Notes under the pieces: model-generated
What the model was told of the DNA's origin: nothing
Databases searched by the model: none
The model's input: only the letters and a program-made list of their open reading frames with translations
Source of the DNA: a virus
Direction: 5' to 3' (one strand)
Virus record (IMG/VR): IMGVR_UViG_3300011008_000022
Length of the DNA stretch: 64,000 bases
Part shown: one piece after another, positions 1-64,000 of the stretch
Layout of the letters: each line of letters opens with the position of its first letter
Position numbering within the stretch: position 1 is the first letter of the stretch
Translations under genes and position numbers: made by a program

Positions 1-1433
1 TCAACAGCCGCTCTGTATCGGGTAATATCATGCGCATGTATGCCAACAGCGAGAACTTCCCTGAAGAGTCGGTAAAAACGGTGCTGGATAGCCTATGGGC
101 TTCTTTCGGTATTCGTTTTGAATATGACTACGAGAAAAAGCATGTACGTGCTTACTACGTCCGCGAGGTGTTCCGTGATACACAGGATCCTATCGACTTC
201 CCTGGACGGGTAATCTCCATGCACAAGATTGCTGAGAAGATTACGGGTGTACGCATGTGCTACTCGGCTGAAAGCAGCAGCAAGGAACAACAGGGTAATG
301 TGCGCTCCGGCAAAAAGGACTATGATACGTCCTACGATTATATCGACTACCCCCAGAATGCTACCATCACGGATAAGCATTATGAAGAGATATTCCGTAC
401 TCCTCAGCAGAATAATGCCAGTGGTAACACGAATGTCTATGTGGATAGGGCAACGGGTAACAAGTACCGTATCAAGGTGAATAGCGATGCGGAAACGGCT
501 ATGGACTTGAAGCCGGTGCTCTTTGAGGTAGGACAGTATAAGGGCGTGGAACTGGGCGACTGCTCAGAACTTAACGAGGACTTCATAGAGGAGATAAAAT
601 CGGACTTCGTGCCGATGGTCTTCAATGATGTAAACTATCAGAATGAGGTCAATTCTGCTGCTGGCTCCATGAAGTCGGATGGCTATCAGATCATCCTGAA
701 TGCTGACCAGGAACAGCCTATCCTTGCGGCTTTCGTCGATGAGGAAATGGAACATGAGTTCCTGGAGCAACGCATCCGTCAGACATTGGCATCTAATGTG
801 GCTGAGTTCTATTTCGACGAGGTACTGGATGGCATGATAGAGAACTATGACCCGTCATCCTCTGATGATGGTAATAGTCCGCTGCAGACGGTCGATTGGG
901 GACTGGCTATCGCTATCATGCGTGGTGGTGGTACGGATGCAACCATACAGACGTATGATCACAACTACGATGGCTTTGGTAACTCGAAATGGCGCACAGT
1001 GGCTGGTCTCTATGCGCTTACGTCTGACAGCCTCGATATGTGGGGCAATGAATACGACTATAACGGTGTATCTCCTGGCATCGGTGGTGGCGAACGCTTC
1101 TCATTGAAGATTCGCTCATGGGTACAGCCGGAATGGGCCAATGCTCCGCTGGTGGATGCTGACGTGGTGGATAGTCAGGGAAACATCGAGAAGAAAATCA
1201 AATCGCGTGGCCTCTTTGACACCTTCATGTCGGAATATGCGAACTTTATCCTAAAACGTCGTAAATACCGCGTCCGCATAGAGTGCTCTGCTGCTCAGGT
1301 GGCAGACGTGCCAAACCATTGGACGCGTCGATTCCGCATCAACGGCATGGTGGGCTTCATTAACAAATTGTCTTATAACGTCTCTGCAAAAGATGGTCTT
1401 AACGGCCTCGAAGTGGAGTTCTATGTTCTATAA
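1..1433 (+). CDS. hypothetical phage protein (virion-module context); N-terminus probably outside the window
   Basis: ORF track 30..1433 (467 aa). The frame is open from nt 3 to the first ATG, so the gene may start upstream. Hairpin follows at 1442-1462. No motif recognised. Confidence 0.6.
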   Translation, partial: NSRSVSGNIMRMYANSENFPEESVKTVLDSLWASFGIRFEYDYEKKHVRAYYVREVFRDTQDPIDFPGRVISMHKIAEKITGVRMCYSAESSSKEQQGNVRSGKKDYDTSYDYIDYPQNATITDKHYEEIFRTPQQNNASGNTNVYVDRATGNKYRIKVNSDAETAMDLKPVLFEVGQYKGVELGDCSELNEDFIEEIKSDFVPMVFNDVNYQNEVNSAAGSMKSDGYQIILNADQEQPILAAFVDEEMEHEFLEQRIRQTLASNVAEFYFDEVLDGMIENYDPSSSDDGNSPLQTVDWGLAIAIMRGGGTDATIQTYDHNYDGFGNSKWRTVAGLYALTSDSLDMWGNEYDYNGVSPGIGGGERFSLKIRSWVQPEWANAPLVDADVVDSQGNIEKKIKSRGLFDTFMSEYANFILKRRKYRVRIECSAAQVADVPNHWTRRFRINGMVGFINKLSYNVSAKDGLNGLEVEFYVL

Positions 1434-1441
1434 TCACAGTG

Positions 1442-1462
1442 CCCGCTGATTCCGTCAGCGGG
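1442..1462 (+). terminator. hairpin element, family A variant (CCCGCTGA/TCAGCGGG)
   Basis: cacaGTGCCCGCTGAttccgTCAGCGGGTCTC, after the stop at 1433. Confidence 0.6.
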
Positions 1463-1481
1463 TCTCTAAAACGTATAAAAA

Positions 1482-2600
1482 ATGCCTAAAATTGAATTGT
1501 CCCTTCCCCGCTCCTGGAACCAGTGTACGCTACCTGCGCTCCGTGCTATTGCTGCCGTGCTGACTGACTGCTCGGCACGTATCGATCGCTTCCATCCTTT
1601 TGACATGATGGAGGTAAAGGTGGGGGTATTACTACGTTTAACGAATATCGAAGTGCTGGAACCAATCAACCCGCGAGTAGCGGTCGAAGAGCAATACTAT
1701 ACCTGCCGCCTACGTCCCTGGACTATCGATGAAGAATATAGTCGTTGGTTCCGTATGCTGCGATACTATCGCAGCTTCTGTGCTTGGTTCCGTCGCTCTG
1801 TCCTCGGACATGATGACACTTTCTCGCTATACGTGTGGCAAATCAATTACTGGCTCACTCCTCACAAAGATCAGGCAACAGGACGCATGGTGCCTGGTAT
1901 GCTCGACTGGATGAATAGCGATAGTAAGAGCTTCCTTCAGCGCTTCCCGTTCCCGTCTGTCCGTCGTCGCTCTGGTAAGTGCTCTCGTAAGGTGACATTC
2001 AAGGGACCTAACACGTTTATGGATGGCTTCTCATGGCGACGCTACCGATTCGCTCAGGACTATATGCAGATGTATATCGAACAGCAAAACCATTTGCTCG
2101 AACTGCAACAGTCTGGCAAGGTGTCGGCAAAGGACTTGCTGAAAGCAACAAAGGCCATGGATCTGTCTAAGGCGCTTTTCCTGGCTACTGTCTTCAATCG
2201 TAAGATAACATTTGTCAACGAGGAAACAGGACAGACTATCACCGATTATCATTACCAGTTTAATCAGCATTCAGATAACAGTCCTTTCTTCCGTAATTTC
2301 GACGATAAGGATTGGCAACTGGTGTGCCTATGGTGGGCGGGCATGATGCACTATTTGCATCAGACTTATCCCAAGGTGTTCAAGGTACAGAAGGTGAAAG
2401 GTAACAAGAAACCTGTCAACCCGCTCATGTTATATGCGCGTACAACGGCAACACTGGAGAAGTACCTCCACTCTACTGCAACGGACATAGAAAGGGAACC
2501 TTACTCCACCATCCTTCAGCAACTCGAAGACATCACACGTCGTAACGAGGAGATAGAAGCTGCAAACCGCAAAATGAGGGCACAATCCCGCCGTAAGTAG
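1482..2600 (+). CDS. hypothetical protein
   Basis: 372-aa ORF with a basic C-terminus. Two hairpins follow (2609-2665). Confidence 0.7.
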   Translation: MPKIELSLPRSWNQCTLPALRAIAAVLTDCSARIDRFHPFDMMEVKVGVLLRLTNIEVLEPINPRVAVEEQYYTCRLRPWTIDEEYSRWFRMLRYYRSFCAWFRRSVLGHDDTFSLYVWQINYWLTPHKDQATGRMVPGMLDWMNSDSKSFLQRFPFPSVRRRSGKCSRKVTFKGPNTFMDGFSWRRYRFAQDYMQMYIEQQNHLLELQQSGKVSAKDLLKATKAMDLSKALFLATVFNRKITFVNEETGQTITDYHYQFNQHSDNSPFFRNFDDKDWQLVCLWWAGMMHYLHQTYPKVFKVQKVKGNKKPVNPLMLYARTTATLEKYLHSTATDIEREPYSTILQQLEDITRRNEEIEAANRKMRAQSRRK

Positions 2601-2608
2601 CCACCGTG

Positions 2609-2665
2609 CCCAGCGCTTTTTCGCTGGGTTTTCTTCGTCACCGTGCCCAGCCGTTCTCGGCTGGG
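2609..2665 (+). terminator. two family-A hairpins in tandem
   Basis: CACCGTGCCCAGCGctttttCGCTGGGT and CACCGTGCCCAGCCGttctCGGCTGGGT. Confidence 0.65.
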
Positions 2666-2706
2666 TCTTCAAATCACTTTGTCCCGTCCTCGTCACTCGC
2701 ATTCTG

Positions 2707-2714
2707 TATCTTTG
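2707..2714 (+). promoter_or_regulatory. Bacteroidota sigma-A -7 box (TATCTTTG)
   Basis: Matches the TAnnTTTG consensus. 62 nt upstream of ATG 2776. Confidence 0.5.
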
Positions 2715-2736
2715 CAATATAAAAATAGTTCTGTAT

Positions 2737-2755
2737 GTCGCTATGTCTTAGCGAC
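2737..2755 (+). repeat. family-B hairpin (GTTCTGTAT-GTCGCTATGNCATAGCGAC)
   Basis: gttctgtatGTCGCTATGtcTTAGCGAC (imperfect). Confidence 0.55.
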
Positions 2756-2775
2756 TTTAAAAAGGAAATAAGATT

Positions 2776-4611
2776 ATGGCAAAAAAGACTTCTGCTCCCG
2801 TCACCCGCGTAAAGGCCAGCAACTTCATAAAAAAGGCTGCTGACCTGCATCGCCGTAACTACTCGGTACTCCTGCCAGGCGACCGCTCTTACTATAATTT
2901 GGATGGCCCCAGCAGCGATATTTCTTGGGGCGACTTCATCGGCTCACAGCTTCGTGCCGGTGCAACCGAAAATGGTAAGTCTCAGCGTAAGTCTATACCT
3001 ACGCTCTATTTCTCGTCAGGAAACGAAAGCCAACAGGGAGCTGAGAAGATTGGTACGCCTAACTTGGGATGGATAGAATGGGGCTATGGCAACAACCTGC
3101 CTAACATCGTGGCATTGCTCACACACATGCTGCCATATACGGCTGCCGGTCTTAAATTCAACACGGATCTCTGTGCTGGACTCGGACCTCAGCCGATGTA
3201 CGACTGTACGCAGTATGTGGGTGGTAACATCACACAGAAACTCATCCGCTATAAGGATGCAGGACAATGGCTGCGCGGACGTATCATCGACCTGCAGACA
3301 CAGCTGCTGAACCTCGAACAGAAAAACACCACTCCCGATGATTCATCATCGGGCGAAGGCATGGGTGCTGCTGTTGGCTCTGTAACAGGACGTGGCGCGA
3401 AAAAGTCTGAGGTGTACGATGCACTTGTGGATTCTATCAACGAACAGATAAAGGAATTACAAGAGGCACATAAGGTATGGAAGACTACAGATGAGGAGGT
3501 ACAGAAGTTCCTCGATAATAATAATATCGCTCAGACATGGCTTTCGCTGGTGCTCGATCAGGAACTGTTTGGTATCTCGTTCCCAGAACTGTTGCTGAAC
3601 CAGCAAGACCTCGACGAGAATGGAAACCCTGTCAAAACGAAGACTTGGACTCCTCGCGTGACGGGTATCGCCCACCGTTCATGCCATACGACCCGCATGG
3701 AGCGTATGGATGAAATGGGTAAGATTAACTTCGTGTACTGCTCTACAAGATGGCTTGATAAATACTTCATCGAACAGGGTGGAGAGAATAACGCGCCTAT
3801 CAATGCTATACCTGCCCTCCATGTGCCCTCTCCTCTTGCTTCACTGGAGGAGAAGGTACGTGAGGCTCGCCAGAAAAATGTATCTGTCAACAACAGACCG
3901 ACGCACTTTGTTTTGCCGACGGTCTATCCTACCGCTGGTCGCCCATATTACCCGACTCCTGCCTGGTACTCTATCTTTGGTGGTGATATCTACGAATACA
4001 TCACAACGATATTCTCAGACCGCCTCTCTCGTAAGCGTAACAGCAATGTCATCGGACGTGTCATCTATCTGCATAACGATTACATGCAGCAGTTGTTTGT
4101 GGCCAAAAAAGCACAGGCTGATGCTAACAAACAGGCTGAGATACGCGACAAACTCTATACGCAGATCAACCAGTGGCTCGCCAATCGCAACAATGCCGGA
4201 CAGTCATTGCTGGCTTTCACATTCATGGGCACGGATGGTAAGGAGCATAAGAGCTTCGAGATTGTAGAGATCGAAAGCAACAATAAGGATGTGGTGGCAG
4301 CCAACGAGAAAGAGACGGCTGAACTGTCATCAGTGGTATTCATGGCTCTGGGTCTTGATGGTCGTCTGCTGGGTTCTTCGCCGCTGTCTCTCGTAGGTAG
4401 CAACGGTGGTACTGACATCCGCGAACGCTTCCTGCTTCGCTTGATCCTGAAATCACCGCAAATCAACATCATGCTTAAACCGCTGGAAGTGCTCTCTCGC
4501 TTCAACAAGTGGGACCGCCACCTGGTATGGCAGGTGCAAAAGCAGGCAATGACAACACTTGACCGCTCTAAATCGGGCGTGACAACACAATCTGACGACG
4601 AAGGTAAATAG
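2776..4611 (+). CDS. hypothetical large protein (virion-module context; portal-sized but unverified)
   Basis: 611-aa ORF behind the TATCTTTG box at 2707-2714. Carries an in-frame hairpin at 3334-3353 (TPDDSSSGEG). Confidence 0.7.
   Translation: MAKKTSAPVTRVKASNFIKKAADLHRRNYSVLLPGDRSYYNLDGPSSDISWGDFIGSQLRAGATENGKSQRKSIPTLYFSSGNESQQGAEKIGTPNLGWIEWGYGNNLPNIVALLTHMLPYTAAGLKFNTDLCAGLGPQPMYDCTQYVGGNITQKLIRYKDAGQWLRGRIIDLQTQLLNLEQKNTTPDDSSSGEGMGAAVGSVTGRGAKKSEVYDALVDSINEQIKELQEAHKVWKTTDEEVQKFLDNNNIAQTWLSLVLDQELFGISFPELLLNQQDLDENGNPVKTKTWTPRVTGIAHRSCHTTRMERMDEMGKINFVYCSTRWLDKYFIEQGGENNAPINAIPALHVPSPLASLEEKVREARQKNVSVNNRPTHFVLPTVYPTAGRPYYPTPAWYSIFGGDIYEYITTIFSDRLSRKRNSNVIGRVIYLHNDYMQQLFVAKKAQADANKQAEIRDKLYTQINQWLANRNNAGQSLLAFTFMGTDGKEHKSFEIVEIESNNKDVVAANEKETAELSSVVFMALGLDGRLLGSSPLSLVGSNGGTDIRERFLLRLILKSPQINIMLKPLEVLSRFNKWDRHLVWQVQKQAMTTLDRSKSGVTTQSDDEGK
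3334..3353 (+). repeat. family-A-type hairpin in-frame inside CDS 2776..4611
   Basis: actCCCGATGATtcATCATCGGGcgaagg, encoding TPDDSSSGEG. Confidence 0.7.
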
Positions 4612-4619
4612 TTCTGTAT

Positions 4620-4638
4620 GTCGCTATGTCATAGCGAC
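4620..4638 (+). terminator. family-B hairpin
   Basis: gttctgtatGTCGCTATGtCATAGCGAC, after the stop at 4611. Confidence 0.6.
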
Positions 4639-4658
4639 CTCAAAATAAAAGAAAAGAT

Positions 4659-5696
4659 ATGGCACAAGGATTACTCATACAAGGTGCATCACCACTCGTA
4701 GGCAGCCCTATCACTTATCAGGTGACAGCAGCGGTCATCAGTGGCGATTGCGCTTTTCATCGTGTCAAACTGACGGTATCGGCATTCCTCGAAGGTGTCG
4801 ATATCAACTTTGCCGACCTCACGCTGTCCTCTCCGGCTGAGTCGGGAGAAATCCTGAAGTTCGACATCAGCAGCGCACTACGTGCTGTCGCAGATAAGTA
4901 TGAGTACACTGTCAACCCGCCTGCCAACTATCCGCGTATCGGATATAGACTGTCTGCCTGCGATGAGTACATGCAGAACGGAGAGGTACACGATAACGTG
5001 GGCGTGGTGACGATTGACACCATTCAGTATTGCATCATGGGTGCCTACTCGGATATGGAACGTCTGCTATCTGCTGGCAGCAAGTCGGCACAGCACTTTA
5101 CACGCAAGCCGAACACGATGCCGGAGGTGGTGGCCGTAGGAGAGAGCATGGTATGCCCTCAGTCCTATGCTCAACCCGTCAGCAGTGGAAATATTACCGT
5201 AGGACCTACATCATCGGTGGTAAACATCGTCAACGAGGGATTGCAGACGGTCAATGGCCGTCAGGTGTATGCACTGCCTGCAGGACAGAAAGACCGTTAC
5301 GAGTTCCGCTTTGTCAATGGCCTGGGATGCCTCGAAAGCATCAGCGTAAAGGCTTTGCGTACCTCTGAAACGAACGTTACCCAGGAGTCTTTCATTCGCT
5401 CGGTGCAAGAGACGTTCAACTCATTCTCGCGAGGACTCGTGACTAAGAAAAACGATTACGAGACTTGGAAGATGTGTAGTGGACCGCTCGACGAAGCATG
5501 GCATTCGTGGTTCATGCACGAGTTCATCATGGCTAAGTTCGCCTGGATAAAAATCAACGGACATTGGATAGGGTGCCACATCGTTCCTGAAGAAACAGTA
5601 GATGGCATCGATCGTACCAGCGGCAACTTCATGCAGGTGGAGTTCTCAGTACAACTTGACATCAATGGCAGCCCACTCGCTGCTTTGGCCATATAG
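4659..5696 (+). CDS. hypothetical protein
   Basis: 345-aa ORF between hairpins 4620-4638 and 5706-5723. Confidence 0.7.
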   Translation: MAQGLLIQGASPLVGSPITYQVTAAVISGDCAFHRVKLTVSAFLEGVDINFADLTLSSPAESGEILKFDISSALRAVADKYEYTVNPPANYPRIGYRLSACDEYMQNGEVHDNVGVVTIDTIQYCIMGAYSDMERLLSAGSKSAQHFTRKPNTMPEVVAVGESMVCPQSYAQPVSSGNITVGPTSSVVNIVNEGLQTVNGRQVYALPAGQKDRYEFRFVNGLGCLESISVKALRTSETNVTQESFIRSVQETFNSFSRGLVTKKNDYETWKMCSGPLDEAWHSWFMHEFIMAKFAWIKINGHWIGCHIVPEETVDGIDRTSGNFMQVEFSVQLDINGSPLAALAI

Positions 5697-5705
5697 CCAC
5701 CAATC

Positions 5706-5723
5706 CCAGCCGTTCTCGGCTGG
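5706..5723 (+). terminator. family-A hairpin
   Basis: CCAGCCGttctCGGCTGG, after the stop at 5696. Confidence 0.6.
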
Positions 5724-5758
5724 ACCTCGAAAAGAAACAACATAATAATAAAATAAAA

Positions 5759-6268
5759 ATGAATAGTATCGTATCATTCTTCCAGAGCTTCTTCAGCTCA
5801 GTACCGCGACAGATTGCTGTCGGACTGGGAATTGTTTGGGCATGGCTGGAGCCAACACTCCCCTATGCCGCTATGTGTTTGTTTGCTGTTGTCATCGATT
5901 GCCTCACGGCATGGCGATTAAATCGGCGTGTGAAGGCTAAATATCCGAACGCAGGAGCCGATGGCAAACTGAAATCCTCACACATGTCGAAGATGATATC
6001 AGACCTGGCTATCGTTTGGCTCTGCATCCTACTGGCAGACGGTGTGGATGATAATTTGCTCGAACACCTTGGAGGTCTCCACCTCGGCCAGTATGTAGCA
6101 GCTATCTTTGTCCTCTGCACGGCTGTCTCGATACTCGAAAATGAGTCTTCATGCAATGGCGCTGCATGGGCAAGAGCCGTCCAGAAGATTGTCACCTCGA
6201 AAGTCGCTCGCCATATCGACATCGACGAGAAAGAATTGGAGGAGATCATACACGAGAAAAAAGAATAG
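5759..6268 (+). CDS. putative holin-family membrane protein
   Basis: 169 aa with several hydrophobic helices (VGLGIVWAWL, MCLFAVVIDCLTAW, LAIVWLCILLA, AAIFVLCTAVSILENESSCN). Resembles phage holin 4_1-type proteins by eye. Confidence 0.45.
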   Translation: MNSIVSFFQSFFSSVPRQIAVGLGIVWAWLEPTLPYAAMCLFAVVIDCLTAWRLNRRVKAKYPNAGADGKLKSSHMSKMISDLAIVWLCILLADGVDDNLLEHLGGLHLGQYVAAIFVLCTAVSILENESSCNGAAWARAVQKIVTSKVARHIDIDEKELEEIIHEKKE

Positions 6269-6276
6269 TCACCGTG

Positions 6277-6296
6277 CCCAGCCGCTCTCGGCTGGG
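6277..6296 (+). terminator. family-A hairpin
   Basis: caccgtgCCCAGCCGctctCGGCTGGGtctc. Confidence 0.6.
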
Positions 6297-6312
6297 TCTC
6301 AATCTATAAGGT

Positions 6313-6876
6313 ATGAAAGCAAATATCAGCAAAATCCTCGAAAAATGGGCGGAATTGTACGAGCCTATCAGCCATGACCCCAAGAAAGGGTCTAAGGATA
6401 AGGCATACTATGAGATTCGTACCATCAATGACAATTCTGGCTTCATGCGCAATCAGAATGCGGCTAAGTCACCGTGTATGGCATATTCTATCCTGATTGA
6501 TGCTCAGGGCACGAATAACCACGTCGTCAACTATGCTCATGCCATCTACTTCCTCGTCAGGGCTAAATCCTACTCGCTGGCGAAAAATGCACGTCAGGAT
6601 GACGAACTGGGTGCCGACATTCAGATGACGATGGATGATTACGTCCAGGATCTGCTGGCATACCTGCGTGAACTGAAACGGACAGGGATATGTCCTATCA
6701 CGGGTGCTACCTACGACCGTCCTACAATGGATGCACTAAGAGGAATGCAACTGGAGAGCGCTGAATGGGCTTCTGCGCCTGTCAAGTACGCTGAATGGCA
6801 TGTAATGGGATTGAACATCGAACAAAACGCACCGCGACAACTGTGCGTGAATAAAGAACTCTATAAAAACGAATAG
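6313..6876 (+). CDS. hypothetical protein
   Basis: 187-aa ORF that starts 17 nt after hairpin 6277-6296. Confidence 0.65.
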   Translation: MKANISKILEKWAELYEPISHDPKKGSKDKAYYEIRTINDNSGFMRNQNAAKSPCMAYSILIDAQGTNNHVVNYAHAIYFLVRAKSYSLAKNARQDDELGADIQMTMDDYVQDLLAYLRELKRTGICPITGATYDRPTMDALRGMQLESAEWASAPVKYAEWHVMGLNIEQNAPRQLCVNKELYKNE

Positions 6877-6880
6877 CATT

Positions 6881-7558
6881 ATGGAAAAATTTAACTATCA
6901 ACAACCGTGCTGCATCGAGAGCACACTGCCACAGCTGCTGAAGAAATACGACTGGCTGCCATTCCAGACAAGTGGCGATGTGACAGTAGAGAAAATCCTG
7001 AAGGCTGTAAGCTACCTCGCTGGCAACAACCTCGACATCACTATCTGCCTGCCGGCTATCGACGTAACAATCCTGCGCCTATTCGCTTGGTACCATAGAC
7101 GTGGATGGCTGAAAGCGTTTACCGTCTTAACGGCAACAGACCAAAGCGAACTGATCCGTAACGAATTGCCAAAGGAACTGCCACTAACCATCGTGGATAG
7201 TGCCGACATCCCCGAAAACTATGGTATGTTGGTCATCAAAGGTGAACTGAGCAATGTCATCGTCAATGGTCCGATCTTCTCAGTCGTCACACCAGGCATC
7301 TGTTCCTATACGGCATACTATGGCAAAGACCCAGAGCGTATCGCTCAACTGACCGACACCATCAATGCCCGCATCCGCGTCGCTGATGCCAAAAAGAAAA
7401 GGGCTGCAAGGAAAACAACCCCAAAGAAAAAAGGCACCACCACTCCCGCCTCCGAAGCTCCTGCTCCCGCTGATGGTTCCACTGTGCTCGGCGATTCTGT
7501 CGTCGAGGAAAAAGACTCCACCTCTCCCGCTGCTTCTCCAGCGGGCACTGATGAATAA
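6881..7558 (+). CDS. hypothetical protein with K/P/A/T-rich low-complexity tail
   Basis: 225-aa ORF. In-frame hairpin at 7526-7545 (SPAASPAGT). Confidence 0.65.
   Translation: MEKFNYQQPCCIESTLPQLLKKYDWLPFQTSGDVTVEKILKAVSYLAGNNLDITICLPAIDVTILRLFAWYHRRGWLKAFTVLTATDQSELIRNELPKELPLTIVDSADIPENYGMLVIKGELSNVIVNGPIFSVVTPGICSYTAYYGKDPERIAQLTDTINARIRVADAKKKRAARKTTPKKKGTTTPASEAPAPADGSTVLGDSVVEEKDSTSPAASPAGTDE
7526..7545 (+). repeat. hairpin in-frame inside CDS 6881..7558
   Basis: CCCGCTGcttctcCAGCGGG, encoding SPAASPAGT. Confidence 0.6.
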
Positions 7559-7599
7559 CCATACCGCTGCACCGCAACGGTAAATTCGCGTTACTCCTG

Positions 7600-7676
7600 C
7601 ACCCAGCCGCCCGTTATCGGCTGGGTGTTTTCTTTTCCAGCGCTTCCGCCACTGTGCCCAGCCGTTCTCGGCTGGG
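7600..7676 (+). terminator. two family-A hairpins between convergent genes
   Basis: CACCCAGCCGcccgttatCGGCTGGGTG and actgtgCCCAGCCGttctCGGCTGGGt. Confidence 0.65.
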
Positions 7677-7678
7677 TT

Positions 7679-8245
7679 TTATCCTTCTTTCTGCTGAATG
7701 TTGGCCACGGCATCCTTAACCTCCTCCCATGCCACCATTTCCAATTTGCGAGTATCAGGATCATACTCACCAACAAAGGCAATGGCCTCATGCAAGGCAT
7801 CATCGGTGCGGTCGGCAATCACAAAGAACTCGAACGGCTCAATAGGAGGCACCTGAACGGAACCAGGCACAAGACCGGCACGGACAGCACGACGGATGCG
7901 GTCGGCTTCTGCCTTCGGCAATACAACCACCTGAGCCTTGCGCTCACGGATGGCTGCCTGCTCCAACTCACGGGCATGTTCCTCCCACTTCTCATTCTGC
8001 AACTTCCACACCATATAAAGATAGGCGTTATTCAGGAAATTACGCCAGCGCTCCCACCCTTGACCAATAAACACAACTGCCAAAGGCTCGGCAATATACA
8101 AACGACGCTCACGGGCATTCCACATCAGCATGTTCGACTCAAACAGCTGCTCTAAGTAACCAAACACGCGACTGGTTTTCACCATTTCCTTACGCTTCTT
8201 CTTTGCGGCTCTCTTCTTACGCCACTCCTTAAAAAATCCAAACAT
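7679..8245 (-). CDS. hypothetical protein
   Basis: 188-aa ORF, convergent with 6881..7558. Confidence 0.6.
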   Translation of the reverse strand: MFGFFKEWRKKRAAKKKRKEMVKTSRVFGYLEQLFESNMLMWNARERRLYIAEPLAVVFIGQGWERWRNFLNNAYLYMVWKLQNEKWEEHARELEQAAIRERKAQVVVLPKAEADRIRRAVRAGLVPGSVQVPPIEPFEFFVIADRTDDALHEAIAFVGEYDPDTRKLEMVAWEEVKDAVANIQQKEG

Positions 8246-8286
8246 ATTCTAAAAGTATTAAGTGAAAAATGTTTCGTCTATTGTTC

Positions 8287-8395
8287 GGCGATTGCATCGC
8301 CGCTTTTCGTTCTGTGCCCAGCGCTTTTCCGCTGGTCCTGTATGTCGCTATGTCATAGCGACCTTAGCCATCGTGCCCAGCCGTTCTCGGCTGGG
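8287..8395 (+). repeat. stack of four hairpins (C, A, B, A) between two minus-strand genes
   Basis: GGCGATtgcATCGCC (8287-8301), CCAGCGcttttcCGCTGG (8317-8336), GTCGCTATGtCATAGCGAC (8344-8362), CCCAGCCGttctCGGCTGGG (8376-8395). All have plus-strand polarity. Confidence 0.7.
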
Positions 8396-8397
8396 TC

Positions 8398-8712
8398 TTA
8401 TCCATAGATCTTCGTCCCGTCTATATCCACAATCAGGAAGTCCCACACATACCTGATAGCCCCAGAGTCCACAAACTGCACCCTGCGCAAATGCTTACGA
8501 CGGTCAACATCCAACGAAATCACCATGCCGCTCTCCAGTCGCCCGCTCTTCGTCACAAAACGGACGAAAAACGGCACTCTGGCCAACTTCTGTACGCCAG
8601 GAGGGGGATTGTACCCTACAGTCATCAGTCCCGTGCGTTTATCCTGCCACGTCCACTTCTCTGCGAACATGCGCACCTTCTGCCAGTGCTCACTTGGTTG
8701 TCTTTTTGGCAT
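8398..8712 (-). CDS. hypothetical protein
   Basis: ORF track gives 8398..8742. The ATG at 8712 (MPKRQPSEHW) lies 27 nt downstream of a minus-strand TATCTTTG box (8740-8747). Confidence 0.55.
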   Translation of the reverse strand: MPKRQPSEHWQKVRMFAEKWTWQDKRTGLMTVGYNPPPGVQKLARVPFFVRFVTKSGRLESGMVISLDVDRRKHLRRVQFVDSGAIRYVWDFLIVDIDGTKIYG

Positions 8713-8739
8713 AATGCTCCTTTTTTGATGATTACTTCG

Positions 8740-8747
8740 CAAAGATA
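8740..8747 (-). promoter_or_regulatory. -7 box TATCTTTG on the minus strand
   Basis: Reads CAAAGATA on the + strand. 27 nt upstream of ATG 8712. Confidence 0.5.
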
Positions 8748-8773
8748 GTTATTCTCCCCTACTCCACCGTGAC

Positions 8774-8835
8774 AAATTTTTCCCCTATTTTTGAACCAAT
8801 TTTAGTCAGAATGAAAAATTTTCCCCCTATTTCTT
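8774..8835 (+). promoter_or_regulatory. two direct operator-like repeats (AAATTTTTCCCCTATTT / AAAATTTTCCCCCTATTT)
   Basis: Located between divergent genes 8398..8712 and 8894..9220. The 12-mer TTTCCCCTATTT recurs at 59690-59701. Confidence 0.45.
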
Positions 8836-8856
8836 GTAAATATCAAAATATATTCG

Positions 8857-8864
8857 TATCTTTG
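8857..8864 (+). promoter_or_regulatory. -7 box TATCTTTG
   Basis: Part of the shared cassette TATCAAAATATATTCGTATCTTTGCACC. 29 nt upstream of ATG 8894. Confidence 0.6.
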
Positions 8865-8893
8865 CACCAAAAATAACAAAATAAAATAAGATT

Positions 8894-9220
8894 ATGACCT
8901 CAAAATTAGACCTTAATCGTGCTTTTAGTGAGCACGGAGTTACTTCTAAGACCGTTGCAGAGCGCATCGGACTGACACCACAGACCATCAGCGCTTATGT
9001 CAACGGCAACCCCACCGTCAAGAGCCTCTATCAGATAGCAGATGCACTTGAATGTGATGTGCGCGACCTGTTCTATCCCGTCGAGGATGCCACAGAGGAA
9101 ACCACCACTCCCGATGCCTCTCCATCGGGCACAAACGGCCCTCGTGCCTCTGCTCTGATTACATGTCCGCATTGCGGCACAGTCCTCTCAGCATCCCTTT
9201 CGGTCTTCAACAAATCATAA
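8894..9220 (+). CDS. XRE-family helix-turn-helix regulator
   Basis: N-terminal HTH (KTVAERIGLTPQTISAYVNGNPTVKSLYQIADAL). Divergent from 8398..8712, with operator-like repeats between them. In-frame hairpin at 9110-9129. Confidence 0.65.
   Translation: MTSKLDLNRAFSEHGVTSKTVAERIGLTPQTISAYVNGNPTVKSLYQIADALECDVRDLFYPVEDATEETTTPDASPSGTNGPRASALITCPHCGTVLSASLSVFNKS
9110..9129 (+). repeat. hairpin in-frame inside CDS 8894..9220
   Basis: actCCCGATGcctctcCATCGGGc, encoding TPDASPSGT. Confidence 0.7.
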
Positions 9221-9240
9221 ATTCATAAATTCATCAAACA

Positions 9241-9768
9241 ATGAAAAAGCAATTATTTTCTTCCCTCCTGTTTTGTTTGGTGTGTTGCTGTGTTGCAGCA
9301 ACTTTCCCCCAGTCTGCTAACGCTCAGGTGGAGTTCTCGAAGTTCAAACTCAGTAAGGATGAGCCTTTCGGTGCTTTCCCTGGACGTAAGATGCTCAATA
9401 CCAAATTCAAGGTGACTGCCGACCGCGACCTGAAATATATCCTCGTGGACTATTACATCGTCAATGCCGTTGGCGATGTTATCTCCGGCTACACACAGGC
9501 CATCAAGAATGATACCCTGGAGTTCATCAAACCCAAACGCATGGAATGTACTGGTCCATACAACGCAGGCAAGTCCTACTCCCCTTGGGTCAGCGGTGTA
9601 ATCACCTACCCTAACAAAGACATCACCGCCTTCCCGTTCCAAATACAAGTCATGTATATGGGCACCGATGATTGGGTCACAATCCCTATCACCAAAGATA
9701 ACCTCACCACCTATTTTCCCTCCCTCAAATGGATTGAATATAGTCGAAAGAATAAGAAAATCCTATAA
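9241..9768 (+). CDS. secreted protein (signal peptide)
   Basis: N-terminus MKKQLFSSLLFCLVCCCVAATFPQSANAQ. 175 aa. Confidence 0.6.
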   Translation: MKKQLFSSLLFCLVCCCVAATFPQSANAQVEFSKFKLSKDEPFGAFPGRKMLNTKFKVTADRDLKYILVDYYIVNAVGDVISGYTQAIKNDTLEFIKPKRMECTGPYNAGKSYSPWVSGVITYPNKDITAFPFQIQVMYMGTDDWVTIPITKDNLTTYFPSLKWIEYSRKNKKIL

Positions 9769-9776
9769 TTATTACT

Positions 9777-9818
9777 CCCCGCCGATTTCGGTGGGGTTTC
9801 TTTTTGCGATGGCATCGC
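9777..9818 (+). terminator. GC hairpin + T-run, then family-C hairpin
   Basis: CCCCGCCGAttTCGGTGGGGtttcttttt, then GCGATggcATCGC. Confidence 0.65.
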
Positions 9819-9833
9819 TACAACAATAACAAC

Positions 9834-10967
9834 ATGAATTACAAATCATATCTACCATTGAGCATGGCACTCGCCATGCTTTTCTCTTGCGAGAAACCTA
9901 TATTGAATGAAGAGGATGCCAACGACACCCCCAAAACCATCACCTTTCAACTATTCTCCCCTGCACAGACACGTTCCACGAGATCAGCAGCAGCTATCAC
10001 CGACTTCAAGAAAATCTATATCTATGACAGTAAAGGTGGCTATCAAGAGCAGCTGCTGGAGCAGTCTGCAGATGACCCCGATTTCGGCTCACCAACCATC
10101 ACCCTCACGGGTGGCCATCACCAACTGACCTTCGCCGCCATCGATAATGCGGATGCCTACCTCGATGGTAGCGTACTCAGACAGGAAACTATGGGCGACA
10201 CGTTCCTGAAAACCATCGACATCAACACTCAGAATGCACCCGCCAACCAGCGCATCGTGCTCAAACGTGTGGTAGCCGGCATCCTCTATAAGGGAGAGGG
10301 CACCGTGACACTCAGCGGACTGCGCAACGGTCTCTCGCTGTCCTCCGCGAAACCCGCTAAGGCAACAACCACAAAGACACTCTCAACGGGACAACAGCTC
10401 TATACCCTTGTGCCCGATGACGAGACGGTGGTCATGGATGGTAAACGTAACATCCATATCCTCCAGAATGCCTTTACCGTCATCTACGACAACGACGGCA
10501 CACATACCGACCCAGAAGACCCTACCAACGGCGAATATCTCCTGACAGAAAATGATACCGCACAGATCTATGTCGCACGGATGGAACTTACCGACATCAC
10601 ACTGGAGAATACACCCGACCCGCAAGCCGCCTATGCAGCACAGATGTACCCCAATCGTATGCCTACCCGACGCGAAGCATACGGCTTCGTCAAAAAGGAA
10701 CTGCCGGAAGACTTCTGGACGGGTGCCCGATGCCTCGCCTACGACCGACCCGAAGACAAAGGCTTCCTCGGTGCTACTGGTTGGGGCAGTGGCGACTACT
10801 ACACCTTCACATGGGGACCTAACGGCACCTCCAACAAAGCAGGCACCAAAACCGCCTACTCTATCAAACCTATCCGCGTAGTCCCCATAGTCCCAATCTC
10901 CCAGTCCTTCACCCTCGACGGCGACTTCACCTGGTCCACTGACACCACCACCGTCGTCAAATTCTGA
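9834..10967 (+). CDS. lipoprotein, fimbrillin-like N-terminus and DUF1566-like C-terminus (moron)
   Basis: ATG at 9834. Lipobox LFSC. The FQLFSPAQTRSTRS..KIYIYD pattern is typical of Bacteroidota fimbrial-type lipoproteins. The C-terminal MPTRREAYGF..YSIKPIRVV resembles DUF1566. All by eye. Confidence 0.45.
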   Translation: MNYKSYLPLSMALAMLFSCEKPILNEEDANDTPKTITFQLFSPAQTRSTRSAAAITDFKKIYIYDSKGGYQEQLLEQSADDPDFGSPTITLTGGHHQLTFAAIDNADAYLDGSVLRQETMGDTFLKTIDINTQNAPANQRIVLKRVVAGILYKGEGTVTLSGLRNGLSLSSAKPAKATTTKTLSTGQQLYTLVPDDETVVMDGKRNIHILQNAFTVIYDNDGTHTDPEDPTNGEYLLTENDTAQIYVARMELTDITLENTPDPQAAYAAQMYPNRMPTRREAYGFVKKELPEDFWTGARCLAYDRPEDKGFLGATGWGSGDYYTFTWGPNGTSNKAGTKTAYSIKPIRVVPIVPISQSFTLDGDFTWSTDTTTVVKF

Positions 10968-10988
10968 CTCCGAGATCTACGACACTCA

Positions 10989-11103
10989 CTACAACGTAGT
11001 CCCAGCGCTCCAAGTAGCATCTGACCTCTACAACGTAGTATCAGTGCTTCAAAGAGTAATCTGAACTCCTACAACGTAGTAAATAGCGTCGTAACGTAGT
11101 AAA
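10989..11103 (+). repeat. four direct repeats CTACAACGTAGT(A)
   Basis: Copies at 10989, 11028 and 11069 (about 40-bp spacing), plus a partial copy at 11091-11103 (GTAACGTAGTA), about 22 bp after the third. Non-coding. Confidence 0.75.
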
Positions 11104-11177
11104 ATCAAATTTTAATCTAAAATTTTTAGAAACATTTAGTAAACAACATTAAGTTTAACCCAGCGATGCCACCGCAG

Positions 11178-11236
11178 CCCCACCGAACTCATCGGTGGGG
11201 TTTTTGTTTCGTCATTTGCAAGGCGATTGTATCGCC
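11178..11236 (+). terminator. GC hairpin + T-run, then family-C hairpin
   Basis: CCCCACCGAactcaTCGGTGGGGttttt gtttcgtcatttgcaa GGCGATtgtATCGCC. Confidence 0.6.
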
Positions 11237-11248
11237 CTAATCTCCGCC

Positions 11249-11395
11249 CTGCCGCACAAAACATCCGCCATGTCGCACAAAACACCCGCCATGTCGCACA
11301 AAACACCCGCTCAGTCGAACGAAGTACCCGCTCCATCGAACGAAGTACCCGCTCCATCGAACGAAGTACCCGCCATGTCGAACGAAATCACCGAT
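11249..11395 (+). repeat. seven tandem 21-bp repeats (iteron-like)
   Basis: Three copies of the ATGTCGCACAAAACACCCGCC type, then three to four of the CCATCGAACGAAGTACCCGCT type. They are contiguous with no spacers. Confidence 0.85.
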
Positions 11396-11445
11396 CTATA
11401 CCTTTCTACACCGCATTTCTACACCTTTCTATACCTCTCTATACC

Positions 11446-11505
11446 ATTTTCCTCTAACTACATACAACACTTTTCTCTAACTCCATCATTTTTCCTCTAA
11501 CTGTT
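11446..11505 (+). repeat. three TTTYCTCTAACT repeats at ~21-bp spacing
   Basis: Read directly. TTTCTACAC/CTATACC repeats precede them (11396-11445). Confidence 0.7.
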
Positions 11506-11510
11506 CGCCC

Positions 11511-11610
11511 AGGTTGGTACAAACCTTAGTACAACACAGTACAAACCTCTGATTAGGTTAGTACAAACCTTAGTATAACAAAATACTAACCCCGCTCAGG
11601 TTAGTATTTT
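11511..11610 (+). repeat. AGGTTRGTACAAACCTTAGTA repeats, ending in a 10-bp-stem palindrome
   Basis: Copies at 11511-11536 and 11555-11580. The palindrome is AATACTAACC-ccgctca-GGTTAGTATT (11582-11608). Confidence 0.7.
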
Positions 11611-11853
11611 CTATTCATAAATCCATTATTTCATCAATTCATAATTCAATGGGATATACAAAATAATTCTTTTATCTTCTAAAAATGAATTATTTTGCAC
11701 ACCCCAAAGTTAGTGTGCAGTGCGTGTCAAAAATTGCCACCGATTTGAGGGGTGCGGTGGTAGAGTGCTGCCCAAAATCGCTTGTAACTTATTGAAAATC
11801 AGAGTAACCACCTCGAAAAAACAGTCCCATTCTCGCCCTCGACCGCCGCCTCA

Positions 11854-12140
11854 CTGGATGGGCACCCCCTCCCCCTTCCCCCTGAATTGCTGCAAATATG
11901 CCGCCGGCCCTCCTGGATGGGTGCCTGATGCCCTCGAAGAGGTGCCGAGGGTGTCCGGCTGGCTCAGATCATCACCCAGAACGCCGCCCAGGGTGCCTCT
12001 CTGCTGCCCGTCATCGGTGGCCGGTGGTGGTGCTCTGCTGACATCCTGAAGAGGTGCCCGCGCTGCTGGTGGTGCTCTGCCGGTGCTCATGGATGCCAGA
12101 ACCGCCGCCCAGGGTGCCGAGGTGGTGCCGGTGGTGGTGT
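11854..12140 (+). repeat. GC-rich degenerate ~115-bp tandem duplication, non-coding or decayed
   Basis: Paired motifs: GAAGAGGTGCC (11936 and 12048), CAGAAC(C)GCCGCCCAGGGTGCC (11977 and 12097, one with an extra base), CTGGATGGGYRCC (11854 and 11912), GGTGGTGCTCTGC (x2). Confidence 0.6.
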
Positions 12141-12255
12141 GTGCTTTTATATATATAATAAGGTAAAACAAAGTATAATTTGTTTATAAGTGTTAAAAAT
12201 TCGATTAAATACGAATTTATTTTGTTTTTTGTTTGGTGGTATCAAATTTTATTTT

Positions 12256-12263
12256 TACCTTTG
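12256..12263 (+). promoter_or_regulatory. -7 box TACCTTTG
   Basis: Upstream of 12318. Confidence 0.5.
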
Positions 12264-12288
12264 CAGCAGATTTAAAAAGTTATTCACC

Positions 12289-12301
12289 GCGCCACCGGCG
12301 C
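12289..12301 (+). promoter_or_regulatory. 5' leader hairpin, ACC-[stem]-loop-[stem]-ACAAAA family
   Basis: caccGCGCCaccGGCGCacaaaa. About 26 nt after the -7 box and 17 nt before the ATG. Confidence 0.55.
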
Positions 12302-12317
12302 ACAAAATTAAAAAATT

Positions 12318-12668
12318 ATGAAAAATTCCGCTTTTGTTCTCGCTTTGATGCAGATTGCAACCGCTAACCCTGAAGGATTCACCGTTAACGCTCAGACCTT
12401 GCAACCAATTACAAAAGGCTACGCCGTAGCCCTGGCAGATACTCAGAACAGCCACGACACCGCCGGCCTTCTCTCTGTTATAGACTACGCCCAGAACCAC
12501 GCCGACACCGTGAACGCGATCGGCGGATGGCTCGACACTGAAAGTAACAAATTTTATTTTGATGCTACAGTAATTTGTGACGATCTCGAAGCCGCGTTAA
12601 TACTGGGCCGCCGTAATAATCAGATCGCAATTTTTGACCTGGAGAAAATGGAAGAAATCAGGCTTTAA
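12318..12668 (+). CDS. hypothetical protein
   Basis: 116-aa ORF behind the TACCTTTG box (12256-12263) and a leader hairpin (12289-12301). First gene of the GC-rich island. Confidence 0.6.
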   Translation: MKNSAFVLALMQIATANPEGFTVNAQTLQPITKGYAVALADTQNSHDTAGLLSVIDYAQNHADTVNAIGGWLDTESNKFYFDATVICDDLEAALILGRRNNQIAIFDLEKMEEIRL

Positions 12669-12715
12669 AGCCTGGTTTCTCTCCTCATGTTATAACCGTT
12701 TAATATTATTATATT

Positions 12716-12922
12716 ATGACTAATTATGCCCGCATCTATCGCGCCGAACTTCAGGAACTGAAGCCCGCACCCGCTTTTTATCGTTTCGCGCTGCGTCTCG
12801 TCATCGCTGCCGCCCGTATCGCTGACCGCTACCCGCGCACCGTTTCCGCTATCCTCTGGGCCGGCTCTCTCTGGGCTGTCGTTTATATCTTTTTAAATTA
12901 TCGTTTTACTACTTATTTATAA
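12716..12922 (+). CDS. small membrane protein
   Basis: 68 aa with a C-terminal hydrophobic helix (ILWAGSLWAVVYIFLNY). Confidence 0.45.
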   Translation: MTNYARIYRAELQELKPAPAFYRFALRLVIAAARIADRYPRTVSAILWAGSLWAVVYIFLNYRFTTYL

Positions 12923-12926
12923 AACT

Positions 12927-13262
12927 ATGAACACCACAAAGAACACCACCACCGCCGCCCCTGTTGCTGATTCTGAGGGCCGCCGCTGTTATACTTATAT
13001 TATCGCCGTTTCTGGCCGTCTCTGGAGCCTGTGCGCTTCTGAATGGTGGGGAACCCCTGACGAAATGAGAACGAACGCCGCGAGCATGGCAACCGCCGCC
13101 CGCATTTTCCGACACTCTGCCGCCGTTGCTGTCTATGAGCTGCGAAACGATGACTATTTATATTTTGTGCATGGTTGCGAGCTGCCAGGAACCAACGACG
13201 CACCGGCCACCTTCCACCGCTACGCCCCGCCAGTGATCCGCCGCCAGTGTGCCAACAAATAA
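12927..13262 (+). CDS. hypothetical protein
   Basis: 111-aa ORF in the GC-rich island. Confidence 0.5.
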   Translation: MNTTKNTTTAAPVADSEGRRCYTYIIAVSGRLWSLCASEWWGTPDEMRTNAASMATAARIFRHSAAVAVYELRNDDYLYFVHGCELPGTNDAPATFHRYAPPVIRRQCANK

Positions 13263-13314
13263 CCCCTATTTATAGTCCGTTTTATTATTCACAGATTTTT
13301 AAAATTTTCCGATT

Positions 13315-15621
13315 ATGAAATACTTTGTAAATTTCCCCTATACTGCCGAGAGTTTAAAAAATGAGTTCCGCACCCTGTCTTTGAAGTTGCACCCAGACAC
13401 GGGAGGCGATGCCGAGGAGTTCGCCGCCATGATGAACGAATACGAGCAGATCGCCCGCAACCTGTCAGGAACTAAACAACACGCCCAGAGCGAAGCAGAA
13501 CGCCAGGCAGAAGAAGCCCGCCGCCGTGAGGAGGAGGAAGAGCGCCGAGAGTGGGAAGCCTACCAGGAGCGCCAGCGCCAGGAACGGGAAGCAGAGCGCA
13601 AAGCAGAGGAAGAGCGCAAAGCTAAGGCCCGCCCCATCTACGAAAAGCGCTGCAAGAAATGGGCGCACCTCATGGAAGATTTAACCCCATTTATAGAGGC
13701 TGAAAATAATGCCTATAAAAACGAGCGCCAGGCTGCCGAGACTTTCGGCTATCGTTCTGCAGAATATAAGGAGGCAGGCAAAGCCACGAAAGCCGCCAGA
13801 ACTGCCACACATGCAGCCCGCCGCCGTAATCTCTTGAAGATGGCGCAAACAGCTTTCAAGGGTGTTAAATTCTCCCTTCGTTACGATAACGGCTGGGGCG
13901 GTGGTTTTATTATCGCATGGACTGACGGCCCAAGCCTGGAAGAGTTCAAGGCTGCAACCGATTACGATCTGTTTGTTTCAGTCTGGGACACCTTCGACGG
14001 TATGACAGACTGTGCCGACTATGAGCGGGCAGATTTTACAGACTTTGCCGATAAGTACAGCGGCCATCATGGAGAGGTGGAATTTGACCGTACAATTAGC
14101 GACGAGAACAGGCAGAAAATGGCCGACGTTTTAAAGCGTCTTAATCCTGACTTTACAGACCCAGAGGCCCGCGAGCGTTACGACTGCAACAGCTGGGAAG
14201 ATATCGCCGTCTTTATAGACGAGGAAAAAATCAGAGAATTTTTCCGTATCTTTGGCGCTGACTTTGACAGCGTGACCGATGAGCAGAAGAGAGCACAGCG
14301 CACAAGCCGCCACAACTTCCGCGACTATATGGACAGCCGCAAGACCTTAGCCGGTTGGATCAACGCCCTGGCCGACTTCATCACATTTAAAACGGATGAC
14401 GAGAAGAAGGCCGAGAAGCCCGCAGAGTTTGCCCCCCGTTATGGTGCCACCCTTCGCGCACTGTTTAAGCTCGTAGGCGGTCAGTCTGCCGCATTCTGGC
14501 AGCGCGACCCCAAAACCCGCAAGAGTTCCCCGCTGTCATTGTCTGAACTCATCGAGGCCCTGGAACGTGGCGAGGCCGTAGCCTATGGAAAAAAACATGA
14601 GTACACCGACGCAGAAGGTAATATCGAGTCCGTAATTTATTGGGGTGTAAATAATGGCGGATATAAGGTACAAAAAGCCCGTGCCGAGAAGTTCGCCGCC
14701 GCTGGTTATACTCTCAGCAGTTCCGGCCATTCTTCCACCTATGCCGACGTAGAAATTACCGGCATAACTCCAGAGACTGCCGCCGCTCTTCGTGCTGAAC
14801 TCGCAGACATCGAGAGACAGCGCCAGCAGTGGGAGACCAAACAGACCGCACAGAAGCCCCAGAACAGCGCCGAGACTGCCGAGCAGTCCAACACACAGCC
14901 CACCGACTCCGAGGCCGTCAGCGCTCCGCAAACAGTCGTAGCAGATGCCCCCGCCGATGGCTTGCAGCTCATCGACACCGCCGAGGGTGTGGCCGTCGTC
15001 TCTGAGGACTGGAAAACGACGTATTTTAATAAAAAGCACATCAAGGCCCACGGCTGCCACTGGAACAAGGAGGCGAAACGATGGGAAGCCACCGACCCCG
15101 ACGACGTGGCAAAGGTTCGCGCATGGTTTGCTCTTCGCACAGAAGAGCAGACCACCCCAGAGGCCGACACGTTAGAGGATGCCCAGAATATCACAGAAAA
15201 CGCCCAGGACAGCGCCGAGACTGTCGAGCAGTCCAACACACAGCCCACAGACTCCGAGGCCGTCAGCGAGGACGCACAGCAGCCCGCCAGCGTTTCCCCA
15301 CTCTTCGAGGCAGTGGCCGACCTCTTCCGCACCTTTGCCGACATCATCCAGCAGGCCAAACGGTGGGAGGGCGTGACCATTCCAGCCGCCACCCTCGAAC
15401 GATGCGCACAGAACACCGCCGCCCGCCTCTCTGAGGTGTGCGCCTGTCTGGGCAGTCTCACGCCTGACAGCCGCGAACAGTTCGACGCGCTGGGTGTCAT
15501 CTTCTGGACGCTCTCCGACAAGATCAAGACTGGCACCGACCCCGACACCCTCCAGAGTGCCACCGACTACGCCCGCGCCCAGCTCTTCGACCTCATCGAG
15601 CGCACACAAACAGAGAACTAG
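13315..15621 (+). CDS. J-domain (DnaJ-like) protein with charged coiled region and internal repeat
   Basis: N-terminal J-domain with the HPD motif (LSLKLHPDTGGDAEEF). E/R/K-rich stretch. A 64-bp direct repeat (14860-14923 and 15205-15268) flanks a HIKAHGCHWNKEAKRWEA module that looks DUF5710-like by eye. Confidence 0.7.
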   Translation: MKYFVNFPYTAESLKNEFRTLSLKLHPDTGGDAEEFAAMMNEYEQIARNLSGTKQHAQSEAERQAEEARRREEEEERREWEAYQERQRQEREAERKAEEERKAKARPIYEKRCKKWAHLMEDLTPFIEAENNAYKNERQAAETFGYRSAEYKEAGKATKAARTATHAARRRNLLKMAQTAFKGVKFSLRYDNGWGGGFIIAWTDGPSLEEFKAATDYDLFVSVWDTFDGMTDCADYERADFTDFADKYSGHHGEVEFDRTISDENRQKMADVLKRLNPDFTDPEARERYDCNSWEDIAVFIDEEKIREFFRIFGADFDSVTDEQKRAQRTSRHNFRDYMDSRKTLAGWINALADFITFKTDDEKKAEKPAEFAPRYGATLRALFKLVGGQSAAFWQRDPKTRKSSPLSLSELIEALERGEAVAYGKKHEYTDAEGNIESVIYWGVNNGGYKVQKARAEKFAAAGYTLSSSGHSSTYADVEITGITPETAAALRAELADIERQRQQWETKQTAQKPQNSAETAEQSNTQPTDSEAVSAPQTVVADAPADGLQLIDTAEGVAVVSEDWKTTYFNKKHIKAHGCHWNKEAKRWEATDPDDVAKVRAWFALRTEEQTTPEADTLEDAQNITENAQDSAETVEQSNTQPTDSEAVSEDAQQPASVSPLFEAVADLFRTFADIIQQAKRWEGVTIPAATLERCAQNTAARLSEVCACLGSLTPDSREQFDALGVIFWTLSDKIKTGTDPDTLQSATDYARAQLFDLIERTQTEN

Positions 15622-15762
15622 GCGCGAGCAGTCCGCGAGGCTGTCAGCTCTGACGACTCCGACCCACTGGAGAAGGCCGCTTGATATAGCGGCCTCCCCT
15701 TCCCCTCTCTTAATGTTATAGCACATCCCAAAAATCAGAAAATTTTAAAAATCTACAAAATC

Positions 15763-16014
15763 ATGGTTACAATTTCACAGAATGCCATCGCCACCGTTAA
15801 ACAGCTTAACGACCAACTTTTTGAAGCTGAGTGTGAACTGGAAGCCCAGCAGCGGGCAGTCTCTAAGTATCGCTATTATCTGGCAGCAGAAGCCAATCAG
15901 GAAACAGTCATGGATCTACGTGGTGCCATAAAGAACCTGCAGGGCTGTCAGCAGCGCGTCGATCATCTGCGCCAGCGTCTCACCGACACCCTCGAAAATA
16001 TCTGGTCATTATAG
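15763..16014 (+). CDS. hypothetical protein (coiled-coil)
   Basis: 83-aa ORF. Confidence 0.5.
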   Translation: MVTISQNAIATVKQLNDQLFEAECELEAQQRAVSKYRYYLAAEANQETVMDLRGAIKNLQGCQQRVDHLRQRLTDTLENIWSL

Positions 16015-16070
16015 ACCATCTCAAAAATCCCCGTTTTCATCATTTCATCGTTTCATCAATTCATTAAATT

Positions 16071-16319
16071 ATGGTCATCATCAACGGTCACAAGTTCTAC
16101 GAGGTCCCTACCTCTTGCGGCACCTGTCCTTTCCTCCTCACTGGTAACACCTCCACCCCTGGCGTATCTACCGGCTACAGCAAAGGTCTGTGCGTCCAGT
16201 GGAACGAAACCCACCACACCTGGGCCAACATTCCCCGCCGCTGTTCTAAGCTCTTCCGCCGTGCTTTTGACCTCTACAATGACACCGGCGAGAATTTAGT
16301 TATCACTAAAAAAGAGTAA
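16071..16319 (+). CDS. hypothetical protein
   Basis: 82-aa ORF directly behind a G-free TTCAT-repeat leader. Confidence 0.5.
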   Translation: MVIINGHKFYEVPTSCGTCPFLLTGNTSTPGVSTGYSKGLCVQWNETHHTWANIPRRCSKLFRRAFDLYNDTGENLVITKKE

Positions 16320-16364
16320 AAAACCAACAAATTTCGATTTTATTTTAATTTTCCTGCAAAATTA

Positions 16365-16396
16365 TTTGGCAGTATCAAAATATATTCGTATCTTTG
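16365..16396 (+). promoter_or_regulatory. -33 TTTG / -7 TATCTTTG promoter (cassette copy 1)
   Basis: TTTGGCAGTATCAAAATATATTCGTATCTTTG with a 20-nt spacer. Near-identical to the copies at 19705 and 21338. Confidence 0.7.
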
Positions 16397-16419
16397 CACC
16401 GACAAATAAAAGTTTAACC

Positions 16420-16433
16420 GAGCCACGAGGCTC
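16420..16433 (+). promoter_or_regulatory. 5' leader hairpin (same family)
   Basis: aaccGAGCCacgaGGCTCacaaaaaa. Confidence 0.6.
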
Positions 16434-16451
16434 ACAAAAAAGTATTTCATC

Positions 16452-17282
16452 ATGTTACAGACAGCAACAACTCAGGCACCATTTGCCGCAATCAACATTC
16501 AGAACATCGCTAAACAGCGAGAGAACAAACAGGCTACCTTCTCTGCTATCATTCAGAACAACTGGGAAGCATGTAAGAACCGCTTTCGTGTTACGTTCAC
16601 CAATGGCACCACCGAGATCAAGCGCCTCTTTACTAACAGCGGAATGGTCTGCGAGTATGGCAAAGGCCGCCGTACCTATGGCCATTATGCCTATATCGAC
16701 AACTGGCAGAAGGTAGAACCTGTGAAGCCAGCCCCCAAATATAGTTATAGCATGTTCCACCGCAATACCACCAAGGCCGCCGCTCTCCTGGCTGCCTCTG
16801 GCTTGTGGCCCGAAATGCAGAAGCGCATGGCTGTTATGTCCCAGTTCTCCCAGTCTGAATATAACGAGATTATGGATATCTATCAGAAGAGCTGGGACTG
16901 CGACTATCGCGACACAGAGAAGCGTCAGGAACTGGAAAAGTCCTTCAACGACTTCTTCACCTCTCGTGGCACTACTCCCGACTACTACCACTTCAAGCAA
17001 CTCAGCGAGAAGTCACAGATCATCAGCATCCCCTTCGGCAAAGATGGGAGTTATGAGCGCCGCATGGTTGCCAACCATTTAGAGCAGGCCCAGCAGTCCG
17101 CTGCCGACTATGACGATGGCTTTGGCGTTCGTTGGTATGGCAGCTATGATTACAGCGTCTCTGTCAGCAAGAAAGATGGTGTACTTCGTGGCTGGTACTC
17201 TGCCGAGTACAAAGGTTGTGGCAATGGCCATTATTACCTCCTACTCGATGCTACTCATGCCATCTATTGCGAAGACGATTGA
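16452..17282 (+). CDS. hypothetical protein
   Basis: 276-aa ORF behind promoter cassette 16365-16396 and leader hairpin 16420-16433. Confidence 0.7.
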   Translation: MLQTATTQAPFAAINIQNIAKQRENKQATFSAIIQNNWEACKNRFRVTFTNGTTEIKRLFTNSGMVCEYGKGRRTYGHYAYIDNWQKVEPVKPAPKYSYSMFHRNTTKAAALLAASGLWPEMQKRMAVMSQFSQSEYNEIMDIYQKSWDCDYRDTEKRQELEKSFNDFFTSRGTTPDYYHFKQLSEKSQIISIPFGKDGSYERRMVANHLEQAQQSAADYDDGFGVRWYGSYDYSVSVSKKDGVLRGWYSAEYKGCGNGHYYLLLDATHAIYCEDD

Positions 17283-17291
17283 CCCACCGTG

Positions 17292-17311
17292 CCCAGCCTT
17301 TCTCGGCTGGG
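17292..17311 (+). terminator. family-A hairpin
   Basis: caccgtgCCCAGCCtttctcGGCTGGGtcc, after the stop at 17282. Confidence 0.6.
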
Positions 17312-17353
17312 TCCCTCTTTTCATTCATTCATCAATTCATCAAATCATTAACC

Positions 17354-17367
17354 GAGCTTTCAGGCTC
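17354..17367 (+). promoter_or_regulatory. 5' leader hairpin (same family)
   Basis: aaccGAGCtttcagGCTCacgaaaaaaa. Confidence 0.5.
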
Positions 17368-17385
17368 ACGAAAAAAATCAAACTT

Positions 17386-17631
17386 ATGGATATCAAAATC
17401 AAGAAAATTGTTTCCTGGATTTTCCCTTATTTCGGGAACGACCACATCATGCCCTATGGCTCTCTTCTCGTTACTGACGGAAAGACTGAGCGCGTATGCC
17501 ATACCAAGGGCGACCGCTATCACGATAACGATGGCTATCAGTACATCACCTTCAATCGTCGCCGTTATGAAGTTCTCGCCTCTGGCAATCCAGCACGAGG
17601 CATGAAAATCTCTCTGCGCCCTGTTGCTTAA
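17386..17631 (+). CDS. hypothetical protein
   Basis: ATG at 17386 (MDIKIKK), 19 nt after leader hairpin 17354-17367. The upstream part of ORF 17110..17631 crosses a hairpin and is likely spurious. Confidence 0.5.
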   Translation: MDIKIKKIVSWIFPYFGNDHIMPYGSLLVTDGKTERVCHTKGDRYHDNDGYQYITFNRRRYEVLASGNPARGMKISLRPVA

Positions 17632-17666
17632 TTCATCATTTCATCAATTCATCAATTCATCATATT

Positions 17667-17783
17667 ATGGCAAAGAATTATAAAGTCGAGAATGGCAAGC
17701 ATTTGAAAGCCATTAGAAGCCCTTATGATGGCCGTGTAGTCGGCTGGATAGATATAACTGAAAGTTCAACGAAAAACTCATAA
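17667..17783 (+). CDS. small hypothetical protein (38 aa)
   Basis: ATG directly behind a TTCATCAATTCAT leader. Below the ORF-track size cutoff; translated by hand (MAKNYKVENGKHLKAIRSPYDGRVVGWIDITESSTKNS). Confidence 0.3.
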   Translation: MAKNYKVENGKHLKAIRSPYDGRVVGWIDITESSTKNS

Positions 17784-17795
17784 ATTCGTCAAGTT

Positions 17796-18062
17796 ATGAA
17801 AGCAATGGAATCCTATCATTCTGGTACTGTCGGCTTCGATATTCTACACACAGATGTTGTCGAGGTAGAACGTCGTACAATTACGATTAAAACCTATAAT
17901 GGTAATATCACCAGACCAGGCAACAGAGTCATGCGCTGCCGTCACTGTGGAAATGAATGGGTGGAGTCTATCACAAGCCCCCAGGTTCTTTCTCAGGATG
18001 TGCTAAACGAACTCCATGAGTATTTCAGCGATTATACAGAATGTAAACAGAAAAAAGCATAA
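17796..18062 (+). CDS. hypothetical protein (possible zinc ribbon, CRHCGNEW)
   Basis: 88-aa ORF. Confidence 0.5.
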   Translation: MKAMESYHSGTVGFDILHTDVVEVERRTITIKTYNGNITRPGNRVMRCRHCGNEWVESITSPQVLSQDVLNELHEYFSDYTECKQKKA

Positions 18063-18079
18063 GTAAACCCGCCACAACT

Positions 18080-19588
18080 ATGAACATGTTTTCTTATAAC
18101 TCCGATTTCTACCCCACCCCGAAAGAAGTTATTGCCCAGATGATGATGGGCGAAGATATAGTAGGCAAAACCATTCTCGAACCCTCTGCCGGTTCTGGCA
18201 ATATCGTTGACTGGCTCAAAGAGAATGGAGTCAAGGAGGTCATCGCCTGCGAGAATGACCCTACCCTACTCCGCATTCTACGCGGAAAGTGTGACATCCT
18301 GGCTGAAGACTTCCTGACAGTCACCTCCGAACAGGTCAGCCACTGCGACTATATCGTAATGAACCCGCCCTTCTCTCATGGTGCCGAGCACATTCTTCAC
18401 GCCTTCGATATTGCCCCCGCTGGCTGCACCGTCGTGGCCCTCTGTAATAGCAGCAACTTTGACTCTTTCTACCGCAACAAGACCAAACAGCGCCTCGCCG
18501 AGACTATCGACCTCTACGGACAGCGCGAGTCGCTGGGTAATGTCTTCCACACTGCCGACCGTCAGACAGATGTCAACATCGAACTTATCAAGCTATACAA
18601 GGAGGGTGCCGGTGCCAGTGAGTTCGACGGTTATATCTTTGAGCAGTACGACTCAGACACTGCTGGCACTCAGGAAGGACTCATGCAATACAACTTCGTG
18701 CGCGATATTGTGAACCGTTACGTCTCTGCTGTTCGCATGTTCGATGAAGTTATGGCTATGTCAAAGCGCATCAATGAGGTGGCCGACTTCTACGACTTCC
18801 GCACCGTCACCGACCCTAAGACCGGCGAAACTCGCCAGGAGCCACAATACTATGGCGGACTGCCTATCACCTTTGGCGCTCAGACCAAGGGCGAACACCC
18901 CACCGCTATCAGTCACCAGCGCTATAAGCGAGAACTGCAGAAGCACTACTGGCACATCATTTTCCAGAAGCTCAACATGGAGAAGTATGCCACCCGCGAA
19001 CTCCGTGAGCAGATCAACCGCTTCATCGAGTCCCAGAAGTGCGCACCATTCACCATGAAGAATGTCTATCGCGTCATCGATATGGTCATCCAGACTAACG
19101 GACAGCGAATGCTTACCGCCCTGGAAGAAGCCTTCGACCTCATTTGCTCACTATCTGCCGAGAACTCCACCGCTGGCGAGAAATGGAAGACCAACGCTAA
19201 CTATATGGTCAATCGCCGCTTCATCGTTGACTACATCACAGAGGGTTATTTCTATGGCTCCACCCGTCCAACTGTTGACTTCCCTTGTGGTGGCCGTACC
19301 GACCGCATGGAGGATGTCTGCAAGGCACTGTGCTACCTCACTGGACGCAATTACGACGAGATAGGCCGCCTAACTCAGGTAGGCCGTGGCCAACAGTGGG
19401 GACAGTGGTTTGAGTGGGGCTTCTTCCGCTGCCGTGGCTATAAAAAGGGCACCATGCACTTTGAGTTCCTGGACGAAGACGTGTGGGCACGTTTCAATTA
19501 CGAGGTAGCCGTCCAGAAGTCCAAGACAAAAGGCTGGGACCTCCCAAAGGTCACACCTAAAAAGTCGAAAAAAACAAAAGCCGCCTAA
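18080..19588 (+). CDS. N6-adenine DNA methyltransferase with large C-terminal domain (DUF4942-like)
   Basis: Motif I ILEPSAGSGNI and motif IV IVMNPPF. 502 aa. Confidence 0.7.
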   Translation: MNMFSYNSDFYPTPKEVIAQMMMGEDIVGKTILEPSAGSGNIVDWLKENGVKEVIACENDPTLLRILRGKCDILAEDFLTVTSEQVSHCDYIVMNPPFSHGAEHILHAFDIAPAGCTVVALCNSSNFDSFYRNKTKQRLAETIDLYGQRESLGNVFHTADRQTDVNIELIKLYKEGAGASEFDGYIFEQYDSDTAGTQEGLMQYNFVRDIVNRYVSAVRMFDEVMAMSKRINEVADFYDFRTVTDPKTGETRQEPQYYGGLPITFGAQTKGEHPTAISHQRYKRELQKHYWHIIFQKLNMEKYATRELREQINRFIESQKCAPFTMKNVYRVIDMVIQTNGQRMLTALEEAFDLICSLSAENSTAGEKWKTNANYMVNRRFIVDYITEGYFYGSTRPTVDFPCGGRTDRMEDVCKALCYLTGRNYDEIGRLTQVGRGQQWGQWFEWGFFRCRGYKKGTMHFEFLDEDVWARFNYEVAVQKSKTKGWDLPKVTPKKSKKTKAA

Positions 19589-19599
19589 CCCCTACCCGC

Positions 19600-19659
19600 C
19601 CCCACTGGTTCCCCCAGTGGGGTGCTCTGTTTCGTTTATTGTCAGGCGATTTTATCGCC
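19600..19659 (+). terminator. GC hairpin, then family-C hairpin
   Basis: CCCCACTGGttcccCCAGTGGGG ... gtttcgtttattgtca GGCGATtttATCGCC. Confidence 0.6.
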
Positions 19660-19704
19660 AAAACAAAAAAAAATCACTAAAAATCAAAATTTTATCGAAA
19701 AATA

Positions 19705-19736
19705 TTTGGTAATATCAAATTATATTCGTATCTTTG
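19705..19736 (+). promoter_or_regulatory. -33/-7 promoter (cassette copy 2)
   Basis: TTTGGTAATATCAAATTATATTCGTATCTTTG. Confidence 0.7.
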
Positions 19737-19759
19737 CACCGACAAATAAAAGTTTAACC

Positions 19760-19772
19760 GAGGGAATCCCTC
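19760..19772 (+). promoter_or_regulatory. 5' leader hairpin (same family)
   Basis: aaccGAGGGaatCCCTCacaaaaaa. Confidence 0.6.
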
Positions 19773-19792
19773 ACAAAAAACATTTTCAGCGT

Positions 19793-20227
19793 ATGACAAT
19801 CCAAGAATTTAAGAACGAAGCCGCCCGCCGAGGTCACACCTTCGACAATAGCGACAATGCCTCTCGTGCATGGTCTCGCTCATGGGGCCTTACCTGGTGG
19901 CGCAATGTATGGTTCTATCGTGAGTACCGTCTGGGTGCTTTCACCTATCGTACTGGTCGCGTCCGCCATCGCCATCACTCTTACACTAACACCGAGTATC
20001 GTATTAACGACTCTGAGGTTTCACAACGTGAGTTCCTAAAGGCTCTCGACACCTTTCAGGCTCCCGCCCTCTCTGCCGATGAGCAGTCCTACATCCAGCA
20101 GCAAGAGCAGCTTGCGCGTCAGGCTGCAGCCCGTCGTGCTGCATGGCACCGCTCCCACCCTTCACGCTCTCGCCGTCAGACCTCTTCCGATCATGCCGTG
20201 CAACTCACATTCAATTTCGCTGCATGA
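19793..20227 (+). CDS. hypothetical protein
   Basis: ATG at 19793 (MTIQEFK) behind promoter cassette 19705-19736 and leader hairpin 19760-19772. Confidence 0.6.
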   Translation: MTIQEFKNEAARRGHTFDNSDNASRAWSRSWGLTWWRNVWFYREYRLGAFTYRTGRVRHRHHSYTNTEYRINDSEVSQREFLKALDTFQAPALSADEQSYIQQQEQLARQAAARRAAWHRSHPSRSRRQTSSDHAVQLTFNFAA

Positions 20228-20284
20228 TTTCATCAATTCATAAATTCATCTATTCACCGTTTCACTAAAAAACACTAAACAATT

Positions 20285-20851
20285 ATGGATAAATTTAATT
20301 TTGGAGTTATCAGACCATATATGGTCGAAGAACAGCGCATGATAAATCGTTATGCTAACGAGAATGAGGGCACTCTGCCCATGCTGCATTCACCTCATAT
20401 CAAGTTGGGTCACTATGACACTCAGACTATCGCCTCTGTTGCTATGCGTGGTCTTACCCTGAATGGCTGGACGTGTAAGCAAACCTATAAGTGGTGGCAG
20501 GACTATCGCCGCCACCATTCTGCCCTCTATCCTGGCTCATGCTCTTCTGAGGTCTCTTGTGGTCCTAAGATTTTCGAGCGCGTATGGAACACGCTGGCTG
20601 AATGGCTGCCATATCATCTGCCTAAGATTACCAACAGCCGGTGGTACTATATGAACATCACCGACTGGGACGGACGCAGACGCAAGTGGTATTTCGACCG
20701 CCCAGACGATGCCACCGCCGTGCATTATTTCTTGCACCATAAAAAATCAGATCACGATATCAACGAATATCATTCCCTTTATTCTGTCACCTGGGACGGT
20801 CAGAATTTCGTCAACCCGAAACGCCTTTCAGTCTCACACAAAGCTGCATAA
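20285..20851 (+). CDS. hypothetical protein
   Basis: 188-aa ORF. Its leader is near-identical to the leader of 22300. Confidence 0.65.
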   Translation: MDKFNFGVIRPYMVEEQRMINRYANENEGTLPMLHSPHIKLGHYDTQTIASVAMRGLTLNGWTCKQTYKWWQDYRRHHSALYPGSCSSEVSCGPKIFERVWNTLAEWLPYHLPKITNSRWYYMNITDWDGRRRKWYFDRPDDATAVHYFLHHKKSDHDINEYHSLYSVTWDGQNFVNPKRLSVSHKAA

Positions 20852-20887
20852 ATTCATTCATTCATTATTTCATCAATTCATCAATTC

Positions 20888-21232
20888 ATGTCACACTATC
20901 TCTACACATTCACCCTCTCCACAGCCACCGGCGACCATGGCCACCAGTACCCGCTACTCACCGCCAACGAATACCCCTGGATGAACGTCCAGATTATCCC
21001 CACACCCGACTCTCAGCGCTCCCTCATTCTCGAAGCGCTCAACAAGCGGGGTGGGGGAGTGGCCACCGTCTCAGGGCGCACCGACTTCGTGGCTATCCAG
21101 GCCGGTGGCGGTTCCGAAGAGCACCCCACCATCCCTATCACCCGCCAGAACTACCAACATGTCGCCGCCATTCTCCGCGACTGCCTCCAAGCAGCTGCCG
21201 ACCACTGGGCCGCTACTCACCCCGTCGAGTAG
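20888..21232 (+). CDS. hypothetical protein
   Basis: 114-aa ORF. Confidence 0.55.
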   Translation: MSHYLYTFTLSTATGDHGHQYPLLTANEYPWMNVQIIPTPDSQRSLILEALNKRGGGVATVSGRTDFVAIQAGGGSEEHPTIPITRQNYQHVAAILRDCLQAAADHWAATHPVE

Positions 21233-21236
21233 AGCG

Positions 21237-21293
21237 CCCAGCGGTTCCCTTGCTGGTCCTCTGTCCCGTCTCTTTTAGGGCGATTTTATCGCC
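21237..21293 (+). terminator. weak family-A hairpin, then family-C hairpin
   Basis: CCCAGCggttcccttGCTGG ... GGCGATtttATCGCC. Confidence 0.4.
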
Positions 21294-21337
21294 AAAACAA
21301 AAAAATTAGCCAAAAATCAAATTTTTCTCGAAAAATA

Positions 21338-21369
21338 TTTGGCAGTATCAAAATATATTCGTATCTTTG
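21338..21369 (+). promoter_or_regulatory. -33/-7 promoter (cassette copy 3)
   Basis: TTTGGCAGTATCAAAATATATTCGTATCTTTG. Confidence 0.7.
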
Positions 21370-21400
21370 CAGCGTAAAACAATAAATAATATGTTTCACC

Positions 21401-21414
21401 GAGGGTCAGCCCTC
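21401..21414 (+). promoter_or_regulatory. 5' leader hairpin (same family)
   Basis: caccGAGGGtcagCCCTCacaaataaa. Confidence 0.6.
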
Positions 21415-21431
21415 ACAAATAAACAAAGAAT

Positions 21432-21848
21432 ATGAAAGTAACAATCGACAATTTCAACAACCAACTGGAAGTCACCGTTCAGGGCGACACCATGACCGTA
21501 GCGTTAGAACGTGGCCACTTCGTGCTATCTGATGCAGTCAATACTGAGTGCTCTTTTGAGACAGAAGAAGACTACGCCAGACTGTTGCACGATGCAGCTC
21601 TGTCGTTAGTAACGCTGGGTACAGACGTTACCAGTTTCGATGAGTGGGAGAACCTGTTTAGCTCATGGGCCGACGATGAGCCTGGCGACGATGCAGATCC
21701 CGAAGACCTCGAAGCCTATCACAAGTGCCTGGCGAATGACCGTGCCGACTTTGAGCGCGAACAGGATGCCGCCCGCAACTGGCAGTCACTGACTGACCTC
21801 GATGCAAAAGCCATCTGGGACTACCTCGAAAACCGCTGGCAAATCTAA
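21432..21848 (+). CDS. acidic hypothetical protein
   Basis: 138 aa, D/E-rich (DDEPGDDADPEDLEAY). Sits behind promoter cassette 21338-21369 and leader hairpin 21401-21414. Confidence 0.6.
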   Translation: MKVTIDNFNNQLEVTVQGDTMTVALERGHFVLSDAVNTECSFETEEDYARLLHDAALSLVTLGTDVTSFDEWENLFSSWADDEPGDDADPEDLEAYHKCLANDRADFEREQDAARNWQSLTDLDAKAIWDYLENRWQI

Positions 21849-21909
21849 TCATTCATCAATTCATACATTCATAAAATCATCAATTCATTAAATATAGGAG
21901 AAACAAATT

Positions 21910-22242
21910 ATGAATAAAGAGATTACAATGGAGTTCGTTGCCGGCACCGTTGCCGACTTCCTGAACGCAGTCAATGAGGGTGAACAGTTCGCCTACGAGA
22001 ATGCCGTACATACTTTCAAGAATAGCACAGAGCTGAACGATGAGCAGGAAGCTATGTTGAGAAATTCCCTGTACCATTTGGAAATTATGGAAAACAATAT
22101 CCCTGATGTTGAAACTATGAAGCCAATCGTAGCATGTGAGTGTCACATCATCTTCTGGACGCTTGCTGCAGACTGGCATTGCATCAATACTCGCACCCTG
22201 GGAGATAGTGACGAGTATATATCACAGAACCCGAAGAACTAA
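21910..22242 (+). CDS. hypothetical protein
   Basis: 110-aa ORF. Confidence 0.55.
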   Translation: MNKEITMEFVAGTVADFLNAVNEGEQFAYENAVHTFKNSTELNDEQEAMLRNSLYHLEIMENNIPDVETMKPIVACECHIIFWTLAADWHCINTRTLGDSDEYISQNPKN

Positions 22243-22299
22243 CCTCCCGTTATAGCACCCCCAGTTATTCACCGTTTCACTAAAAAACAGAAAACAATT

Positions 22300-23934
22300 A
22301 TGACACATTCAGATTATATCAACGCCGTTGGCCGCGCCAACTACTACTCCCACATGTACTATGTCGCATCCGCTCCCGTTGTGAGCGATGCCGAGTTTGA
22401 TGCCCTCGTCGCTCAGATCGAGCAGTACGAACGCCTCAATCCCTCACACATTCTCCCAGACAGTCCCACCCAGCAGGTAGGCTCCGACCTCAATGGCAAT
22501 GGCCGTATCGTCCACCGCACCCCTATGCTCTCCTGTCAGAAGGCTCAGGACATCCAGAAGGTTGCTTCGTGGATCAACAAGACCAACCAGCGCATGAACG
22601 CCCTCACCGGCGACAACCACACTGGCGGTTACAAGCTCGTAGCCATGTGGAAGTACGACGGCATTTCTTGCTCTCTCGTCTATCAGGATGGCCAACTCAT
22701 CAGCGCTGCCACTCGTGGCGATGGTAGGGTAGGGCAGGACATCACCGCCCACGCCCTCTGCATCCCCTCCATCCCTCAGCAGCTCCGCGAGACGGGTGCC
22801 ACCTACTCCCTCGCCGGTCGTATTGAGGTCCGTGGCGAAATCGTCTGCAGCAAGCGCAACCTCCACCTACTTTCCACTCGTTACACCGATTGCCGCACAG
22901 CAGCTTCCGCTCTCTGCAACCAGTCAGTGCCCGACGCTATCGATCTCGCCATGCTCGACTTCATCCCCTGGGATGCCTATATCGACGACGCTATCAGCAG
23001 TCAGATTCAGTTCTCTTGCACCCCGCTCGGCTACCCCTGGCATAAGTTCGACTTCCTCCATCGCCTTTGCTTCATCCACCGTCCTGACGTATGGACCGCC
23101 CACACTCTCGACGATGTTCAGCAGCTGCTGGCGAAGCGTGAGGCAGAACGTGCCGCTTTCGACTTCCCCGTTGATGGTATCGTCCTCCGCATCATGCACG
23201 ATGACTATTTCCGCGCCCTGGGTGCCACCGCACACCATCCTCATGGCTCTATCGCCTACAAGTTCGCACCCGCTAAGGCCATCACCACATGCCGCCGTAT
23301 AGAGGTGACTGTAGGTAAGACTGGCAAGCGCACCCCCGTCGCTTACTTCGACTTTGTGACCCTCCTCGACCGCGAAGTACATTCCGCCTCCCTCTATTCA
23401 GAGAAGACAGCCAACGACCTCGGCATCTATCCAGGTGCCACCATCGAGGTAGGTCTGTCAAACGACATCACCCCAAAGGTCTTTCGCGTTATAGCCACTG
23501 CCGGCGCTTCTGTTTCCTCCGTAGGCGATGGCTCTGCCGTCGCTCCTTCCCAGCCGCTCTCGGCTGGGGTAGGGGACAATGTTACGGAAAATAACCCCTT
23601 ATCTCCCGCCTCTGACGAAGCTCCCGCCGATTGTCCCGTATGTGGCGACACTATTGCCACCGATGACGAAGAGGAAGAAGTCTGGCTCGCCCCCTCTCTC
23701 TTCTCCGACGAAGCTCCCGCCACCGCTGCCCCTGTCGCCTCTGACAAAGAAGCCGCTCCTACCACAGCGCTCGGTGGTTCTCCCACCGATGAACCCGCCA
23801 CCCCTCACCATAGCACCACCGCCGCAGTTCTCGCCACTGTCGCCTGTGCTGCAGTCCTCTGTTGCTTTGGTGCAGTAGTCCTGGGTGCTGCCGTCTTCTG
23901 TCTGCCCCTCATAGCCGGCACCCTCCGCGTATAG
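22300..23934 (+). CDS. ligA: NAD-dependent-type DNA ligase (adenylation + OB core) with atypical low-complexity and hydrophobic C-terminus
   Basis: KxDG adenylation motif (MWKYDGISCSLVYQDGQL), ATRGDGRVGQDIT, and a CPVCG zinc-finger remnant. In-frame hairpin at 23549-23568. The last ~40 aa are hydrophobic (AAVLATVACAAVLCCFGAVVLGAAVFCLPLIAG). Confidence 0.7.
   Translation: MTHSDYINAVGRANYYSHMYYVASAPVVSDAEFDALVAQIEQYERLNPSHILPDSPTQQVGSDLNGNGRIVHRTPMLSCQKAQDIQKVASWINKTNQRMNALTGDNHTGGYKLVAMWKYDGISCSLVYQDGQLISAATRGDGRVGQDITAHALCIPSIPQQLRETGATYSLAGRIEVRGEIVCSKRNLHLLSTRYTDCRTAASALCNQSVPDAIDLAMLDFIPWDAYIDDAISSQIQFSCTPLGYPWHKFDFLHRLCFIHRPDVWTAHTLDDVQQLLAKREAERAAFDFPVDGIVLRIMHDDYFRALGATAHHPHGSIAYKFAPAKAITTCRRIEVTVGKTGKRTPVAYFDFVTLLDREVHSASLYSEKTANDLGIYPGATIEVGLSNDITPKVFRVIATAGASVSSVGDGSAVAPSQPLSAGVGDNVTENNPLSPASDEAPADCPVCGDTIATDDEEEEVWLAPSLFSDEAPATAAPVASDKEAAPTTALGGSPTDEPATPHHSTTAAVLATVACAAVLCCFGAVVLGAAVFCLPLIAGTLRV
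23549..23568 (+). repeat. family-A hairpin in-frame inside the ligase CDS
   Basis: CCCAGCCGctctCGGCTGGG, encoding PSQPLSAGVG. Confidence 0.75.
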
Positions 23935-23970
23935 CGGATCTCCCGCTGGTCATCCGGCTCGTTCCGCATG

Positions 23971-23987
23971 TGGCTATGTTATAGCCA
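23971..23987 (+). terminator. family-B variant hairpin
   Basis: TGGCTATgttATAGCCA, after the ligase stop. Confidence 0.5.
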
Positions 23988-24032
23988 TCCTCCCAAATCA
24001 CAAATTTCATCAATTCATCAAATCATCATTCA

Positions 24033-24851
24033 ATGGAAAATCAATTCAACACCGTTCAGCCCAACCCCATCTGGGATGGCGAACTTTCACAGTATAGTCA
24101 GCACTTCATGTCGGGTATGCAGTTCCACGCACCCTTCATCGTCACCAAGTATCAGCAGCGTTCCGACCTCGGCGACTGCATCATCAGCACCCGTCCGCCT
24201 TATCTCGTTTGCAAGATCCACGGCTTCAAGACAGCAGCTGCTGCCGGACGCACCGACAATCCCAAGCTGGTGGCCATGGCCGAACGTGAGGAACAGGCTC
24301 GTGTCGAATACCTCCAGCAGCGCCAGCAGGCGTTCCGCAATCGTATTGAAGCCGACCGTCATGGCATCACCATCCGCCAGCTCATTGAACAGCAGGGACG
24401 TGTCTATGACGAAGAACTCGATGAGCCGCGCATCGTCTGCAAGGTGCCTGGTCTTAATGTCTATCTCGAACTCGTAGGCTGCCTCCAGCCGCTTTCTGAT
24501 GAAGACCCCGAATGGCTCGGCGACAATGGCATCCTCGCCACGCTCGACTCCATGATGCAGTGGGCACCAAACATCTACGACCGCGCCGATCGCCGTGCTC
24601 GTGCCTCTCAGTTCTCCGACATTCAGCCCCTCGACTCCTGGATTGACCCCTACAATCCTGACCTCCGCCCCTGGATGCCTCGCAAACGTGGCCTCGGTCA
24701 TACTTTCATCGACCCCAGCCGCCGCCCTGATCTGCTTTACTCCAAGGCACCGCAAGGCGCTGCCGACTATGGCATGATACGCACCATCAAGGAGGCCACC
24801 GCCCACAATGCCGCCCAGGGCATAGCCCCCGAAGACTATGGCCACCGTTAG
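24033..24851 (+). CDS. hypothetical protein
   Basis: 272-aa ORF. Confidence 0.65.
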   Translation: MENQFNTVQPNPIWDGELSQYSQHFMSGMQFHAPFIVTKYQQRSDLGDCIISTRPPYLVCKIHGFKTAAAAGRTDNPKLVAMAEREEQARVEYLQQRQQAFRNRIEADRHGITIRQLIEQQGRVYDEELDEPRIVCKVPGLNVYLELVGCLQPLSDEDPEWLGDNGILATLDSMMQWAPNIYDRADRRARASQFSDIQPLDSWIDPYNPDLRPWMPRKRGLGHTFIDPSRRPDLLYSKAPQGAADYGMIRTIKEATAHNAAQGIAPEDYGHR

Positions 24852-24979
24852 CCCCTATATGTCGTTATAGCGCACCTCAAAAATCACAAAATTTCATCAT
24901 TTCATCAATTCATACATTCATATATTCATAAATTCATAAAATAAACATCATTTTATTTTGTAAAATCAAAATTTATTTT

Positions 24980-24987
24980 TATCTTTG
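24980..24987 (+). promoter_or_regulatory. -7 box TATCTTTG upstream of parA
   Basis: 26 nt upstream of ATG 25014. Confidence 0.55.
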
Positions 24988-25013
24988 CACCAAAATTATC
25001 AAATTATATCATT

Positions 25014-25877
25014 ATGGCACGTATTAAAGAAATCCTGGCATTCGCCAACAATAAGGGTGGGGTAGCCAAAACCACCACCGTCCAGAACGTCGCTGCCGGT
25101 CTTCTCCGGCGCAACAGTCGTCTGCGCATCCTCTGCATCGATCTCGACCCGCAGGGCAATCTTTCTTCCCTCCTCGGCTGGCGCGATAAGATGAAGGAGT
25201 ACCACGCTAAGAACCTCGCCACTCTCACCGTGGCCGATGCCCTCCGCGATGGCGACAACAACCACCTGCCTGTCTATCAGTCTCGCAAGGGTCTCTACTA
25301 TGTCCCCGCCTCTGCCGGACTGTCCGACATCGACCCTGACCTCCATCGTCAGATGCAGTCCAAGCTGGTGCTTTCGTCACTCTTTGGCAATGACATCTTC
25401 GACATGGACCACCTCTACCTCGGTGCAAAGGCACTCGATGGCGAATACATTGAAGACACCTTCGACTATGTGCTCATCGACTGTGCTCCTGCCCTCTCCG
25501 AACTAACCTTCAACGCGCTCGCTGCCGCCTCTGGTGTCATCATCCCCGTGCAGCTCGGCTCGCTTTCAGTCGATGGCATTGGCCGCATGGTCGAAGCCTA
25601 CAAGAATGTCAAGCGCAAACTCAATGCCGACCTCGACATGCGGGGCTTGCTCATTGTCATGGCCGACGAGCGCACCCGACTGGCTCGTGAGACTACCGAC
25701 TACCTCCGCGACCAGTACGACACCACTATCTTTAAGACGCGCATCCGCCAGTGTGTTAAGGTGGGCGAAAGCCAGTTCCAGCATGAGGACATCTTCACCT
25801 ATGCCCCCGAATGCACCGCCTCTCACGACTACCGCGACTTCGTTTCCGAACTCATCAAAACCCAAAATCCTGAATAA
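25014..25877 (+). CDS. parA: ParA/Soj-type partition ATPase
   Basis: Deviant Walker A (NNKGGVAKTTT) and typical ParA length (287 aa). TATCTTTG box at 24980-24987. Confidence 0.8.
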   Translation: MARIKEILAFANNKGGVAKTTTVQNVAAGLLRRNSRLRILCIDLDPQGNLSSLLGWRDKMKEYHAKNLATLTVADALRDGDNNHLPVYQSRKGLYYVPASAGLSDIDPDLHRQMQSKLVLSSLFGNDIFDMDHLYLGAKALDGEYIEDTFDYVLIDCAPALSELTFNALAAASGVIIPVQLGSLSVDGIGRMVEAYKNVKRKLNADLDMRGLLIVMADERTRLARETTDYLRDQYDTTIFKTRIRQCVKVGESQFQHEDIFTYAPECTASHDYRDFVSELIKTQNPE

Positions 25878-25879
25878 TT

Positions 25880-26224
25880 ATGGCTGTCAAATCATTCAAA
25901 AAGACTTCCAAAAAGTCCATCGTTGCCGGTTCCCCCGCTATTGAGGAACACGAGCAGATCATGTCCTCCGTCCGTGCTGAGTCTGCCGAACCTGCTCCAA
26001 GCGGTTCTCCCGCTGCCCCCGCTTCCGCTGCGTCAGCATCAGGCACCACCATCGGTGTCTTCTCCACGCTCAACACCGAACCGCTGAAGAACGTCCAGAC
26101 GCGCGTACCGCTCTCTATCTATGAGAAACTGAACCGCATGAAGTATTTTGCCGGACAGCGCACCTCTATCGGCGACATTGTGGCACAGGCCATTCAGGAG
26201 TATTGCGACCGGCATCCCGTCTGA
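25880..26224 (+). CDS. small partition/centromere-binding protein candidate (ribbon-helix-helix C-terminus, ParG-like)
   Basis: 114 aa, starts 3 nt after parA. Disordered N-terminus. The C-terminal TRVPLSIYEKLNRMKYFAGQRTSIGDIVAQAIQEY fits an RHH fold by eye. Confidence 0.5.
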   Translation: MAVKSFKKTSKKSIVAGSPAIEEHEQIMSSVRAESAEPAPSGSPAAPASAASASGTTIGVFSTLNTEPLKNVQTRVPLSIYEKLNRMKYFAGQRTSIGDIVAQAIQEYCDRHPV

Positions 26225-26240
26225 TTGGGGTGGGGTATAG

Positions 26241-26302
26241 GTTACGCTTTTTTACCCCTAAATTACGTTCCTTATCCCCATAGGGTTACGCTTTTTACCC
26301 CC
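26241..26302 (+). repeat. inverted-orientation iterons GTTACG-N7-ACCCC (2-3 copies)
   Basis: GTTACGCTTTTTTACCCC (26241-26258), a degenerate ATTACGTTCCTTATCCCC (26263-26280), and GTTACGCTTTTTACCCCC (26285-26302). Each is the reverse complement of the GGGGT-N7-CGTAAC iteron. Confidence 0.7.
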
Positions 26303-26306
26303 TAAA

Positions 26307-26375
26307 CATGATATATATCTTTATTTATTATATAGTATTGATAAATTTTCTTTTATATGATTATAAGAATATATA
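26307..26375. other. AT-rich stretch (candidate DNA unwinding element)
   Basis: catgatatatatctttatttattatatagtattgataaattttcttttatatgattataagaatatataatt, lying between the inverted and the direct iterons. Confidence 0.5.
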
Positions 26376-26436
26376 ATTACCTGCGCCCTCCATTGGCTCA
26401 CAACCCCCGTAAATACTGGCTTTCTGCCGTTTCGGT

Positions 26437-26684
26437 GGGGTATTTCTCCGTAGCCTTCGGTGGCATTCTCCGTAACCTTTGGGCTGTTCTTGGTAACGGT
26501 GGGGTGCATTTCCGGCCACTCTCTTCGTTAGGGGTCATTTTCCGTAACTCTCTCCCCGTTGTTCTCTATGTTGCTATACCATCGCAACTCTTCTATAAGG
26601 GGTCATTTTCCGTAACTCTCCCCCGTCCGTGCATGTGGCTATGCCATAGCCACCAGTCATTTAAGGGGTAAATCTTCGTAACTA
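26437..26684 (+). repeat. six direct iterons GGGGT-N7-CGTAAC upstream of rep (candidate oriV)
   Basis: Copies at 26437-26454, 26459-26477, 26501-26519, 26531-26550, 26599-26618 and 26665-26684. The last overlaps the rep ATG. Copies 4 and 5 are identical (GGGGTCATTTTCCGTAACTC). Confidence 0.75.
26635..26653 (+). repeat. family-B variant hairpin inside the iteron field
   Basis: GTGGCTATGcCATAGCCAC. Confidence 0.6.
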
Positions 26685-28153
26685 TGGCAAAGAAAACTGA
26701 TAAGATGCAGCAGCTCATCAAGTCTGACAATAGCATCATCCGCGAACTCCGCGACCAGAAGTGGATCTACAATCCAAAAGTCTATGCTCAGGTGGCAGGC
26801 GACTTCTCCCTCATGCACCAGCGCGTCCTCATGGGTGTACTCGAAAAGTTGCAGGACCGCATCGCCTATTCTGCTTCCGAACATCAAAAGAACCAGCAAC
26901 TCTGGCTGCCGCTTTTCGCACCAGAGGAAATGAATACCTCCGTTGACTTCGAGATCGAGGCTCGTGACCTGGGTGTCACTCCTGGCCACTATCCCGAACT
27001 GGCTCAGGCACTCGGCGACCTCGTAAGCATGAAGATAGGCTATCCGAAGAAAAAGGGCAATAAGACCGTCTATGTCTTCGCCTCGCTCTTCTCTCGCATT
27101 GAAATGCCTACCTCCGATAATGGCTGGCGCACCGGCAAAATCCGTGTCAAGATGGATAAGGAGAATGTCAACGACTTCCTCTCTATGGATCGTGGTTATA
27201 CCGACCATATCGCCCGCATAGCCCAGTTCTCAAAGAAACAGCGCACACCGCGCATCTATATCTATCTCTCCACCTTCAAGTACAAAGGACGTAACGAGGT
27301 GGAGTACCCCGAACTCTGCGAATTTCTCGGCATCGACGATGCTACCTACGTCGCTACTCATAAGGCCGAGAAACCCGATGTCAAACCTACCGACAATCCC
27401 TTCCACAAGTTCTCAAAGGTCAAGAAACTCATCCTCGACCCCTCTAAGGCCGAAATGGATGCTTTCTCTGCTGACCGCAAAATCGACTTCTCTTTCACCT
27501 ACGAACCGCTCTATAAGGATGGACGCAAAAAGGGCAATCCTACCCATATCGAGTTTGTCATTGTCCCTGGTGCCCTCGGCATCGAACGCGAACAGGAACG
27601 CAAGCGCCACAACCAGATACAGGCGCTCATCAATGCCCTCACCCGTCAGTGGTCCGACCTCCATGCCTACGACCTCCTCGAAGTCGCTAAGGATGTTGCT
27701 GATGATTGGCTCGACGACTTCTGCAACTATGCCTATGATGATGTGCGCCGCCAGGTGGAGAAAACACAGCCCGACCATGTAGCCGAATACGTCCTCACCC
27801 TCCTGCAGACGTGGGTCAAGAATAAGACCAACGAGGCTCGCCGTTTGGAGGTAGAGCGCAAACGTCAGTACGACATCTTCGTCCAGCAGCAGGCAGAAAG
27901 CCGGTGGCGTTCGCTGATGCAGGAACTCGGCGCACAGACCCCTCTCCGTGCCCGTCAGATCAACATCGAGCGCTATGACGAAGAAACTCACACCCTCACC
28001 ATCGCCCTCGCCGGCAAGGATATCTACGACCAGATAGAACCTATCACCGACGACCAGGGCAACACCATCACCAAAGGCATCTATCAGGATATCTGGTTTT
28101 CTCTTGTGCGCAAATACTTTCCCCGCTCCATAGTCCAGTACCGCATGTCCTGA
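26684..28153 (+). CDS. replication initiator protein (Rep_3/RepB-like, iteron-binding)
   Basis: 489 aa. Preceded by an AT-rich stretch and six direct GGGGT-N7-CGTAAC iterons. The internal pattern RIAQFSKKQRTPRIYIYLSTFKYKG..VEYPELCEFLGI matches initiator-protein winged-helix repeats by eye. Confidence 0.6.
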   Translation: MAKKTDKMQQLIKSDNSIIRELRDQKWIYNPKVYAQVAGDFSLMHQRVLMGVLEKLQDRIAYSASEHQKNQQLWLPLFAPEEMNTSVDFEIEARDLGVTPGHYPELAQALGDLVSMKIGYPKKKGNKTVYVFASLFSRIEMPTSDNGWRTGKIRVKMDKENVNDFLSMDRGYTDHIARIAQFSKKQRTPRIYIYLSTFKYKGRNEVEYPELCEFLGIDDATYVATHKAEKPDVKPTDNPFHKFSKVKKLILDPSKAEMDAFSADRKIDFSFTYEPLYKDGRKKGNPTHIEFVIVPGALGIEREQERKRHNQIQALINALTRQWSDLHAYDLLEVAKDVADDWLDDFCNYAYDDVRRQVEKTQPDHVAEYVLTLLQTWVKNKTNEARRLEVERKRQYDIFVQQQAESRWRSLMQELGAQTPLRARQINIERYDEETHTLTIALAGKDIYDQIEPITDDQGNTITKGIYQDIWFSLVRKYFPRSIVQYRMS

Positions 28154-28154
28154 A

Positions 28155-28172
28155 GTTACGCTTTTTTACCCC
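28155..28172 (+). repeat. inverted iteron copy just after the rep stop
   Basis: GTTACGCTTTTTTACCCC, identical to 26241-26258. Confidence 0.7.
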
Positions 28173-28180
28173 TAACCGTT

Positions 28181-28200
28181 CCCAGCCTTTCTCGGCTGGG
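28181..28200 (+). terminator. family-A hairpin
   Basis: CCCAGCCtttctcGGCTGGG ctttttt, after the rep stop. Confidence 0.6.
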
Positions 28201-28233
28201 CTTTTTTGTCCCTTTCCTCTCGCTGGTTCTTCA

Positions 28234-28241
28234 TATCTTTG
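28234..28241 (+). promoter_or_regulatory. -7 box TATCTTTG within a 9-bp inverted repeat
   Basis: ATATCTTTG (28233-28241) pairs with CAAAGATAT (28253-28261). Upstream of 28268. Confidence 0.45.
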
Positions 28242-28267
28242 CCATTGTAATCAAAGATATTATAGCC

Positions 28268-28885
28268 ATGCAGAAAAAATCACTTATTCCCCGTTCCGTG
28301 TGCTGCTATCTCGTAGCAGCCTTATGTGCTTTCTCTGTGCTCTCTTGCACCACGTCTCGTACCGCCACCTCCACTGTCACCCATAGTGAGGGCGATAGCC
28401 TCCGTGCGCTCTCAGCTCAGTATGCTGCCGTCTCACAGCAGCTGTCTCGTTACGACTCCCTCTTTGCCCAGATGCAGGCTCGCATCACTGCCCAGCAGTC
28501 CACACAAGAGCAAAGCACTGAGCGTATCCAGGAGTCCGTCACCACCTATCTCGACTCCCTGGGGCGTGAGGTACGTCAGGAAAACCGCACCATCGACCGC
28601 AACCTCTCTCGTCAGACAGAACTACGCTACGAGCAACAGATCTCCTCACTCCAACAGCAGCTGTCACAGGAAACGGCTCGTACCGACTCCCTCTCAGAAG
28701 CCCTCTACATGCTCCAACAGGTCAACTGGCTCGACTCCCTCAATCAGCAATCATATAAAGAACCAGCGCCCTCCCGCATTCAGTCGTGGTGGGATGGCTT
28801 AGTCCTCCATCTGGGCTATATCGCCCTCTTTGGCATCCTCGGTGTCCTCATCTTCCTCGTCGCCCGCTACTTCCTATGCAAATAA
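28268..28885 (+). CDS. lipoprotein with coiled-coil and C-terminal transmembrane helix
   Basis: Lipobox VLSC after a signal peptide, Q-rich coiled coil, and C-terminal TM (LGYIALFGILGVLIFLVARYF). 205 aa. Confidence 0.6.
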   Translation: MQKKSLIPRSVCCYLVAALCAFSVLSCTTSRTATSTVTHSEGDSLRALSAQYAAVSQQLSRYDSLFAQMQARITAQQSTQEQSTERIQESVTTYLDSLGREVRQENRTIDRNLSRQTELRYEQQISSLQQQLSQETARTDSLSEALYMLQQVNWLDSLNQQSYKEPAPSRIQSWWDGLVLHLGYIALFGILGVLIFLVARYFLCK

Positions 28886-28890
28886 CAGAA

Positions 28891-28952
28891 GCCCAGCCGT
28901 TCTCGGCTGGGCCTCTCGTTAGTTTCGTCCATTGTCCGGCGATTCCATCGCC
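28891..28952 (+). terminator. family-A hairpin, then family-C hairpin between convergent genes
   Basis: GCCCAGCCGttctCGGCTGGGC ... gtttcgtccattgtcc GGCGATtccATCGCC. Confidence 0.65.
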
Positions 28953-28955
28953 GTC

Positions 28956-29570
28956 TTATTTCCTTTTCAGCATTTCCGCCAGCCGTGCCTGTTGCTCTTT
29001 CGTCACAACCATTTCCGCTGCCTGCTGCTTCATGTACTCCTGCATCTGCTTCGTCGTGCGTTCCTCCCATGCCTTGTGCAACTTCTTAAAGTGGCAGAAA
29101 GCCTTATTGACCCACTTCGTGCGCTTATAGCCATGCTTCATGCCCAGATAGCTGCTCATGGTAATCTTCACGTCGTTGGCACCCAGTTCCACCTTTGGCT
29201 CCATGTCGCGGATAGTCATCTTCCTATATGCCTTCTTCAACTTCCTTGGCAACCGCTCCTTTTTAAAGAACATTCTCTTAATCCTCTTCTTATCCGCTTT
29301 ACTGAAGTAGTGCTTCACATTAACGCTTATGCTAAAAGGCTCCTTGGGCACCTCCACTTTCGGCGCTACCATTTCCGGCTCAATAAAGACAGAAGGAGTC
29401 ACCTTGACGTTATGCTGCTCTATCACGTTCGACATCGGCACCGGCTGCCCAGGCACAATAGGGTGGTCTATTGACGGCTTAATCAGATACACCTTTGTCG
29501 TATCAAATGCCGGCATTCCCGCTAAATCATACGTCAGCATACCAGGCTTTAAGTTCTTCAAATCATCCAT
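28956..29570 (-). CDS. hypothetical protein
   Basis: 204-aa ORF. Last gene of the minus-strand operon. Confidence 0.6.
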   Translation of the reverse strand: MDDLKNLKPGMLTYDLAGMPAFDTTKVYLIKPSIDHPIVPGQPVPMSNVIEQHNVKVTPSVFIEPEMVAPKVEVPKEPFSISVNVKHYFSKADKKRIKRMFFKKERLPRKLKKAYRKMTIRDMEPKVELGANDVKITMSSYLGMKHGYKRTKWVNKAFCHFKKLHKAWEERTTKQMQEYMKQQAAEMVVTKEQQARLAEMLKRK

Positions 29571-29585
29571 TGCTTTTCCTATGTT

Positions 29586-30212
29586 TTATTCAAGTGATTT
29601 CCATTGCGCTTGCGTCACATCTTTATCCTCTGCAGCGTCAAGTATCTCCTCTATGGATTTCTCGCCAACCACACCCACATAGATGCCAGCGGTAATGGTG
29701 CCGGTATCATCATCCAGATTGTCGTATCTCAGTTCTATCAACTCCGTTTTTTCAAGAGTCTCTAAAAGTTTCTGACGTGCCTCCAGTTCAAGATGGTATT
29801 TCCTACGGCTCGTTTCCATTTCGTTATAGCCTTTTAGAAACGATGCCTTGTATCTATAAGTATGCTCAATGCGCTCCATGCGCACATTATGGGCCACCAT
29901 GAGCACTTTGTCATAGGAAAACGGGTCGTTAATCTGACGCATGTGTTTCAGCAGGTCGTTATTCTTCTCTGTCAGTTTTGCGTTCTGCTCCACCAGGACC
30001 TTGCTACCCTCACGCATCACCTCCATTTGCTCCTTCATCACTTCATTCTGTTTCCTGAATAGGATGTTAGAGGTTATCACCAGCATATACAGCAGATCGA
30101 GCACTCCATGAAAAGTGTCCCCCTTCATAAAGAAGTAAAAGGAGAAAAGTATTAGACCACACATCAGCAGCCCGTTAAATGCCCAAAAGCAAATTGTCTT
30201 CAATGTCTTCAT
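29586..30212 (-). CDS. membrane protein (2 TM) with coiled-coil
   Basis: 208 aa. N-terminal helices ICFWAFNGLLMCGLILFSFYFF and VLDLLYMLVITSNILF. Confidence 0.6.
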   Translation of the reverse strand: MKTLKTICFWAFNGLLMCGLILFSFYFFMKGDTFHGVLDLLYMLVITSNILFRKQNEVMKEQMEVMREGSKVLVEQNAKLTEKNNDLLKHMRQINDPFSYDKVLMVAHNVRMERIEHTYRYKASFLKGYNEMETSRRKYHLELEARQKLLETLEKTELIELRYDNLDDDTGTITAGIYVGVVGEKSIEEILDAAEDKDVTQAQWKSLE

Positions 30213-30216
30213 GTCT

Positions 30217-30714
30217 TTATAGCTTTTTGTTCATACTAACTGTAAATCCCTGCTGTCCTTCAGGGTTCTCATCGTATATCTCAAATCCCAACTTTCTATA
30301 CCAGGGAATGAGGAAAGTCCCTTTGCGGGCACTCAGGTATATCTGTTCCAGCCCCTGCTCTCTCGCCACTCTCTCAACGCGCTTCATTAGCTGGGTACCA
30401 ACACCCTTCTGTCGCTCTTCCTCCAACACCTGTAACGATGTAATGGCACCGGCATCTGTGCGCTCGTTTTCGATAGACAGCATCACCATTCCTCGGCCAC
30501 CATCGACGATGATAGTAAACGATTTACCCCACCACCACAGGTTTTCGTGGATAATCTCTTTACACTGCCTTCTTTCCCATACAGAACCATGATGAAAAAA
30601 CTGCTGTGCCACACGCTTCTCTTCAGGAGAAAAGCGACTACGATATTGCTCTTCCTCTACGATGGCCTCTTGCACAGCCTGTTTCAGTTTCATTAGCTTT
30701 TTGAAATCTACCAT
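30217..30714 (-). CDS. GNAT-family N-acetyltransferase
   Basis: Motif A: LQVLEEERQKGVGTQLMKRVERVAREQG. 165 aa. Confidence 0.7.
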   Translation of the reverse strand: MVDFKKLMKLKQAVQEAIVEEEQYRSRFSPEEKRVAQQFFHHGSVWERRQCKEIIHENLWWWGKSFTIIVDGGRGMVMLSIENERTDAGAITSLQVLEEERQKGVGTQLMKRVERVAREQGLEQIYLSARKGTFLIPWYRKLGFEIYDENPEGQQGFTVSMNKKL

Positions 30715-30717
30715 AAC

Positions 30718-31083
30718 TCAATCTTTTTTTATCAGTTCGTGTGCATCATAACCGCACCAGGTATTGATACCGCTGACAGCCTGCATCAGCTCGTGCCAAT
30801 GAGAATACGCCCCCTCTATCCACAGCATCTTTCCGCTGGTATAGATGTATATCTTTTGAATGTTTTTATAGTGGATGCGAAGTCTGTCAACGATGGATAT
30901 CAATTCCTCTCTCAGCAGATAGAACGGGTCGCCACCAGTGAGGCATACCGTATGAGCTTGTTTCAGGTCCTCTACTGTTATCACAGGCAGTTTGTCTATG
31001 TCATAGAGTCTGTTGCAACATAGCGGGCAGTTGTGGCCGCATTTGTGCGTGATGTAAAGATGATATATCTGTTCCATAATCAT
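30718..31083 (-). CDS. NrdG-like radical-SAM activase (short, 121 aa)
   Basis: CX3CX2C cluster (KCGHNCPLCCN) plus LTGGDPFYLL..IYIYTSG. This aligns by eye with T4 NrdG (GCVHECPGCYN ... LSGGDPL ... VWTGY). No NrdD is present in the window. Confidence 0.55.
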   Translation of the reverse strand: MIMEQIYHLYITHKCGHNCPLCCNRLYDIDKLPVITVEDLKQAHTVCLTGGDPFYLLREELISIVDRLRIHYKNIQKIYIYTSGKMLWIEGAYSHWHELMQAVSGINTWCGYDAHELIKKD

Positions 31084-31097
31084 ATAATTAAAATGAT

Positions 31098-31490
31098 TTA
31101 TTTAACTTCAGTAAATATGGTATGACGTTCCACGAAATATGCCTCACACCTAATCAATTTACCCTTTTTATCCCGCTCGTGGTTACGGTATCTTATATCC
31201 GTGCCGTCGAGGAACAGCTGACAGTTACGCTTCGACGACATAAACAGTCGCCATTCCGCTTCCAGATACACCCACTCTTCACCCTTGGGCTTAGAGTCAG
31301 TCATCAGTCGCTCCATCAACTTCTGCCCCATGTCACGGGCACCCTGGTAGTAGGAGGCATACATGGCCAGTCGTTGCACACTGATTTTTACCTCGTGCTC
31401 AACGGCAAACAGCTTCGCCCGTTCATCCTGCCGACGCTCTAAAATCTGCCTCGCCTGCTCAATGATTTTGTCCTCTTGCTTCGTATTCAT
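31098..31490 (-). CDS. hypothetical protein
   Basis: 130-aa ORF. A G-free TTCAT leader lies upstream in minus-strand orientation (31491-31512). Confidence 0.6.
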   Translation of the reverse strand: MNTKQEDKIIEQARQILERRQDERAKLFAVEHEVKISVQRLAMYASYYQGARDMGQKLMERLMTDSKPKGEEWVYLEAEWRLFMSSKRNCQLFLDGTDIRYRNHERDKKGKLIRCEAYFVERHTIFTEVK

Positions 31491-31512
31491 AAATTTATGA
31501 ATTGATGATTTG

Positions 31513-32349
31513 TTAGAAAAATAAGTCTATCATTTTCTGGCTCATGTAGTAGGGAGGCTTATGCTTGTGCGCCTTGTTATATTCACGAGCCTTTGCTATA
31601 TGCTCCTTAGTATGTTCGCTATCCACAATCCAGAAGTCATCATGCGACTTCCATGCGATAGAGTATTCAATGTTTCCATCTTTATCCAGGACATAGACGG
31701 AAATATCTCTGTAAGTGCGACATTCACGCCCAGTAATATGACCATAGAGCGTAGCATAGTCACCTTCCACGATACACGTTTGCCCAGTCTCTTTGTGACG
31801 TATCAGATAACCAGGCATAAAGCGCACGAAGTTCGCATTATACTCCAGCATCTTATTGATGGCCGGAATAAAGTATTGCTCCCATTGCTCATCGGTATAT
31901 ACATGCTTCTCTATATACAGTCGTGCATCATCCAACATCTGCTCAGAACTCTTGATGTCGTTGCCGTCGTGAGTCATTTCGTAAGTAAGATATTCCACCT
32001 CGTCGCCACCCATGGCCATGCGGTTCTGCATCGCACAGATGTTTCCGTGCCACAACTCCATTGTGCGCTCAAACATTTCCACCGTCTCAGGATTGATTGG
32101 TCTCGCTTTCAACTGTTCAAGTGTTATGGTGTTCTTTTCCTGGGATTTCTCCTTTTTCTTCTCCATCAGTTCCTGTGCTAAACCGATGATATAATTACAC
32201 GTCCCCGTCAGCTCTTCTAAATTCTCAAAATGGAATTTAATACTGTTAGGCTCTCGCATGTTGATGCACTTCAACTCCATAAAGAAGCTGTCACCAGTCG
32301 CTTCACTCACGGTGCAACAAATCTCCGCTCTTTTAAATACCTTTTCCAT
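31513..32349 (-). CDS. hypothetical protein
   Basis: 278-aa ORF, AT-rich codons. Confidence 0.65.
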   Translation of the reverse strand: MEKVFKRAEICCTVSEATGDSFFMELKCINMREPNSIKFHFENLEELTGTCNYIIGLAQELMEKKKEKSQEKNTITLEQLKARPINPETVEMFERTMELWHGNICAMQNRMAMGGDEVEYLTYEMTHDGNDIKSSEQMLDDARLYIEKHVYTDEQWEQYFIPAINKMLEYNANFVRFMPGYLIRHKETGQTCIVEGDYATLYGHITGRECRTYRDISVYVLDKDGNIEYSIAWKSHDDFWIVDSEHTKEHIAKAREYNKAHKHKPPYYMSQKMIDLFF

Positions 32350-32634
32350 CTATTTATATCTAAAACTTTTACTGATTCTAAATTTGTTGTCAGCAGCTTT
32401 TCTTCCGAAAAATATGGCAAACCTGAATTGAATGCAGAGGAATGAAAGTTCTGTGGCAATATACCATCGTCTGCCCCATCCTTTATAATATTTCATGTAA
32501 GGAAATTGCACGATTAAAGAGGGGATGAGGTGCAAGTAGGCTCCATTGATTCCGTAACCAATGGAGAAACCAAATTGTAGCAATATTATTTTGAGTCTGA
32601 TATTTAACTCTTGTCTGTATTCTGGTATCTTCAT
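32350..32634 (-). CDS. small membrane protein
   Basis: 94 aa, hydrophobic. Abuts its neighbours (overlap 32631-32634). Confidence 0.5.
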   Translation of the reverse strand: MKIPEYRQELNIRLKIILLQFGFSIGYGINGAYLHLIPSLIVQFPYMKYYKGWGRRWYIATELSFLCIQFRFAIFFGRKAADNKFRISKSFRYK

Positions 32635-32981
32635 TTCTCTTCAAATAAATTATTCAACTTCCACTCAAAATCTTTATCACTCTTAATCACATGGTCAAAG
32701 GGCGTTTCTATCTTTTCGATGATGGCGATGTATATCAGACATGCCAAAACGTTAAACCCGTAGTCAGCATCTGTATGGTTCCCTGAGTAGTATGCCTGTG
32801 CGCGTATGCGTAACATATACCTCACGAAGTCGCTCTGCTCAGTTACTAATGTAATAGCCGTATGAAGAAAACAGGAGTATTTAGGCTTATACTGATAGTC
32901 CCAAGCCTTGTATATCGCCATTAACTCATCAGGAGTCTTGCGGCTTAATCTGATCAGAGCGAGTATTTCTTCTTTTTTCAT
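32631..32981 (-). CDS. hypothetical protein
   Basis: 116-aa ORF with 4-nt overlaps on both sides. Confidence 0.6.
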   Translation of the reverse strand: MKKEEILALIRLSRKTPDELMAIYKAWDYQYKPKYSCFLHTAITLVTEQSDFVRYMLRIRAQAYYSGNHTDADYGFNVLACLIYIAIIEKIETPFDHVIKSDKDFEWKLNNLFEEK

Positions 32982-33796
32982 CGAGTAGTATATGTCATGT
33001 TATCACTCTTCACACTCACGCTCACCAGTCTCAGCCGATTGTCACCGTCACTCAGGTTCGCATTCAGCCACTCCTGAACACTCTCTTTCAGGAACTCTGC
33101 AGCATCGTTAGCAGGGTAGTGGTCACACCAAGGGTACGTCAGTTCCACCTCTATCTTCATCGTCTTAGGCATCTTCTGGCGGTCCTCTTTCCACAGTTCA
33201 ATGGCTTGCTGCATCAGATCGTCATCGTTCACCTCCTTTTTAGGATTTGCCATTACCAGGCTCTCCCATCTTCTCATATCCTTTGCCCACTCTTTCCGCA
33301 GAGCTTCCGGCACTTCTATCACCCTGTCGTGAATTTGGCCTAAAGTACCTATTGCCGACGGCCCTGCATACGGATTGCCACTGATACCACTGCTCAGATA
33401 GCCAAAACCATGATGGAAGTCCCACATCCTTCCCCAGAACGGGAAAAACGGCTTATCGTTAGGCTTTGCAGGTCGCCACCAGTCCTCTTCCTTAAAGGTG
33501 ATGTCATCGGTAGTCTTTCCCAGCTTCTCAGGATGCTTCTCGAAGTCCTTAAACTTTGTTTTCACGTAGTCTATCTGCTTCTCGATCTCCTCTTTCGATG
33601 GTCCTGTCATGTTGGGCCATATCTTCTTTGTCTGGGCGAAGCTATCCACCGTCAGTTTCTCCACTTTCGGTTTCAGCGTCTCGTATTCCTCCACAGTGAG
33701 ACCCCTGATAGGACCAAAGTCAGACTCCTGGCATAGCAATCTCCATACCAGGCCGTCCACCCACCATAAGTGACAATAAACAAACTCTTCTTTCAT
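32978..33796 (-). CDS. hypothetical protein
   Basis: 272-aa ORF. Confidence 0.65.
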   Translation of the reverse strand: MKEEFVYCHLWWVDGLVWRLLCQESDFGPIRGLTVEEYETLKPKVEKLTVDSFAQTKKIWPNMTGPSKEEIEKQIDYVKTKFKDFEKHPEKLGKTTDDITFKEEDWWRPAKPNDKPFFPFWGRMWDFHHGFGYLSSGISGNPYAGPSAIGTLGQIHDRVIEVPEALRKEWAKDMRRWESLVMANPKKEVNDDDLMQQAIELWKEDRQKMPKTMKIEVELTYPWCDHYPANDAAEFLKESVQEWLNANLSDGDNRLRLVSVSVKSDNMTYTTR

Positions 33797-33822
33797 GTCT
33801 CTTCTATTTTTTTGTTCTGTAT

Positions 33823-33841
33823 GTCGCTATGCCATAGCGAC
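33823..33841 (+). repeat. family-B hairpin in a minus-strand gene block (plus-strand polarity)
   Basis: gttctgtatGTCGCTATGcCATAGCGAC. Confidence 0.65.
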
Positions 33842-33849
33842 TCATTCTT

Positions 33850-34658
33850 TCACTCCTCAAAGTCCAGCGTCATCTGCCTGCCAGCCTCTTTGATGCGTTT
33901 CTCGGCGATGGCGAAATACTTGGGGTCTTTCTCGATGCCTATATATTGCCGCTTCTCAATCACAGCAGCCACACAGGTAGTGCCGCTCCCCATCGTATTG
34001 TCAAGAATTACCCCCCCGAATTGGTATAAGTCCTAATCAGATAGCGAAGCAGATCCACGGGCTTTTGTGTCGGATGGTACACCGTCGTCTCGTGCTCCTT
34101 CTGAATATGGATAATCGACTGAGGGAATTTCTCGTTAGGTCGGGTAGGGGCCACTTTCTTGATCTGCTTATCGTAGTCATACGTCCTGCCCGTCTTGAAC
34201 TGTCCGTAACAGTTGTTAGTCCTCGGATGCTCCAACTTCCCTTGCGAGTGGTTCGGCTCACCAATGCCCATCTGAGGGTTATACACTGGCAGCTGCTTAT
34301 AGAACACACAGATGTCCTCATGGCAGCGCATTGGCATCCTGTTCGCATTCAGGAACCCTGTTCCACGTCCTTTGTCCCATATCAGGTTATATCGCCACAG
34401 TTTCCTGTTACTCTGCATCAGGTCGCTGGTAAACATCCCCTGACCAAACAGAGCAATCACACCTCTCGGCTTGATGATGCGCTCATAGTGCGCCCAAAGA
34501 GGCTCAAAGGGTATCATCCTATCCCATTGCGCATTCGGGTTATCCTTATGTAGCACCTGGTATGGCAAATCACAGATAATCGCATCTATGCTCTTATCTG
34601 CTATCCCTGCCATCAGTTCCAGACAGTCGCCCTGGTATATGTGGTTTGCTTCTAACAT
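33850..34658 (-). pseudogene. beta-class N4/N6 DNA methyltransferase interrupted at a G7 tract (possibly phase-variable)
   Basis: ORF 34008..34658 carries motif IV (IICDLPYQV) and ends ...TYTNSGG* at the C7/G7 run 34011-34017. Hand translation of the next frame gives [53 protein letters not shown] (motif I), with its stop at 33850-33852. One extra G restores the frame. Confidence 0.75.
34011..34017 (+). repeat. C7 homopolymer (G7 in the minus-strand MTase mRNA), flank AATTA
   Basis: gaATTACCCCCCCgaa. It terminates ORF 34008..34658. Confidence 0.9.
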
Positions 34659-34679
34659 ATCTCTATCTTTGTTCTGTCT

Positions 34680-34698
34680 GCAGCTATGTCATAGCGAC
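34680..34698 (+). repeat. degenerate family-B hairpin
   Basis: gttctgtctGCAGCTATGtCATAGCGAC. Confidence 0.5.
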
Positions 34699-34703
34699 TC
34701 CAT

Positions 34704-34880
34704 CTATCCCTTTTTCTGATGTATCTCTTTTTGCATAGCCCTGGCTATTTGCTGGTAGCGCACCTTGTGAATGTCGCTCGTGGTTGAAACCATCTGCAGG
34801 TCCCTCATATATAGCTGTCCTGCCATCGTTGCCAACCTCGCCAGCCGTTTCACCCTCGGCTCATGTATGTTTATACTCAT
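34704..34880 (-). CDS. small hypothetical protein (58 aa)
   Basis: Hand translation: MSINIHEPRVKRLARLATMAGQLYMRDLQMVSTTSDIHKVRYQQIARAMQKEIHQKKG. Lies between hairpins 34680-34698 and 34898-34916. Confidence 0.35.
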   Translation of the reverse strand: MSINIHEPRVKRLARLATMAGQLYMRDLQMVSTTSDIHKVRYQQIARAMQKEIHQKKG

Positions 34881-34897
34881 TCCTTTTCGTTCTGTAT

Positions 34898-34916
34898 GTG
34901 GCTATGTCATAGCCAC
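34898..34916 (+). repeat. family-B variant hairpin
   Basis: gttctgtatGTGGCTATGtCATAGCCAC. Confidence 0.65.
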
Positions 34917-35194
34917 CCGTCAAATTCCAATTCATACTGGAGGAACTTCTCGGCATACCATTTCTTGTAGGCTTTTCCACTGATCCACCAGTCGAAGATG
35001 TTTCCGGCTATTTCCTGCTCTTGCTCATCAGTCAAGCCGTCAGGCGATGAGCAATCTGAAAACCCGCTTTCCAGTGGTTCGGGTCTGGGTGTTGGATGAA
35101 CCCGTAATCGTCGGTCTTTCCCCCAGCGTATCGGCTTCCAGTCTTTTCCAATACCGTACCACAGGGTTTGTTGTGGTAAGCGTTCTTTGCAATA

Positions 35195-35202
35195 CCCCCC
35201 CC
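35195..35202 (+). repeat. C8 homopolymer, flank AATA
   Basis: gcAATACCCCCCCCgaa, inside the PAPS-reductase-like gene. Confidence 0.9.
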
Positions 35203-35912
35203 GAACGGATGGCTATGATAGCCTTTATCCAGTTTCTTCTTACGTGAGGCCATCGCTCGTTTTCAACCGTTTTCTGTCTGGGTGGCGACATCGGACAGCA
35301 GATGCAACCTATGCGGGTAAATCCTTGGTCGTAGAGTTCGCAGTGTGGCACCTGTACCACCTTATTCAGAAATTCCCATACATCCCTTTCAGTCCAGTGG
35401 ATGATAGGCGATATCAACAGTGTTTCTTTACCACTGATGCAGCCTATGGTCTTCTCTTCTTTGGCATTGGTGATATTCACCTCACCCTTCTTTCGTGTGC
35501 TCGGCGATTTGGTCGCCGATAGCTTTTCTTTCCTGAACTTCTCAAAGGCTTTCAGATCACCGCTGAATGAGTAGTTGCTAATCTCCACCTCATTACGTTT
35601 GGCCCTGTTCCGACTCTCCTGGTGTCTGATGCCGATGAGTGTCACTTTGCCCGCACCGGCTTTCTCCTTGAACTCTTCGCAGCACCATCTTACTTTCTTG
35701 GTAGGTAGCAGCTGCTTTCTCAGAGCAACATGGTAGATGCTATCCTTGGGTTTGATGAGTTCCACTTCTGGATATTCCCGTTTCACAAAACGGATCACCT
35801 CTGGCGGGTCCACAGAAGTCAAATTCATGTGTCCCTCGAATTGTACGCCGGCCAACTGTGCAATATGGATGAGCGCCTGACTGTCTTTGCCTCCGCTGAA
35901 AGCAAGGTAATA

Positions 35913-35921
35913 CCCCCCCCC
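35913..35921 (+). repeat. C9 homopolymer, flank AATA
   Basis: gtAATACCCCCCCCCtcg. It separates ORF 35740..36045 from ORF 35040..36014. Confidence 0.9.
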
Positions 35922-36148
35922 TCGTATCGTAGGCCAGTGCCAACTTCTCAGCCTTACGCAGTAGGCTGATGGAGTATTCCATCTTCCTGCGTAGCCGTTT
36001 GCTGGCTCTTCCATACGCTTGTGCCAATGTCATGTTTATCTTCATTATATGTCTCTTATTTCCAATATTCCGAAAAAATAAGCCCCTTTTTCGTGACTTT
36101 TTCTCTTATTCTCTATTTAAATGGCAAATTAAGCAGTTTTTGACCGCC

Positions 36149-36340
36149 TTATTTTGTCAAATATAACTCCCGCTCCTCTTCATCGCAGTGGTCAATAATC
36201 GTTGGCTCCTCGCCCTTTGCTCTTTGCGGACAGAATGCTGTCGTCTGCTGGAAGCGCTCACAGCTCTGCTTCAACAGACAGCGCTCCCCATGACAGAGTA
36301 ACATCAAATGTTTTCCCATAGCTCTTAATGTTTCGTTCAT
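36149..36340 (-). CDS. small Cys-rich hypothetical protein
   Basis: 63-aa ORF. The start abuts hairpin 36346-36360. Confidence 0.4.
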   Translation of the reverse strand: MNETLRAMGKHLMLLCHGERCLLKQSCERFQQTTAFCPQRAKGEEPTIIDHCDEEERELYLTK

Positions 36341-36345
36341 TGTAA

Positions 36346-36360
36346 GGCGATTGCATCGCC
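36346..36360 (+). repeat. family-C hairpin
   Basis: gtttcgttcattgtaa GGCGATtgcATCGCC gtcc. Confidence 0.6.
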
Positions 36361-36364
36361 GTCC

Positions 36365-36963
36365 TCAGTTAAACCATTTAATCACCGTGTCGCCCTGATA
36401 GCCTTTCACCCACACAAACCAGGCATAGGCCGTCGCGCTCCCGCTGATCTTATCAAACTCACCATTCATGGCACATAGCAGTCTCGATGAACTGACCCAT
36501 ACTCGTGCCGGAGGCTGTGTCCTGAACAGGTGCTTTCTCCCTCGCCCTTCCAAAAAGGTAAGTTTGAGAAACATGCACACCTTTTTCCCCTCTGGAATAA
36601 TCTGCAGCGCTTTCTCCACAAACTCTTGTGCATAGGCATAAGGCGGGTTTGTAATGATGTCCCCGTCCCATTGTAGATTGTCGATAGCCAGAAAGTCGGC
36701 CACTTCTCCATAACCTCGATCGATGATATCTCGCGAAGTAACGGAATACCCCCCCTAATAAGCACCTTACTGATGTGACCCTCGCCACAGGCAGGTTCCA
36801 GGATGGGACCGTCAAACTTTTCCAGACGTAGCAGCCACTCCGTCGCCTTTGGCTCAGTGGCATAGTAGTCACCCCAAGCCCGCTCATGGTCGGTATGGTT
36901 ACTGGCACCCAGCGTCTTAAACACCGATGCCCTGCCTCCTACCCAGTCTTTCTTCTCGCTCAT
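36365..36963 (-). pseudogene. gamma-class N6-adenine DNA methyltransferase interrupted at a G7 tract (possibly phase-variable)
   Basis: The N-terminal part (MSEKKDW...ILEPACGEGHISKVLIRGG, motif I) is in the frame of ORF 36466..37050. The C-terminal part (..DGDIITNPPYAYAQEF.., motif IV) is in ORF 36365..36703. They join only if the run 36749-36755 is G8 (giving ...RGGYSVTSRDIIDRGYGEVADFLAID). Confidence 0.75.
36749..36755 (+). repeat. C7 homopolymer, flank AATA
   Basis: ggAATACCCCCCCtaa. It splits the NPPY methyltransferase. Confidence 0.9.
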
Positions 36964-37097
36964 CACATCAAAAGGTTTTTCTCTCTCAATATACTTTTCA
37001 CTCGTGCCGGCTTCACCTTGGCAATGCTGGCAATGTTCTGTATCTGCCATCCCTCTTGATGCAGAGCGATGATCTGTTGTTCAATAGTCTTATTCAT
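36963..37097 (-). CDS. small HTH protein (44 aa)
   Basis: Hand translation: MNKTIEQQIIALHQEGWQIQNIASIAKVKPARVKSILREKNLLM. Its stop overlaps the MTase ATG (ATGTGATGA). Confidence 0.4.
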   Translation of the reverse strand: MNKTIEQQIIALHQEGWQIQNIASIAKVKPARVKSILREKNLLM

Positions 37098-37099
37098 AG

Positions 37100-38197
37100 T
37101 TATAGTGTAATTTTTACTTCTACATTATCGATAGTCAGTACCACGCCGCCTCGCCAGCCACGCCTCTGTATCTCGTCTATCAGCTCCTTATCCGTGAAGT
37201 ATTCAAGAGTAGTTGGCACAGCGGTCTTTCCTGGTTGCACTTGGCCATGACCAAAGCCACCGATAAAGTCATCTATGCCTCTTTCTATATGCTCATTCAG
37301 CTCCTCTTCAGCAGGGGCATGGTTGTTTTCCTCTTGCTCCTCTTCTCCCGCCACCGTGCCCTGCCGTTCTTGGCTGGGTTCTTCCACTACTCCCAGCGTA
37401 TCTCCGCTGGGTCTCTCCACTGTGTCCGCTGTTTCTCCAACGGGTATTTTAGGCACTAAGCCTTTTCTTCCCTGTCGGCTCTCTCGTGGTTCAAAAGAGG
37501 AAAGATCTTTCTCATCACACCAGTAGAAACCACCAGCCAACCGTTTCTTATCGATGGCCCTGCTGATGTTCTTAATGCCCAGCCCATGTTCGGCTGCACC
37601 CATCGACTCCCACACCCTGACAACCTTCAGCGTCGAGGGGTCTATTTGTGCAACCTTGCGCTTGGCTCGGTTCTTACTTCTTCCCAACGTGTCCCGTTCA
37701 CCCTGATAGGGATTTTTCGGCGTCACCCGTGTTTGCTTCCTTTGTTCCATAACTGGCGTATTTTGTTCTGATTTTAACACTTTTCGTTCCAATTTCGGCT
37801 CTTTCCGTTCCAATTTTAACGCTTTCCGTTCTTTCTGCTCCTTTTCCGCAGGCAGAGGCATCGCCTCTGCACCATCCAGGATGGCTCTGTAGTCAAACGT
37901 CGGCATCGGGCATTCCTCTGGCGCTTCATCATGCGCAAAGTTCAGCACATGCACCATCACACTGGCAGCGCGTGTCTTATCCTCCACGAACACAGGGCCA
38001 CGCTTTTTCATCGCCTCTGTCAACACCGATAGCGTCAGCATTTTGCAGGGCGTGTCAAAGTCTAACTTCCTCCACACCTGCATAAAGGCACTGCGCGTCT
38101 TGATATATAGCGTCTGCCTCTGTTTCTGCTTACCCCATTTTTCGTATGCTTCTTTCAGTGTCATCTTTTTGCTTCGTTCTTTGTCAGGCGATTGCAT
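37100..38197 (-). CDS. DNA-binding protein with homing-endonuclease-type (NUMOD/IENR-like) HTH module
   Basis: 365-aa ORF. The true start is probably the ATG at 38164 (MTLKEAYEKW), because 38187-38201 is a hairpin. VAQIDPSTLKVVRVWESMGAAEHGLGIKNISRAIDKKRLAGGFYWC resembles NUMOD-type modules by eye. Two in-frame hairpins at 37359-37411. Confidence 0.45.
   Translation of the reverse strand: MQSPDKERSKKMTLKEAYEKWGKQKQRQTLYIKTRSAFMQVWRKLDFDTPCKMLTLSVLTEAMKKRGPVFVEDKTRAASVMVHVLNFAHDEAPEECPMPTFDYRAILDGAEAMPLPAEKEQKERKALKLERKEPKLERKVLKSEQNTPVMEQRKQTRVTPKNPYQGERDTLGRSKNRAKRKVAQIDPSTLKVVRVWESMGAAEHGLGIKNISRAIDKKRLAGGFYWCDEKDLSSFEPRESRQGRKGLVPKIPVGETADTVERPSGDTLGVVEEPSQERQGTVAGEEEQEENNHAPAEEELNEHIERGIDDFIGGFGHGQVQPGKTAVPTTLEYFTDKELIDEIQRRGWRGGVVLTIDNVEVKITL
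37359..37411 (+). repeat. two family-A hairpins (one decayed) in-frame inside minus-strand CDS 37100..38197
   Basis: caccgtgCCCTGCCGttctTGGCTGGG and CCCAGCGtatctcCGCTGGG. Read in antisense they encode ..RPSGDTLGVVEEPSQERQGTVAG.. Confidence 0.65.
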
Positions 38198-38201
38198 CGC
38201 C
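38187..38201 (+). repeat. family-C hairpin
   Basis: gcttcgttctttgtca GGCGATtgcATCGCC gtcc. Confidence 0.6.
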
Positions 38202-38214
38202 GTCCTTATATGCT

Positions 38215-38652
38215 TTATCTATTTCTTTTATACCCCAGCGCCCGCATCATGGCAGCAGTTTCCTTGATGCCAGGCACCATCGAAAATTCGGTGGTCGATG
38301 CAATCACCTTCACCTTGGCCAATGAATAGCGGGTACAACAATATTCCGTTTTCGTGATATGGGGAACTTCATCCAGACTGGTAGGCAATAAGTCAATCTC
38401 CTTATCGCTCTTATGGTCCCGATAGATGGCCTTCGTCTTGCGAAGCATTCCCTCCGGCACCTCCATCGTTACACAGACATCAGTATCTACATTGCCACTC
38501 AGGTAATGGATGGCCTCTTTCGGATCATCAGTCGTAAAACAAAAACCGCGACTCTCAGAACGAAAGCCTCTATGCTTACTCTCGTTCACCAGCAGCTGAC
38601 CGGCTTGCAGCCGCCGCCACTCTTCTGCGCTCATAAATCTGTGTACTACCAT
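38215..38652 (-). CDS. hypothetical protein
   Basis: 145-aa ORF. Confidence 0.6.
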   Translation of the reverse strand: MVVHRFMSAEEWRRLQAGQLLVNESKHRGFRSESRGFCFTTDDPKEAIHYLSGNVDTDVCVTMEVPEGMLRKTKAIYRDHKSDKEIDLLPTSLDEVPHITKTEYCCTRYSLAKVKVIASTTEFSMVPGIKETAAMMRALGYKRNR

Positions 38653-38669
38653 CTGTCTTCGTTAGTGTG

Positions 38670-38689
38670 CCCAGCCGTTCTCGGCTGGG
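38670..38689 (+). repeat. family-A hairpin between two minus-strand genes
   Basis: gtgtgCCCAGCCGttctCGGCTGGGtctc. Confidence 0.65.
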
Positions 38690-38712
38690 TCTCTACACCT
38701 TATTATTATATA

Positions 38713-39039
38713 TTATATAGAGTCAATGAGTGTCATGCCACCCACAGCTCGCTCCGTCACAAAGATGGCAGGCTCATTCATCATGCCAACCTTCATCACA
38801 AAGCCCTTATCTTCCAGTCTGCTCAGGTATATCGTCAGAGGATCGCCCAACTTCGTGGGATATGCCTTGAAGAATGTGCGCAACTTCGTCTCGTCGAAAA
38901 ACAAAGTCGCTGCCGATTCTCCCTCTACTGGTTGGAAGGCATCTACGAACGCATCTATCTTTTGGGGAATAACGAAATCCTCCAGCGACGCGCCCTCTTC
39001 TTTGGCTTCCTCAAAAACGTCTTTCTTTTTATGACCCAT
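38713..39039 (-). CDS. hypothetical protein
   Basis: 108-aa ORF. First gene behind the minus-strand TACCTTTG box (39068-39075). Confidence 0.6.
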   Translation of the reverse strand: MGHKKKDVFEEAKEEGASLEDFVIPQKIDAFVDAFQPVEGESAATLFFDETKLRTFFKAYPTKLGDPLTIYLSRLEDKGFVMKVGMMNEPAIFVTERAVGGMTLIDSI

Positions 39040-39067
39040 GACCGTAAAAATTATAGTTTATCTTTGG

Positions 39068-39075
39068 CAAAGGTA
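39068..39075 (-). promoter_or_regulatory. -7 box TACCTTTG on the minus strand (leftward accessory operon)
   Basis: Reads CAAAGGTA on the + strand. 28 nt upstream of ATG 39039. Confidence 0.5.
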
Positions 39076-39171
39076 CAAATAATTTTATAATTACAAATTA
39101 AAACTAAGATTTATTTTGTAATTTTTATGAAAATCCCAAATATAAAATCTGTTTTTCTCAAATATTTTATG

Positions 39172-39179
39172 TAACTTTG
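39172..39179 (+). promoter_or_regulatory. -7 box TAACTTTG
   Basis: Upstream of 39249. Divergent from the box at 39068-39075. Confidence 0.45.
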
Positions 39180-39248
39180 CCCCCGAAATCGATAAAATAA
39201 TCTCGTTCCACTCTCTCCTGCGATAAATCGCAGGACCTAAAAACTAAG

Positions 39249-40148
39249 ATGATGTCTAAAATCAAACATTACTACCAGTGCGACATGTATAGCACCATCG
39301 GCAAGCAGCTCCAAAAATATTGGGACAGCATTATCCGTGCCGCATCCCGTGCCGATGACTATGCCCGTAAGTATGGCGCTTCCAGCTACGAAGCCCCAGT
39401 ACAATACTTCGAGGGTGGGGTAGATTACCTCATTTTCGACCACACTCCCGACCTCAAAGTGTGGCGTAAGAAAATTACGGATGCCGAGGGTACCGACCTC
39501 TACGAACCTAACTGCATGTATCGTTCTGATGTGCTCGTCATGCCTGATGACCGCTTCCATCCCTCCGACACATGGGATAAGACATACTCCAAGGAACACC
39601 TCGCCTGGAAGGATGCCAAACAGCTGAAGACCTTTGACCAGTGGGCTGCCATTGCCAAACTGAAACGGACTGATGACCGTGAGGCCGACATGAAGGCGCT
39701 CGATCAACTGATGTCTCGCTATACATTCGTCACCTTCCTCCATTTCTATGGCGACGAAGCCACCACCGTGCCTGATGCTTCTCCATCGGGTAGCCGTTTC
39801 CCGCAGGGACGTGCCGCCGGTCGCACAGCAGCTGCTCGTGCTCGTGCTGCTGCCAGTGGCAAGAATGCTCCCGACTGCCCTCAATGGCTCCGCAAAGCCA
39901 TCCGTGCCGAGAAAGACCGTCAGGCGCTTCCCGTTGTCGAGATCTATCCGCTCATGGCGATGCTTGATATGCGTCCATCCACCACAGGTCGCAGCGTCAC
40001 GCTCAATGTTACGCCGCAGTTCTTCCTTTATGGAGAGACATTTTTCATCGGTACTGAGTACCCATGCCATGCAGAGGGATTGCACCCCACCACAGAGGGC
40101 AATTTCATCTGCAACATGAATGCCGCCAAACGTCAGCGCAACAATTAG
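39249..40148 (+). CDS. hypothetical protein
   Basis: 299-aa ORF behind the TAACTTTG box (39172-39179). In-frame hairpin at 39771-39790 within an A/R-rich linker. Confidence 0.65.
   Translation: MMSKIKHYYQCDMYSTIGKQLQKYWDSIIRAASRADDYARKYGASSYEAPVQYFEGGVDYLIFDHTPDLKVWRKKITDAEGTDLYEPNCMYRSDVLVMPDDRFHPSDTWDKTYSKEHLAWKDAKQLKTFDQWAAIAKLKRTDDREADMKALDQLMSRYTFVTFLHFYGDEATTVPDASPSGSRFPQGRAAGRTAAARARAAASGKNAPDCPQWLRKAIRAEKDRQALPVVEIYPLMAMLDMRPSTTGRSVTLNVTPQFFLYGETFFIGTEYPCHAEGLHPTTEGNFICNMNAAKRQRNN
39771..39790 (+). repeat. hairpin in-frame inside CDS 39249..40148
   Basis: caccgtgCCTGATGcttctcCATCGGGt, encoding TVPDASPSGS. Confidence 0.7.
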
Positions 40149-40288
40149 ACCTCATACGATTAAAAATAGTTATTAAGTAATGATTTGTTTTAGTAGATTA
40201 GTAGTTTGGACCGAAACATAGTCAAGTGTGACTTTGTGACATAAGGTTAAATATCGAATGTAATTCATGGTATTAGATTTTAAGGTTG

Positions 40289-40326
40289 CCGCCTGCCCTG
40301 TCGCGATGACACAGCAGGCGGTTTTT
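40289..40326. terminator. bidirectional hairpin terminator between convergent genes
   Basis: CCGCCTGC-17 nt-GCAGGCGG ttttt. Confidence 0.5.
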
Positions 40327-40327
40327 C

Positions 40328-41113
40328 CTACGTCTCTTCTGGCCCGTCGTCTGCAGCTATTCCTGACATGAACGAACCACGCTGGCTCCGTTGGTAGAAC
40401 TTCGTCAACTCGGCATTCTGCCGCTCAATGATATCCATTAGCCGATTGCGCTCCGCATCAAATCCTGCTTGACAGTCTCGCCTGATGTGGTCCTCGCGCT
40501 CATGGTGCTCACGCTCCAGTTTGATAATCTCCTTTGTGTGCTCCAACCGCAATCGCAGTATAGTTTCACTCTCACACTCCCCACCGACTGCCTCAATGGG
40601 TCTGTCCGTGTGCACAGTGGTTTCCCCACTGGGAATGTTGCCACCACTCCCAGCCGTTTTCGGCTGGGTAATATCCCGTTCCTTTGCCGCCGCTTCCTCC
40701 TCGGCATCGCGCATCTTCAATAACTGTTCTTTGCGTTCCAGTCCAGCCGTCACCGCTGCTGCCTGTGCCCTGCTGCTCACCTGGCGCTCCCTAACCTGTG
40801 TCTCGATGATACTCTTTCCGGCACCATTGCCGATGCCGTAACCGTCCGTTGGCATGGTCTGACTGTCTTCAGTGGGTCTTTCGATAGTCAGCGTACTCTT
40901 ACCGTCACCGTCGAAGAAGAAACCGCTTATCGGTATGTTATAGTAGTTACACAACCTTAGCATAGCCGTGACATGGATGGGGGTCTTCCCGTCAAGCCAA
41001 CGGTTAATGCCAGTATAATCTGAACTCCCTAACGCCTCTAACAGGTCTTTCTTCGATAACTTGTTGGCCTCTTTGAACTCTCGCAGAAAACCATAATTGA
41101 AACTGTAGTCCAT
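40328..41113 (-). CDS. CI-like repressor (N-terminal XRE HTH)
   Basis: HTH: KLSKKDLLEALGSSDYTGINRWLDGKTPIHVTAMLRLCNYYNI. Divergent from 41320. In-frame hairpin at 40649-40668 (ITQPKTAGSGG). Confidence 0.6.
   Translation of the reverse strand: MDYSFNYGFLREFKEANKLSKKDLLEALGSSDYTGINRWLDGKTPIHVTAMLRLCNYYNIPISGFFFDGDGKSTLTIERPTEDSQTMPTDGYGIGNGAGKSIIETQVRERQVSSRAQAAAVTAGLERKEQLLKMRDAEEEAAAKERDITQPKTAGSGGNIPSGETTVHTDRPIEAVGGECESETILRLRLEHTKEIIKLEREHHEREDHIRRDCQAGFDAERNRLMDIIERQNAELTKFYQRSQRGSFMSGIAADDGPEET
40649..40668 (+). repeat. family-A hairpin in-frame inside the minus-strand repressor CDS
   Basis: CCCAGCCGttttCGGCTGGG. Read in antisense it encodes ITQPKTAGSGG. Confidence 0.75.
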
Positions 41114-41278
41114 AACTAATTATTTATATATATTTAACAATAAAGGTTGTATATCGCATAGTTTCCACCTTATATTATCTTTAATTATTAAACGCCAAAA
41201 TCTGACATTAAATTTTATCTAAATGTTAAATTTCCAACAAAAACTAATATAATCTTTGATTTTTCAAATTAAAATTCG

Positions 41279-41286
41279 TATCTTTG
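41279..41286 (+). promoter_or_regulatory. -7 box TATCTTTG (rightward promoter of the repressor switch)
   Basis: 33 nt upstream of ATG 41320. Divergent from the CI-like gene. Confidence 0.55.
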
Positions 41287-41319
41287 CACAAAATTACAAA
41301 AATATTTTTATATATCAAC

Positions 41320-41790
41320 ATGATTATTGAGAAGTTACAACAGCCAGAGGTACACTTCCAGTGTGATGATCTGACTCCAAATCAGAAAAAACTGTTAGCA
41401 GAGGTCATGCTTCGCCACGAAATGAAGTGGGGACTGGCCTACAACCGTTTCTTCCGATTTGGATTCAAAGAATGGGAATTGAAAGGCATCGACCAGATCA
41501 AACGCGACTTCCTCTCTCAACATCAGGAGGAGATTTTTCCGCCTAACCTGGATATGTCGCAGCCTACACCCGACGACATGGTTAGTGGCAAAGGCGTGTT
41601 CTACCGTATGCTCGGCATGACCATCGGCATGAAAAAACTGTTCATGGAACACATGAACACACTCGGTATGGGTTCCAACTCCGTTATCAATAAGTTCTCC
41701 AACGATGATTGGGCGGACTACGAAAAGGTGGGAATACTCACCATCCTAAAGGAGTTTGAACGTGAGGCTGCAGCTCTAAGCGAAACATAA
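41320..41790 (+). CDS. hypothetical protein (first gene of rightward operon)
   Basis: ATG at 41320 (MIIEKLQQ), 34 nt after the TATCTTTG box at 41279-41286. Confidence 0.6.
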   Translation: MIIEKLQQPEVHFQCDDLTPNQKKLLAEVMLRHEMKWGLAYNRFFRFGFKEWELKGIDQIKRDFLSQHQEEIFPPNLDMSQPTPDDMVSGKGVFYRMLGMTIGMKKLFMEHMNTLGMGSNSVINKFSNDDWADYEKVGILTILKEFEREAAALSET

Positions 41791-42179
41791 TGAGACAGCC
41801 ATGTCGAAGAAAACCAGGAAGACCGCTGAAAGACCGTCGCAGACATCTTCTTATAGCGGCTACAACAGACTTTCGAGGACCCGATGAAGACCAACTCTTC
41901 TTCCTCTTTCGCGGTGCCTCGCATCGTCTGCTATCTGATGTGTTCCGTTTTCTCATCGGCAATGGTAATGGTATCGCTCGTCAGGTGGTCATCACCGAAG
42001 AGCACGACACCATCAAACGTAATGGTAAGGGGTATTGGCGCATGGCAGTGAAACTCTGTGAACCAAACTACCACTTCTGCAGCCTGGAAGATATGCGCAT
42101 ACTCATCGATGCAGCGTTCCATCGTCATCATCCCTGCTCAGTCCATTGGCTCACCATTGATAAGTTCCTAAACGTATAG
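41790..42179 (+). CDS. hypothetical protein
   Basis: 129-aa ORF with a TAATG overlap with the previous gene. The N-terminus is uncertain. Confidence 0.4.
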   Translation: MRQPCRRKPGRPLKDRRRHLLIAATTDFRGPDEDQLFFLFRGASHRLLSDVFRFLIGNGNGIARQVVITEEHDTIKRNGKGYWRMAVKLCEPNYHFCSLEDMRILIDAAFHRHHPCSVHWLTIDKFLNV

Positions 42180-42186
42180 CAACCGT

Positions 42187-42206
42187 CCCAGCCGTTCTCG
42201 GCTGGG
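42187..42206 (+). terminator. family-A hairpin
   Basis: CCCAGCCGttctCGGCTGGG, after the stop at 42179. Confidence 0.6.
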
Positions 42207-42222
42207 TACTAAAAGCAAAAAT

Positions 42223-42861
42223 ATGAAACTGATTGATATTACATTCGACCTTGAAAGCCTATCGCTGGCTTCTAATGCTGCCATCGTACAGATAGCTGCT
42301 GTTGTTTTCAATCGTCATGCGTCCTCTGCTGACGAGTTGTTTCCCATCAATATCCCGCCGTTCGAGTGCAAGGTGGATATCCGATCTTGCGTAGCCGACG
42401 GGTTCGATTTCTCACCATCTACCGTGAAGTGGTGGGCTGAAAAGCCGGAAGAGGTAAAGACCGAAGTGCTCTCTGGCGATTGCTATCCGCTGCAGGAGGT
42501 ATTCGCTAACTTCATCGAATGGCTCAACGAGGTAAAAACGGCCACACAGTCTGACATGCTCTGCCTCTGGGCACAAGGCTCTGACTTCGACATCAGCGTT
42601 TTGCGCACCATACTGCGCACCTACAACCTCGAAGAGCGCTTCCCTGTGCCGTACCATAACTATCGCGATGCTCGTACATTCATTGCCGAGATAGGTAGCC
42701 ATTTCGCTGCCAACGAAGAGGCATTGGCCGACCATGCTAAGATCTACGAGGCCCTGCCTAAATATACGGGCGATGGCAACGTCCATAATGCCGTTTACGA
42801 CTGCCTCCGCACCTCCTGGTCTGTATGGCAGTGCTTCTCTCTTCTCCCTGACCCTGCATAA
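42223..42861 (+). CDS. DEDDh 3'-5' exonuclease (DnaQ/Rv2179c-like)
   Basis: Exo motifs FDLES, WAQGSDFDISVL and HNAVYDC. 212 aa. Confidence 0.65.
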   Translation: MKLIDITFDLESLSLASNAAIVQIAAVVFNRHASSADELFPINIPPFECKVDIRSCVADGFDFSPSTVKWWAEKPEEVKTEVLSGDCYPLQEVFANFIEWLNEVKTATQSDMLCLWAQGSDFDISVLRTILRTYNLEERFPVPYHNYRDARTFIAEIGSHFAANEEALADHAKIYEALPKYTGDGNVHNAVYDCLRTSWSVWQCFSLLPDPA

Positions 42862-42869
42862 TATTTGGT

Positions 42870-45800
42870 ATGATCTACGACCCACTCATAGACGAACTTG
42901 CAGCATTACCGCTGAACCTCCTCATACAACCTGCCGACCAGCAGACAGAAGAGGGACAGACGGCATGTTGGTGTCCGTTCTGTAAGGGTAATGCCAGTGC
43001 GTCCGCTGGTTCTGCTGGCGGGAAAAGCACTCCGCATTTCATCATCTACCACCGTCGTCGTGGTGGTCTCTATGGCAAACCTGTCGAATATTGGTTCTGT
43101 ACCAAGACGCGACGGGGTGGCTATGGAGCCATCGAACTGTATGCGGCAATGATGGGGCTGGGCTATTGGTGGCGTAAGGATGCACACGCTCCGCAGACAT
43201 TCATCTGTGTGGGAGAGGATCTGCGACATGCCTGCCTCGGATTGGCCGAGAAGATGGGACATACCCGTGAGGAAATCAAAGAGAAGTGGCCACAGCTGCT
43301 GGCTCGTGACTACCGAGAGACTGCCGTGCGACCACAAGAGGTGCTGACATTCGAGCCTAAGACGGACTTTACACCGCAGGATCTCGCAGCACTCGGATGC
43401 ACCACATGGCTCTCACGCGATGGCATCGAACAGTATGGCTTCGATACGGCCAACAAAGAGGCTGACTGGCATTTCCACCCGTCCATGATTCAAAAGGACT
43501 TTCACGTTTATGCGGTTGGTAAGGTGACGCTGCCTGCTGTCTCTCGCCAGGGCGAACCTCAGTCTGAGGTGCTGGTATCTACGCCTTGGAACCCTATCTT
43601 TGTCGCGCTCGCCGATGATGAGAACGAGGATTGTGGCTCTATCTTCCGTCCGGCCATCGAGGAACAGCCCCCTATGGTATTCTCTACAACCGAGGAGCAT
43701 ACCACTACCAAGGTAAGCCGTTGGCTGGCGGGCGATAAGGTCTTCTTACGCGCTGTCGAACTGCGCACATCCGACACGACGGGTGTACGCAAGGCCATTC
43801 AGGAACTCGACCCAGAGGAACGGGTGACTGAGGTAAAACAGGAATGGCAGGAGTCTTCCGATAAAAACGGCAACCCGAAAATGGAACTGATAGACGTGCC
43901 CATCCGTGATAAGGATATCAAGGCTCGTGCTGTTATCTATTGCACCTCGGCTCAGGATGCCATAGCCACCTACTACCACCTGAAGGCACTGCGACACACA
44001 TACCCCAAGCAGTTCGGCAACCGCTGGTATCATGTGTGCTTCCCTTATGGCGATGTGCCTTTCTCGAATATTCATTATAATAAGATGCACCGCTTTGCGG
44101 ATAACATCTACACCCTTTTCGCCTCTGACACGAAACAGACACTCCGTGCCCGTGACATCAGCTGCCGCTATCGTGACGTGCTACGTGCCCAACTGCCAGA
44201 GACAATGACAGACAGGGCACACCTTTATTTCCCACGTCTCTTCTGTCACCCCTCACAGACGGTACGCGACTTCTTCCTGGCTTACCACATGCTGCCGCGT
44301 GAGGCGTTCCAGAACGATGAGGACATCAACCGCCTCTTCTCATCATGTATCACGTCGGCTCTCAGCAGCGACCCCTTCGAGCGAAAAGAGAAAAGGGATA
44401 AGAATGGCATGGTGAAGGAGGTGTATTATACCATCAATCCAGCTACCCTTTGGGAGTTTATGGCCAGTGCGGGCTATGCTCGCGACGTGCGTCCCGATGA
44501 GCCGGATAAGATAGGACGTTATGTGCATATCGATGGCCCTTTTGCCGACGAACTGGAACCGCAGTCTATGGTGCAGGCCACCATCGAACACCTGAAGGCG
44601 TATGCACGTCAACTCAACGACGCTCGCCCTGGCCTTCCCGATGAATATGAGCTGATGGTGCAGTCTGTGCTTCGTGCAAATAAGGAGATCAACGAGAAGA
44701 CGATAGCCTCGCTCCCCGCTGTCAAGATGAACTATAACGAGGGCTATGGTCGCCACATCGAACATTTCTTCTACGAGAATGGTGCGCTTCGTATCACCGA
44801 CAACGAGATAACTTTGCTTCCCTACGATCAGATAGACTTCAACGTGGAACGTGGCGAGAAACTGCATTGGAACATCACGCCGCTAAAAGAACTGCCGTTC
44901 GAGATTTCCGAAAACCCCGACTATCGTCGTCGTTTGGAGGCTATCAAGGCTAAAGAGGCTGAAAAGGATGACAACGGCAAACCGCTCTATACGCTCTCCC
45001 AACTGGAACAGGATAAAAACGACCTGGCTCTCTGGGCACAGTCTCATCGCTGGCTCGTCGATTGGAAGGGTAAGCATGAGGATGAAATGTGGCCCACGCT
45101 CCGCGTCATTCGTGGCTTTGCGAATGAGGAGTGGGAACAGGAACAGCGCCTGATTCACGATGGCAAACAGTTTTCTTCTGAGGAACAGATGAAACTGGAT
45201 TGTCGTTTTGCTAACCTGATATTCTGTTTGGGACGTATGCTCTGGCGCTACCGTGATAGCAAGTCCAACTGTATCAGTTATCTCATCGAAAACGTGGTGT
45301 CTGCAGCCAACCGTGCTGAAGGTGGCTCAGGTAAATCTACATTCGTGCGTATCTTTGCCGGCTGTGCAGCGCATATCCTGAACATCAACGGACGCGACCT
45401 TATTAGTAATAAGGAGTTCTCGGCTAACCTGGCTGAGTATCAGCACCACAAACACCGCATCGTACACTGGGAGGATGTGGATGCCTCACTCGATTTCGGT
45501 AAGCTCTACAACCTCACCACCGGCGACTTCTCCGTCCGCTATATGTATAAGGACCGTATCACCATTCCTTTGTCTGAGGGTCCTGGTCATGTGGTCACGT
45601 CTAACTATCCGCTTCACGACCTCGACGACTCTACCATGCGTCGTGTCTGTCTGGGTGGTTTCTCTCATCGCTTCTGTGGCCAAAATATAATGAAGAACAA
45701 AGCGGCTCGCTATATTTCGGACATCATGCCCGACTTCAATGCCGTTTCTCCTGAAAAACTCTCCGCCACCTCTCGCAATCAGATTGCTATGATATGCGCC

Positions 45801-46538
45801 CTCGCTGTGCAGTTTGTCATGCGCTACGATGAGAAGGTGGACGCTCAGAAGAAGTACATGGAACAGCGTACCCTCACACAGTCACTCGGAGAGGCGTTCC
45901 TGCGTTTCGCTCGTGTGTTCTTTGCTCAGGAACATGTCTATGGTGTTCCCGTCGATCTCGACTCTATGCTGGAAGAATATAAGTCCGACTTTGCCGAGGC
46001 ATCGAAAAATAAGACTGACTCATTCTCTCCCAAGGCATTCAAACGCCGCATCCTCGATTACTGCGAGACTGCCGGCATTCTGATGAACCCGCCACAACTC
46101 TTCAAGAAAGCGGATGGTAAGGTGCTCAAAAAGGCTGAACAGACCAACTACTTCGCACACCAGGCTTGGTGTACGCGCCGTTACTTCGAGGGCCGTGAAT
46201 GGGAGGAGGATGCAACGATTGCACCTAAGCAGATCCGTGAATTGGTACGCACCGAACATGCGGTATATTTCTATCGCTCCGGCAAAGATACCATACCCGC
46301 TAACAACGATGAACTGATGAAGGCTTACGAGGCATTCCTGGCACAGCCCGATCCAGCACCAATCACTGATGATAATGGTCATATCGTAGCACTCACCGAA
46401 GAGGAACAGCAACGCTGGCGCTCATACCTCGATGGCCGTCAGCGCAAAAGGGCTTCTGGCGCTGCTCCTGCCACGCCAACAGCAGCAACCGCCACACCTG
46501 CCTCTACTGCACCGCCCGAAGATGACCTCCCCTTCTAA
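42870..46538 (+). CDS. primase-helicase (zinc finger + SF3/D5-like P-loop NTPase)
   Basis: 1222 aa. N-terminal CWCPFCKGN zinc motif, Walker A AEGGSGKSTF, and motif C-like VVTSNYP. Acidic C-terminal tip ...PPEDDLPF. Confidence 0.65.
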   Translation: MIYDPLIDELAALPLNLLIQPADQQTEEGQTACWCPFCKGNASASAGSAGGKSTPHFIIYHRRRGGLYGKPVEYWFCTKTRRGGYGAIELYAAMMGLGYWWRKDAHAPQTFICVGEDLRHACLGLAEKMGHTREEIKEKWPQLLARDYRETAVRPQEVLTFEPKTDFTPQDLAALGCTTWLSRDGIEQYGFDTANKEADWHFHPSMIQKDFHVYAVGKVTLPAVSRQGEPQSEVLVSTPWNPIFVALADDENEDCGSIFRPAIEEQPPMVFSTTEEHTTTKVSRWLAGDKVFLRAVELRTSDTTGVRKAIQELDPEERVTEVKQEWQESSDKNGNPKMELIDVPIRDKDIKARAVIYCTSAQDAIATYYHLKALRHTYPKQFGNRWYHVCFPYGDVPFSNIHYNKMHRFADNIYTLFASDTKQTLRARDISCRYRDVLRAQLPETMTDRAHLYFPRLFCHPSQTVRDFFLAYHMLPREAFQNDEDINRLFSSCITSALSSDPFERKEKRDKNGMVKEVYYTINPATLWEFMASAGYARDVRPDEPDKIGRYVHIDGPFADELEPQSMVQATIEHLKAYARQLNDARPGLPDEYELMVQSVLRANKEINEKTIASLPAVKMNYNEGYGRHIEHFFYENGALRITDNEITLLPYDQIDFNVERGEKLHWNITPLKELPFEISENPDYRRRLEAIKAKEAEKDDNGKPLYTLSQLEQDKNDLALWAQSHRWLVDWKGKHEDEMWPTLRVIRGFANEEWEQEQRLIHDGKQFSSEEQMKLDCRFANLIFCLGRMLWRYRDSKSNCISYLIENVVSAANRAEGGSGKSTFVRIFAGCAAHILNINGRDLISNKEFSANLAEYQHHKHRIVHWEDVDASLDFGKLYNLTTGDFSVRYMYKDRITIPLSEGPGHVVTSNYPLHDLDDSTMRRVCLGGFSHRFCGQNIMKNKAARYISDIMPDFNAVSPEKLSATSRNQIAMICALAVQFVMRYDEKVDAQKKYMEQRTLTQSLGEAFLRFARVFFAQEHVYGVPVDLDSMLEEYKSDFAEASKNKTDSFSPKAFKRRILDYCETAGILMNPPQLFKKADGKVLKKAEQTNYFAHQAWCTRRYFEGREWEEDATIAPKQIRELVRTEHAVYFYRSGKDTIPANNDELMKAYEAFLAQPDPAPITDDNGHIVALTEEEQQRWRSYLDGRQRKRASGAAPATPTAATATPASTAPPEDDLPF

Positions 46539-46547
46539 GTCCCTGTG

Positions 46548-46567
46548 TCCAGCCGTTCTCGGCTGGG
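46548..46567 (+). terminator. family-A hairpin
   Basis: gtgTCCAGCCGttctCGGCTGGGtctc. Confidence 0.6.
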
Positions 46568-46621
46568 TCTCACTAAGGAAACAACGTAATAACAATAAAA
46601 AATTAACTTAAAAGTAAAATT

Positions 46622-47221
46622 ATGGCACGTTACAGATTTTCTATCGACATCGGCACCTTTATCGGTGCCAGGTTCTTAAACCTCACACTCACAGAGGGTG
46701 GTAAACCCATTCCTGGCATCTTCATCCCTGCTGGCATCAATGGCATAGAGATACAACAGGACACCCGCGATGAGGGTAAGCGCAACGCCTCCGGCTTCCG
46801 TGCATTCCTGAACTTCCTCCAGCGCTCGTGCAATGGTAAGTACATCGATGCAGTGAAACAGTCACTCATGCGCAAAGGCGAAGAAATCACACTCTACAAC
46901 GTCCCTGCCTATCAGGTGGCCTACACGCTGCCCGAAGAGAAACGTAACAAAATCCGTGCGGCTCTCAAAGCGCGTGTCATCGCTGATCATCCTGAATGGA
47001 AAGACCAGTCCGACACACAGGGAACCGACCTCTCACGCGCTATCTCTATGCTGGTTCCCTATCAGATGGGCGACTCCTACCTGGTGGAAGACCAGAACAC
47101 GCAGCAGCCACGTAACAGCTCCGCACCTGTCGCTCAGGGTGTAGCCGGCTATACTCAGCCTGCCTCTTCTGAATACGACCCGTTTGGCGGTGGCGAAGCC
47201 AACGACGACCTCCCATTCTAA
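46622..47221 (+). CDS. candidate single-stranded DNA-binding protein
   Basis: 199 aa, between the helicase and the clamp. Gly/Gln-rich tail ending in the acidic tip GGGEANDDLPF, like the SSB C-terminal tip DDDIPF. OB fold not verified. Confidence 0.35.
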   Translation: MARYRFSIDIGTFIGARFLNLTLTEGGKPIPGIFIPAGINGIEIQQDTRDEGKRNASGFRAFLNFLQRSCNGKYIDAVKQSLMRKGEEITLYNVPAYQVAYTLPEEKRNKIRAALKARVIADHPEWKDQSDTQGTDLSRAISMLVPYQMGDSYLVEDQNTQQPRNSSAPVAQGVAGYTQPASSEYDPFGGGEANDDLPF

Positions 47222-47229
47222 CCCCTGTG

Positions 47230-47249
47230 CCCAGCCGTTCTCGGCTGGG
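47230..47249 (+). terminator. family-A hairpin
   Basis: ctgtgCCCAGCCGttctCGGCTGGGtcc. Confidence 0.6.
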
Positions 47250-47269
47250 TCCCTAAAAAAGCATTAACA

Positions 47270-48421
47270 ATGAAATTCAACGTATCATCCCGCGAACTGC
47301 TCCGTGTTCTGAAGGCCACCGGCGCAGTCATCCAACGCAAATGCAGCCTTCCCATCCTGACCAGCCACCTCTTTACGCAGGTAGGCGATAAGTTCTTCAT
47401 CACTGGCTCGTCACTGGAGAACGCCCTCACCATGCCGGTGGGCATCCTCATGGATGCTGGCGACACATTCCAGCCGTTCTGCCTGCCTGCTGCCGACATC
47501 ATCCCGCTACTTGGCTCTCTGCCTGAACAGCCAGTGACGTTCGATATCGACATGACCGCACATATCGCTCGTGTCATCTATCAGAGCGGACAGGTGTCTG
47601 TACCTATCGAAGACTCTGCCGAATATCCCAAGGTGGCTGATGTGGCCACACCTAAAACGGCTTTCACCGTTCCTGCCAATATATTCTTCCCTGCTGTCAA
47701 GGCTGCCAACGGCTGTACGGCTGTCGATGACACCCTGCGTCCGCAGATGTCTGCAGTAGCCCTCGACGTGAAAGATGAACAGGTTATCTTTGTGGGTACC
47801 GACGGCCATAGCCTCTATAAGTATGAGTATTTCCATGGTGCGCCGTTCCTGTCAGGCGAAAAGACGGTCATCCTCATTCCTAACACCATCGTAGGATCAC
47901 TCCAGACACCATTCCTCGGTGTAGAAGCTATTGAAGTGCTGTACGACGGTAAGCATGTATGCCTCCGTGCTGGTGATATCTCTTTCACCATTCGTGACAT
48001 CGAAAAGAAATATCCCAACTACAACAGCGTCATTCCAAAGAGTAACCCTTATCATGTGATACTGCCGGTGGCATCACTCCTCGGTGCCCTCAAACGTGTG
48101 CAGCTGATGGCCTCCGATGCCTCTAATATGGTCAAGCTCTCTAAGGATGGTATGTTTGTCAACCTCTCCGCTGCCGACATCGATTTCTCGAAGTCTGCCT
48201 CTGAGAACCTGACACTCGCCGAGGTGGATAAGCCGCTGACGCTGCCAGACGCTTTCGCCATCGGCTTCAAGGCGGTTACGCTCCTGAAACTGCTGGATAA
48301 CATCAGTACCGACAATGTGCGTATCGAACTCTCTGACCCTGCTCATGCTATGCTGATTAAAGAGGATGCGGAAAACTCCGTCCTCACCGAATTGTGTATG
48401 CCAATGAAACTCGAAGAATAA
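47270..48421 (+). CDS. dnaN: DNA polymerase III beta sliding clamp
   Basis: 383 aa. The N-terminus [45 protein letters not shown] matches the DnaN pattern. Confidence 0.75.
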
Positions 48422-48855
48422 TGAAAATAGATATCATCAACAACTCCCACCACCCACTCCCTGAATATGCCACAGCTCAGTCTGCAGGCATGGATCTTCG
48501 TGCTAACCTCACAGAGCCTATCGTTCTGCAACCCATGGAGCGTGTATTAGTCCCCACCGGCCTGCATATCGCACTCCCCGCAGGCTACGAGGCTCAGGTG
48601 CGCCCACGCTCAGGACTCGCCCTGAAACATGGTATCACCGTGCTCAATGCACCAGGCACCATCGATGCCGACTACCGTGGCGAAATTGGTGTGTTGCTCA
48701 TCAATCTTAGCAACATCCCCTTCGAGATCACCGATGGCGAACGCATCGCCCAACTGGTGATTGCTTCTTACGAACAGGCAGAGTGGAACCCAGTGACAGT
48801 CCTCGACGATACCGAACGTGGCGATGGCGGTTACGGACATACCGGCACAAAGTAA
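48421..48855 (+). CDS. dut: dUTP diphosphatase
   Basis: [35 protein letters not shown] and GERIAQL motifs. TAATG overlap with dnaN. Confidence 0.85.
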
Positions 48856-49271
48856 TGGATAATATGTATAACTGTGATTTTATCGCAAAGTCACTTGTTG
48901 CTGATGAGGGCTGTGCCACCAACTGTCCTGGTGTTACTCACCGTATAGAGGTGGCCTGCTTCTTCCGGCATGGCCGCACATCCTATTTCATTGCGAAAGA
49001 TGGCCGTGTCCTATCAGCTCCTACAGCCACCGTGCTCGATGGTTCTCCATCGAGTCCTGGCGCTCTCTGTAAGGAGATAGCATCTTTCAACGGCAAGGGC
49101 TATCGCCGTGTCCGTCTCGCTGGTAAGAACTTTAAGGTGCATCGCCTCGTGGCAGAAGCCTTTGTCCCTAACCCAGACAACCTTCCCCACGTCATCCATA
49201 TCGATGGCAACCGCACCAATAATCATTTCTCTAACCTCAAATGGTCCGCCACCCAGTCTAACCGCGAATGA
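48855..49271 (+). CDS. HNH homing endonuclease (free-standing)
   Basis: VHRLVAEAFVPNPDNLPHVIHIDGNRTNNHFSNLKW (HNH_3-type). In-frame hairpin at 49035-49054. Confidence 0.7.
   Translation: MDNMYNCDFIAKSLVADEGCATNCPGVTHRIEVACFFRHGRTSYFIAKDGRVLSAPTATVLDGSPSSPGALCKEIASFNGKGYRRVRLAGKNFKVHRLVAEAFVPNPDNLPHVIHIDGNRTNNHFSNLKWSATQSNRE
49035..49054 (+). repeat. hairpin in-frame inside the HNH CDS
   Basis: caccgtgCTCGATGGttctCCATCGAGtcctgg, encoding TVLDGSPSSPG. Confidence 0.75.
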
Positions 49272-49459
49272 AGCATCAGAAGAAAAAGAACCACGACCCA
49301 CGACGGCTGGAGCGCATCGATCCCTACGATATCAAGCGCCCACTCCCGTCACCATCCAGAACTTCCACAAAGTCCTACATCCGTGGTGACATCCGTCCCC
49401 GCCGTCGCCCTATCATTACAGCGCTGATAATCGTAATTCTTGTTTTAATTCCTATATGA
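49268..49459 (+). CDS. small basic protein with C-terminal TM helix
   Basis: 63-aa ORF with ATGA overlaps with both neighbours. Confidence 0.3.
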   Translation: MKHQKKKNHDPRRLERIDPYDIKRPLPSPSRTSTKSYIRGDIRPRRRPIITALIIVILVLIPI

Positions 49460-51072
49460 AAGAGAATATTAAACTACTATATATAGATTTATTTTGTGGT
49501 GCTGGAGGCACCTCTACTGGAGTGGAATATGCACGAGTGCATGGAGAAAAATGTGCTCGTGTTATTGCCTGTGTAAACCACGATGCTAACGCTATTCTAT
49601 CACATCAGGCAAATCATCCTGATACGCTCCACTTTACTGAGGATATTCGTACTTTGGAACTGTCGCCATTGGTAGCACACCTGGAAAAGATGAAATTGCA
49701 ATATCCTGATGCTCATGTGGTATTGTGGGCCAGTTTGGAATGCACGAATTTTAGCAGGGCAAAAGGTGGCCAGCCTCGTGACGCTGATTCACGAACATTA
49801 GCTGAACATTTGTTCCGATATATTGAAGCCTTACGTCCTCATTATATTCAAATTGAGAATGTAGAAGAATTTATGTGCTGGGGCGAACTCGATGAGCATG
49901 GAAAGCCTGTCAGCAAACATAAAGGCACATCATATCTCCGATGGGTACGTAATGTATGTCACTATGGTTATGATTTTGATTGGCGCATCCTGAATGCTGC
50001 AGATTTTGGCGCATATACTTCAAGAAAGCGTTTCTTTGGTCAGTTTGCTCTTCATGGCCTGCCTATTGTTTTCCCAATTTCAACTCACACAAAAGTGGTA
50101 GATGATAGTGGCATGTTCCATGACTATGAACAATGGAAACCTGTTAAGGAAGTTTTAGATTTGAATGACGAGGGGACCAGTATCTTTGGAAAGAAAAAGC
50201 CTTTATGTGAGCGTACTCTTGAACGTATCTATGCTGGTTTGGTCAAATTCGTTGCTGGTGGTAAAAAACAGCACGAGGCATGGATATTGAAGTACAACTC
50301 CATGAACAAAAACCACTATCATGTAGCGCCATCTATTGATGAGCCGTGTCCTACCGTGACAGTCCAAAACCGTCTTGGACTGGTTAAGTGTAATTTTTTG
50401 TCAAAACAGTTTGGTGGCAGTCCTGAAGGTAAGAATATTCCTATTGATGGTCCTGCCGGTGCTATTACTACCAGGGATCATCATGCTTTCATTACTGCCT
50501 ATTACGGTAATGGTTTTAATCATTCAATAGAAGAACCTGCTCCGACTATTACAACCTCAGATAGGTTTGGTATTGTTAAAAGTGTCTTTATGGCGAACGA
50601 ATATAGTGGTGGCGGCCAGATTTCTGATTTGGAAGCCCCCTGTCCTGCTGTGCTTACTACACCTAAACAGAAAATCGTTTCAGCGCAATATTTGATGAAC
50701 CCCCAATACCAGAGTGAGGGAGGAAGTATAGATAGCCCCTGTTTTACTCTGATTGCCAGAATGGATAAGATGCCCCCTTATCTTATTAGTACCGAGAAAG
50801 GACTGGGGATTGCTATTTATGAAGATGACAGCCCTATGACTAAAAAGGTTAAAGAGTTTATGGCTATGTATGGCATCGTTGATATAAAGATGCGTATGCT
50901 TAAAATTACTGAATTGAAAAAGATTATGGGTTTCCCAGAAGATTACGTGCTTATAGGAACTCAGGCAGAGCAAAAGAAATTTATCGGTAATGCTGTAGAG
51001 GTGAATATGAGCCGAGTGCTTTGTGAGGCATTATGTGCTCGTCTGGCAAAAGAAAATCGTATAGCAGTATAA
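49456..51072 (+). CDS. DNA (cytosine-5)-methyltransferase
   Basis: Motif I LFCGAGGTS, motif IV-like LECTNFS, ENVEEF and GNAVEV. AT-rich compared with its neighbours. Confidence 0.75.
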   Translation: MKENIKLLYIDLFCGAGGTSTGVEYARVHGEKCARVIACVNHDANAILSHQANHPDTLHFTEDIRTLELSPLVAHLEKMKLQYPDAHVVLWASLECTNFSRAKGGQPRDADSRTLAEHLFRYIEALRPHYIQIENVEEFMCWGELDEHGKPVSKHKGTSYLRWVRNVCHYGYDFDWRILNAADFGAYTSRKRFFGQFALHGLPIVFPISTHTKVVDDSGMFHDYEQWKPVKEVLDLNDEGTSIFGKKKPLCERTLERIYAGLVKFVAGGKKQHEAWILKYNSMNKNHYHVAPSIDEPCPTVTVQNRLGLVKCNFLSKQFGGSPEGKNIPIDGPAGAITTRDHHAFITAYYGNGFNHSIEEPAPTITTSDRFGIVKSVFMANEYSGGGQISDLEAPCPAVLTTPKQKIVSAQYLMNPQYQSEGGSIDSPCFTLIARMDKMPPYLISTEKGLGIAIYEDDSPMTKKVKEFMAMYGIVDIKMRMLKITELKKIMGFPEDYVLIGTQAEQKKFIGNAVEVNMSRVLCEALCARLAKENRIAV

Positions 51073-51095
51073 TATCATTCTTCCCCGTTCCGTCT

Positions 51096-51180
51096 GTCGC
51101 TATGCCATAGCGACATTCTCCACTACTCCCAGCCGTTCTCGGCTGGGTTTTTCTTTTCCTCCCAGCGCTTCTCCGCTGGG
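51096..51180 (+). terminator. stack of three hairpins (B, A, A)
   Basis: GTCGCTATGcCATAGCGAC (51096-51114), CCCAGCCGttctCGGCTGGG (51128-51147), CCCAGCGcttctcCGCTGGG (51161-51180). Confidence 0.65.
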
Positions 51181-51213
51181 TCTTTTTGTCCCGTCCTCGC
51201 TGCCGCTTCTTCG

Positions 51214-51221
51214 TATCTTTG
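51214..51221 (+). promoter_or_regulatory. -7 box TATCTTTG
   Basis: 15 nt upstream of ATG 51237, after three stacked hairpins. Confidence 0.5.
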
Positions 51222-51236
51222 TGCAAAATAAGAACA

Positions 51237-51761
51237 ATGGCAGCACAACTCGAAAAACCAATGCGTCGCCCGAATGTGGTCCTGCGCCGCTTCGCGATGG
51301 ATGCCGTGCAAGCACTTCAGGCGAACATGCAGACACAGCATGTGTTCCCGACGGAGATCTACCCAGGCTTCCGTCAGGTCAACGAGTATCGTCACAGACA
51401 TGGCTCCTGGTATGCCACTGGTAAAGGTGCCCGCTCTTTTACTTCCCGCATCGATGCCACTCCTGGGCATGAAGCTATCAGCCTCGGTTTCCGCGACTAC
51501 CTGCGTTTCGTCGATATGGGTACTGTCGGTGGCCGACCGCTCGACGTGGTGCGCCGTGACCGTAAGGCCCGCCATAACCGCCGCTATGTCCGCCAGTGGA
51601 TTGCCGTCATGGGCGAAAGCGCCCGACCATCGATAATGATGGAGGCTCGACATGTAGCCTCTCGTATGCAGCGCTATTACGAAGACTTCTACGGACGCGA
51701 ACTGTCAGTAGAGGTGTTCCGTGATATCGAAGACCTGCCACCACTCGTGTTCCAATTCTAA
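51237..51761 (+). CDS. hypothetical protein
   Basis: ATG at 51237, 15 nt after the TATCTTTG box (51214-51221). 174 aa. Confidence 0.6.
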   Translation: MAAQLEKPMRRPNVVLRRFAMDAVQALQANMQTQHVFPTEIYPGFRQVNEYRHRHGSWYATGKGARSFTSRIDATPGHEAISLGFRDYLRFVDMGTVGGRPLDVVRRDRKARHNRRYVRQWIAVMGESARPSIMMEARHVASRMQRYYEDFYGRELSVEVFRDIEDLPPLVFQF

Positions 51762-51773
51762 TATCTACCAATT

Positions 51774-54700
51774 ATGGCCGATAAACAGATATACATCAAA
51801 ATCAGTGCGGATTCAGCACAACCAGTAGCAGCCGTAAAAGCCATGCGCAACGAACTGTCGCGCTTGCAGAAGGCGTATGATGCCATCAACACGTCCACAG
51901 CTACTGGCGCTCAACGTGCCCAGAAACTGCAAAAGGAAATGGCCGACCTCCGTGCGCTCATCAAACAGCAGGAGGCTGACATGAATAAAGTGTCGAAGGT
52001 GATTACCAATCTGTCGAATGCGTCTTTGTCTCAGCTCAACCAGGCGCTTCGTCAGGTGAAAAAGGAAATCTCGCGCACCAGTGAGTCCAGCCCGAAACTG
52101 GAAGAGTTACGCCAGAAATACAAGGCTATTACCGACCAGATTAAGGTGATGAATGGCGAAATGATTAACATCAAAAAGCACATGGGCGAACTCTCCACGC
52201 AGACGGATTCCTGGCTGCAACGTGCCATCAATCAGCAGAAACAGCTGGTGGAGTCCACGCAGAAGACGAGTAGCGCTTATCAGGGACAGGTCAACATCCT
52301 ACACCAACTCCAAAACGAACAGGCGCGTCGTGCTGTCTCTACCATCAGCGATGGGGGGGCTTCTGCCGATGCACTCCGCACCGCTCGTGCTAACCTGGTG
52401 TCTTATCGCGACCAACTGGGTAAGGGTGGCATCCTGCCGGCATCGGGCAATGTGGCTACTGAGATCGAGCGCATCAATGCCGAACTGAAAAAGTGTGATG
52501 ACCAACTGGACGCTATCGCTGGCAAGGAGAAACAGATTGAATTGACCACCGACCAACTCCAGCAAAAGGCTGATAATATCATCCTCGACCCCAAGAAATT
52601 CTCGCCAAAGGAGATAAAGGCTGCCATCGATGAGATTCAGAAGAAGTTGAACAACCTCGGCACGAATGATACTGCTCGTAAGAAACTCAACGAACAGATG
52701 AAGCAGCTGAAAAACATTCTCGATGGTGTCGATCACGAACTGGTGAATATCGGGGACCTCTTGAAGCCTGGCAACCTCCGCAAAGCACCACTCGAAACGC
52801 TCCAAAAGGCTGCAAAGCAGTTGGAGAATGAAATGGCAAAGCTCAACCGCGACCAACAGCAGTATATCGATAAGCAAAAACAACTCGCCGCTATCCGTGG
52901 CGAGATAGAACGTACCACCGGCGCTATTAACCGTCAGGGGTCTGCATGGAAAACGACGTTTCGCAATATCTCTATGTACTTCGGTGTCTTCCAACTGTTT
53001 TCTATCGCTCAACAGAAACTGCAGGGGATGTTGCAAAGCAACCTGGCTTATTCTGACCAACTCGCCGACATCCGCAAGGTGACGGGTCTCGCCACCAAGG
53101 AGGTCAACGAACTATCTGACAGCCTGGCAACGCTCAACACGCGCTCTACGGTACAGGATTTGGCCGACCTCGCTTATCAAGGCGGTAAGATGGGATTCGG
53201 AAAGTACGGTGTAGAAGGCATGAGCGCATTCGTCCGCGCTGCCGACCAGGTAAAGGTGGCGCTGTCTGATGACCTCGGCGATGACAGCCTCTTGCAGATC
53301 TCCAAGCTCGTCGATACCATGGGACTGATACCTAAACTGGGTGTCGAACGTTCCATGCTTGCTGTCGGCTCATCCATCAACCAGCTTTCGGCCACTTCTA
53401 CGGCATCAGGAACGCATATCGTGGACTTCGCGAAGCGCCTCACAGGTCTCTCGCGTATCACGGGTATCACAACGCCGGAACTACTGGCACTCGGCTCGGC
53501 TGCCGATGCACTTGGGCAGGCTCCTGAAGTCGCGGCCACGGCTTTCGGTAAACTCTTCACGTCGCTGCAAACCAACCACAACCTGATTGAACAGCAGCTG
53601 AACATGGAAAAGGGCACCATCAACAACCTCTTCTCACAGGGTAAGGCGATGGAGGCTATTCTTCAAATCATGGAGAAGATGCGCGAAAAGGGTAATATGA
53701 ATGCCCTCGGCAACATCTGGAAAGACCTCGGTTCTGAGGGACAGCGCCTGATAGGTGTCATGGCTACCATGTCTAAGAATGTCGATACCGTTCGTGCTCA
53801 TGTCGAAGAGTCTAACGTCGCCTTTGAGGAAGCTACGTCTCTTACCAATGAGTACGCTCTGAAACAGGACACAGCCAATGCCATTCTCGAAAAGGGTAAC
53901 AACCTCTGGGCAAAGGCTTTCACCAACCCTGAAGGGGTGGATATGGTCAAGCAGATGGCTCAGGCATGGTACGACCTCTCGAAGTCGATGACTTCCAACG
54001 AGGCTTCCATGTGGATAATGAAAAATCTCCTCGGACTGATTGCTGCTGAATTGAAGATACTCCTCGCACTCCTGCCGGCAATCCTCACAGGTTTGCTCTT
54101 CAAGGGTGCCTCTGTCGCTATCATCGGCCTCGCATCGTCTATCGGACTCATGGGTAAGAATGCGGTACTCGCCACCCTGCAGACAAAGGGATTGGTGGCT
54201 GCATGGCACGCCCTGAATACGGCTCAGAAGATGAACGTCATCGGCCTCTGTATCTCTCTTCTCACGGGTCTCGCTATCGCCATCGCTTCTGTCATCAAGA
54301 AAGGCAACGAGGCTACTACATGGATGCAGGGCTTCAATAGCACCATGTCCGACTTCAACCGTGAGTTTGCTATTGCTGACGACCGCCTGAAGCGCTTTAA
54401 GAAGGCTATCGATGATGCTGCTACTGGCTCACGTCAACGTGCAGCTGCCATCCGTAATTTCAACAAGGAATATGGGCAGTATCTCTCGAAGATGCTCACC
54501 GAGAAATCTACGGCTGATGATATCGCCAAAGCCTATAAGGAGGTGGTGAAGCAACTCCGTGCGAAGATTGCCCTTCAGATGAAGGAAAAGGATATCACCT
54601 CACAGGTGGCTCCTCGTGTCGGATGGTCTGCCGACCGCCTCACAGAATACGACAACGTGGCAGGTGGCTCTGCCTACAATGGCACATGGCTGAAAGCCTA

Positions 54701-57563
54701 TGTCGATGACATGAGGGCTGCCGGAAAGTCTGTCGAAGATATCAATAAAGACCTGGCAAAGAAACTGGGTGTCGAAGGCAAGGTGGCTCGTGATGCTTAT
54801 AACCGCCGTTCTGATAAGACTTTGCGTACTACTTTCTTCGATCAAGAGAGTTATCGGGCACAGGCGCAATATGATATGGATGGTGGTTTTGCTGCCGCCA
54901 GAAATACGACCCGCGCCCTCACCCAAGCCGAACAGATGTTGTATGCCGCTACTCGTTATGCTACGCAGGCGTACTCCGCATCCAACGCCATGAACCGCGT
55001 CAATAAGAAGTGGAAGCCGTTTGAGGAGGACCTATCGACGGTCACTGATGAGACTCCTGGCACCCTCGACAACGATGCACCCGATAAGGAAGCCGAGAAG
55101 CGCCGCAAGGCTGAGGAAGCGGCTCGACGCAAGGCGCTCCGTGCGGAAATGAAGGAGGAACAGGCTAAGGCTCAGGCTATCGTCGATAATGTCAAGAACT
55201 ACTACGAGCGTCAGATTGCTGCCATTACGGAAATGGCTACAAAGACGGGCATGGATTCTGAACTCCAGAAGAAACTCGTCGATGGTATGACCGTCCGCAT
55301 GAATAATGCACTGGCTAATGTCCGTCAGGCTATCGCTGGCACTGAGAACGATTGGGCTGACTTCCGCCAGTCGATGATAAATGACCTCTACGAACCGCTG
55401 TCTGAGGATGGTACTAACCAGTCCACACAGTTGCTCGATAACATCATCCATAATGATATCGACAAACTGAAGGAAATGATTACGGTTCTCTCGAAAGAAC
55501 TGGGACAGAATGGCTCTGTGCTTCTCGATCAGATATGGCGTAAGGCTACTGAGAATGAACTGAAAAACGCTAACCAACAGAACAAGGCATACCAGGAGCG
55601 TCAGAGGGTGCTTCTGGAAAAGAACTATACGGGCAAGGTAAACCTCGACTACGAGAACCAGATGGAACAGTTTGGTGTCGCCGAACTGACCTCTGAACAG
55701 ATTGCTCAGATGATGGGGTGGTCGCAGAAGGGTAACAACGAGGCTATCCAACAGTTTCTCGATGACCGTACCGAACAGTGGCAAAAGGCGTTTGCATCGG
55801 CCCGTAAGAATGTCGTTGACCTGCTCTCTGTCGATGCCAACAGTGAGGATGCACCTGATAAGGTGCTCACTATCCTCTTCGGTAAGGATTACAAGTCTTA
55901 TCTCGCCGGCACGGGCCTCTCGTCACTGCTCGATATGTCTGCCGACCAGTTCAAGGTGTTCTACCAGAAACTCATCGAATACTCTGATGCCTATACTGAT
56001 GCTCAGAAGAAAGCCTACGACGAGGCAAAACGTCGGGCGGATTTCATCTTTAATAACAATCCTACCATTCAGAGTATCGACCAGTCAACACAACAGCTGT
56101 CAACCATCAACAGCGACCAGCAACGCTTCGAGTCTGATAAGAACATCGGACAGCAGATGGGTATGTCCTGGAACATCGATTCTGACCCCGAAATTCTGCG
56201 CTATCGCCTGCTGGCTGAACGTGCCCGTCTCTACTATGAGGATATGGCGCGTCTGCGTGAACAGGATAAGATCTCTGAACAGCAGCTGACGGATGCAAAG
56301 CGTCAGATGATGGAGGCTCAGTCTAACATGGCCGACCAGGTGGCTCGTAAGTTCCATGAGCGGGTGTCTCTGCTCCAGAACTTCTCCGAACCGCTGAACA
56401 CCTTTGCCGAAGGGGTAGGGGAGTCGCTGGGTAACATGATCTACGACACCGAACAGTCGGATGTCAAGATGAAAGACTTGCTGAAAGACATGCTGAAGTC
56501 GTATGTGAAGATGTCGCTGCAACTTATTGCCCAGGACCTCACACGCCGTGTCACTAAGCAACTCTACTACCGTCAGGAGGAAATGGATGAGACAATGCAC
56601 CAGCAGACCATGCTGCAAATACAGCAGCTCTACCAGTCGCTGATGTTGACAGCTCAGACTACTGGCGATGCAGCGCGTCTTACACAACACGCCACATCGA
56701 ATGCTACCGAACTGTCAGCAGAGGCGGGTGCTACCACTGGTAAGGTGGGCCTCGGTATTGCCGGTGGTGCAGCTAAGATCATCGGCACCCTGGGCTTCTG
56801 GGGTATTCCGCTGATTGGTGTGATTACGGCACTCTTGATGGGACTGCTCTCTTGGGCTATCGGATTGGCTTTCGGTGGCGATGACAGCGGTGCCAGTGCA
56901 TCGGATGCTACGCCTAACGTCAAACTCGCCACAGGTATGTTGACGTATGACAGCGGTAACGTGCAGAGTGTGGGCAACGGTTCTCCCGTTGCTTCTCCCT
57001 CCGGCTATGCGCCCTCCGCCTCTCCTGGTGGTAGTGGTGCGCCCGCTGGTGCTGCCGGCGGGGATAGAACGCCTGTCCTCGGTTCTGATGGCTATGTCTA
57101 TCAGGCTCGCCAGGTGCCACAACTGCAGACGGGTCTCGTCACGTCGCCTATCGCCACCATGGTCAACGGACAACCGTCACTGGTTGGCGAACGTGGCCCT
57201 GAAATGGTGATTGGACGCGAGACAACAGCAGCAATGCAGATGGCACGTCCCGACCTCCTCGCGGCTATCGTGAAGTTTGATAAGAACTACTCCAATGGCC
57301 ATGCCTATCGCACCTATGACGAAGGCAACCTCTCCGACTTCGCCACCGTGCCCGATGGATCTCCATCGGGTGAAGGCACTCTCACCAAAGAGGATATCGA
57401 CGGACTCCGTTCTACGCTCTCCGAGTTTACAGCGGTCATGCTGGCTATCAAGCGCAACGGCCTCCATGTCAACAAGTACGGACGTGGTGGCATCGCTCAG
57501 GAGTCGCAGGATGGCGCTAATTTCATGCGTCGTAACTCCGGCGACCGTCTCTGGAAAGGTTAG
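51774..57563 (+). CDS. tape-measure-like protein (1929 aa)
   Basis: Long coiled coils, TP901-type core-like segment (DLADLAYQGGKMGFG..., TPELLALGSAADALGQAPEVAATAFGKLF), and hydrophobic blocks mid-protein and near the C-terminus. In-frame hairpin at 57351-57370. Confidence 0.7.
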   Translation: MADKQIYIKISADSAQPVAAVKAMRNELSRLQKAYDAINTSTATGAQRAQKLQKEMADLRALIKQQEADMNKVSKVITNLSNASLSQLNQALRQVKKEISRTSESSPKLEELRQKYKAITDQIKVMNGEMINIKKHMGELSTQTDSWLQRAINQQKQLVESTQKTSSAYQGQVNILHQLQNEQARRAVSTISDGGASADALRTARANLVSYRDQLGKGGILPASGNVATEIERINAELKKCDDQLDAIAGKEKQIELTTDQLQQKADNIILDPKKFSPKEIKAAIDEIQKKLNNLGTNDTARKKLNEQMKQLKNILDGVDHELVNIGDLLKPGNLRKAPLETLQKAAKQLENEMAKLNRDQQQYIDKQKQLAAIRGEIERTTGAINRQGSAWKTTFRNISMYFGVFQLFSIAQQKLQGMLQSNLAYSDQLADIRKVTGLATKEVNELSDSLATLNTRSTVQDLADLAYQGGKMGFGKYGVEGMSAFVRAADQVKVALSDDLGDDSLLQISKLVDTMGLIPKLGVERSMLAVGSSINQLSATSTASGTHIVDFAKRLTGLSRITGITTPELLALGSAADALGQAPEVAATAFGKLFTSLQTNHNLIEQQLNMEKGTINNLFSQGKAMEAILQIMEKMREKGNMNALGNIWKDLGSEGQRLIGVMATMSKNVDTVRAHVEESNVAFEEATSLTNEYALKQDTANAILEKGNNLWAKAFTNPEGVDMVKQMAQAWYDLSKSMTSNEASMWIMKNLLGLIAAELKILLALLPAILTGLLFKGASVAIIGLASSIGLMGKNAVLATLQTKGLVAAWHALNTAQKMNVIGLCISLLTGLAIAIASVIKKGNEATTWMQGFNSTMSDFNREFAIADDRLKRFKKAIDDAATGSRQRAAAIRNFNKEYGQYLSKMLTEKSTADDIAKAYKEVVKQLRAKIALQMKEKDITSQVAPRVGWSADRLTEYDNVAGGSAYNGTWLKAYVDDMRAAGKSVEDINKDLAKKLGVEGKVARDAYNRRSDKTLRTTFFDQESYRAQAQYDMDGGFAAARNTTRALTQAEQMLYAATRYATQAYSASNAMNRVNKKWKPFEEDLSTVTDETPGTLDNDAPDKEAEKRRKAEEAARRKALRAEMKEEQAKAQAIVDNVKNYYERQIAAITEMATKTGMDSELQKKLVDGMTVRMNNALANVRQAIAGTENDWADFRQSMINDLYEPLSEDGTNQSTQLLDNIIHNDIDKLKEMITVLSKELGQNGSVLLDQIWRKATENELKNANQQNKAYQERQRVLLEKNYTGKVNLDYENQMEQFGVAELTSEQIAQMMGWSQKGNNEAIQQFLDDRTEQWQKAFASARKNVVDLLSVDANSEDAPDKVLTILFGKDYKSYLAGTGLSSLLDMSADQFKVFYQKLIEYSDAYTDAQKKAYDEAKRRADFIFNNNPTIQSIDQSTQQLSTINSDQQRFESDKNIGQQMGMSWNIDSDPEILRYRLLAERARLYYEDMARLREQDKISEQQLTDAKRQMMEAQSNMADQVARKFHERVSLLQNFSEPLNTFAEGVGESLGNMIYDTEQSDVKMKDLLKDMLKSYVKMSLQLIAQDLTRRVTKQLYYRQEEMDETMHQQTMLQIQQLYQSLMLTAQTTGDAARLTQHATSNATELSAEAGATTGKVGLGIAGGAAKIIGTLGFWGIPLIGVITALLMGLLSWAIGLAFGGDDSGASASDATPNVKLATGMLTYDSGNVQSVGNGSPVASPSGYAPSASPGGSGAPAGAAGGDRTPVLGSDGYVYQARQVPQLQTGLVTSPIATMVNGQPSLVGERGPEMVIGRETTAAMQMARPDLLAAIVKFDKNYSNGHAYRTYDEGNLSDFATVPDGSPSGEGTLTKEDIDGLRSTLSEFTAVMLAIKRNGLHVNKYGRGGIAQESQDGANFMRRNSGDRLWKG
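57351..57370 (+). repeat. hairpin in-frame inside the tape-measure CDS
   Basis: caccgtgCCCGATGGAtcTCCATCGGGtgaagg, encoding TVPDGSPSGEG. A decayed copy may lie at 56985-57004 (SPVASPSG). Confidence 0.75.
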
Positions 57564-57571
57564 TCACCGTG

Positions 57572-57591
57572 CCCAGCAGTTTTCGGCTGGG
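57572..57591 (+). terminator. family-A hairpin
   Basis: caccgtgCCCAGCAGttttCGGCTGGGttc. Confidence 0.55.
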
Positions 57592-57636
57592 TTCTCATAA
57601 ATTCATAAATTCATTAAATTATCAATTCATCAAATT

Positions 57637-57900
57637 ATGGAAGAAAAACTTTTCGCTCGTATCGTGGCGCTCCTCACCGCCCACTTCGACAACATGCCTG
57701 CAGCCGAGGACATCCACCTCGACGACAATCTGCATGAAGACCTCAATCTCGATTCTATCGACATTGTGGACTTCATTATGATGTGTGAAACGAACTTCAA
57801 CATTAAACTCGACATGACAGATGCGAAGAACACGCACACCCTGCGCGACCTCATCCGTTCTATCATCGAAGTAAAGCCCAGCCTATGCGACGCACAGTAA
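57637..57900 (+). CDS. acyl carrier protein
   Basis: 87 aa with the phosphopantetheine-attachment motif EDLNLDSIDIVDFIMMCE. Confidence 0.75.
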   Translation: MEEKLFARIVALLTAHFDNMPAAEDIHLDDNLHEDLNLDSIDIVDFIMMCETNFNIKLDMTDAKNTHTLRDLIRSIIEVKPSLCDAQ

Positions 57901-59117
57901 TCACGGGCATGGGCATCTGGTCCTGCATCGGTCAGTCCGTTCAGGAGGTGGCTCAGTCTCTCCGTCTTGGAAAGAGTGGCATCGGCATCGATCCTGAGCG
58001 TACCGCCTACGGCTACCAATCACCCCTTACCGGCATCGTGCCGCGTCCCGACATCAAGGCTCAGGGATTGCGACGCTCTCAGCGCATCACACTCTCCGAA
58101 CCTGGTGAATATGGCTACATGGCCATGAAAGAGGCGCTGACGATGGCTCCTGTCAGCGACCTCTATCGCTGTGGCCTTATCGTCAGCAATGACAGCACTG
58201 CTGGCGCTCTCGCTGAGACAGAGGCTATCATGGCGGAATACCATGACAGCCGACGACTGGGTGCCGGCATGGTGTTCCGCACCCTCAATAGCTCGGTATC
58301 TATGTCGCTGGCTTCCATCTTTGGCATCGGTGGCCTCACACTCTCCGTCTCTGCTGCCTGTGCCGGTGGTGGCCACGCTATCGGTCTCGCTCATTCGCTC
58401 ATTCAGTCCGGCCAACTGGACTGCTGCATTGTGGTAGGCGCTCAGGAGGTAGGACTACATGCCTATACATCCTTTGATGCACTCGGTCTCTTCAGCAAGC
58501 GTACCGACAACCCAGCAGCTGCCTCACGTCCGTTTGACACAGAGCGTGACGGCCTCGTGCCCTCTGGTGGCGCTGCCTGCGTTATCCTCGAAACAGCCGG
58601 ACATGCCGCTATGGGAAACAGAAAACCCTTGGCCATGGTCGATGGCTATGGCTTCTCCACCAGTCCCGATCTCGTTTCTCCCTCTTCCGATGCTATTTAC
58701 CAGTCCATGACCGCCGCCCTATCTGCCGCCACTGTGCCCAGCGGTTCTCCGCTGGGTCCTGGTATCTCCGCTATCATGGCTCACGCTACCTCCACGCCCG
58801 ATGGCGACCGTGCCGAGGCAGAAGCTATCCACCGCTTCTGTCTTGATAATGGTCTATCTCATCCTTTCGTCATCAGCACCAAGGCGCTCACAGGTCACGA
58901 GTGCTGGATGTCGGGTGTCTCTCAGATCGTCTATGCACTCATACAGATGCAAGGTGGTTTCATAGCACCAAACATCAACCTCCGCACCATCGACCCAGCA
59001 GCAGCTACGCTACGCATTCCAACAGCGCCAACCGTCACCACGCTAACCACCGTTCTCTGCAACGCCTTCGGTTTCGGTGGCACCAACAGTAGCCTGGTAA
59101 TCTCTCGCGCTGGCTAA
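57885..59117 (+). CDS. beta-ketoacyl-ACP synthase (FabF/FabB-type, Cys-His-His)
   Basis: RRTVITGMGIWS, active-site SAACAGGGHAI, AHATSTPDGD, TKALTGHECWMSG and NAFGFGGTNSSLVI. The start overlaps the ACP stop by 16 nt. In-frame hairpin at 58737-58756. Confidence 0.8.
   Translation: MRRTVITGMGIWSCIGQSVQEVAQSLRLGKSGIGIDPERTAYGYQSPLTGIVPRPDIKAQGLRRSQRITLSEPGEYGYMAMKEALTMAPVSDLYRCGLIVSNDSTAGALAETEAIMAEYHDSRRLGAGMVFRTLNSSVSMSLASIFGIGGLTLSVSAACAGGGHAIGLAHSLIQSGQLDCCIVVGAQEVGLHAYTSFDALGLFSKRTDNPAAASRPFDTERDGLVPSGGAACVILETAGHAAMGNRKPLAMVDGYGFSTSPDLVSPSSDAIYQSMTAALSAATVPSGSPLGPGISAIMAHATSTPDGDRAEAEAIHRFCLDNGLSHPFVISTKALTGHECWMSGVSQIVYALIQMQGGFIAPNINLRTIDPAAATLRIPTAPTVTTLTTVLCNAFGFGGTNSSLVISRAG
58737..58756 (+). 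repeat. family-A hairpin in-frame inside the ketoacyl-synthase CDS
   Basis: cactgtgCCCAGCGGttctCCGCTGGGtcctgg, encoding TVPSGSPLGPG, just before the AHATST histidine motif. Confidence 0.8.
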
Positions 59118-59124
59118 TCACCGT

Positions 59125-59146
59125 GCCCAGCGCCTCTCCGCTGGGC
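59125..59146 (+). terminator. family-A hairpin
   Basis: caccgtGCCCAGCGcctctcCGCTGGGC. Confidence 0.6.
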
Positions 59147-59265
59147 TTCGCTAACTATTCTTGTACTACCGCTCTGTCGGTAATGTCTTCATTCGGTGGC
59201 TGTGCTGTGAAGCACGGCCACCGCCTTTCTATCATCCTCTCCATCGCTCGTCACTAATCAAAAAG

Positions 59266-59285
59266 CCCAGCCGTTATCGGCTGGG
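59266..59285 (+). repeat. family-A hairpin in a non-coding region
   Basis: CCCAGCCGttatCGGCTGGG. Confidence 0.6.
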
Positions 59286-59562
59286 TCTCTATCTGTCTTC
59301 GTCTATTGTGTGGGACTGTATCGCCACCTCCGCGCTCATCGGTAATATCCAGCGCCGCAAGGCGCTGTGTCAGCGTCAGTGTCATTGGCTGGGGCACCTA
59401 CGGTGGTATCATTCACAGCGGCAACGCCGCTGTCCTCTATATAGCGCAAATAGGCGCATATTACCCCAATTTAATACATGGTGCAAAGGTAATCATTTTC
59501 CGCGACATCACCAAACTTTTTCGCCACTATTTTCTAATTATTTTCCCGCTCCCGTTCTGCAT

Positions 59563-59619
59563 GTCGCTATGTCATAGCGACCAGGACTCCTCTTCCACTC
59601 CCAGCCGTTCTTGGCTGGG
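59563..59619 (+). repeat. family-B, then family-A hairpin in a non-coding region
   Basis: GTCGCTATGtCATAGCGAC and CCCAGCCGttctTGGCTGGG. Confidence 0.6.
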
Positions 59620-60292
59620 CATATCTATCTACCCCGCGCCCCTCAGTGATGGCAAAAGTAATTTCGAGGATGGCATCTTTCTCCCTCTCTTTCCCCTATT
59701 TACCGCGCCTCTCCCTCATTTTTACCCTCCAAAAAGTAAAAATGACGTTATTTTGGCATACCTCATCCTAATTTTGCGAAAAATTCTTTTGAAGAAATGA
59801 TAAAATCCCGTACCCTAAAAGTGATTGAGCAATAAAGCGAAAGCTCCGCTTTCTCCTTTGAGTATCAACGAGTTGTGGGGGAACGGGGTAAGCAGTTAAG
59901 CGGTGCGTTTTGCTACTTTTCAGTGTAATTTCTGAATTTCTATTTTTCTCCTGTATGCGCTAAAGTTTGTAGAGAAATGGGTAAAAATAACTTTTTACTA
60001 TGATAATGTAATGAGTATCAACGACTTACACGAAAACAAAAACGTCTTTTTGATAACTTTTTCCAACTCTCCACAACTTTTACCCAGAATTTTCACCTTG
60101 CATGTTCCGATGGATGGGGCTGCAAAAAGTTATTTTGAAAGTTCAAGGAAGAAAATCTCCCCATTCAGGGAAAAATCTCCCTCGAAAGTGTTAAAACTTA
60201 TATCAAATTAGAAAATAATTGGTATTTTATTTTGTAAATTCAAAGTTTATCTTTAATTTTACGGCAAAATAACAAATATAATCTCAGTTTAT

Positions 60293-60679
60293 ATGAAAAC
60301 CTATCTTATTCTACTCAACTGGGTATTCATCGCCGCTATCATAGGCATCTGCCAGTGGCAACACCCGCTCATCGCTGGTTGGGCTTTCTTGGTCGGCTTC
60401 CTCATGGGGGCATTCTTAACAGTTGGTCTTGTTACCGTCCAGTTCGCTAAGGACCCGTCCAACGAGAAGGAATGGCGCTGGCGACATAGCTACTTCGGTA
60501 AAAACTATCGCATCGAGTTCTGCGTACAGTTGTTGTTGACGGCTACCGCATTCGGACTCTCACTCATGTTCTTCAGATCATTCTGGCTCATTGGTACAGG
60601 CTTATTCGGAGCCTGGTTCCTCAATATCACGGTCGAATGGTTCTGGGCTGCTACCCATCGCTATTATAATAATAAATAA
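60293..60679 (+). CDS. membrane protein (4 TM)
   Basis: 128-aa hydrophobic ORF. Confidence 0.55.
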   Translation: MKTYLILLNWVFIAAIIGICQWQHPLIAGWAFLVGFLMGAFLTVGLVTVQFAKDPSNEKEWRWRHSYFGKNYRIEFCVQLLLTATAFGLSLMFFRSFWLIGTGLFGAWFLNITVEWFWAATHRYYNNK

Positions 60680-60682
60680 GGT

Positions 60683-61675
60683 ATGACTGATCCGTTCGAC
60701 GTTCTCTGTTCTGTTTATACCGATGCCCACGACAACTACGGGCGCTTTGTTGACATGGAAACTGGCGAAATCATCCAGCAGATGACAATTCGCGAGTTCT
60801 GTCTGACGGAGCGCTGGAAACCCGTAGTAGAACAGCTGCGGGCTATGGTGGCTCAGTATGGAGAGAAAGAGGCAAAGGCACGGGATGATTACCGCCAGAC
60901 GAAAACGCTCCTCCCAGGAGCAACGCTGTCCGGCCTCTTTGAACTTCGCGAGGTGTGGAATGAGAAATACCAACGCTATGAGAATGTGTCGCGCCGTCAG
61001 GCTCACCTGTTACAGCACACCGGCTTCCTCTGTATAGATATTGATCATCAGGATAACCAGTCACTCGCTGATATGAAGGTCATCCTGCGCACTCTCCGCC
61101 ATCGACCAGAGGTGGCACTACTGATGAAGTCATGCTCAGGAACGGGTTACTTCGCACTCATACCGCTGGCATACCCTCAGTACCACCGTCAACAGTTTGC
61201 AGCGCTCATCCGTGAGTATGGTGCCCTGGGCATCACACTCGATCGTAAGTGTGCCGATGTAACACGCATCCGTTTCGCATCCTACGACGATAAGCCATAC
61301 ATCAACGCCAACGCCATTCCCTATTCAGGGGTGGACCTTGGCGAACAGATGTTGGCTCCCAAGGCAGCCGTATATACCCAGCGCATCGAGACCGATGACG
61401 AACTGATTACAAAGGTGGAGCGCCTGGTGCAGAAACTGGAACTCACGCACACCGATATCACCAACGACTACGATGTGTGGATTCGTATCGGCATGTCTTT
61501 GGCTACGCTCCCAGAACCATGGGGTAGCAAGTTCTTTCATCGTGTATCTGCCATCAGTCAGAAGTACAACGCTACCGACTGTCAGCGCAAATTCGATTAC
61601 AATAACAATCCCACAACCATCACCATCAACTATTTCTTTGCCAGGTGTAAGGAAGTGGGCATAACTCTCAGATAA
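60683..61675 (+). CDS. primase-like protein (BT4734/VirE N-terminal-like + PriCT-2-like)
   Basis: GFLCIDIDHQDN ... MKSCSGTGYFALIPL, and YDVWIRIGMSLATL..FFHRVSAISQKY. Resemblance by eye only. Confidence 0.45.
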   Translation: MTDPFDVLCSVYTDAHDNYGRFVDMETGEIIQQMTIREFCLTERWKPVVEQLRAMVAQYGEKEAKARDDYRQTKTLLPGATLSGLFELREVWNEKYQRYENVSRRQAHLLQHTGFLCIDIDHQDNQSLADMKVILRTLRHRPEVALLMKSCSGTGYFALIPLAYPQYHRQQFAALIREYGALGITLDRKCADVTRIRFASYDDKPYINANAIPYSGVDLGEQMLAPKAAVYTQRIETDDELITKVERLVQKLELTHTDITNDYDVWIRIGMSLATLPEPWGSKFFHRVSAISQKYNATDCQRKFDYNNNPTTITINYFFARCKEVGITLR

Positions 61676-61682
61676 ATATAAT

Positions 61683-62615
61683 ATGTATCTCATCAAACCA
61701 TCAGTCGAACTTTGGCCGGCTCCTGAAGACTGGCACGAACAGGTAGCACGGGCTGCCCGTCTCTGCTATGCCTCTGAAGGCGGCAAGAAAACCGCAGAAG
61801 AGTTCTGTGAAATGCTGAAGAAACGTAACCACCTGTCGATGTTCAGACATGGATCACGTTACTTCATTATCCCTGATGTCGTTCCTTCAGAACTGACTAA
61901 CGCTACACCCAGCAAGGGTGGTAAGAAAGCGTCCTCTCAACCACCGCTTTGGCTCTTTACGGTCCTCACAAACACACCCTATGTAGGCATCCGTTACCAT
62001 AAGGATAAAAAGGCAAAGACACGCTGCTATTATATTAGCACCAATATCCAGTATCTCATGGATAGTCCCAGCATCGAAGAAATGCTGCGTCCCTACGAGG
62101 TGACACTCCAGCAGTTCATCGGTCACGCTACGTCTGATAATTTCCCAGCAGCTATGAACCTGGTGCGTTATACGGTTTGTGTTACTACGCAGATATCTAC
62201 CAGCCGCGAACTAAACCGCACGTCGCCCAACAACATCGCAGAACAATCTACCCGCTACGTCAACTTTGGCAAAAAGGGTGGCATCACCATCTGTCTGCCT
62301 CATTGGTTCCAGTGCGCACACTGGTCTAAGCGACTGTTGGCCCGTGTCATGTGGAAGTGTAGCGAATGGGCCTATAAACTCGCCCTTTTACTCGGTCTTC
62401 CTGCTCAGGATGCACGAGGATTCCTGGTACTCGACGCTGGAACACGCGTCGCCTACACCTACAACGTCTTCGAGTGGCGCAACATCATGCGCCTCCGTCT
62501 TACTGGAGAGACAGGCAAACCGCATCCTAACGCCCACATCGCTGCTCAACTCATCCACGATGCCATCCTTCCGGCTATGCGCATCTATGCAGGTGAAGCA
62601 GCTACGCTCGTATAG
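61683..62615 (+). CDS. ThyX-family (flavin-dependent thymidylate synthase-like) protein with a non-canonical signature
   Basis: ARLCYAS, NHLSMFRHGS, ..SRELNRTSPNNIAEQSTRYV (canonical R..RHR..S....S.RY, with RHR replaced by RTS), and AQDARGFL...FEWRNIMRLR. Confidence 0.55.
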   Translation: MYLIKPSVELWPAPEDWHEQVARAARLCYASEGGKKTAEEFCEMLKKRNHLSMFRHGSRYFIIPDVVPSELTNATPSKGGKKASSQPPLWLFTVLTNTPYVGIRYHKDKKAKTRCYYISTNIQYLMDSPSIEEMLRPYEVTLQQFIGHATSDNFPAAMNLVRYTVCVTTQISTSRELNRTSPNNIAEQSTRYVNFGKKGGITICLPHWFQCAHWSKRLLARVMWKCSEWAYKLALLLGLPAQDARGFLVLDAGTRVAYTYNVFEWRNIMRLRLTGETGKPHPNAHIAAQLIHDAILPAMRIYAGEAATLV

Positions 62616-62619
62616 CATT

Positions 62620-62639
62620 CTCAGCCGCTCTCGGCTGGG
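62620..62639 (+). terminator. family-A hairpin (slightly degenerate)
   Basis: CTCAGCCGctctCGGCTGGG, after the stop at 62615. Confidence 0.55.
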
Positions 62640-62673
62640 TTACAATAGTATCAATTTCTTAATATCTACAACA

Positions 62674-63126
62674 ATGGAACAAAAATTCGTAAATTACCCC
62701 CCCCTGGAAGACCTGAAACAGCTCTCCGAGGAAGAAGTACGAGCATGGTTTGGTAAAGTTAATACCTACCGTGATGAAGCTATCATGCAGATCCGTACCA
62801 AGTGCGACAATGACGTGTTCAACGTCCGTACCGAACAGCAGGTAGAACGCAACCGCATCATCTGCCTTATCGACCTCAAACGGTCACAACTGCCCTCTGG
62901 TGGCACACCCGATGAGCGCGAAAAAGCATTAGCACTGCGTCAGGAAATGCACAACCTCGATCATCAGATGCAACTCAATGACATCAATACGCAGAAGAAA
63001 ATCTATGACCTCAAACACGAGAAGAAAGTGGCCATCAACGCACTGCAACGTCAGTGGGAAACAGCAACAGGTGTCCTTAAACAAGCACTGATTTTCGTCT
63101 GCGAAAAAGCAAAGGAAACAACGTAA
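62674..63126 (+). CDS. hypothetical coiled-coil protein with a C8 tract in codons 8-11
   Basis: ATG at 62674 (MEQKFVNYPPLEDL). The tract 62697-62704 is in-frame as sequenced. Confidence 0.55.
   Translation: MEQKFVNYPPLEDLKQLSEEEVRAWFGKVNTYRDEAIMQIRTKCDNDVFNVRTEQQVERNRIICLIDLKRSQLPSGGTPDEREKALALRQEMHNLDHQMQLNDINTQKKIYDLKHEKKVAINALQRQWETATGVLKQALIFVCEKAKETT
62697..62704 (+). repeat. C8 homopolymer, flank AATTA, in codons 8-11 of a plus-strand gene
   Basis: aAATTACCCCCCCCtgg. In-frame as sequenced. Confidence 0.9.
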
Positions 63127-63153
63127 CAAAATAACTGTTATGATAAATAGACT

Positions 63154-63984
63154 ATGAGCAAGACAAAGAACCTCGCCATCTACCGCCCTAACGGTGCTGC
63201 TGCAGAATACAGCACATGGGCTTGCAACCTCTACAACGGCTGCTCTCATTCCTGTACCTACTGCTACTGCAAACGCGGTGTGTTCGGTCATATTCTCGGT
63301 AAGGATGTGCCAGAGATTAAGGCCCTACTCGGTGGTGATCCTAAGAAAGCGTATCATCTTTTCTGCCAAGAACTTGATAAATATCGTGACCAGATTACCG
63401 CCGATGGCGGGCTGTTCTTTTCTTTCTCAACGGACCCGATGCTGCGTGAGGAAATCACGCTCACCCTGAACTGCATAGAATATGCCTTCAGCCAACAGGT
63501 TCCCGTCATCATCCTCACCAAAGCTACATGGTGGGTACGCGAAGACTGGGTGATTGGCGCTCTCTATGCACACCGTGACCTTCTCACCATCGGCTTCACA
63601 CTCACCGGCCACGACGAACTCGAACCTGGCGCTCCTGCTAACGTATCGCGTCAGACGGCACTTATCTACCTCTCAAAGATGCAGTTCCGCACCTTTGCCA
63701 GCATGGAGCCGGTCATCGACTTCGTTTCCTCACTGGCAATCATCCGCACCATAGCCTCCGACTGTCAGGAGTTCCGCATCGGCCTGCTCTCTCCCTACAG
63801 CAAGAAACGCTATGACTCCGCCCAGTGTGAGCGCTTCATCCGTGAAGTGCAGCGCCTCTCCAAAGAGCACAACTTCCGCATCCTCTGGAAAGAGTCTATC
63901 CGCCGTTTCTGCCGTGATTGGTCTATTTGCCCAGATTTATGTAACCCAGTGCTCGGTGATTCCGTTGCCGAGACAAAAGATTAA
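63154..63984 (+). CDS. radical SAM protein (SplB/COG1533-like)
   Basis: NLYNGCSHSCTYCYC (CX3CX2C). 276 aa. Confidence 0.65.
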   Translation: MSKTKNLAIYRPNGAAAEYSTWACNLYNGCSHSCTYCYCKRGVFGHILGKDVPEIKALLGGDPKKAYHLFCQELDKYRDQITADGGLFFSFSTDPMLREEITLTLNCIEYAFSQQVPVIILTKATWWVREDWVIGALYAHRDLLTIGFTLTGHDELEPGAPANVSRQTALIYLSKMQFRTFASMEPVIDFVSSLAIIRTIASDCQEFRIGLLSPYSKKRYDSAQCERFIREVQRLSKEHNFRILWKESIRRFCRDWSICPDLCNPVLGDSVAETKD

Positions 63985-63992
63985 CCACCGTG

Positions 63993-64000
63993 CCCAGCCG
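63993..64000 (+). terminator. 5' arm of a family-A hairpin, cut by the window edge
   Basis: ccaccgtgCCCAGCCG at the end of the window. Confidence 0.5.

Follow-up and report, generated by a model that had tools for sequence, protein, structure and literature searches.

Length changes in homopolymeric tracts are a known means of switching genes in phages as well as in bacteria. Hypermutable poly-G tracts have been described for Campylobacter phages (Fletchervirus) (Sorensen et al., 2021, Cell Rep 35:109214, as that work is presented in PMC12823448 and PMC10877375), where they lie inside phage genes and switch expression by changing length, leading to phenotypically mixed progeny, and where the host lineage too uses poly-G phase variation. 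The glucosyltransferase gene agt of phage T2 represents a contingency locus in a DNA-modification gene, since reversible frameshifts in a homopolymer (an A run at bases 288-296) allow escape from TgvAB and revert under McrA/BC, a logic identical to that proposed below; the tract is one among more than 100 ordinary A/T runs of at least 6, which occur across all gene classes (Gomez, Barrick and Waters, 2025, PMC12633550). In bacteria, the phasevarions of Haemophilus, Neisseria, Helicobacter, Campylobacter, and Moraxella depend on a simple repeat within the reading frame of a DNA methyltransferase (Type III mod or Type I/II enzymes), which is turned ON and OFF by slipped-strand mispairing (PMC13076061). 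A study on Helicobacter canadensis reportedly describes C-terminal sequence switching mediated by simple sequence repeats (PMC2823697). Finally, homopolymers are found at the junction of two reading frames in programmed transcriptional slippage and ribosomal frameshifting, the bacterial slippage sites consisting of 9 A/T of conserved length (Atkins et al., 2016, PMC5009743).

The window analysed here, i.e., the whole stretch of DNA under study, comprises 64,000 nt of one strand of the virus record IMGVR_UViG_3300011008_000022, whose source is a Prevotella (rumen/gut) phage of roughly 100 kb. It contains five C runs of at least 7 in total, and a recount reproduced exactly the coordinates and lengths given for them in the original prediction. 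Four of these runs interrupt three neighbouring minus-strand genes, coding for a PF01555 N6/N4 methyltransferase (A), a PAPS-reductase-like PP-loop protein (B), and an NPPY methyltransferase (C), and all four are out of frame in the window as sequenced. The relevant features are the following:

33807..33813, minus strand: intergenic T7, A7 in gene sense, 11 nt upstream of the ATG of the gene at 32978-33796
33850..34658, minus strand: gene A, beta-class N6/N4 DNA methyltransferase (DLPY ... GSGTT), recognised from the list of open reading frames, frame repair, and a profile match
34011..34017, minus strand: tract A, C7 on the plus strand and G7 in mRNA sense; ON length G8
34907..36045, minus strand: gene B, PAPS-reductase-like PP-loop protein (SGGKDS) with a conserved C-terminal domain, broken twice; 378 aa after repair
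35195..35202, minus strand: tract B2, C8 on the plus strand, encoding S-G-G; ON length G7 or G10
35913..35921, minus strand: tract B1, C9 on the plus strand, encoding R-G-G just before the PP-loop; ON length G8
36365..36963, minus strand: gene C, NPPY (motif IV) DNA methyltransferase, recognised from frame repair and phrog_799
36749..36755, minus strand: tract C, C7 on the plus strand; ON length G8
62674..63126, plus strand: 150-aa open reading frame without assigned function, between thyX and a radical-SAM gene, holding the fifth tract
62697-62704, plus strand: fifth tract, C8, poly-C in sense, in frame, codons 8-11

The proposed frame repairs proved correct for all three genes, including the mixed directions of the corrections needed (+1, -1, -1, +1). 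As sequenced, gene A encodes 216 aa and ends at a TAA immediately past the tract and ahead of SAM-binding motif I, whereas G8 yields a protein of 269 aa. This repaired protein belongs to the N6_N4_Mtase family, as indicated by a full-length match to PF01555 (profile positions 1-221 of 221, E = 3e-29, 103.1 bits with a cut-off of 26.7) and by the motifs DLPY and MGSGTT, and it also matches phrog_67. Exact copies of both the 269-aa (P0002) and the 216-aa product (P0001) are present in public data, and products of 216, 217, 219, and 269 aa, which correspond to G7, G10, G9, and G8, have all been seen. The break in gene C lies between motif I (EPACGEG) and NPPY; with G8, the gene codes for 199 aa and matches phrog_799 (E = 1e-61). 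Public data again contain exact copies of both forms, the 199-aa product (P0166) and the out-of-frame product of 165 aa (P0180), and among the cluster members listed the ON form occurs on about 93 contigs and the OFF form of 165/166 aa on about 66. Genes A and C are methyltransferases with a repeat-controlled variable tract upstream of an essential motif, as is typical of phasevarions.

The 378-aa frame of gene B requires G8 at 35913 together with G7 (or G10) at 35195. The repaired protein is a member of the PAPS_reduct PP-loop family (PF01507, E = 3e-21, 76.6 bits with a cut-off of 22.5; FSGGKDS present) and matches phrog_424; it did not reach any equivalog cut-off in NCBIfam, and its role in DNA modification is presumptive. 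Natural full-length versions exist with 375 aa (P0046, 99% identity), 378 aa (P0047), and 374 aa (L260). At out-of-frame lengths of B1 the protein stops within about 100 aa, and the PP-loop is never read in frame. B2 separates the PAPS-reductase domain from the C-terminal domain, and G8 and G9 lead to two alternative short tails. All three downstream frames occur naturally, namely ..YCKERL.. (P0046, P0047), ..VLQRT..LLIA (P0017), and ..GIAKNAY..HRLTA (P0048, P0050), so that three phases give three natural C-termini at a site between two domains, resembling the C-terminal switching reported for H. canadensis. In the circular contig IMGVR_UViG_3300026549_000055, B2 is G9 in one of the overlapping ends and G8 in the other, and this one overlap is the sole hint of length heterogeneity within a population. 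No sample yielding both ON and OFF contigs turned up in a search for such cases.

The fifth tract is in frame at codons 8-11 of its plus-strand gene, as had been stated, and measures C8, C9, and C10 in three near-identical genomes. Of the 164 contigs listed, 133 encode the 150-aa ON product and the other 31 a 181-aa C7 variant; no match to the 150-aa protein was found in Pfam or PHROGs. An additional long G:C run missing from the earlier list, G7 at 52353-52359, was rejected as a switch, because it represents a private T-to-G change of a sequence that reads GGTGGGG in 6 of 6 relatives. The intergenic T7 at 33807..33813 has 6 or 8 residues in relatives compared to 7 in the window and may be an extra switch acting on expression, whereas the coding A7 runs at 14589 and 21299 have the same length in five of five comparisons.

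The C-run spectrum of the window (31 runs of C5, 1 of C6, 2 of C7, 2 of C8, and 1 of C9) does not decay geometrically, and all five long runs match WTACCCCCCC, compared to 0.19 matches expected from dinucleotide-preserving shuffles, none of which (0/100) reached five matches. Four of the five tracts are clustered within 2.7 kb of the 64-kb window. Across all related loci retrieved, the G/C runs show a bimodal spectrum that dips at 6 and peaks at 7-8 (746 runs of 5, 48 of 6, 114 of 7, 116 of 8, and 41 of 9), while the A/T spectrum falls steadily.

A comparison of tract lengths across related genomes, as the original prediction had proposed, revealed differences at all five sites, with in-frame and out-of-frame alleles, rather than one frame-restoring length per site. 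In about 20 species-level genomes (95-99% identical) from various samples and assemblers, the lengths range from 7 to 9 for A, 6 to 11 for B1, 7 to 11 for B2, and 7 to 9 for C. Pairs of genomes at 95-99.2% identity differ at 0-4 of the four tracts, and even in the closest pair, separated by 24 substitutions over 3.1 kb, one tract is of unequal length, with indels being otherwise absent. Compared with a genome 98% identical to it, the window shows no indel in the three genes except at the tracts. Length variation is thus well above the background indel rate, as is also evident from the run-length differences between genomes, which were seen in 13 of 18 comparisons for G/C runs of 7-9, but in none of 25 for G/C runs of 5 and in only 2 of 151 for A/T runs of 5-6. 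ON and OFF alleles occur in one background, and the genes are kept by selection: the segments downstream of the breaks show dN/dS values of 0.036-0.15 (window versus an 88%-identical relative), and exact repaired proteins are encoded in public assemblies, which does not fit a fixed length accompanied by decay. Each tract is a homopolymer inside a reading frame in which a change of +/-1 shifts the frame, and the ON lengths follow from repair as well as from natural in-frame proteins.

We consider it probable that the tracts are slipped-strand contingency loci which toggle DNA-modification genes of the phage, and that they are hypermutable and kept by selection in a clade of ~100-kb Prevotella phages; the original prediction to this effect is supported at the level of between-genome comparison. 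Slipped-strand mispairing during DNA replication would cause the gain or loss of one G:C pair, moving each gene between one in-frame (ON) and two out-of-frame states. In the OFF states, methyltransferase A would end ahead of its SAM-binding motif, methyltransferase C ahead of its NPPY catalytic motif, and the PP-loop protein, via B1, ahead of the PP-loop, while B2 would decide whether the protein carries the conserved C-terminal domain or one of two short alternative tails. Because frame switching would be random, a progeny burst would contain mixed combinations of active modification enzymes and hence, presumably, different DNA marks. The benefit is probably bet-hedging, in that a mark would block the restriction systems of some hosts and be attacked by the modification-dependent systems of others. 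While the genomes compared document the tracts with their effects on frame, their polymorphic length in the DNA, and their conservation, as well as purifying selection on the genes, we infer rather than observe slippage at replication, the switching rate within a population, the motifs and targets of methylation, any action of gene B on DNA, and the benefit.

Alternatively, the genes may be recoded, by RNA polymerase slippage on the G run or by a ribosomal shift on G GGG GGG, such that protein is made at any tract length and the DNA length variation is near-neutral noise, the tract itself being retained to control expression. This would agree with the low in-frame fraction of only about 1/3 to 2/3 depending on the gene, which is near that of a G8-centred distribution, and with the modal length of G8 at B2, A, and C (narrowly also at B1) regardless of frame, including B2 where G8 is out of frame; taken together, these values leave DNA-level selection for the ON state not demonstrated. 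Moreover, the runs are mostly G in mRNA sense, purifying selection persists despite out-of-frame alleles in many consensus genomes, and transcriptional slippage is established in bacteria for 9-A/T runs (PMC5009743). We nevertheless regard recoding as unlikely, since the documented slippage-based cases concern A/T runs and programmed sites normally have one conserved length and one direction of shift, as opposed to the lengths of 6-11 and the mixed corrections seen here. To our knowledge, slippage-based recoding has not been shown for G runs. In-frame alleles are common, as judged from the exact ON products of genes A and C, full-length gene B, and the fifth gene on most contigs listed, and the fifth tract is equally variable although it is poly-C in sense. 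In a more distant human-gut clade, which carries a tract at a different position of gene B, the in-frame length is even in the majority: 21 of 34 distinct contexts are G8 (17 of them verified as open past the tract), and the other 13 are G7, G9, or G10 and all truncated. The tracts are accordingly neither slippery sites of fixed length nor sites at which the full-length product arises by slippage only.

Another view would accept the tracts as real and conserved, but attribute their lengths to errors of sequencing or assembly, the true genomes being all in frame. Homopolymers are indeed error-prone, several of the contigs have low coverage (e.g., NODE_634 at 3.8x), one contig carries two lengths for one site, as mentioned above, and the contig of one relative starts with an artefactual run of C51. 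However, the spread is equal in JGI, ENA (SPAdes, MEGAHIT), and Logan assemblies of many samples, and consensus calls at Illumina depth should yield the modal length. The A/T runs of 5-6 and the coding A7 runs are stable within the same contigs, and particular out-of-frame products recur independently, such as the 334-aa product of gene B on 17 contigs and the 165-aa product of gene C on 19. Errors would also not produce a bimodal run spectrum or conserved tract purity, B1 being pure G in 24 distinct sequences from diverged lineages while the codons of the adjacent SGGKDS glycines vary freely. With tract positions conserved in dozens of independent rumen and gut assemblies and natural in-frame products at hand, miscalling as the sole cause fits as poorly as had been anticipated, and we judge it very unlikely.

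The flanks of the tracts raise the question of a signal at the DNA level, in which G(n)-Y-A would serve a phage or host protein, recombination, or the pausing of replication or primase, with loss of frame being tolerated. The AAT(T)A flank noted earlier is real in so far as WTA precedes all five tracts, but it is only one case of a wider G(n)-Y-A bias, whose cause is unexplained: among 119 distinct contexts, 86 have YA on the 3' side, a dinucleotide that follows 19% of G4-5 runs, and the flanking sequence is AT-rich. The motif keeps its orientation on the G strand also in genes that are poly-C in sense, and some tracts of relatives are located just upstream of start codons, outside the reading frames. 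The claim that polarity follows the DNA rather than the gene did not hold up, as the runs in relatives are mostly G-sense (55, compared to 19 C-sense and 39 ambiguous cases), and in two relatives (L232 and L233) many G runs occur on the strand that carries the C runs in the window. Neither the G-sense bias nor the G(n)-Y-A flank bias is predicted by simple replication slippage. A DNA-level signal is still highly improbable, because the Tyr-Tyr codons that make up the B1 flank are ancestral and substitutions gave rise to the tract, relatives without it having ENGYY at this position with an unchanged number of codons; in addition, the tracts cluster in coding regions belonging to a single functional class, and neither a partner protein nor a repeated longer motif was found. 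Plain pseudogenes, i.e., dead modification genes in decay, might be suspected from the out-of-frame state of all four tracts in the three window genes, but are effectively refuted by dN/dS values of about 0.04-0.15 on both sides of the breaks, by the lack of further indels or stops inside the genes relative to the 98%-identical genome, and by in-frame alleles with identical protein sequence.

Returning to slipped-strand contingency loci as the preferred explanation, a more tentative and rather doubtful extension would be a clade-wide "phage phasome", in which dozens of G7-G11 switches of the G(n)-Y-A type in modification genes create combinatorial epigenetic diversity in each burst. The genes concerned may include several methyltransferases, the PP-loop enzyme, and a CxxxCxxC protein; arrays of mini-ORFs of 60-90 aa in some relatives might be separately switchable specificity modules of a split C5 methyltransferase, and the flank bias could mean that sequence context or a dedicated factor sets the mutability.

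If the contingency-locus reading is true, abundant rumen and gut phages stochastically diversify their own DNA marks, a counter-defence mirroring the phase-variable restriction-modification of bacteria, and the scope of phage contingency loci widens from receptor binding to include epigenetic identity as well as the Bacteroidota. Frameshifts at G runs in phage genes should then neither be "corrected" nor annotated as pseudogenes, phage-host linking or contig binning by methylation patterns could be misled by mixed epigenotypes, and host-range prediction for such phages should treat the population as a mixture. A related 90-kb contig is present in Prevotella sp. MGM1, which may permit culture work.

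Compared with the known systems, the locus combines familiar features in a new setting. In the Campylobacter phages, the tracts reportedly affect receptor-binding and structural genes of AT-rich phages infecting an AT-rich epsilonproteobacterial host, and switching is said to have been shown experimentally; here, the phages infect Prevotella (Bacteroidota), have about 50% G+C, and carry the tracts in DNA-modification genes, the evidence being comparative only. The suggested novelty of a cluster in modification genes holds only in part, as phage contingency loci are already known, including one in a modification gene, agt of T2 (PMC12633550). In place of the many A/T runs of the T-even phages, however, few G:C runs of 7-11 form a separate peak of the spectrum and are gathered in one module, where a gene may have as many as three of them. 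Bacterial phasevarions are cellular genes, usually within restriction-modification systems, and their switching re-programmes host expression, whereas the methyltransferases described here are orphan enzymes encoded by a phage, with no endonuclease partner seen and the phage's own DNA as presumed target. Programmed slippage and frameshifting, finally, differ from the present case, in which the DNA itself varies in tract length and in-frame alleles are frequent.

Five runs of at least seven cytosines are present in the window exactly where the original prediction had placed them, and no others of this length occur:

34011-34017, C7 on the plus strand: tract A, in gene A
35195-35202, C8 on the plus strand: tract B2, in gene B
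35913-35921, C9 on the plus strand: tract B1, in gene B
36749-36755, C7 on the plus strand: tract C, in gene C
62697-62704, C8 on the plus strand: fifth tract, in a 150-aa ORF

The spectrum of C runs in the window (31 of length 5, one of 6, two of 7, two of 8 and one of 9) sets the long runs apart as a class of their own. All five tracts match WTACCCCCCC, for which 0.19 matches are expected from dinucleotide-preserving shuffles, and four of them are confined to 2.7 kb of coding DNA in the 64-kb window (P about 1.5e-5 by binomial arithmetic). The sole other long G:C run of the window, a G7 at 52353-52359 inside a tape-measure-like gene, was considered as a sixth tract; since all six relatives read GGTGGGG there, it is, as judged from these alignments, a substitution private to the window, or an erroneous base call, and a conserved tract is ruled out.

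Changes in tract length restore three adjacent minus-strand genes, and the fifth tract is in frame as sequenced:

33850-34658, minus strand: gene A, repaired to a 269-aa beta-class N6/N4 methyltransferase (PF01555 over the whole profile; phrog_67)
34907-36045, minus strand: gene B, repaired to a 378-aa PAPS-reductase-like PP-loop protein (PF01507; phrog_424)
36365-36963, minus strand: gene C, repaired to a 199-aa NPPY methyltransferase (phrog_799, E = 1e-61)
62674-63126, plus strand: 150-aa ORF with the fifth tract, between thyX and a radical-SAM gene, with no match in Pfam or PHROGs

The corrections needed are +1, -1, -1 and +1, and thus of mixed sign, as had been claimed. As sequenced, gene A meets a TAA directly after its tract and stops ahead of the GSGTT motif, gene B yields 101 aa without ever reaching the PP-loop in frame, and gene C runs out of frame up to 165 aa and lacks NPPY. 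Gene B scores below every NCBIfam equivalog cut-off, and its putative role in DNA modification is suggested by the neighbouring genes. It carries two tracts in the window and three in some relatives.

Decay of these genes to pseudogenes is refuted by dN/dS values of 0.036-0.15 downstream of the breaks, obtained by comparing the window with a relative of 88% identity in which three of the four tracts are likewise out of frame, and by the presence of intact and broken products in public protein data. Gene A is represented there by the exact repaired protein of 269 aa and the exact truncated one of 216 aa, with cluster members (at least 90% identity) of 219 and 217 aa corresponding to G9 and G10 in the sense of the mRNA, and gene C by the exact repaired 199 aa and the exact out-of-frame 165 aa. 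Full-length versions of gene B are known with 375 aa (P0046, 99% identity, SGGG at tract B2, corresponding to G10), 378 aa (P0047, G7 at B2) and 374 aa (encoded by the related phage locus L260). Natural products exist for all three frames past B2. The contigs with in-frame (ON) and out-of-frame (OFF) lengths among the listed cluster members are given below as rough counts; the lists are partial and are no independent samples.

Rough ON and OFF contig counts among listed cluster members
Gene A: ON 16, OFF 29
Gene C: ON about 93, OFF about 66 plus fragments
Fifth gene: ON 133, OFF 31

On the evidence of these sequences, genes A-C are alive and exist in both states. ON and OFF contigs from one and the same sample, which would have stood in for within-sample heterogeneity, were sought; the two lists have no sample in common.

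The original prediction had proposed to compare tract lengths across related genomes, and different lengths in near-identical genomes were indeed found at all five sites. The genome IMGVR_UViG_3300026549_000055, 98% identical to the window, shows indels within genes A-C at the tracts only (8 vs 7 at tract C, 9 vs 8 at B2 and 8 vs 7 at A); this contig is circular, and its ends overlap by about 150 nt. B2 lies in the overlap and is G9 in one of the two copies and G8 in the second. Among about 20 species-level genomes (JGI, ENA, Logan), the lengths range from 6 to 11 at B1, from 7 to 11 at B2 and from 7 to 9 at both A and C, and the fifth tract varies between 8, 9 and 10 among three near-identical genomes. 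Pairs at 95-99.2% identity differ at 0-4 of the four tracts; in the closest pair, which has 24 substitutions, the only indel is at a tract. G/C runs of 7-9 differ in length in 13 of 18 comparisons, as against 2 of 151 for A/T runs of 5-6 and 0 of 25 for G/C runs of 5 on the same contigs; two coding A7 runs are constant in all five comparisons. Miscalling of tract lengths, which would make the broken frames artefacts, is unlikely: the control runs are stable, the variation recurs across pipelines and the tracts are pure. An intergenic T7 at 33807-33813 (A7 in gene sense), situated 11 nt before the ATG start of gene 32978-33796, has 6 or 8 residues in near-identical genomes and may be an expression-level switch. 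At about 37844 an in-frame repeat indel of 39 bp (AAGGAGCAGAAAGAACGGAAAG...) relative to the 98%-identical genome reflects a variable number of copies of a Lys/Glu-rich repeat in the product of gene 37100-38197.

The patterns of sequence conservation argue that the tracts themselves are under selection. At B1, a pure G run of 7-10 is retained in 24 distinct sequences, while GGA, GGC, GGT and GGG are all used freely for the glycines of the adjacent SGGKDS motif. Relatives without this tract read ...GAG AAC GGA TAT TAC (ENGYY) with an equal number of codons, which rules out creation by insertion and indicates that B1 arose by substitution; its TATTAC flank represents the ancestral Tyr-Tyr codons. 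B1 is missing from a more distant clade of the human gut, which has its own tract 16 codons past the PP-loop of gene B, with G8 in 21 of 34 distinct contexts (17 of the 21 verified as open past the tract) and G7, G9 or G10 in the other 13, all of which are truncated. Over all fetched loci the spectrum of G/C runs is bimodal (746, 48, 114, 116, 41 and 16 runs of lengths 5 to 10), while that of A/T runs falls steadily; the loci were picked around tract-bearing genes, which biases the absolute counts and leaves the shape unaffected.

The AAT(T)A flank noted originally is present at the tracts, but is not specific, being one case of a general G(n)-Y-A bias. Read on the G strand, 86 of 119 distinct contexts have YA directly after the run (54 TA, 32 CA), compared with 19% for G4-5 runs. 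Positions -1 and +2 to +4 tend to be A or T, and the orientation stays with the G strand even in genes reading poly-C. This bias is the single observation in favour of a role of the tracts as DNA-level signals, which it suggests. An immediate stop in the OFF frame, provided by the TA flank, fits gene A (TAA right after G7); as a general idea it was rejected because gene C runs on to 165 aa and CAA flanks give no stop. The claim that tract polarity follows the DNA strand does not hold: on the strand that bears C runs in the window, many G runs are found in the related loci L232 and L233. By a crude ORF-based assignment, 55 tracts of the relatives are G-sense, 19 C-sense and 39 ambiguous, and the relatives thus appear to favour G on the sense strand, with exceptions. 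The window alone, with the G7 at 52353 included, gives 5:1 for strand-following and gene-following polarity alike. Nearly all of its 4-kb bins have a negative GC skew, regardless of gene orientation, indicating that the C runs just sit on a C-rich strand (17855 C vs 14254 G over the whole window, C-rich throughout).

The window is phage-like, encoding a tape-measure-like protein, DnaN, a BT4734-type primase and an NAD ligase, together with a multi-repeat C5 methyltransferase and another methyltransferase with DUF4942. The former (49456-51072, PF00145) shows, by eye, five tandem xPxP(T/A)(I/V/L)T-like units between the conserved blocks, and a phage-encoded beta-ketoacyl synthase (57885-59117, PF00109 and PF02801) is an unusual auxiliary gene. 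These searches revealed no closely related cultured phage: megablast of the 5-kb region against 50,697 phage records gave no match, and the relatives found by tblastn with gene B are all distant, at 53% identity or less. The relatives stem from rumen and gut metagenomes, such as the STEW19 cattle-rumen assemblies and a water-buffalo rumen Prevotella MAG; a related 90-kb contig sits in the assembly of Prevotella sp. MGM1, and one fragment is labelled 'uncultured Prevotella sp.' by NCBI. Judged from these associations, Prevotella is most likely the host. What looked like a split gene in Bacteroides phage BF10P2 ('(x2) hypothetical protein' under the match) is just a gene boundary, and the opening run of 51 C in L232 (1-51; IMGVR_UViG_3300038674_000117) is a typical end artefact unrelated to the internal tracts.

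Several relatives carry arrays of ORFs of 60-90 aa, each ending in (L/V)IEY(D/E)(L/F)-stop and having a G7-G10 tract inside or just upstream of the start, which belong to a family not present in the window:

L233 (IMGVR_UViG_3300021255_002463), 5495-9182: mini-ORF array
L232, 250-978: mini-ORF array
L097: mini-ORF array
L084, 1240: mini-ORF array
L009, 2984: mini-ORF array

The L233 array contains 13 tracts in 3.7 kb and flanks a C5 methyltransferase ORF (6003-7610) with motifs IX-X ahead of I-VIII, four tracts lying upstream of it, one inside and eight downstream. Repair as a single frameshifted gene gave a best ORF of only 115 aa, and the array is a series of short ORFs. One unit weakly matches phrog_16427 (DNA methyltransferase, E = 8e-4); there was no Pfam match, BLASTP against the C5 methyltransferase of the window gave none, and a PDB match was spurious. 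The mini-ORFs may be switchable specificity (target-recognition) modules for the C5 methyltransferase. In relatives, the next gene after gene B codes for a CxxxCxxC protein, some 310-330 aa long, with its own poly-G tract near the N-terminus (L005 5254, L008 5346, L086 2601), with no Pfam match and no similarity to the radical-SAM gene of the window. A 13-nt palindrome, GCTATGnCATAGC, occurs 11 times in the window vs 0.19 expected (2740, 4623, 8347, 18755, 23973, 26638, 33826, 34683, 34901, 51099 and 59566), apparently between ORFs and in many cases 20-30 nt ahead of a start codon, preceding genes A and B too; similar palindromes separate the L233 mini-ORFs. It may be a terminator hairpin or operator.

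The simplest account of the length variation would be replication slippage at hypermutable tracts, by which the two methyltransferases and the PP-loop enzyme would be turned ON and OFF reversibly and at random. Recoding by slippage on the G runs, as documented on runs of 9 A or T (PMC5009743), is a possible contributor that is not required. The benefit of switching by replication slippage would, we infer, be bet-hedging between restriction systems blocked by a mark and those attracted by it, for which T2 agt is a worked precedent (PMC12633550). B2 would in addition toggle gene B between C-termini, and the multiple tracts of gene B would reduce the share of phages with B ON.

Repeat-switched methyltransferases are classic in bacteria; no report of phage-encoded ones, or of such tracts in Bacteroidota phages, was found in the open-access literature. 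The tandem units of the 49456-51072 methyltransferase recall, by eye, the multi-specific methyltransferases of Bacillus phages. Phage G-tract switching as such is no new principle here: poly-G contingency loci exist in Campylobacter phages (Sorensen 2021, as cited in PMC12823448), and contingency loci on A/T runs are known from T-even and other phages, one DNA-modification gene included (PMC12633550). What is of interest beside these systems is the clade-wide extent, the focus on modification genes, the genes with multiple tracts and the still unexplained flank bias.

Follow-up and report, generated by a model that had tools for sequence, protein, structure and literature searches.

The stretch of viral DNA analysed here (64,000 nt; referred to below as the window) encodes an acyl carrier protein (ACP) and an elongating beta-ketoacyl synthase (KAS) that, judged by their sequences, belong to a widespread and so far undescribed viral lineage. 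Our leading interpretation, in which we have about even confidence, is that the phage carries in these two genes a working chain-elongation module, minimal and orthogonal, that relies on the FabD, AcpS, and reductive enzymes of its host.

An intact ACP gene overlaps the KAS gene

The ACP gene (57637..57900, + strand) encodes 87 aa. In a Pfam profile search, its product matched PP-binding PF00550 (E = 9.7e-10, 39 bits, above the cut-off of 20.8), and sequence searches also returned PDB ACPs and PHROG ACP families; 14 NCBIfam ACP models matched as well, each below its equivalog cut-off. The phosphopantetheine-attachment residue, Ser40 (codon 57754-57756), lies inside LDSID, a form of the D-S-[LI]-D motif that opens helix II. 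The earlier note, made from the DNA alone, had described an 87-aa ACP with an intact phosphopantetheine serine, and the profile match and the motif bear this out. Against the window ACP, cluster-type ACPs scored about 30-32 bits compared with 17 for E. coli AcpP, and the window ACP is nearer to the cluster ACPs and E. coli ApeF than to AcpP.

The ACP and KAS reading frames overlap by 16 nt (57885-57900), as the note had also claimed, with the KAS ATG sitting within Leu-Cys codons of the ACP; the same overlap is present in the relatives L003, L004, and L012. A functional role for the conserved C-terminal Cys of the ACP was considered and rejected, the Cys codon being the embedded start codon of the KAS. 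These results show an ACP that keeps its attachment serine and, by its gene arrangement, is translationally coupled to the KAS.

The KAS has a FabB-like fold and a complete active site

The KAS gene (57885..59117, + strand) encodes 410 aa and was assigned by profiles, motifs, and fold to a FabB-like elongating enzyme of the HExWM clade described below. Both ketoacyl-synt PF00109 (E = 2.7e-23) and Ketoacyl-synt_C PF02801 (E = 1.4e-16) matched in Pfam, and Cys159 (58359-58361), His300 (58782-58784), Lys333, and His338 occupy the catalytic positions. The Cys-His-His triad proposed for a 410-aa KAS is thus present, and the profile searches that had been suggested as a check support the assignment of both proteins. 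The label "FabF-type" did not hold: the NCBIfam FabB model scored better than the FabF model (274.7 versus 213.3 bits), although neither score reached the corresponding equivalog cut-off (630 for FabB NF005935 and 493.75 for FabF TIGR03150). The PDB sequence search likewise ranked FabB (E = 1e-64) over FabF (E = 1e-47), and identity to E. coli FabF was 30%.

The AlphaFold model of the KAS (pLDDT 94.5) was compared with the PDB, and the top 25 matches were all FabB (TM 0.93-0.94, rmsd 1.5-1.9 Å). The best matches in both sequence and structure were the FabB proteins of E. coli and V. cholerae (PDB 1dd8 and 4xox; 35-37% identity), which share with the KAS its length, the Cys-His-His-Lys site, and the gating loop F395-G-F-G-G. 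However, FabB carries GHSLGAAG and HGTST where the window KAS has GHECWMSG (residues 337-344) and HATST. Furthermore, G107 and F229 of FabB are Ser and Leu in the KAS, and the set of five AcpP-docking residues of FabB has lost three members in the KAS (K63, R66, and R124 are replaced by S, I, and H). FabB and the KAS both have Val at the position of the aryl-stacking Tyr of ApeR, an indication of aliphatic substrates. A search of PHROGs returned no family matching the KAS. These results place the KAS among the homodimer-type elongating ketosynthases of FabB fold and show that its Cys-His-His-Lys site is complete and its gating loop of the FabB type.

The viral KAS falls in a clade apart from FabB

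A phylogeny of the KAS against host FabF/FabB and polyketide KS had also been proposed, and neighbour-joining trees, the only type built, placed the KAS in a distinct clade (bootstrap 94%) marked by GHE[CMFL]WM[SA]G after the second catalytic His. We call its members HExWM-type KS, a grouping defined in this analysis by motif and clade membership together; the window KAS has both, with HATST at the first His. The proteobacterial FabB clade (bootstrap 100%) leaves the window KAS outside, and the GH[SA]LGA[AT]G motif is absent from it. Cellular members of the HExWM clade come from KR-KS-ACP strings of Bacteroidota aryl-polyene (APE)/flexirubin-type clusters and form a clade of their own (bootstrap 100%) without phage sequences, so that nesting of the phage KAS within the host Bacteroidota clade was rejected. 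Monophyly of all phage KAS had a bootstrap of 41%, and a sister relationship of phage to Bacteroidota sequences one of 10%. An ApeO- or ApeR-like identity was rejected as well, with 22% and 26% identity, respectively, and differing pocket and gating motifs.

Both genes are conserved and not recently captured

The two dN/dS values obtained for each gene, 0.117 and 0.151 (KAS) and 0.034 and 0.264 (ACP), show that both genes are under purifying selection. The catalytic Cys/His/Lys/His residues and the gating loop are invariant in all of the best 80 viral KAS homologues, and the serine motif is kept in each of the 72 ACPs that adjoin a viral KAS. The closest cellular homologues of the window KAS share 41-50% identity with it, and all of them lie in Bacteroidota KR-KS-ACP strings. 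A recent, decaying capture of host fabF-acpP, which the note had named as the case that would overturn its view, is excluded by an identity of at most 50% to cellular sequences, intact active sites, and these dN/dS values; the KAS-ACP pair is not a recent host capture.

The pair is widespread among viruses and changes its genomic position

At least 225 IMG/VR stretches encode KAS relatives; motifs and neighbourhoods were counted in the best 80 of them. An ACP adjoins the KAS in 72 of these 80 loci, ACP first in 10 and KAS first in 62, and the pair is kept down to a KAS identity of about 40%. The view that such pairs are rare in phages therefore stands for curated sets, where BFVD has one good structural match for the KAS (A0A8S5QDX3), but not for IMG/VR. 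No GenBank phage matched 51000-64000 in a near-identity DNA search, and most of the phage matches found by tblastn at 25-37% look like host FabB/FabF on "phage" records.

The cassette occurs as a unit in at least four genomic contexts. In L003 and L004, as in the window, it follows the tape-measure-like gene (TMP); in L009 it lies just upstream of a TMP homologue; a larger sister group has it tightly fitted between a homologue of an 873-aa protein and a weakly tail-tube-like protein, and in L183-type phages it is 3 nt upstream of the weakly tail-tube-like gene, an assignment made from partial fold matches with E of about 0.01. The start of the window falls inside an 873-aa gene. The 345-aa and 873-aa neighbours had no PDB sequence match, and the fold search gave only weak partial tail-tube-type matches; the model is mostly beta-strand with short helices, a prediction that does not suggest an HK97-type capsid protein. 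In L011 and L012 the pair lies behind DNA methylase genes with no TMP nearby. The sister phage L019 has KR-KAS-ACP, the order seen in Bacteroidota clusters, and the proteins after the ACP in L019, L020, and L183 had no Pfam match. Some relatives (L040-L056 and L062) are without the cassette in the equivalent slot, so that the phage family as a whole does not require it. With regard to the synteny check that the note had proposed, the cassette moves between genome positions, often next to genes of the tail module.

Within the window, the pair is set among replication and nucleotide-metabolism genes and is flanked by viral genes on both sides (tape-measure-like upstream, primase-like and ThyX downstream); as cellular-type metabolic genes on a genuine viral genome, the two qualify as viral auxiliary metabolic genes. 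Related viral contigs with the pair are 100-107 kb long, and one is circularly permuted. The motif TAnnTTTG occurs 62 times in the window against 29 expected, and a homologue of another phage protein carries a Bacteroidaceae MAG label. On the basis of this enrichment and label, the host of this abundant, ~100-kb phage is probably one of the Bacteroidota.

The pair and the tape-measure-like gene probably form one transcription unit

The nearest promoter-like motif upstream of the pair on the + strand is TATCTTTG (51214..51221), a Bacteroidota-type -7 motif found by the TAnnTTTG scan, and the same strand had no further match between 51214 and 59769, in line with the statement that the pair has no such promoter of its own. 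It precedes the 1929-aa TMP gene (51774..57563, + strand), whose product matched PhageMin_Tail PF10145 (40.6 bits, cut-off 33.2) and a PHROG tape-measure family (E = 9e-29); the pair does lie directly 3' of a tape-measure-like gene, as described. Sequence and folding place a repeated hairpin element (TCACCGTG-CCCAGC-N8-GCTGGG) 9 nt past the TMP stop (57572..57591, + strand). Its stem is weak and lacks a T tract, and the terminator scan did not flag it. An AT-rich leader of 45 nt with repeated AATTCAT (57592..57636, + strand) precedes the ACP start, and all 45 nt are free of G, as had been noticed.

Another copy of the hairpin element, CCCAGCGGTTCTCCGCTGGG (58737..58756, + strand; -22 kcal/mol, z = -3.9), is inserted in frame in the KAS gene and encodes PSGSPLG. 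The in-frame insertion had been noted before; comparison with relatives of ~70% identity (L004/5/6/8) shows that they lack it, and the sole disordered loop of the KAS model is at residues 285-289 (pLDDT below 50). The insertion is a lineage-specific surface loop of the KAS. A further copy of the element is 9 nt past the KAS stop (59126..59145, + strand; sequence and folding). The terminator scan found the strongest terminator-like site of the region at 59194..59223 (+ strand), a hairpin with a 13-bp stem followed by CCTTTCT, which is likely the end of a TMP-ACP-KAS unit. The non-coding region of ~1.1 kb reported after the KAS corresponds to a gap of 1175 nt (59118..60292) reaching to the 128-aa, primase-like, and ThyX genes. 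Its 3' half (about 59730-60282) is conserved, with 71-77% nucleotide identity to L004/L008 and no reading-frame preference, and tRNA and Rfam scans of the window gave no match.

The pair and the TMP gene have in common the motif at 51214 and the hairpin at 59194-59223 and are probably one transcription unit, expressed together. The suggestion of a late or virion operon is thus supported by the signals shared with the TMP gene and by the tail-gene neighbours in L009 and the sister group, but not by the methylase context in L011/L012 or by the replication and nucleotide genes around the pair in the window.

No partner enzyme was found with the pair

The note had stated that the window lacks a malonyl transferase, reductase, dehydratase, thioesterase, and phosphopantetheinyl transferase (PPTase). 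In agreement, none of these domains (malonyl transferase, KR, DH, TE, and PPTase) was found in the 68 further open reading frames of the window (Pfam, E <= 1e-3), nor in flanks of 10 kb upstream and 10 kb downstream; window and 20 kb of flanks together cover the phage genome less about 13-18 kb. In the best 80 IMG/VR loci, no KR, DH, TE, or MCAT was present within 6 kb, and no CLF, dehydratase, thioesterase, or exporter was found. The genes that accompany HExWM-type KS in cellular clusters (KR, ApeP/ApeI dehydratase, 4HBT thioesterase, KS/CLF, LolA, and MMPL) were absent from the window, the flanks, and the 80 viral loci; the sister phage L019 alone has a KR. An acyltransferase lies beside the pair in none of the 80 loci, and the only GNAT in the window, of a generic acetyltransferase type, is 27 kb off on the opposite strand. 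Neither a PPTase or acyltransferase gene conserved as a third member beside the pair nor a FabA partner gene was found. Since no other FAS/PKS enzyme was found in the parts of the phage covered, the pair must depend on host enzymes or stop after a single condensation, the two options that the note had left.

Discussion

If the pair acts as a chain-elongation module, a host AcpS-type transferase would turn the phage ACP into its holo form, and host FabD would load malonate onto it. An aliphatic acyl chain would move from host acyl-ACP to Cys159 of the phage KAS, which would condense it with malonyl-ACP to 3-oxoacyl-ACP. Processing of this product by host FabG, FabZ, and FabI would then provide the infected cell with additional elongation of acyl chains, under phage control, at the only irreversible step of the FAS II cycle. 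This would require FabD, AcpS, FabG, FabZ, and FabI of the host to accept the phage ACP. The product could supply membrane or lipid A late in infection, or could be of a particular chain length. Cross-talk of the KAS with host ACP is uncertain because the docking residues K63, R66, and R124 are lost, and the fate of the acyl-phage-ACP is not explained by this interpretation because no acyltransferase or thioesterase is encoded nearby. A further point against the interpretation is that specialised-lipid clusters, and not housekeeping FAS, are the source of the closest cellular relatives.

In another reading, the pair does not serve general fatty acids: it would join, boost, or redirect a host aryl-polyene/flexirubin-type outer-membrane lipid pathway, or make a polyketide-like lipid related to it. 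The origin of all the closest cellular homologues (41-50%) in such KR-KS-ACP strings, the likeness of the phage ACP to cluster ACPs and E. coli ApeF over AcpP, and the cluster-type gene order of L019 speak for it. We nevertheless regard it as unlikely, given that phage sequences fall outside the fully supported Bacteroidota cluster clade, that identity is only 26% to E. coli ApeR and 22% to ApeO, that the aryl-stacking Tyr is missing while the gating loop is FabB-like, and that phage loci have no CLF, dehydratase, thioesterase, or exporter. The pair may instead be a phage-specific acyl-transfer system, part of an old viral line of synthases that consist of just two proteins and are as a rule expressed together with tail genes, making a 3-oxoacyl or unusual-length acyl thioester for a use beyond membrane supply; we give this a rather low probability. 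Such uses would include lipidation of a tail or ejected protein (e.g., the tape-measure protein), a change of the outer membrane or lipid A that blocks superinfection, or a small-molecule signal, and the transfer step would fall to a protein not yet recognisable from sequence. The narrower proposal, already made in the note, that the acyl group is put on a virion (tail/tape-measure) protein or a host-envelope component, seems very doubtful to us. The cassette does lie beside tail-module genes (window, L003, L004, L009, and L183-type phages) and has promoter-like and terminator-like signals in common with the TMP gene; however, the proposal found no direct support, as no acyltransferase accompanies the pair in the 80 loci, the sole GNAT of the window is distant, on the other strand, and generic, the pair of L011 and L012 is next to methylase genes without a TMP, and the tail-tube assignment depends on partial matches at E of about 0.01.

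The lack of release or processing enzymes with the pair in 72 viral loci, the divergence of the host AcpP docking residues in the KAS, and a Tad2-like gene (an anti-defence-associated family) that close relatives carry downstream of the window region would also suit sabotage or counter-defence. Malonyl-ACP or acyl chains would be drained into a dead-end phage-ACP pool, or the KAS would stand in for a host condensing enzyme shut off or targeted in infection, so that envelope growth would be reprogrammed or arrested, not fed. The probability of this reading is small: full conservation of the decarboxylative condensation site and the gating loop in all viral homologues is more than a sink would call for. 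That the genes are an inert passenger, a captured host pair without a role in infection, is strongly disfavoured and hardly credible. The empty slot in L040-L056 and L062 would agree with it, but against it stand the purifying selection acting on the two genes, the retention of the catalytic residues by each of the 80 homologues, the conserved overlap architecture, the absence of cellular sequences above 50% identity, and the persistence of the pair over KAS divergence down to about 40%.

A private ACP and condensing enzyme that borrow the rest of FAS II have a cellular parallel in logic only. In rhizobia, AcpXL and FabF1XL/FabF2XL, a dedicated ACP and ketosynthases, lengthen ordinary acyl chains into the very-long-chain fatty acid found in lipid A; this system uses housekeeping reductive enzymes and also encodes a dehydratase and the dedicated acyltransferase LpxXL. 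The KS and ACP of the Bacteroidota clusters, positional counterparts of ApeQ-ApeR and ApeF, are closer. Their KS shares the HExWM clade with the phage KAS and adjoins a small ACP, as in the phage, and the phage ACP scores best against their ACPs. The clusters differ in carrying KR, DH, TE, CLF, LolA, and MMPL, all of which the phage pair is without, and in placing KS before ACP, whereas ACP precedes KAS in this phage family. ApeR of proteobacterial APE clusters is a homodimeric FabB-like KS with Tyr135 for aryl stacking and a Phe202 pocket, and ApeF is thought to deliver malonyl units (PMC8358021). It resembles the viral enzyme as a stand-alone FabB-like KS with dedicated ACPs, and adjoins a KR, but has an F-A-F-G-G loop, no HExWM motif, and the Tyr that the phage KAS lacks.

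Among viruses, PHROG 5934 comprises phage ACP auxiliary genes that are lone ACPs, to which the window pair adds a KAS without a PHROG family. Predicted roseobacter prophages carry fabG-acpP-fabF runs (PMC8224337). These strings keep the host order, whereas the lineage of the window KAS is viral, separate, and deeply diverged. A0A8S5QDX3, a KS3-domain protein of 'Siphoviridae sp. ctbvd11' and an uncharacterised metagenomic entry, probably falls in the same viral clade as the window KAS (41% identity, TM 0.92).

The phage fatty-acid-synthesis genes reported so far are lone ACPs or host-like strings in predicted prophages. What is new here is a deeply diverged, strongly conserved condensing enzyme with its own ACP on an abundant phage, probably of Bacteroidota, and a two-gene design that recurs in dozens of large phage genomes without any other pathway enzyme. 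The HExWM signature sets these enzymes apart from FabB and FabF in annotation and links the viral KAS to the uncharacterised ketosynthase of widespread aryl-polyene/flexirubin-type clusters. The pair offers a testable case of a virus controlling the committed step of lipid chain elongation in Bacteroidota, and, if its product proves to differ from bulk fatty acid, it would represent a new kind of phage-host chemistry.

Results

The acyl carrier protein (ACP) gene (57637..57900, + strand) encodes 87 aa with Ser40 in LDSID, and the ketosynthase (KAS) gene (57885..59117, + strand) encodes 410 aa with the motifs SAACAGG (Cys159), HATSTPDGD (His300), STKALTGH (Lys333 and His338), and FGFGGTN. Both open reading frames lie where the earlier note had placed them, and Pfam profile searches backed both assignments (PP-binding, E = 9.7e-10; ketoacyl-synt, E = 2.7e-23; Ketoacyl-synt_C, E = 1.4e-16), with all matches exceeding the gathering thresholds. 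KAS was alignable over its full length to solved FabB structures. The 16-nt overlap of the two genes was seen as described and is also kept in relatives. When the window was compared with the related viral contigs L003 and L004, dN/dS was 0.117 and 0.151 for KAS and 0.034 and 0.264 for ACP, and Cys159, His300, Lys333, and His338 were unvaried in the family alignment and in 80/80 viral homologues examined. The low dN/dS, the intact catalytic residues, and the retained overlap argue against a decaying capture of host genes, a scenario raised in the earlier note. These results show that the pair is an intact, selected elongating ketosynthase with a dedicated, coupled carrier protein.

The label "FabF-type" previously given to KAS was not upheld. 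FabB was the top curated model (274.7 bits; cut-off, 630) and outscored FabF (213.3 bits; cut-off, 493.75); since both scores fall below their cut-offs, KAS is assigned to neither equivalog, and "FabB-like, HExWM-type" is the better term. Its identity to E. coli proteins was 37% (FabB), 30% (FabF), 26% (ApeR), and 22% (ApeO). In an exhaustive search covering 1.84 billion representatives, relatives graded from 61% to ~42% identity and then merged into ordinary FabB at 36-40%. The HExWM grouping, defined in this analysis, is named from GHE[CMFL]WM[SA]G, which is common to the phage and cluster enzymes right after the second catalytic His, together with HATST at the first His; the FabB/FabF counterparts are GH[SAL]LGA[AT]G and HGTST. 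Neighbour-joining trees (200 bootstraps) separated the HExWM clade (94%), the proteobacterial FabB clade (100%), the Bacteroidota cluster ketosynthases (KSs) without any phage sequence (100%), and the window's phage family of 12 representatives (83%). Bootstrap values were 41% for a single clade of all phage sequences and 10% for phage sequences as sister to Bacteroidota.

The AlphaFold model of KAS was confident (pLDDT 94.5, pTM 0.94), and the top 25 PDB matches of this predicted structure were all FabB (25/25; TM 0.93-0.94). In ApeR, a Tyr stacks on the aryl starter (PMC8358021). Comparison of pocket columns placed Val at this position in both the window KAS and FabB. The gating loop of KAS, F-G-F-G-G, is of the FabB type, and ApeR and ApeO have F-A-F-G-G. 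The FabB-like Val and loop suggest that KAS may take aliphatic substrates. Three of the five AcpP-docking residues of FabB are not kept in the window KAS. In phmmer comparisons, the phage ACP scored 31-32 bits with Bacteroidota cluster ACPs located 3' of the KS; the score was 29.9 bits with E. coli ApeF but just 17.0 bits with E. coli AcpP. As the comparison set was without Bacteroidota housekeeping AcpP, these scores give no more than an indication that the carrier may be nearer to cluster ACPs and ApeF than to AcpP.

In a taxonomic scan of 185,579 species genomes for KAS homologues, the highest-ranking hits were all Bacteroidota (44-50% identity to the window KAS), namely Bacteroidales including Prevotella, Alistipes, and Ca. 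Coprenecus, as well as Flavobacterium, Chryseobacterium, Chitinophagaceae, and Dyadobacter. The same scan gave 42% for B. fragilis and 41% for a second Prevotella; a few Myxococcota, Desulfobacterota, and alphaproteobacterial MAGs also appeared at 40-45%, and ordinary proteobacterial FabB came next at 35-38%. In nearly all sampled Bacteroidota genomes, the homologue is housed in a conserved KR-KS-ACP string of an aryl-polyene/flexirubin-type cluster, recognized via the annotated Ape cluster of E. coli CFT073. The clusters of the cellular relatives P0127 and P0128 hold KR, ACP, an ApeP/ApeI-type dehydratase, a 4HBT thioesterase, and further KS/CLF genes, and additionally LolA, MMPL, and an FAD oxidoreductase. 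These results place the phage pair on a viral branch within a family that is akin to the KS found in specialised-lipid clusters of Bacteroidota.

The sequences that are immediately sister to the window family likewise come from phages, though unrelated ones: KR-KAS-ACP followed by a 265-aa protein in a 55-kb contig (L019, 9318-12214), KAS-ACP followed by a 224-aa protein in a 159-kb contig that also has a terminase and a T4-like replisome (L020, 10001-12034), and KAS-ACP in a 26.6-kb contig (L021). The 265-aa and 224-aa proteins, for which no Pfam match was found, are possible partner enzymes that have gone unrecognised. In L209, too, ACP is followed by a homologue of the 224-aa protein, and L154 (92.8 kb; KAS identity, 46%) has a second ACP-like ORF at 11963, ~4.7 kb downstream of its ACP-KAS pair. 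A family-profile scan of IMG/VR yielded at least 225 confirmed stretches. Among the best 80 of these, 72 carry the HExWM signature, 72 have ACP directly beside KAS (ACP-KAS in 10/72, the window family; KAS-ACP in 62/72), and none has a recognisable KR, DH, TE, or MCAT within 6 kb of KAS. The curated viral proteins of BFVD gave one good KAS match only, and the literature searched describes just two arrangements, phage ACPs on their own and, in predicted roseobacter prophages, fabG-acpP-fabF strings in host order. The pair belongs to a widespread, so far undescribed viral lineage of minimal KS-ACP cassettes.

Directly 5' of the pair lies the tape-measure-like gene (51774-57563; 1929 aa), identified by PF10145 above cut-off and a PHROG tape-measure family (E = 9e-29). 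Other features in the earlier description were likewise found: the 45 nt 5' of ACP contain no G, no + strand TAnnTTTG match lies between 51214 and 59769, and the 1175-nt gap 3' of KAS is non-coding by its conservation pattern. The promoter-like TAnnTTTG at 51214 (+ strand), the only one upstream of the pair, precedes the tape-measure-like gene; the strongest terminator-like hairpin (59194-59223) lies 77 nt past the KAS stop, and the hairpin between the tape-measure-like and ACP genes is weak and without a T tract. Because of this arrangement, the pair is likely co-transcribed with the tape-measure-like gene in this phage.

The order tape-measure-like gene, ACP, KAS, gap, 128-aa protein, primase-like gene, and ThyX is kept in the window lineage down to 68% KAS identity, but further out the cassette shifts as a unit. 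L009 has ACP, KAS, one gene, and then the tape-measure homologue. In L058, L059, L064, L183, and L015, the cassette sits between homologues of an 873-aa protein and of ORF 4659-5696, and in the first four 3 nt separate it from the second of these (the L015 contig ends just past KAS); this slot is empty in L040-L056 and L062. In L011 and L012, the cassette is 3' of a DNA methylase with no tape-measure gene nearby. The late or virion operon proposed earlier is partly supported, by the likely co-transcription and the recurring tail neighbours but not by L011 and L012. The tail-module association recurs without being universal, and in its behaviour the cassette resembles an accessory unit that is mobile.

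The ORF 4659-5696 protein (345 aa, all-beta, pLDDT 84) has very many metagenome sequence variants and weak, partial structural matches of tail-tube type only (monocin tube, Mu baseplate, GTA neck; E ~0.01). The 873-aa protein, which is conserved across IMG/VR contigs of 77-107 kb (at least 40), had no match in Pfam, PHROG, or PDB sequences; the window opens inside its gene (at 8783-11404 in the L036 contig), and ORF 30..1433 is its C-terminal 467 aa. The tape-measure-like gene stands among replication genes, with ~46 kb between it and the putative tail-tube-like gene 4659-5696. Its L009 homologue adjoins counterparts of the genes that the window has at 7.7-8.7 kb, and L012 has no tape-measure gene between methylase and ACP; these differing placements imply large rearrangements within the phage family. 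In the post-KAS gap, which had no Rfam match, positions 59730-60282 (the 3' half) show 71-77% nucleotide identity to relatives (proteins, ~70%) and no reading-frame preference, and the last ~90 nt are kept even in L011 and L012. Lying upstream of the primase-like operon, this 3' half may serve regulation, act as an origin, or encode an unannotated RNA.

No near match to the window was found among GenBank phages. At least 120 metagenome sequence clusters carry KAS in exact or near-exact form; their contigs measure 100-107 kb, a few being longer, and the IMG/VR genomes that have it are ~101-104 kb, with one circularly permuted relative to the window. Window content is mostly replication and nucleotide metabolism, with genes for NAD-dependent ligase, sliding clamp, a DUF5906 helicase/primase, a BT4734/PriCT primase-like protein, ThyX, dUTPase, a PAPS-reductase-like protein, several DNA methylases, ParA, and a holin. 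The Thy1 profile covers only residues 140-274 of the 310-aa ThyX-like protein (61683-62615), which has an extra N-terminal region of ~140 aa that matched no assigned family. Downstream of the window end, the near-identical contig L023 (8148-11340) has two copies of a gene pair for a 150-aa protein and a 276-aa radical-SAM-like protein, then a Tad2-like gene, more methylases (N6/N4 and Dam), YopX, and an NfeD-like gene.

TAnnTTTG has 62 matches in the window (29 expected), mostly the variant TATCTTTG, chiefly on the + strand just 5' of ORFs (intergenic examples at 2707, 8857, 16389, 21362, 24980, 28234, 41279, and 51214). One dominant variant at such positions suggests that TATCTTTG may be a phage-specific promoter consensus. 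This enrichment and one homologue of the ORF 4659-5696 protein labelled as from a Bacteroidaceae MAG, the two bases for host assignment, point to a Bacteroidota host.

A ~30-35-nt repeat, [stop codon][T/C]CACCGTG-CCCAGCCGTTCTCGGCTGGG-TCT, has 21 copies in the window (0.03 expected), for example at 2609, 6277, 17292, 28892, 42187, 47230, 57572, 58737, and 59126. Its loop orientation is constant on the + strand, also within the minus-strand gene block; 8/21 copies start 7-10 nt past a + strand stop codon and 13/21 are no more than 100 nt away from one. Four are inside ORFs: ligase (23549), KAS (58737), and two minus-strand ORFs (37392 and 40649). The repeat is restricted to the window's species-level lineage and is not in ~70%-identity relatives.

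Discussion

As the earlier note had observed, the window holds no other fatty acid synthesis enzyme: malonyl transferase, ketoreductase, dehydratase, enoyl reductase, thioesterase, and PPTase were all missing from the Pfam results for the 68 further window ORFs, for the genes of the 10 kb downstream (precomputed annotations), and for six large ORFs in the 10 kb upstream, a stretch that spans all but ~13-18 kb of the genome. Genes of acyl/acetyl-transferase type are represented by a generic GNAT alone (30217-30714, minus strand). The observation of the pair itself is confirmed, and its earlier reading as a whole is partly supported.

Several other roles can be weighed. That the pair serves a specialised lipid accords with its kinship to cluster enzymes and is unlikely beside a FabB-like pocket and the negative search for cluster partners around the pair. 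A metabolic sink or counter-defence seems less probable still, and acylation of a virion or envelope component, which the recurring tail neighbours recall and the cassettes away from any tape-measure gene do not, is improbable. An inert passenger, set beside the empty slots in some relatives and the selection on both genes, is very improbable.

We favor an add-on to host fatty acid synthesis. Host AcpS would activate the phage ACP and host FabD would load it, the phage KAS would condense aliphatic acyl chains with malonyl-ACP, and host reductive enzymes would complete each elongation cycle. Rhizobial AcpXL with FabF1XL/FabF2XL is a dedicated ACP-plus-KS add-on to FAS II, and by analogy the phage pair may follow the same logic. 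The irreversible elongation step would then come under phage control.
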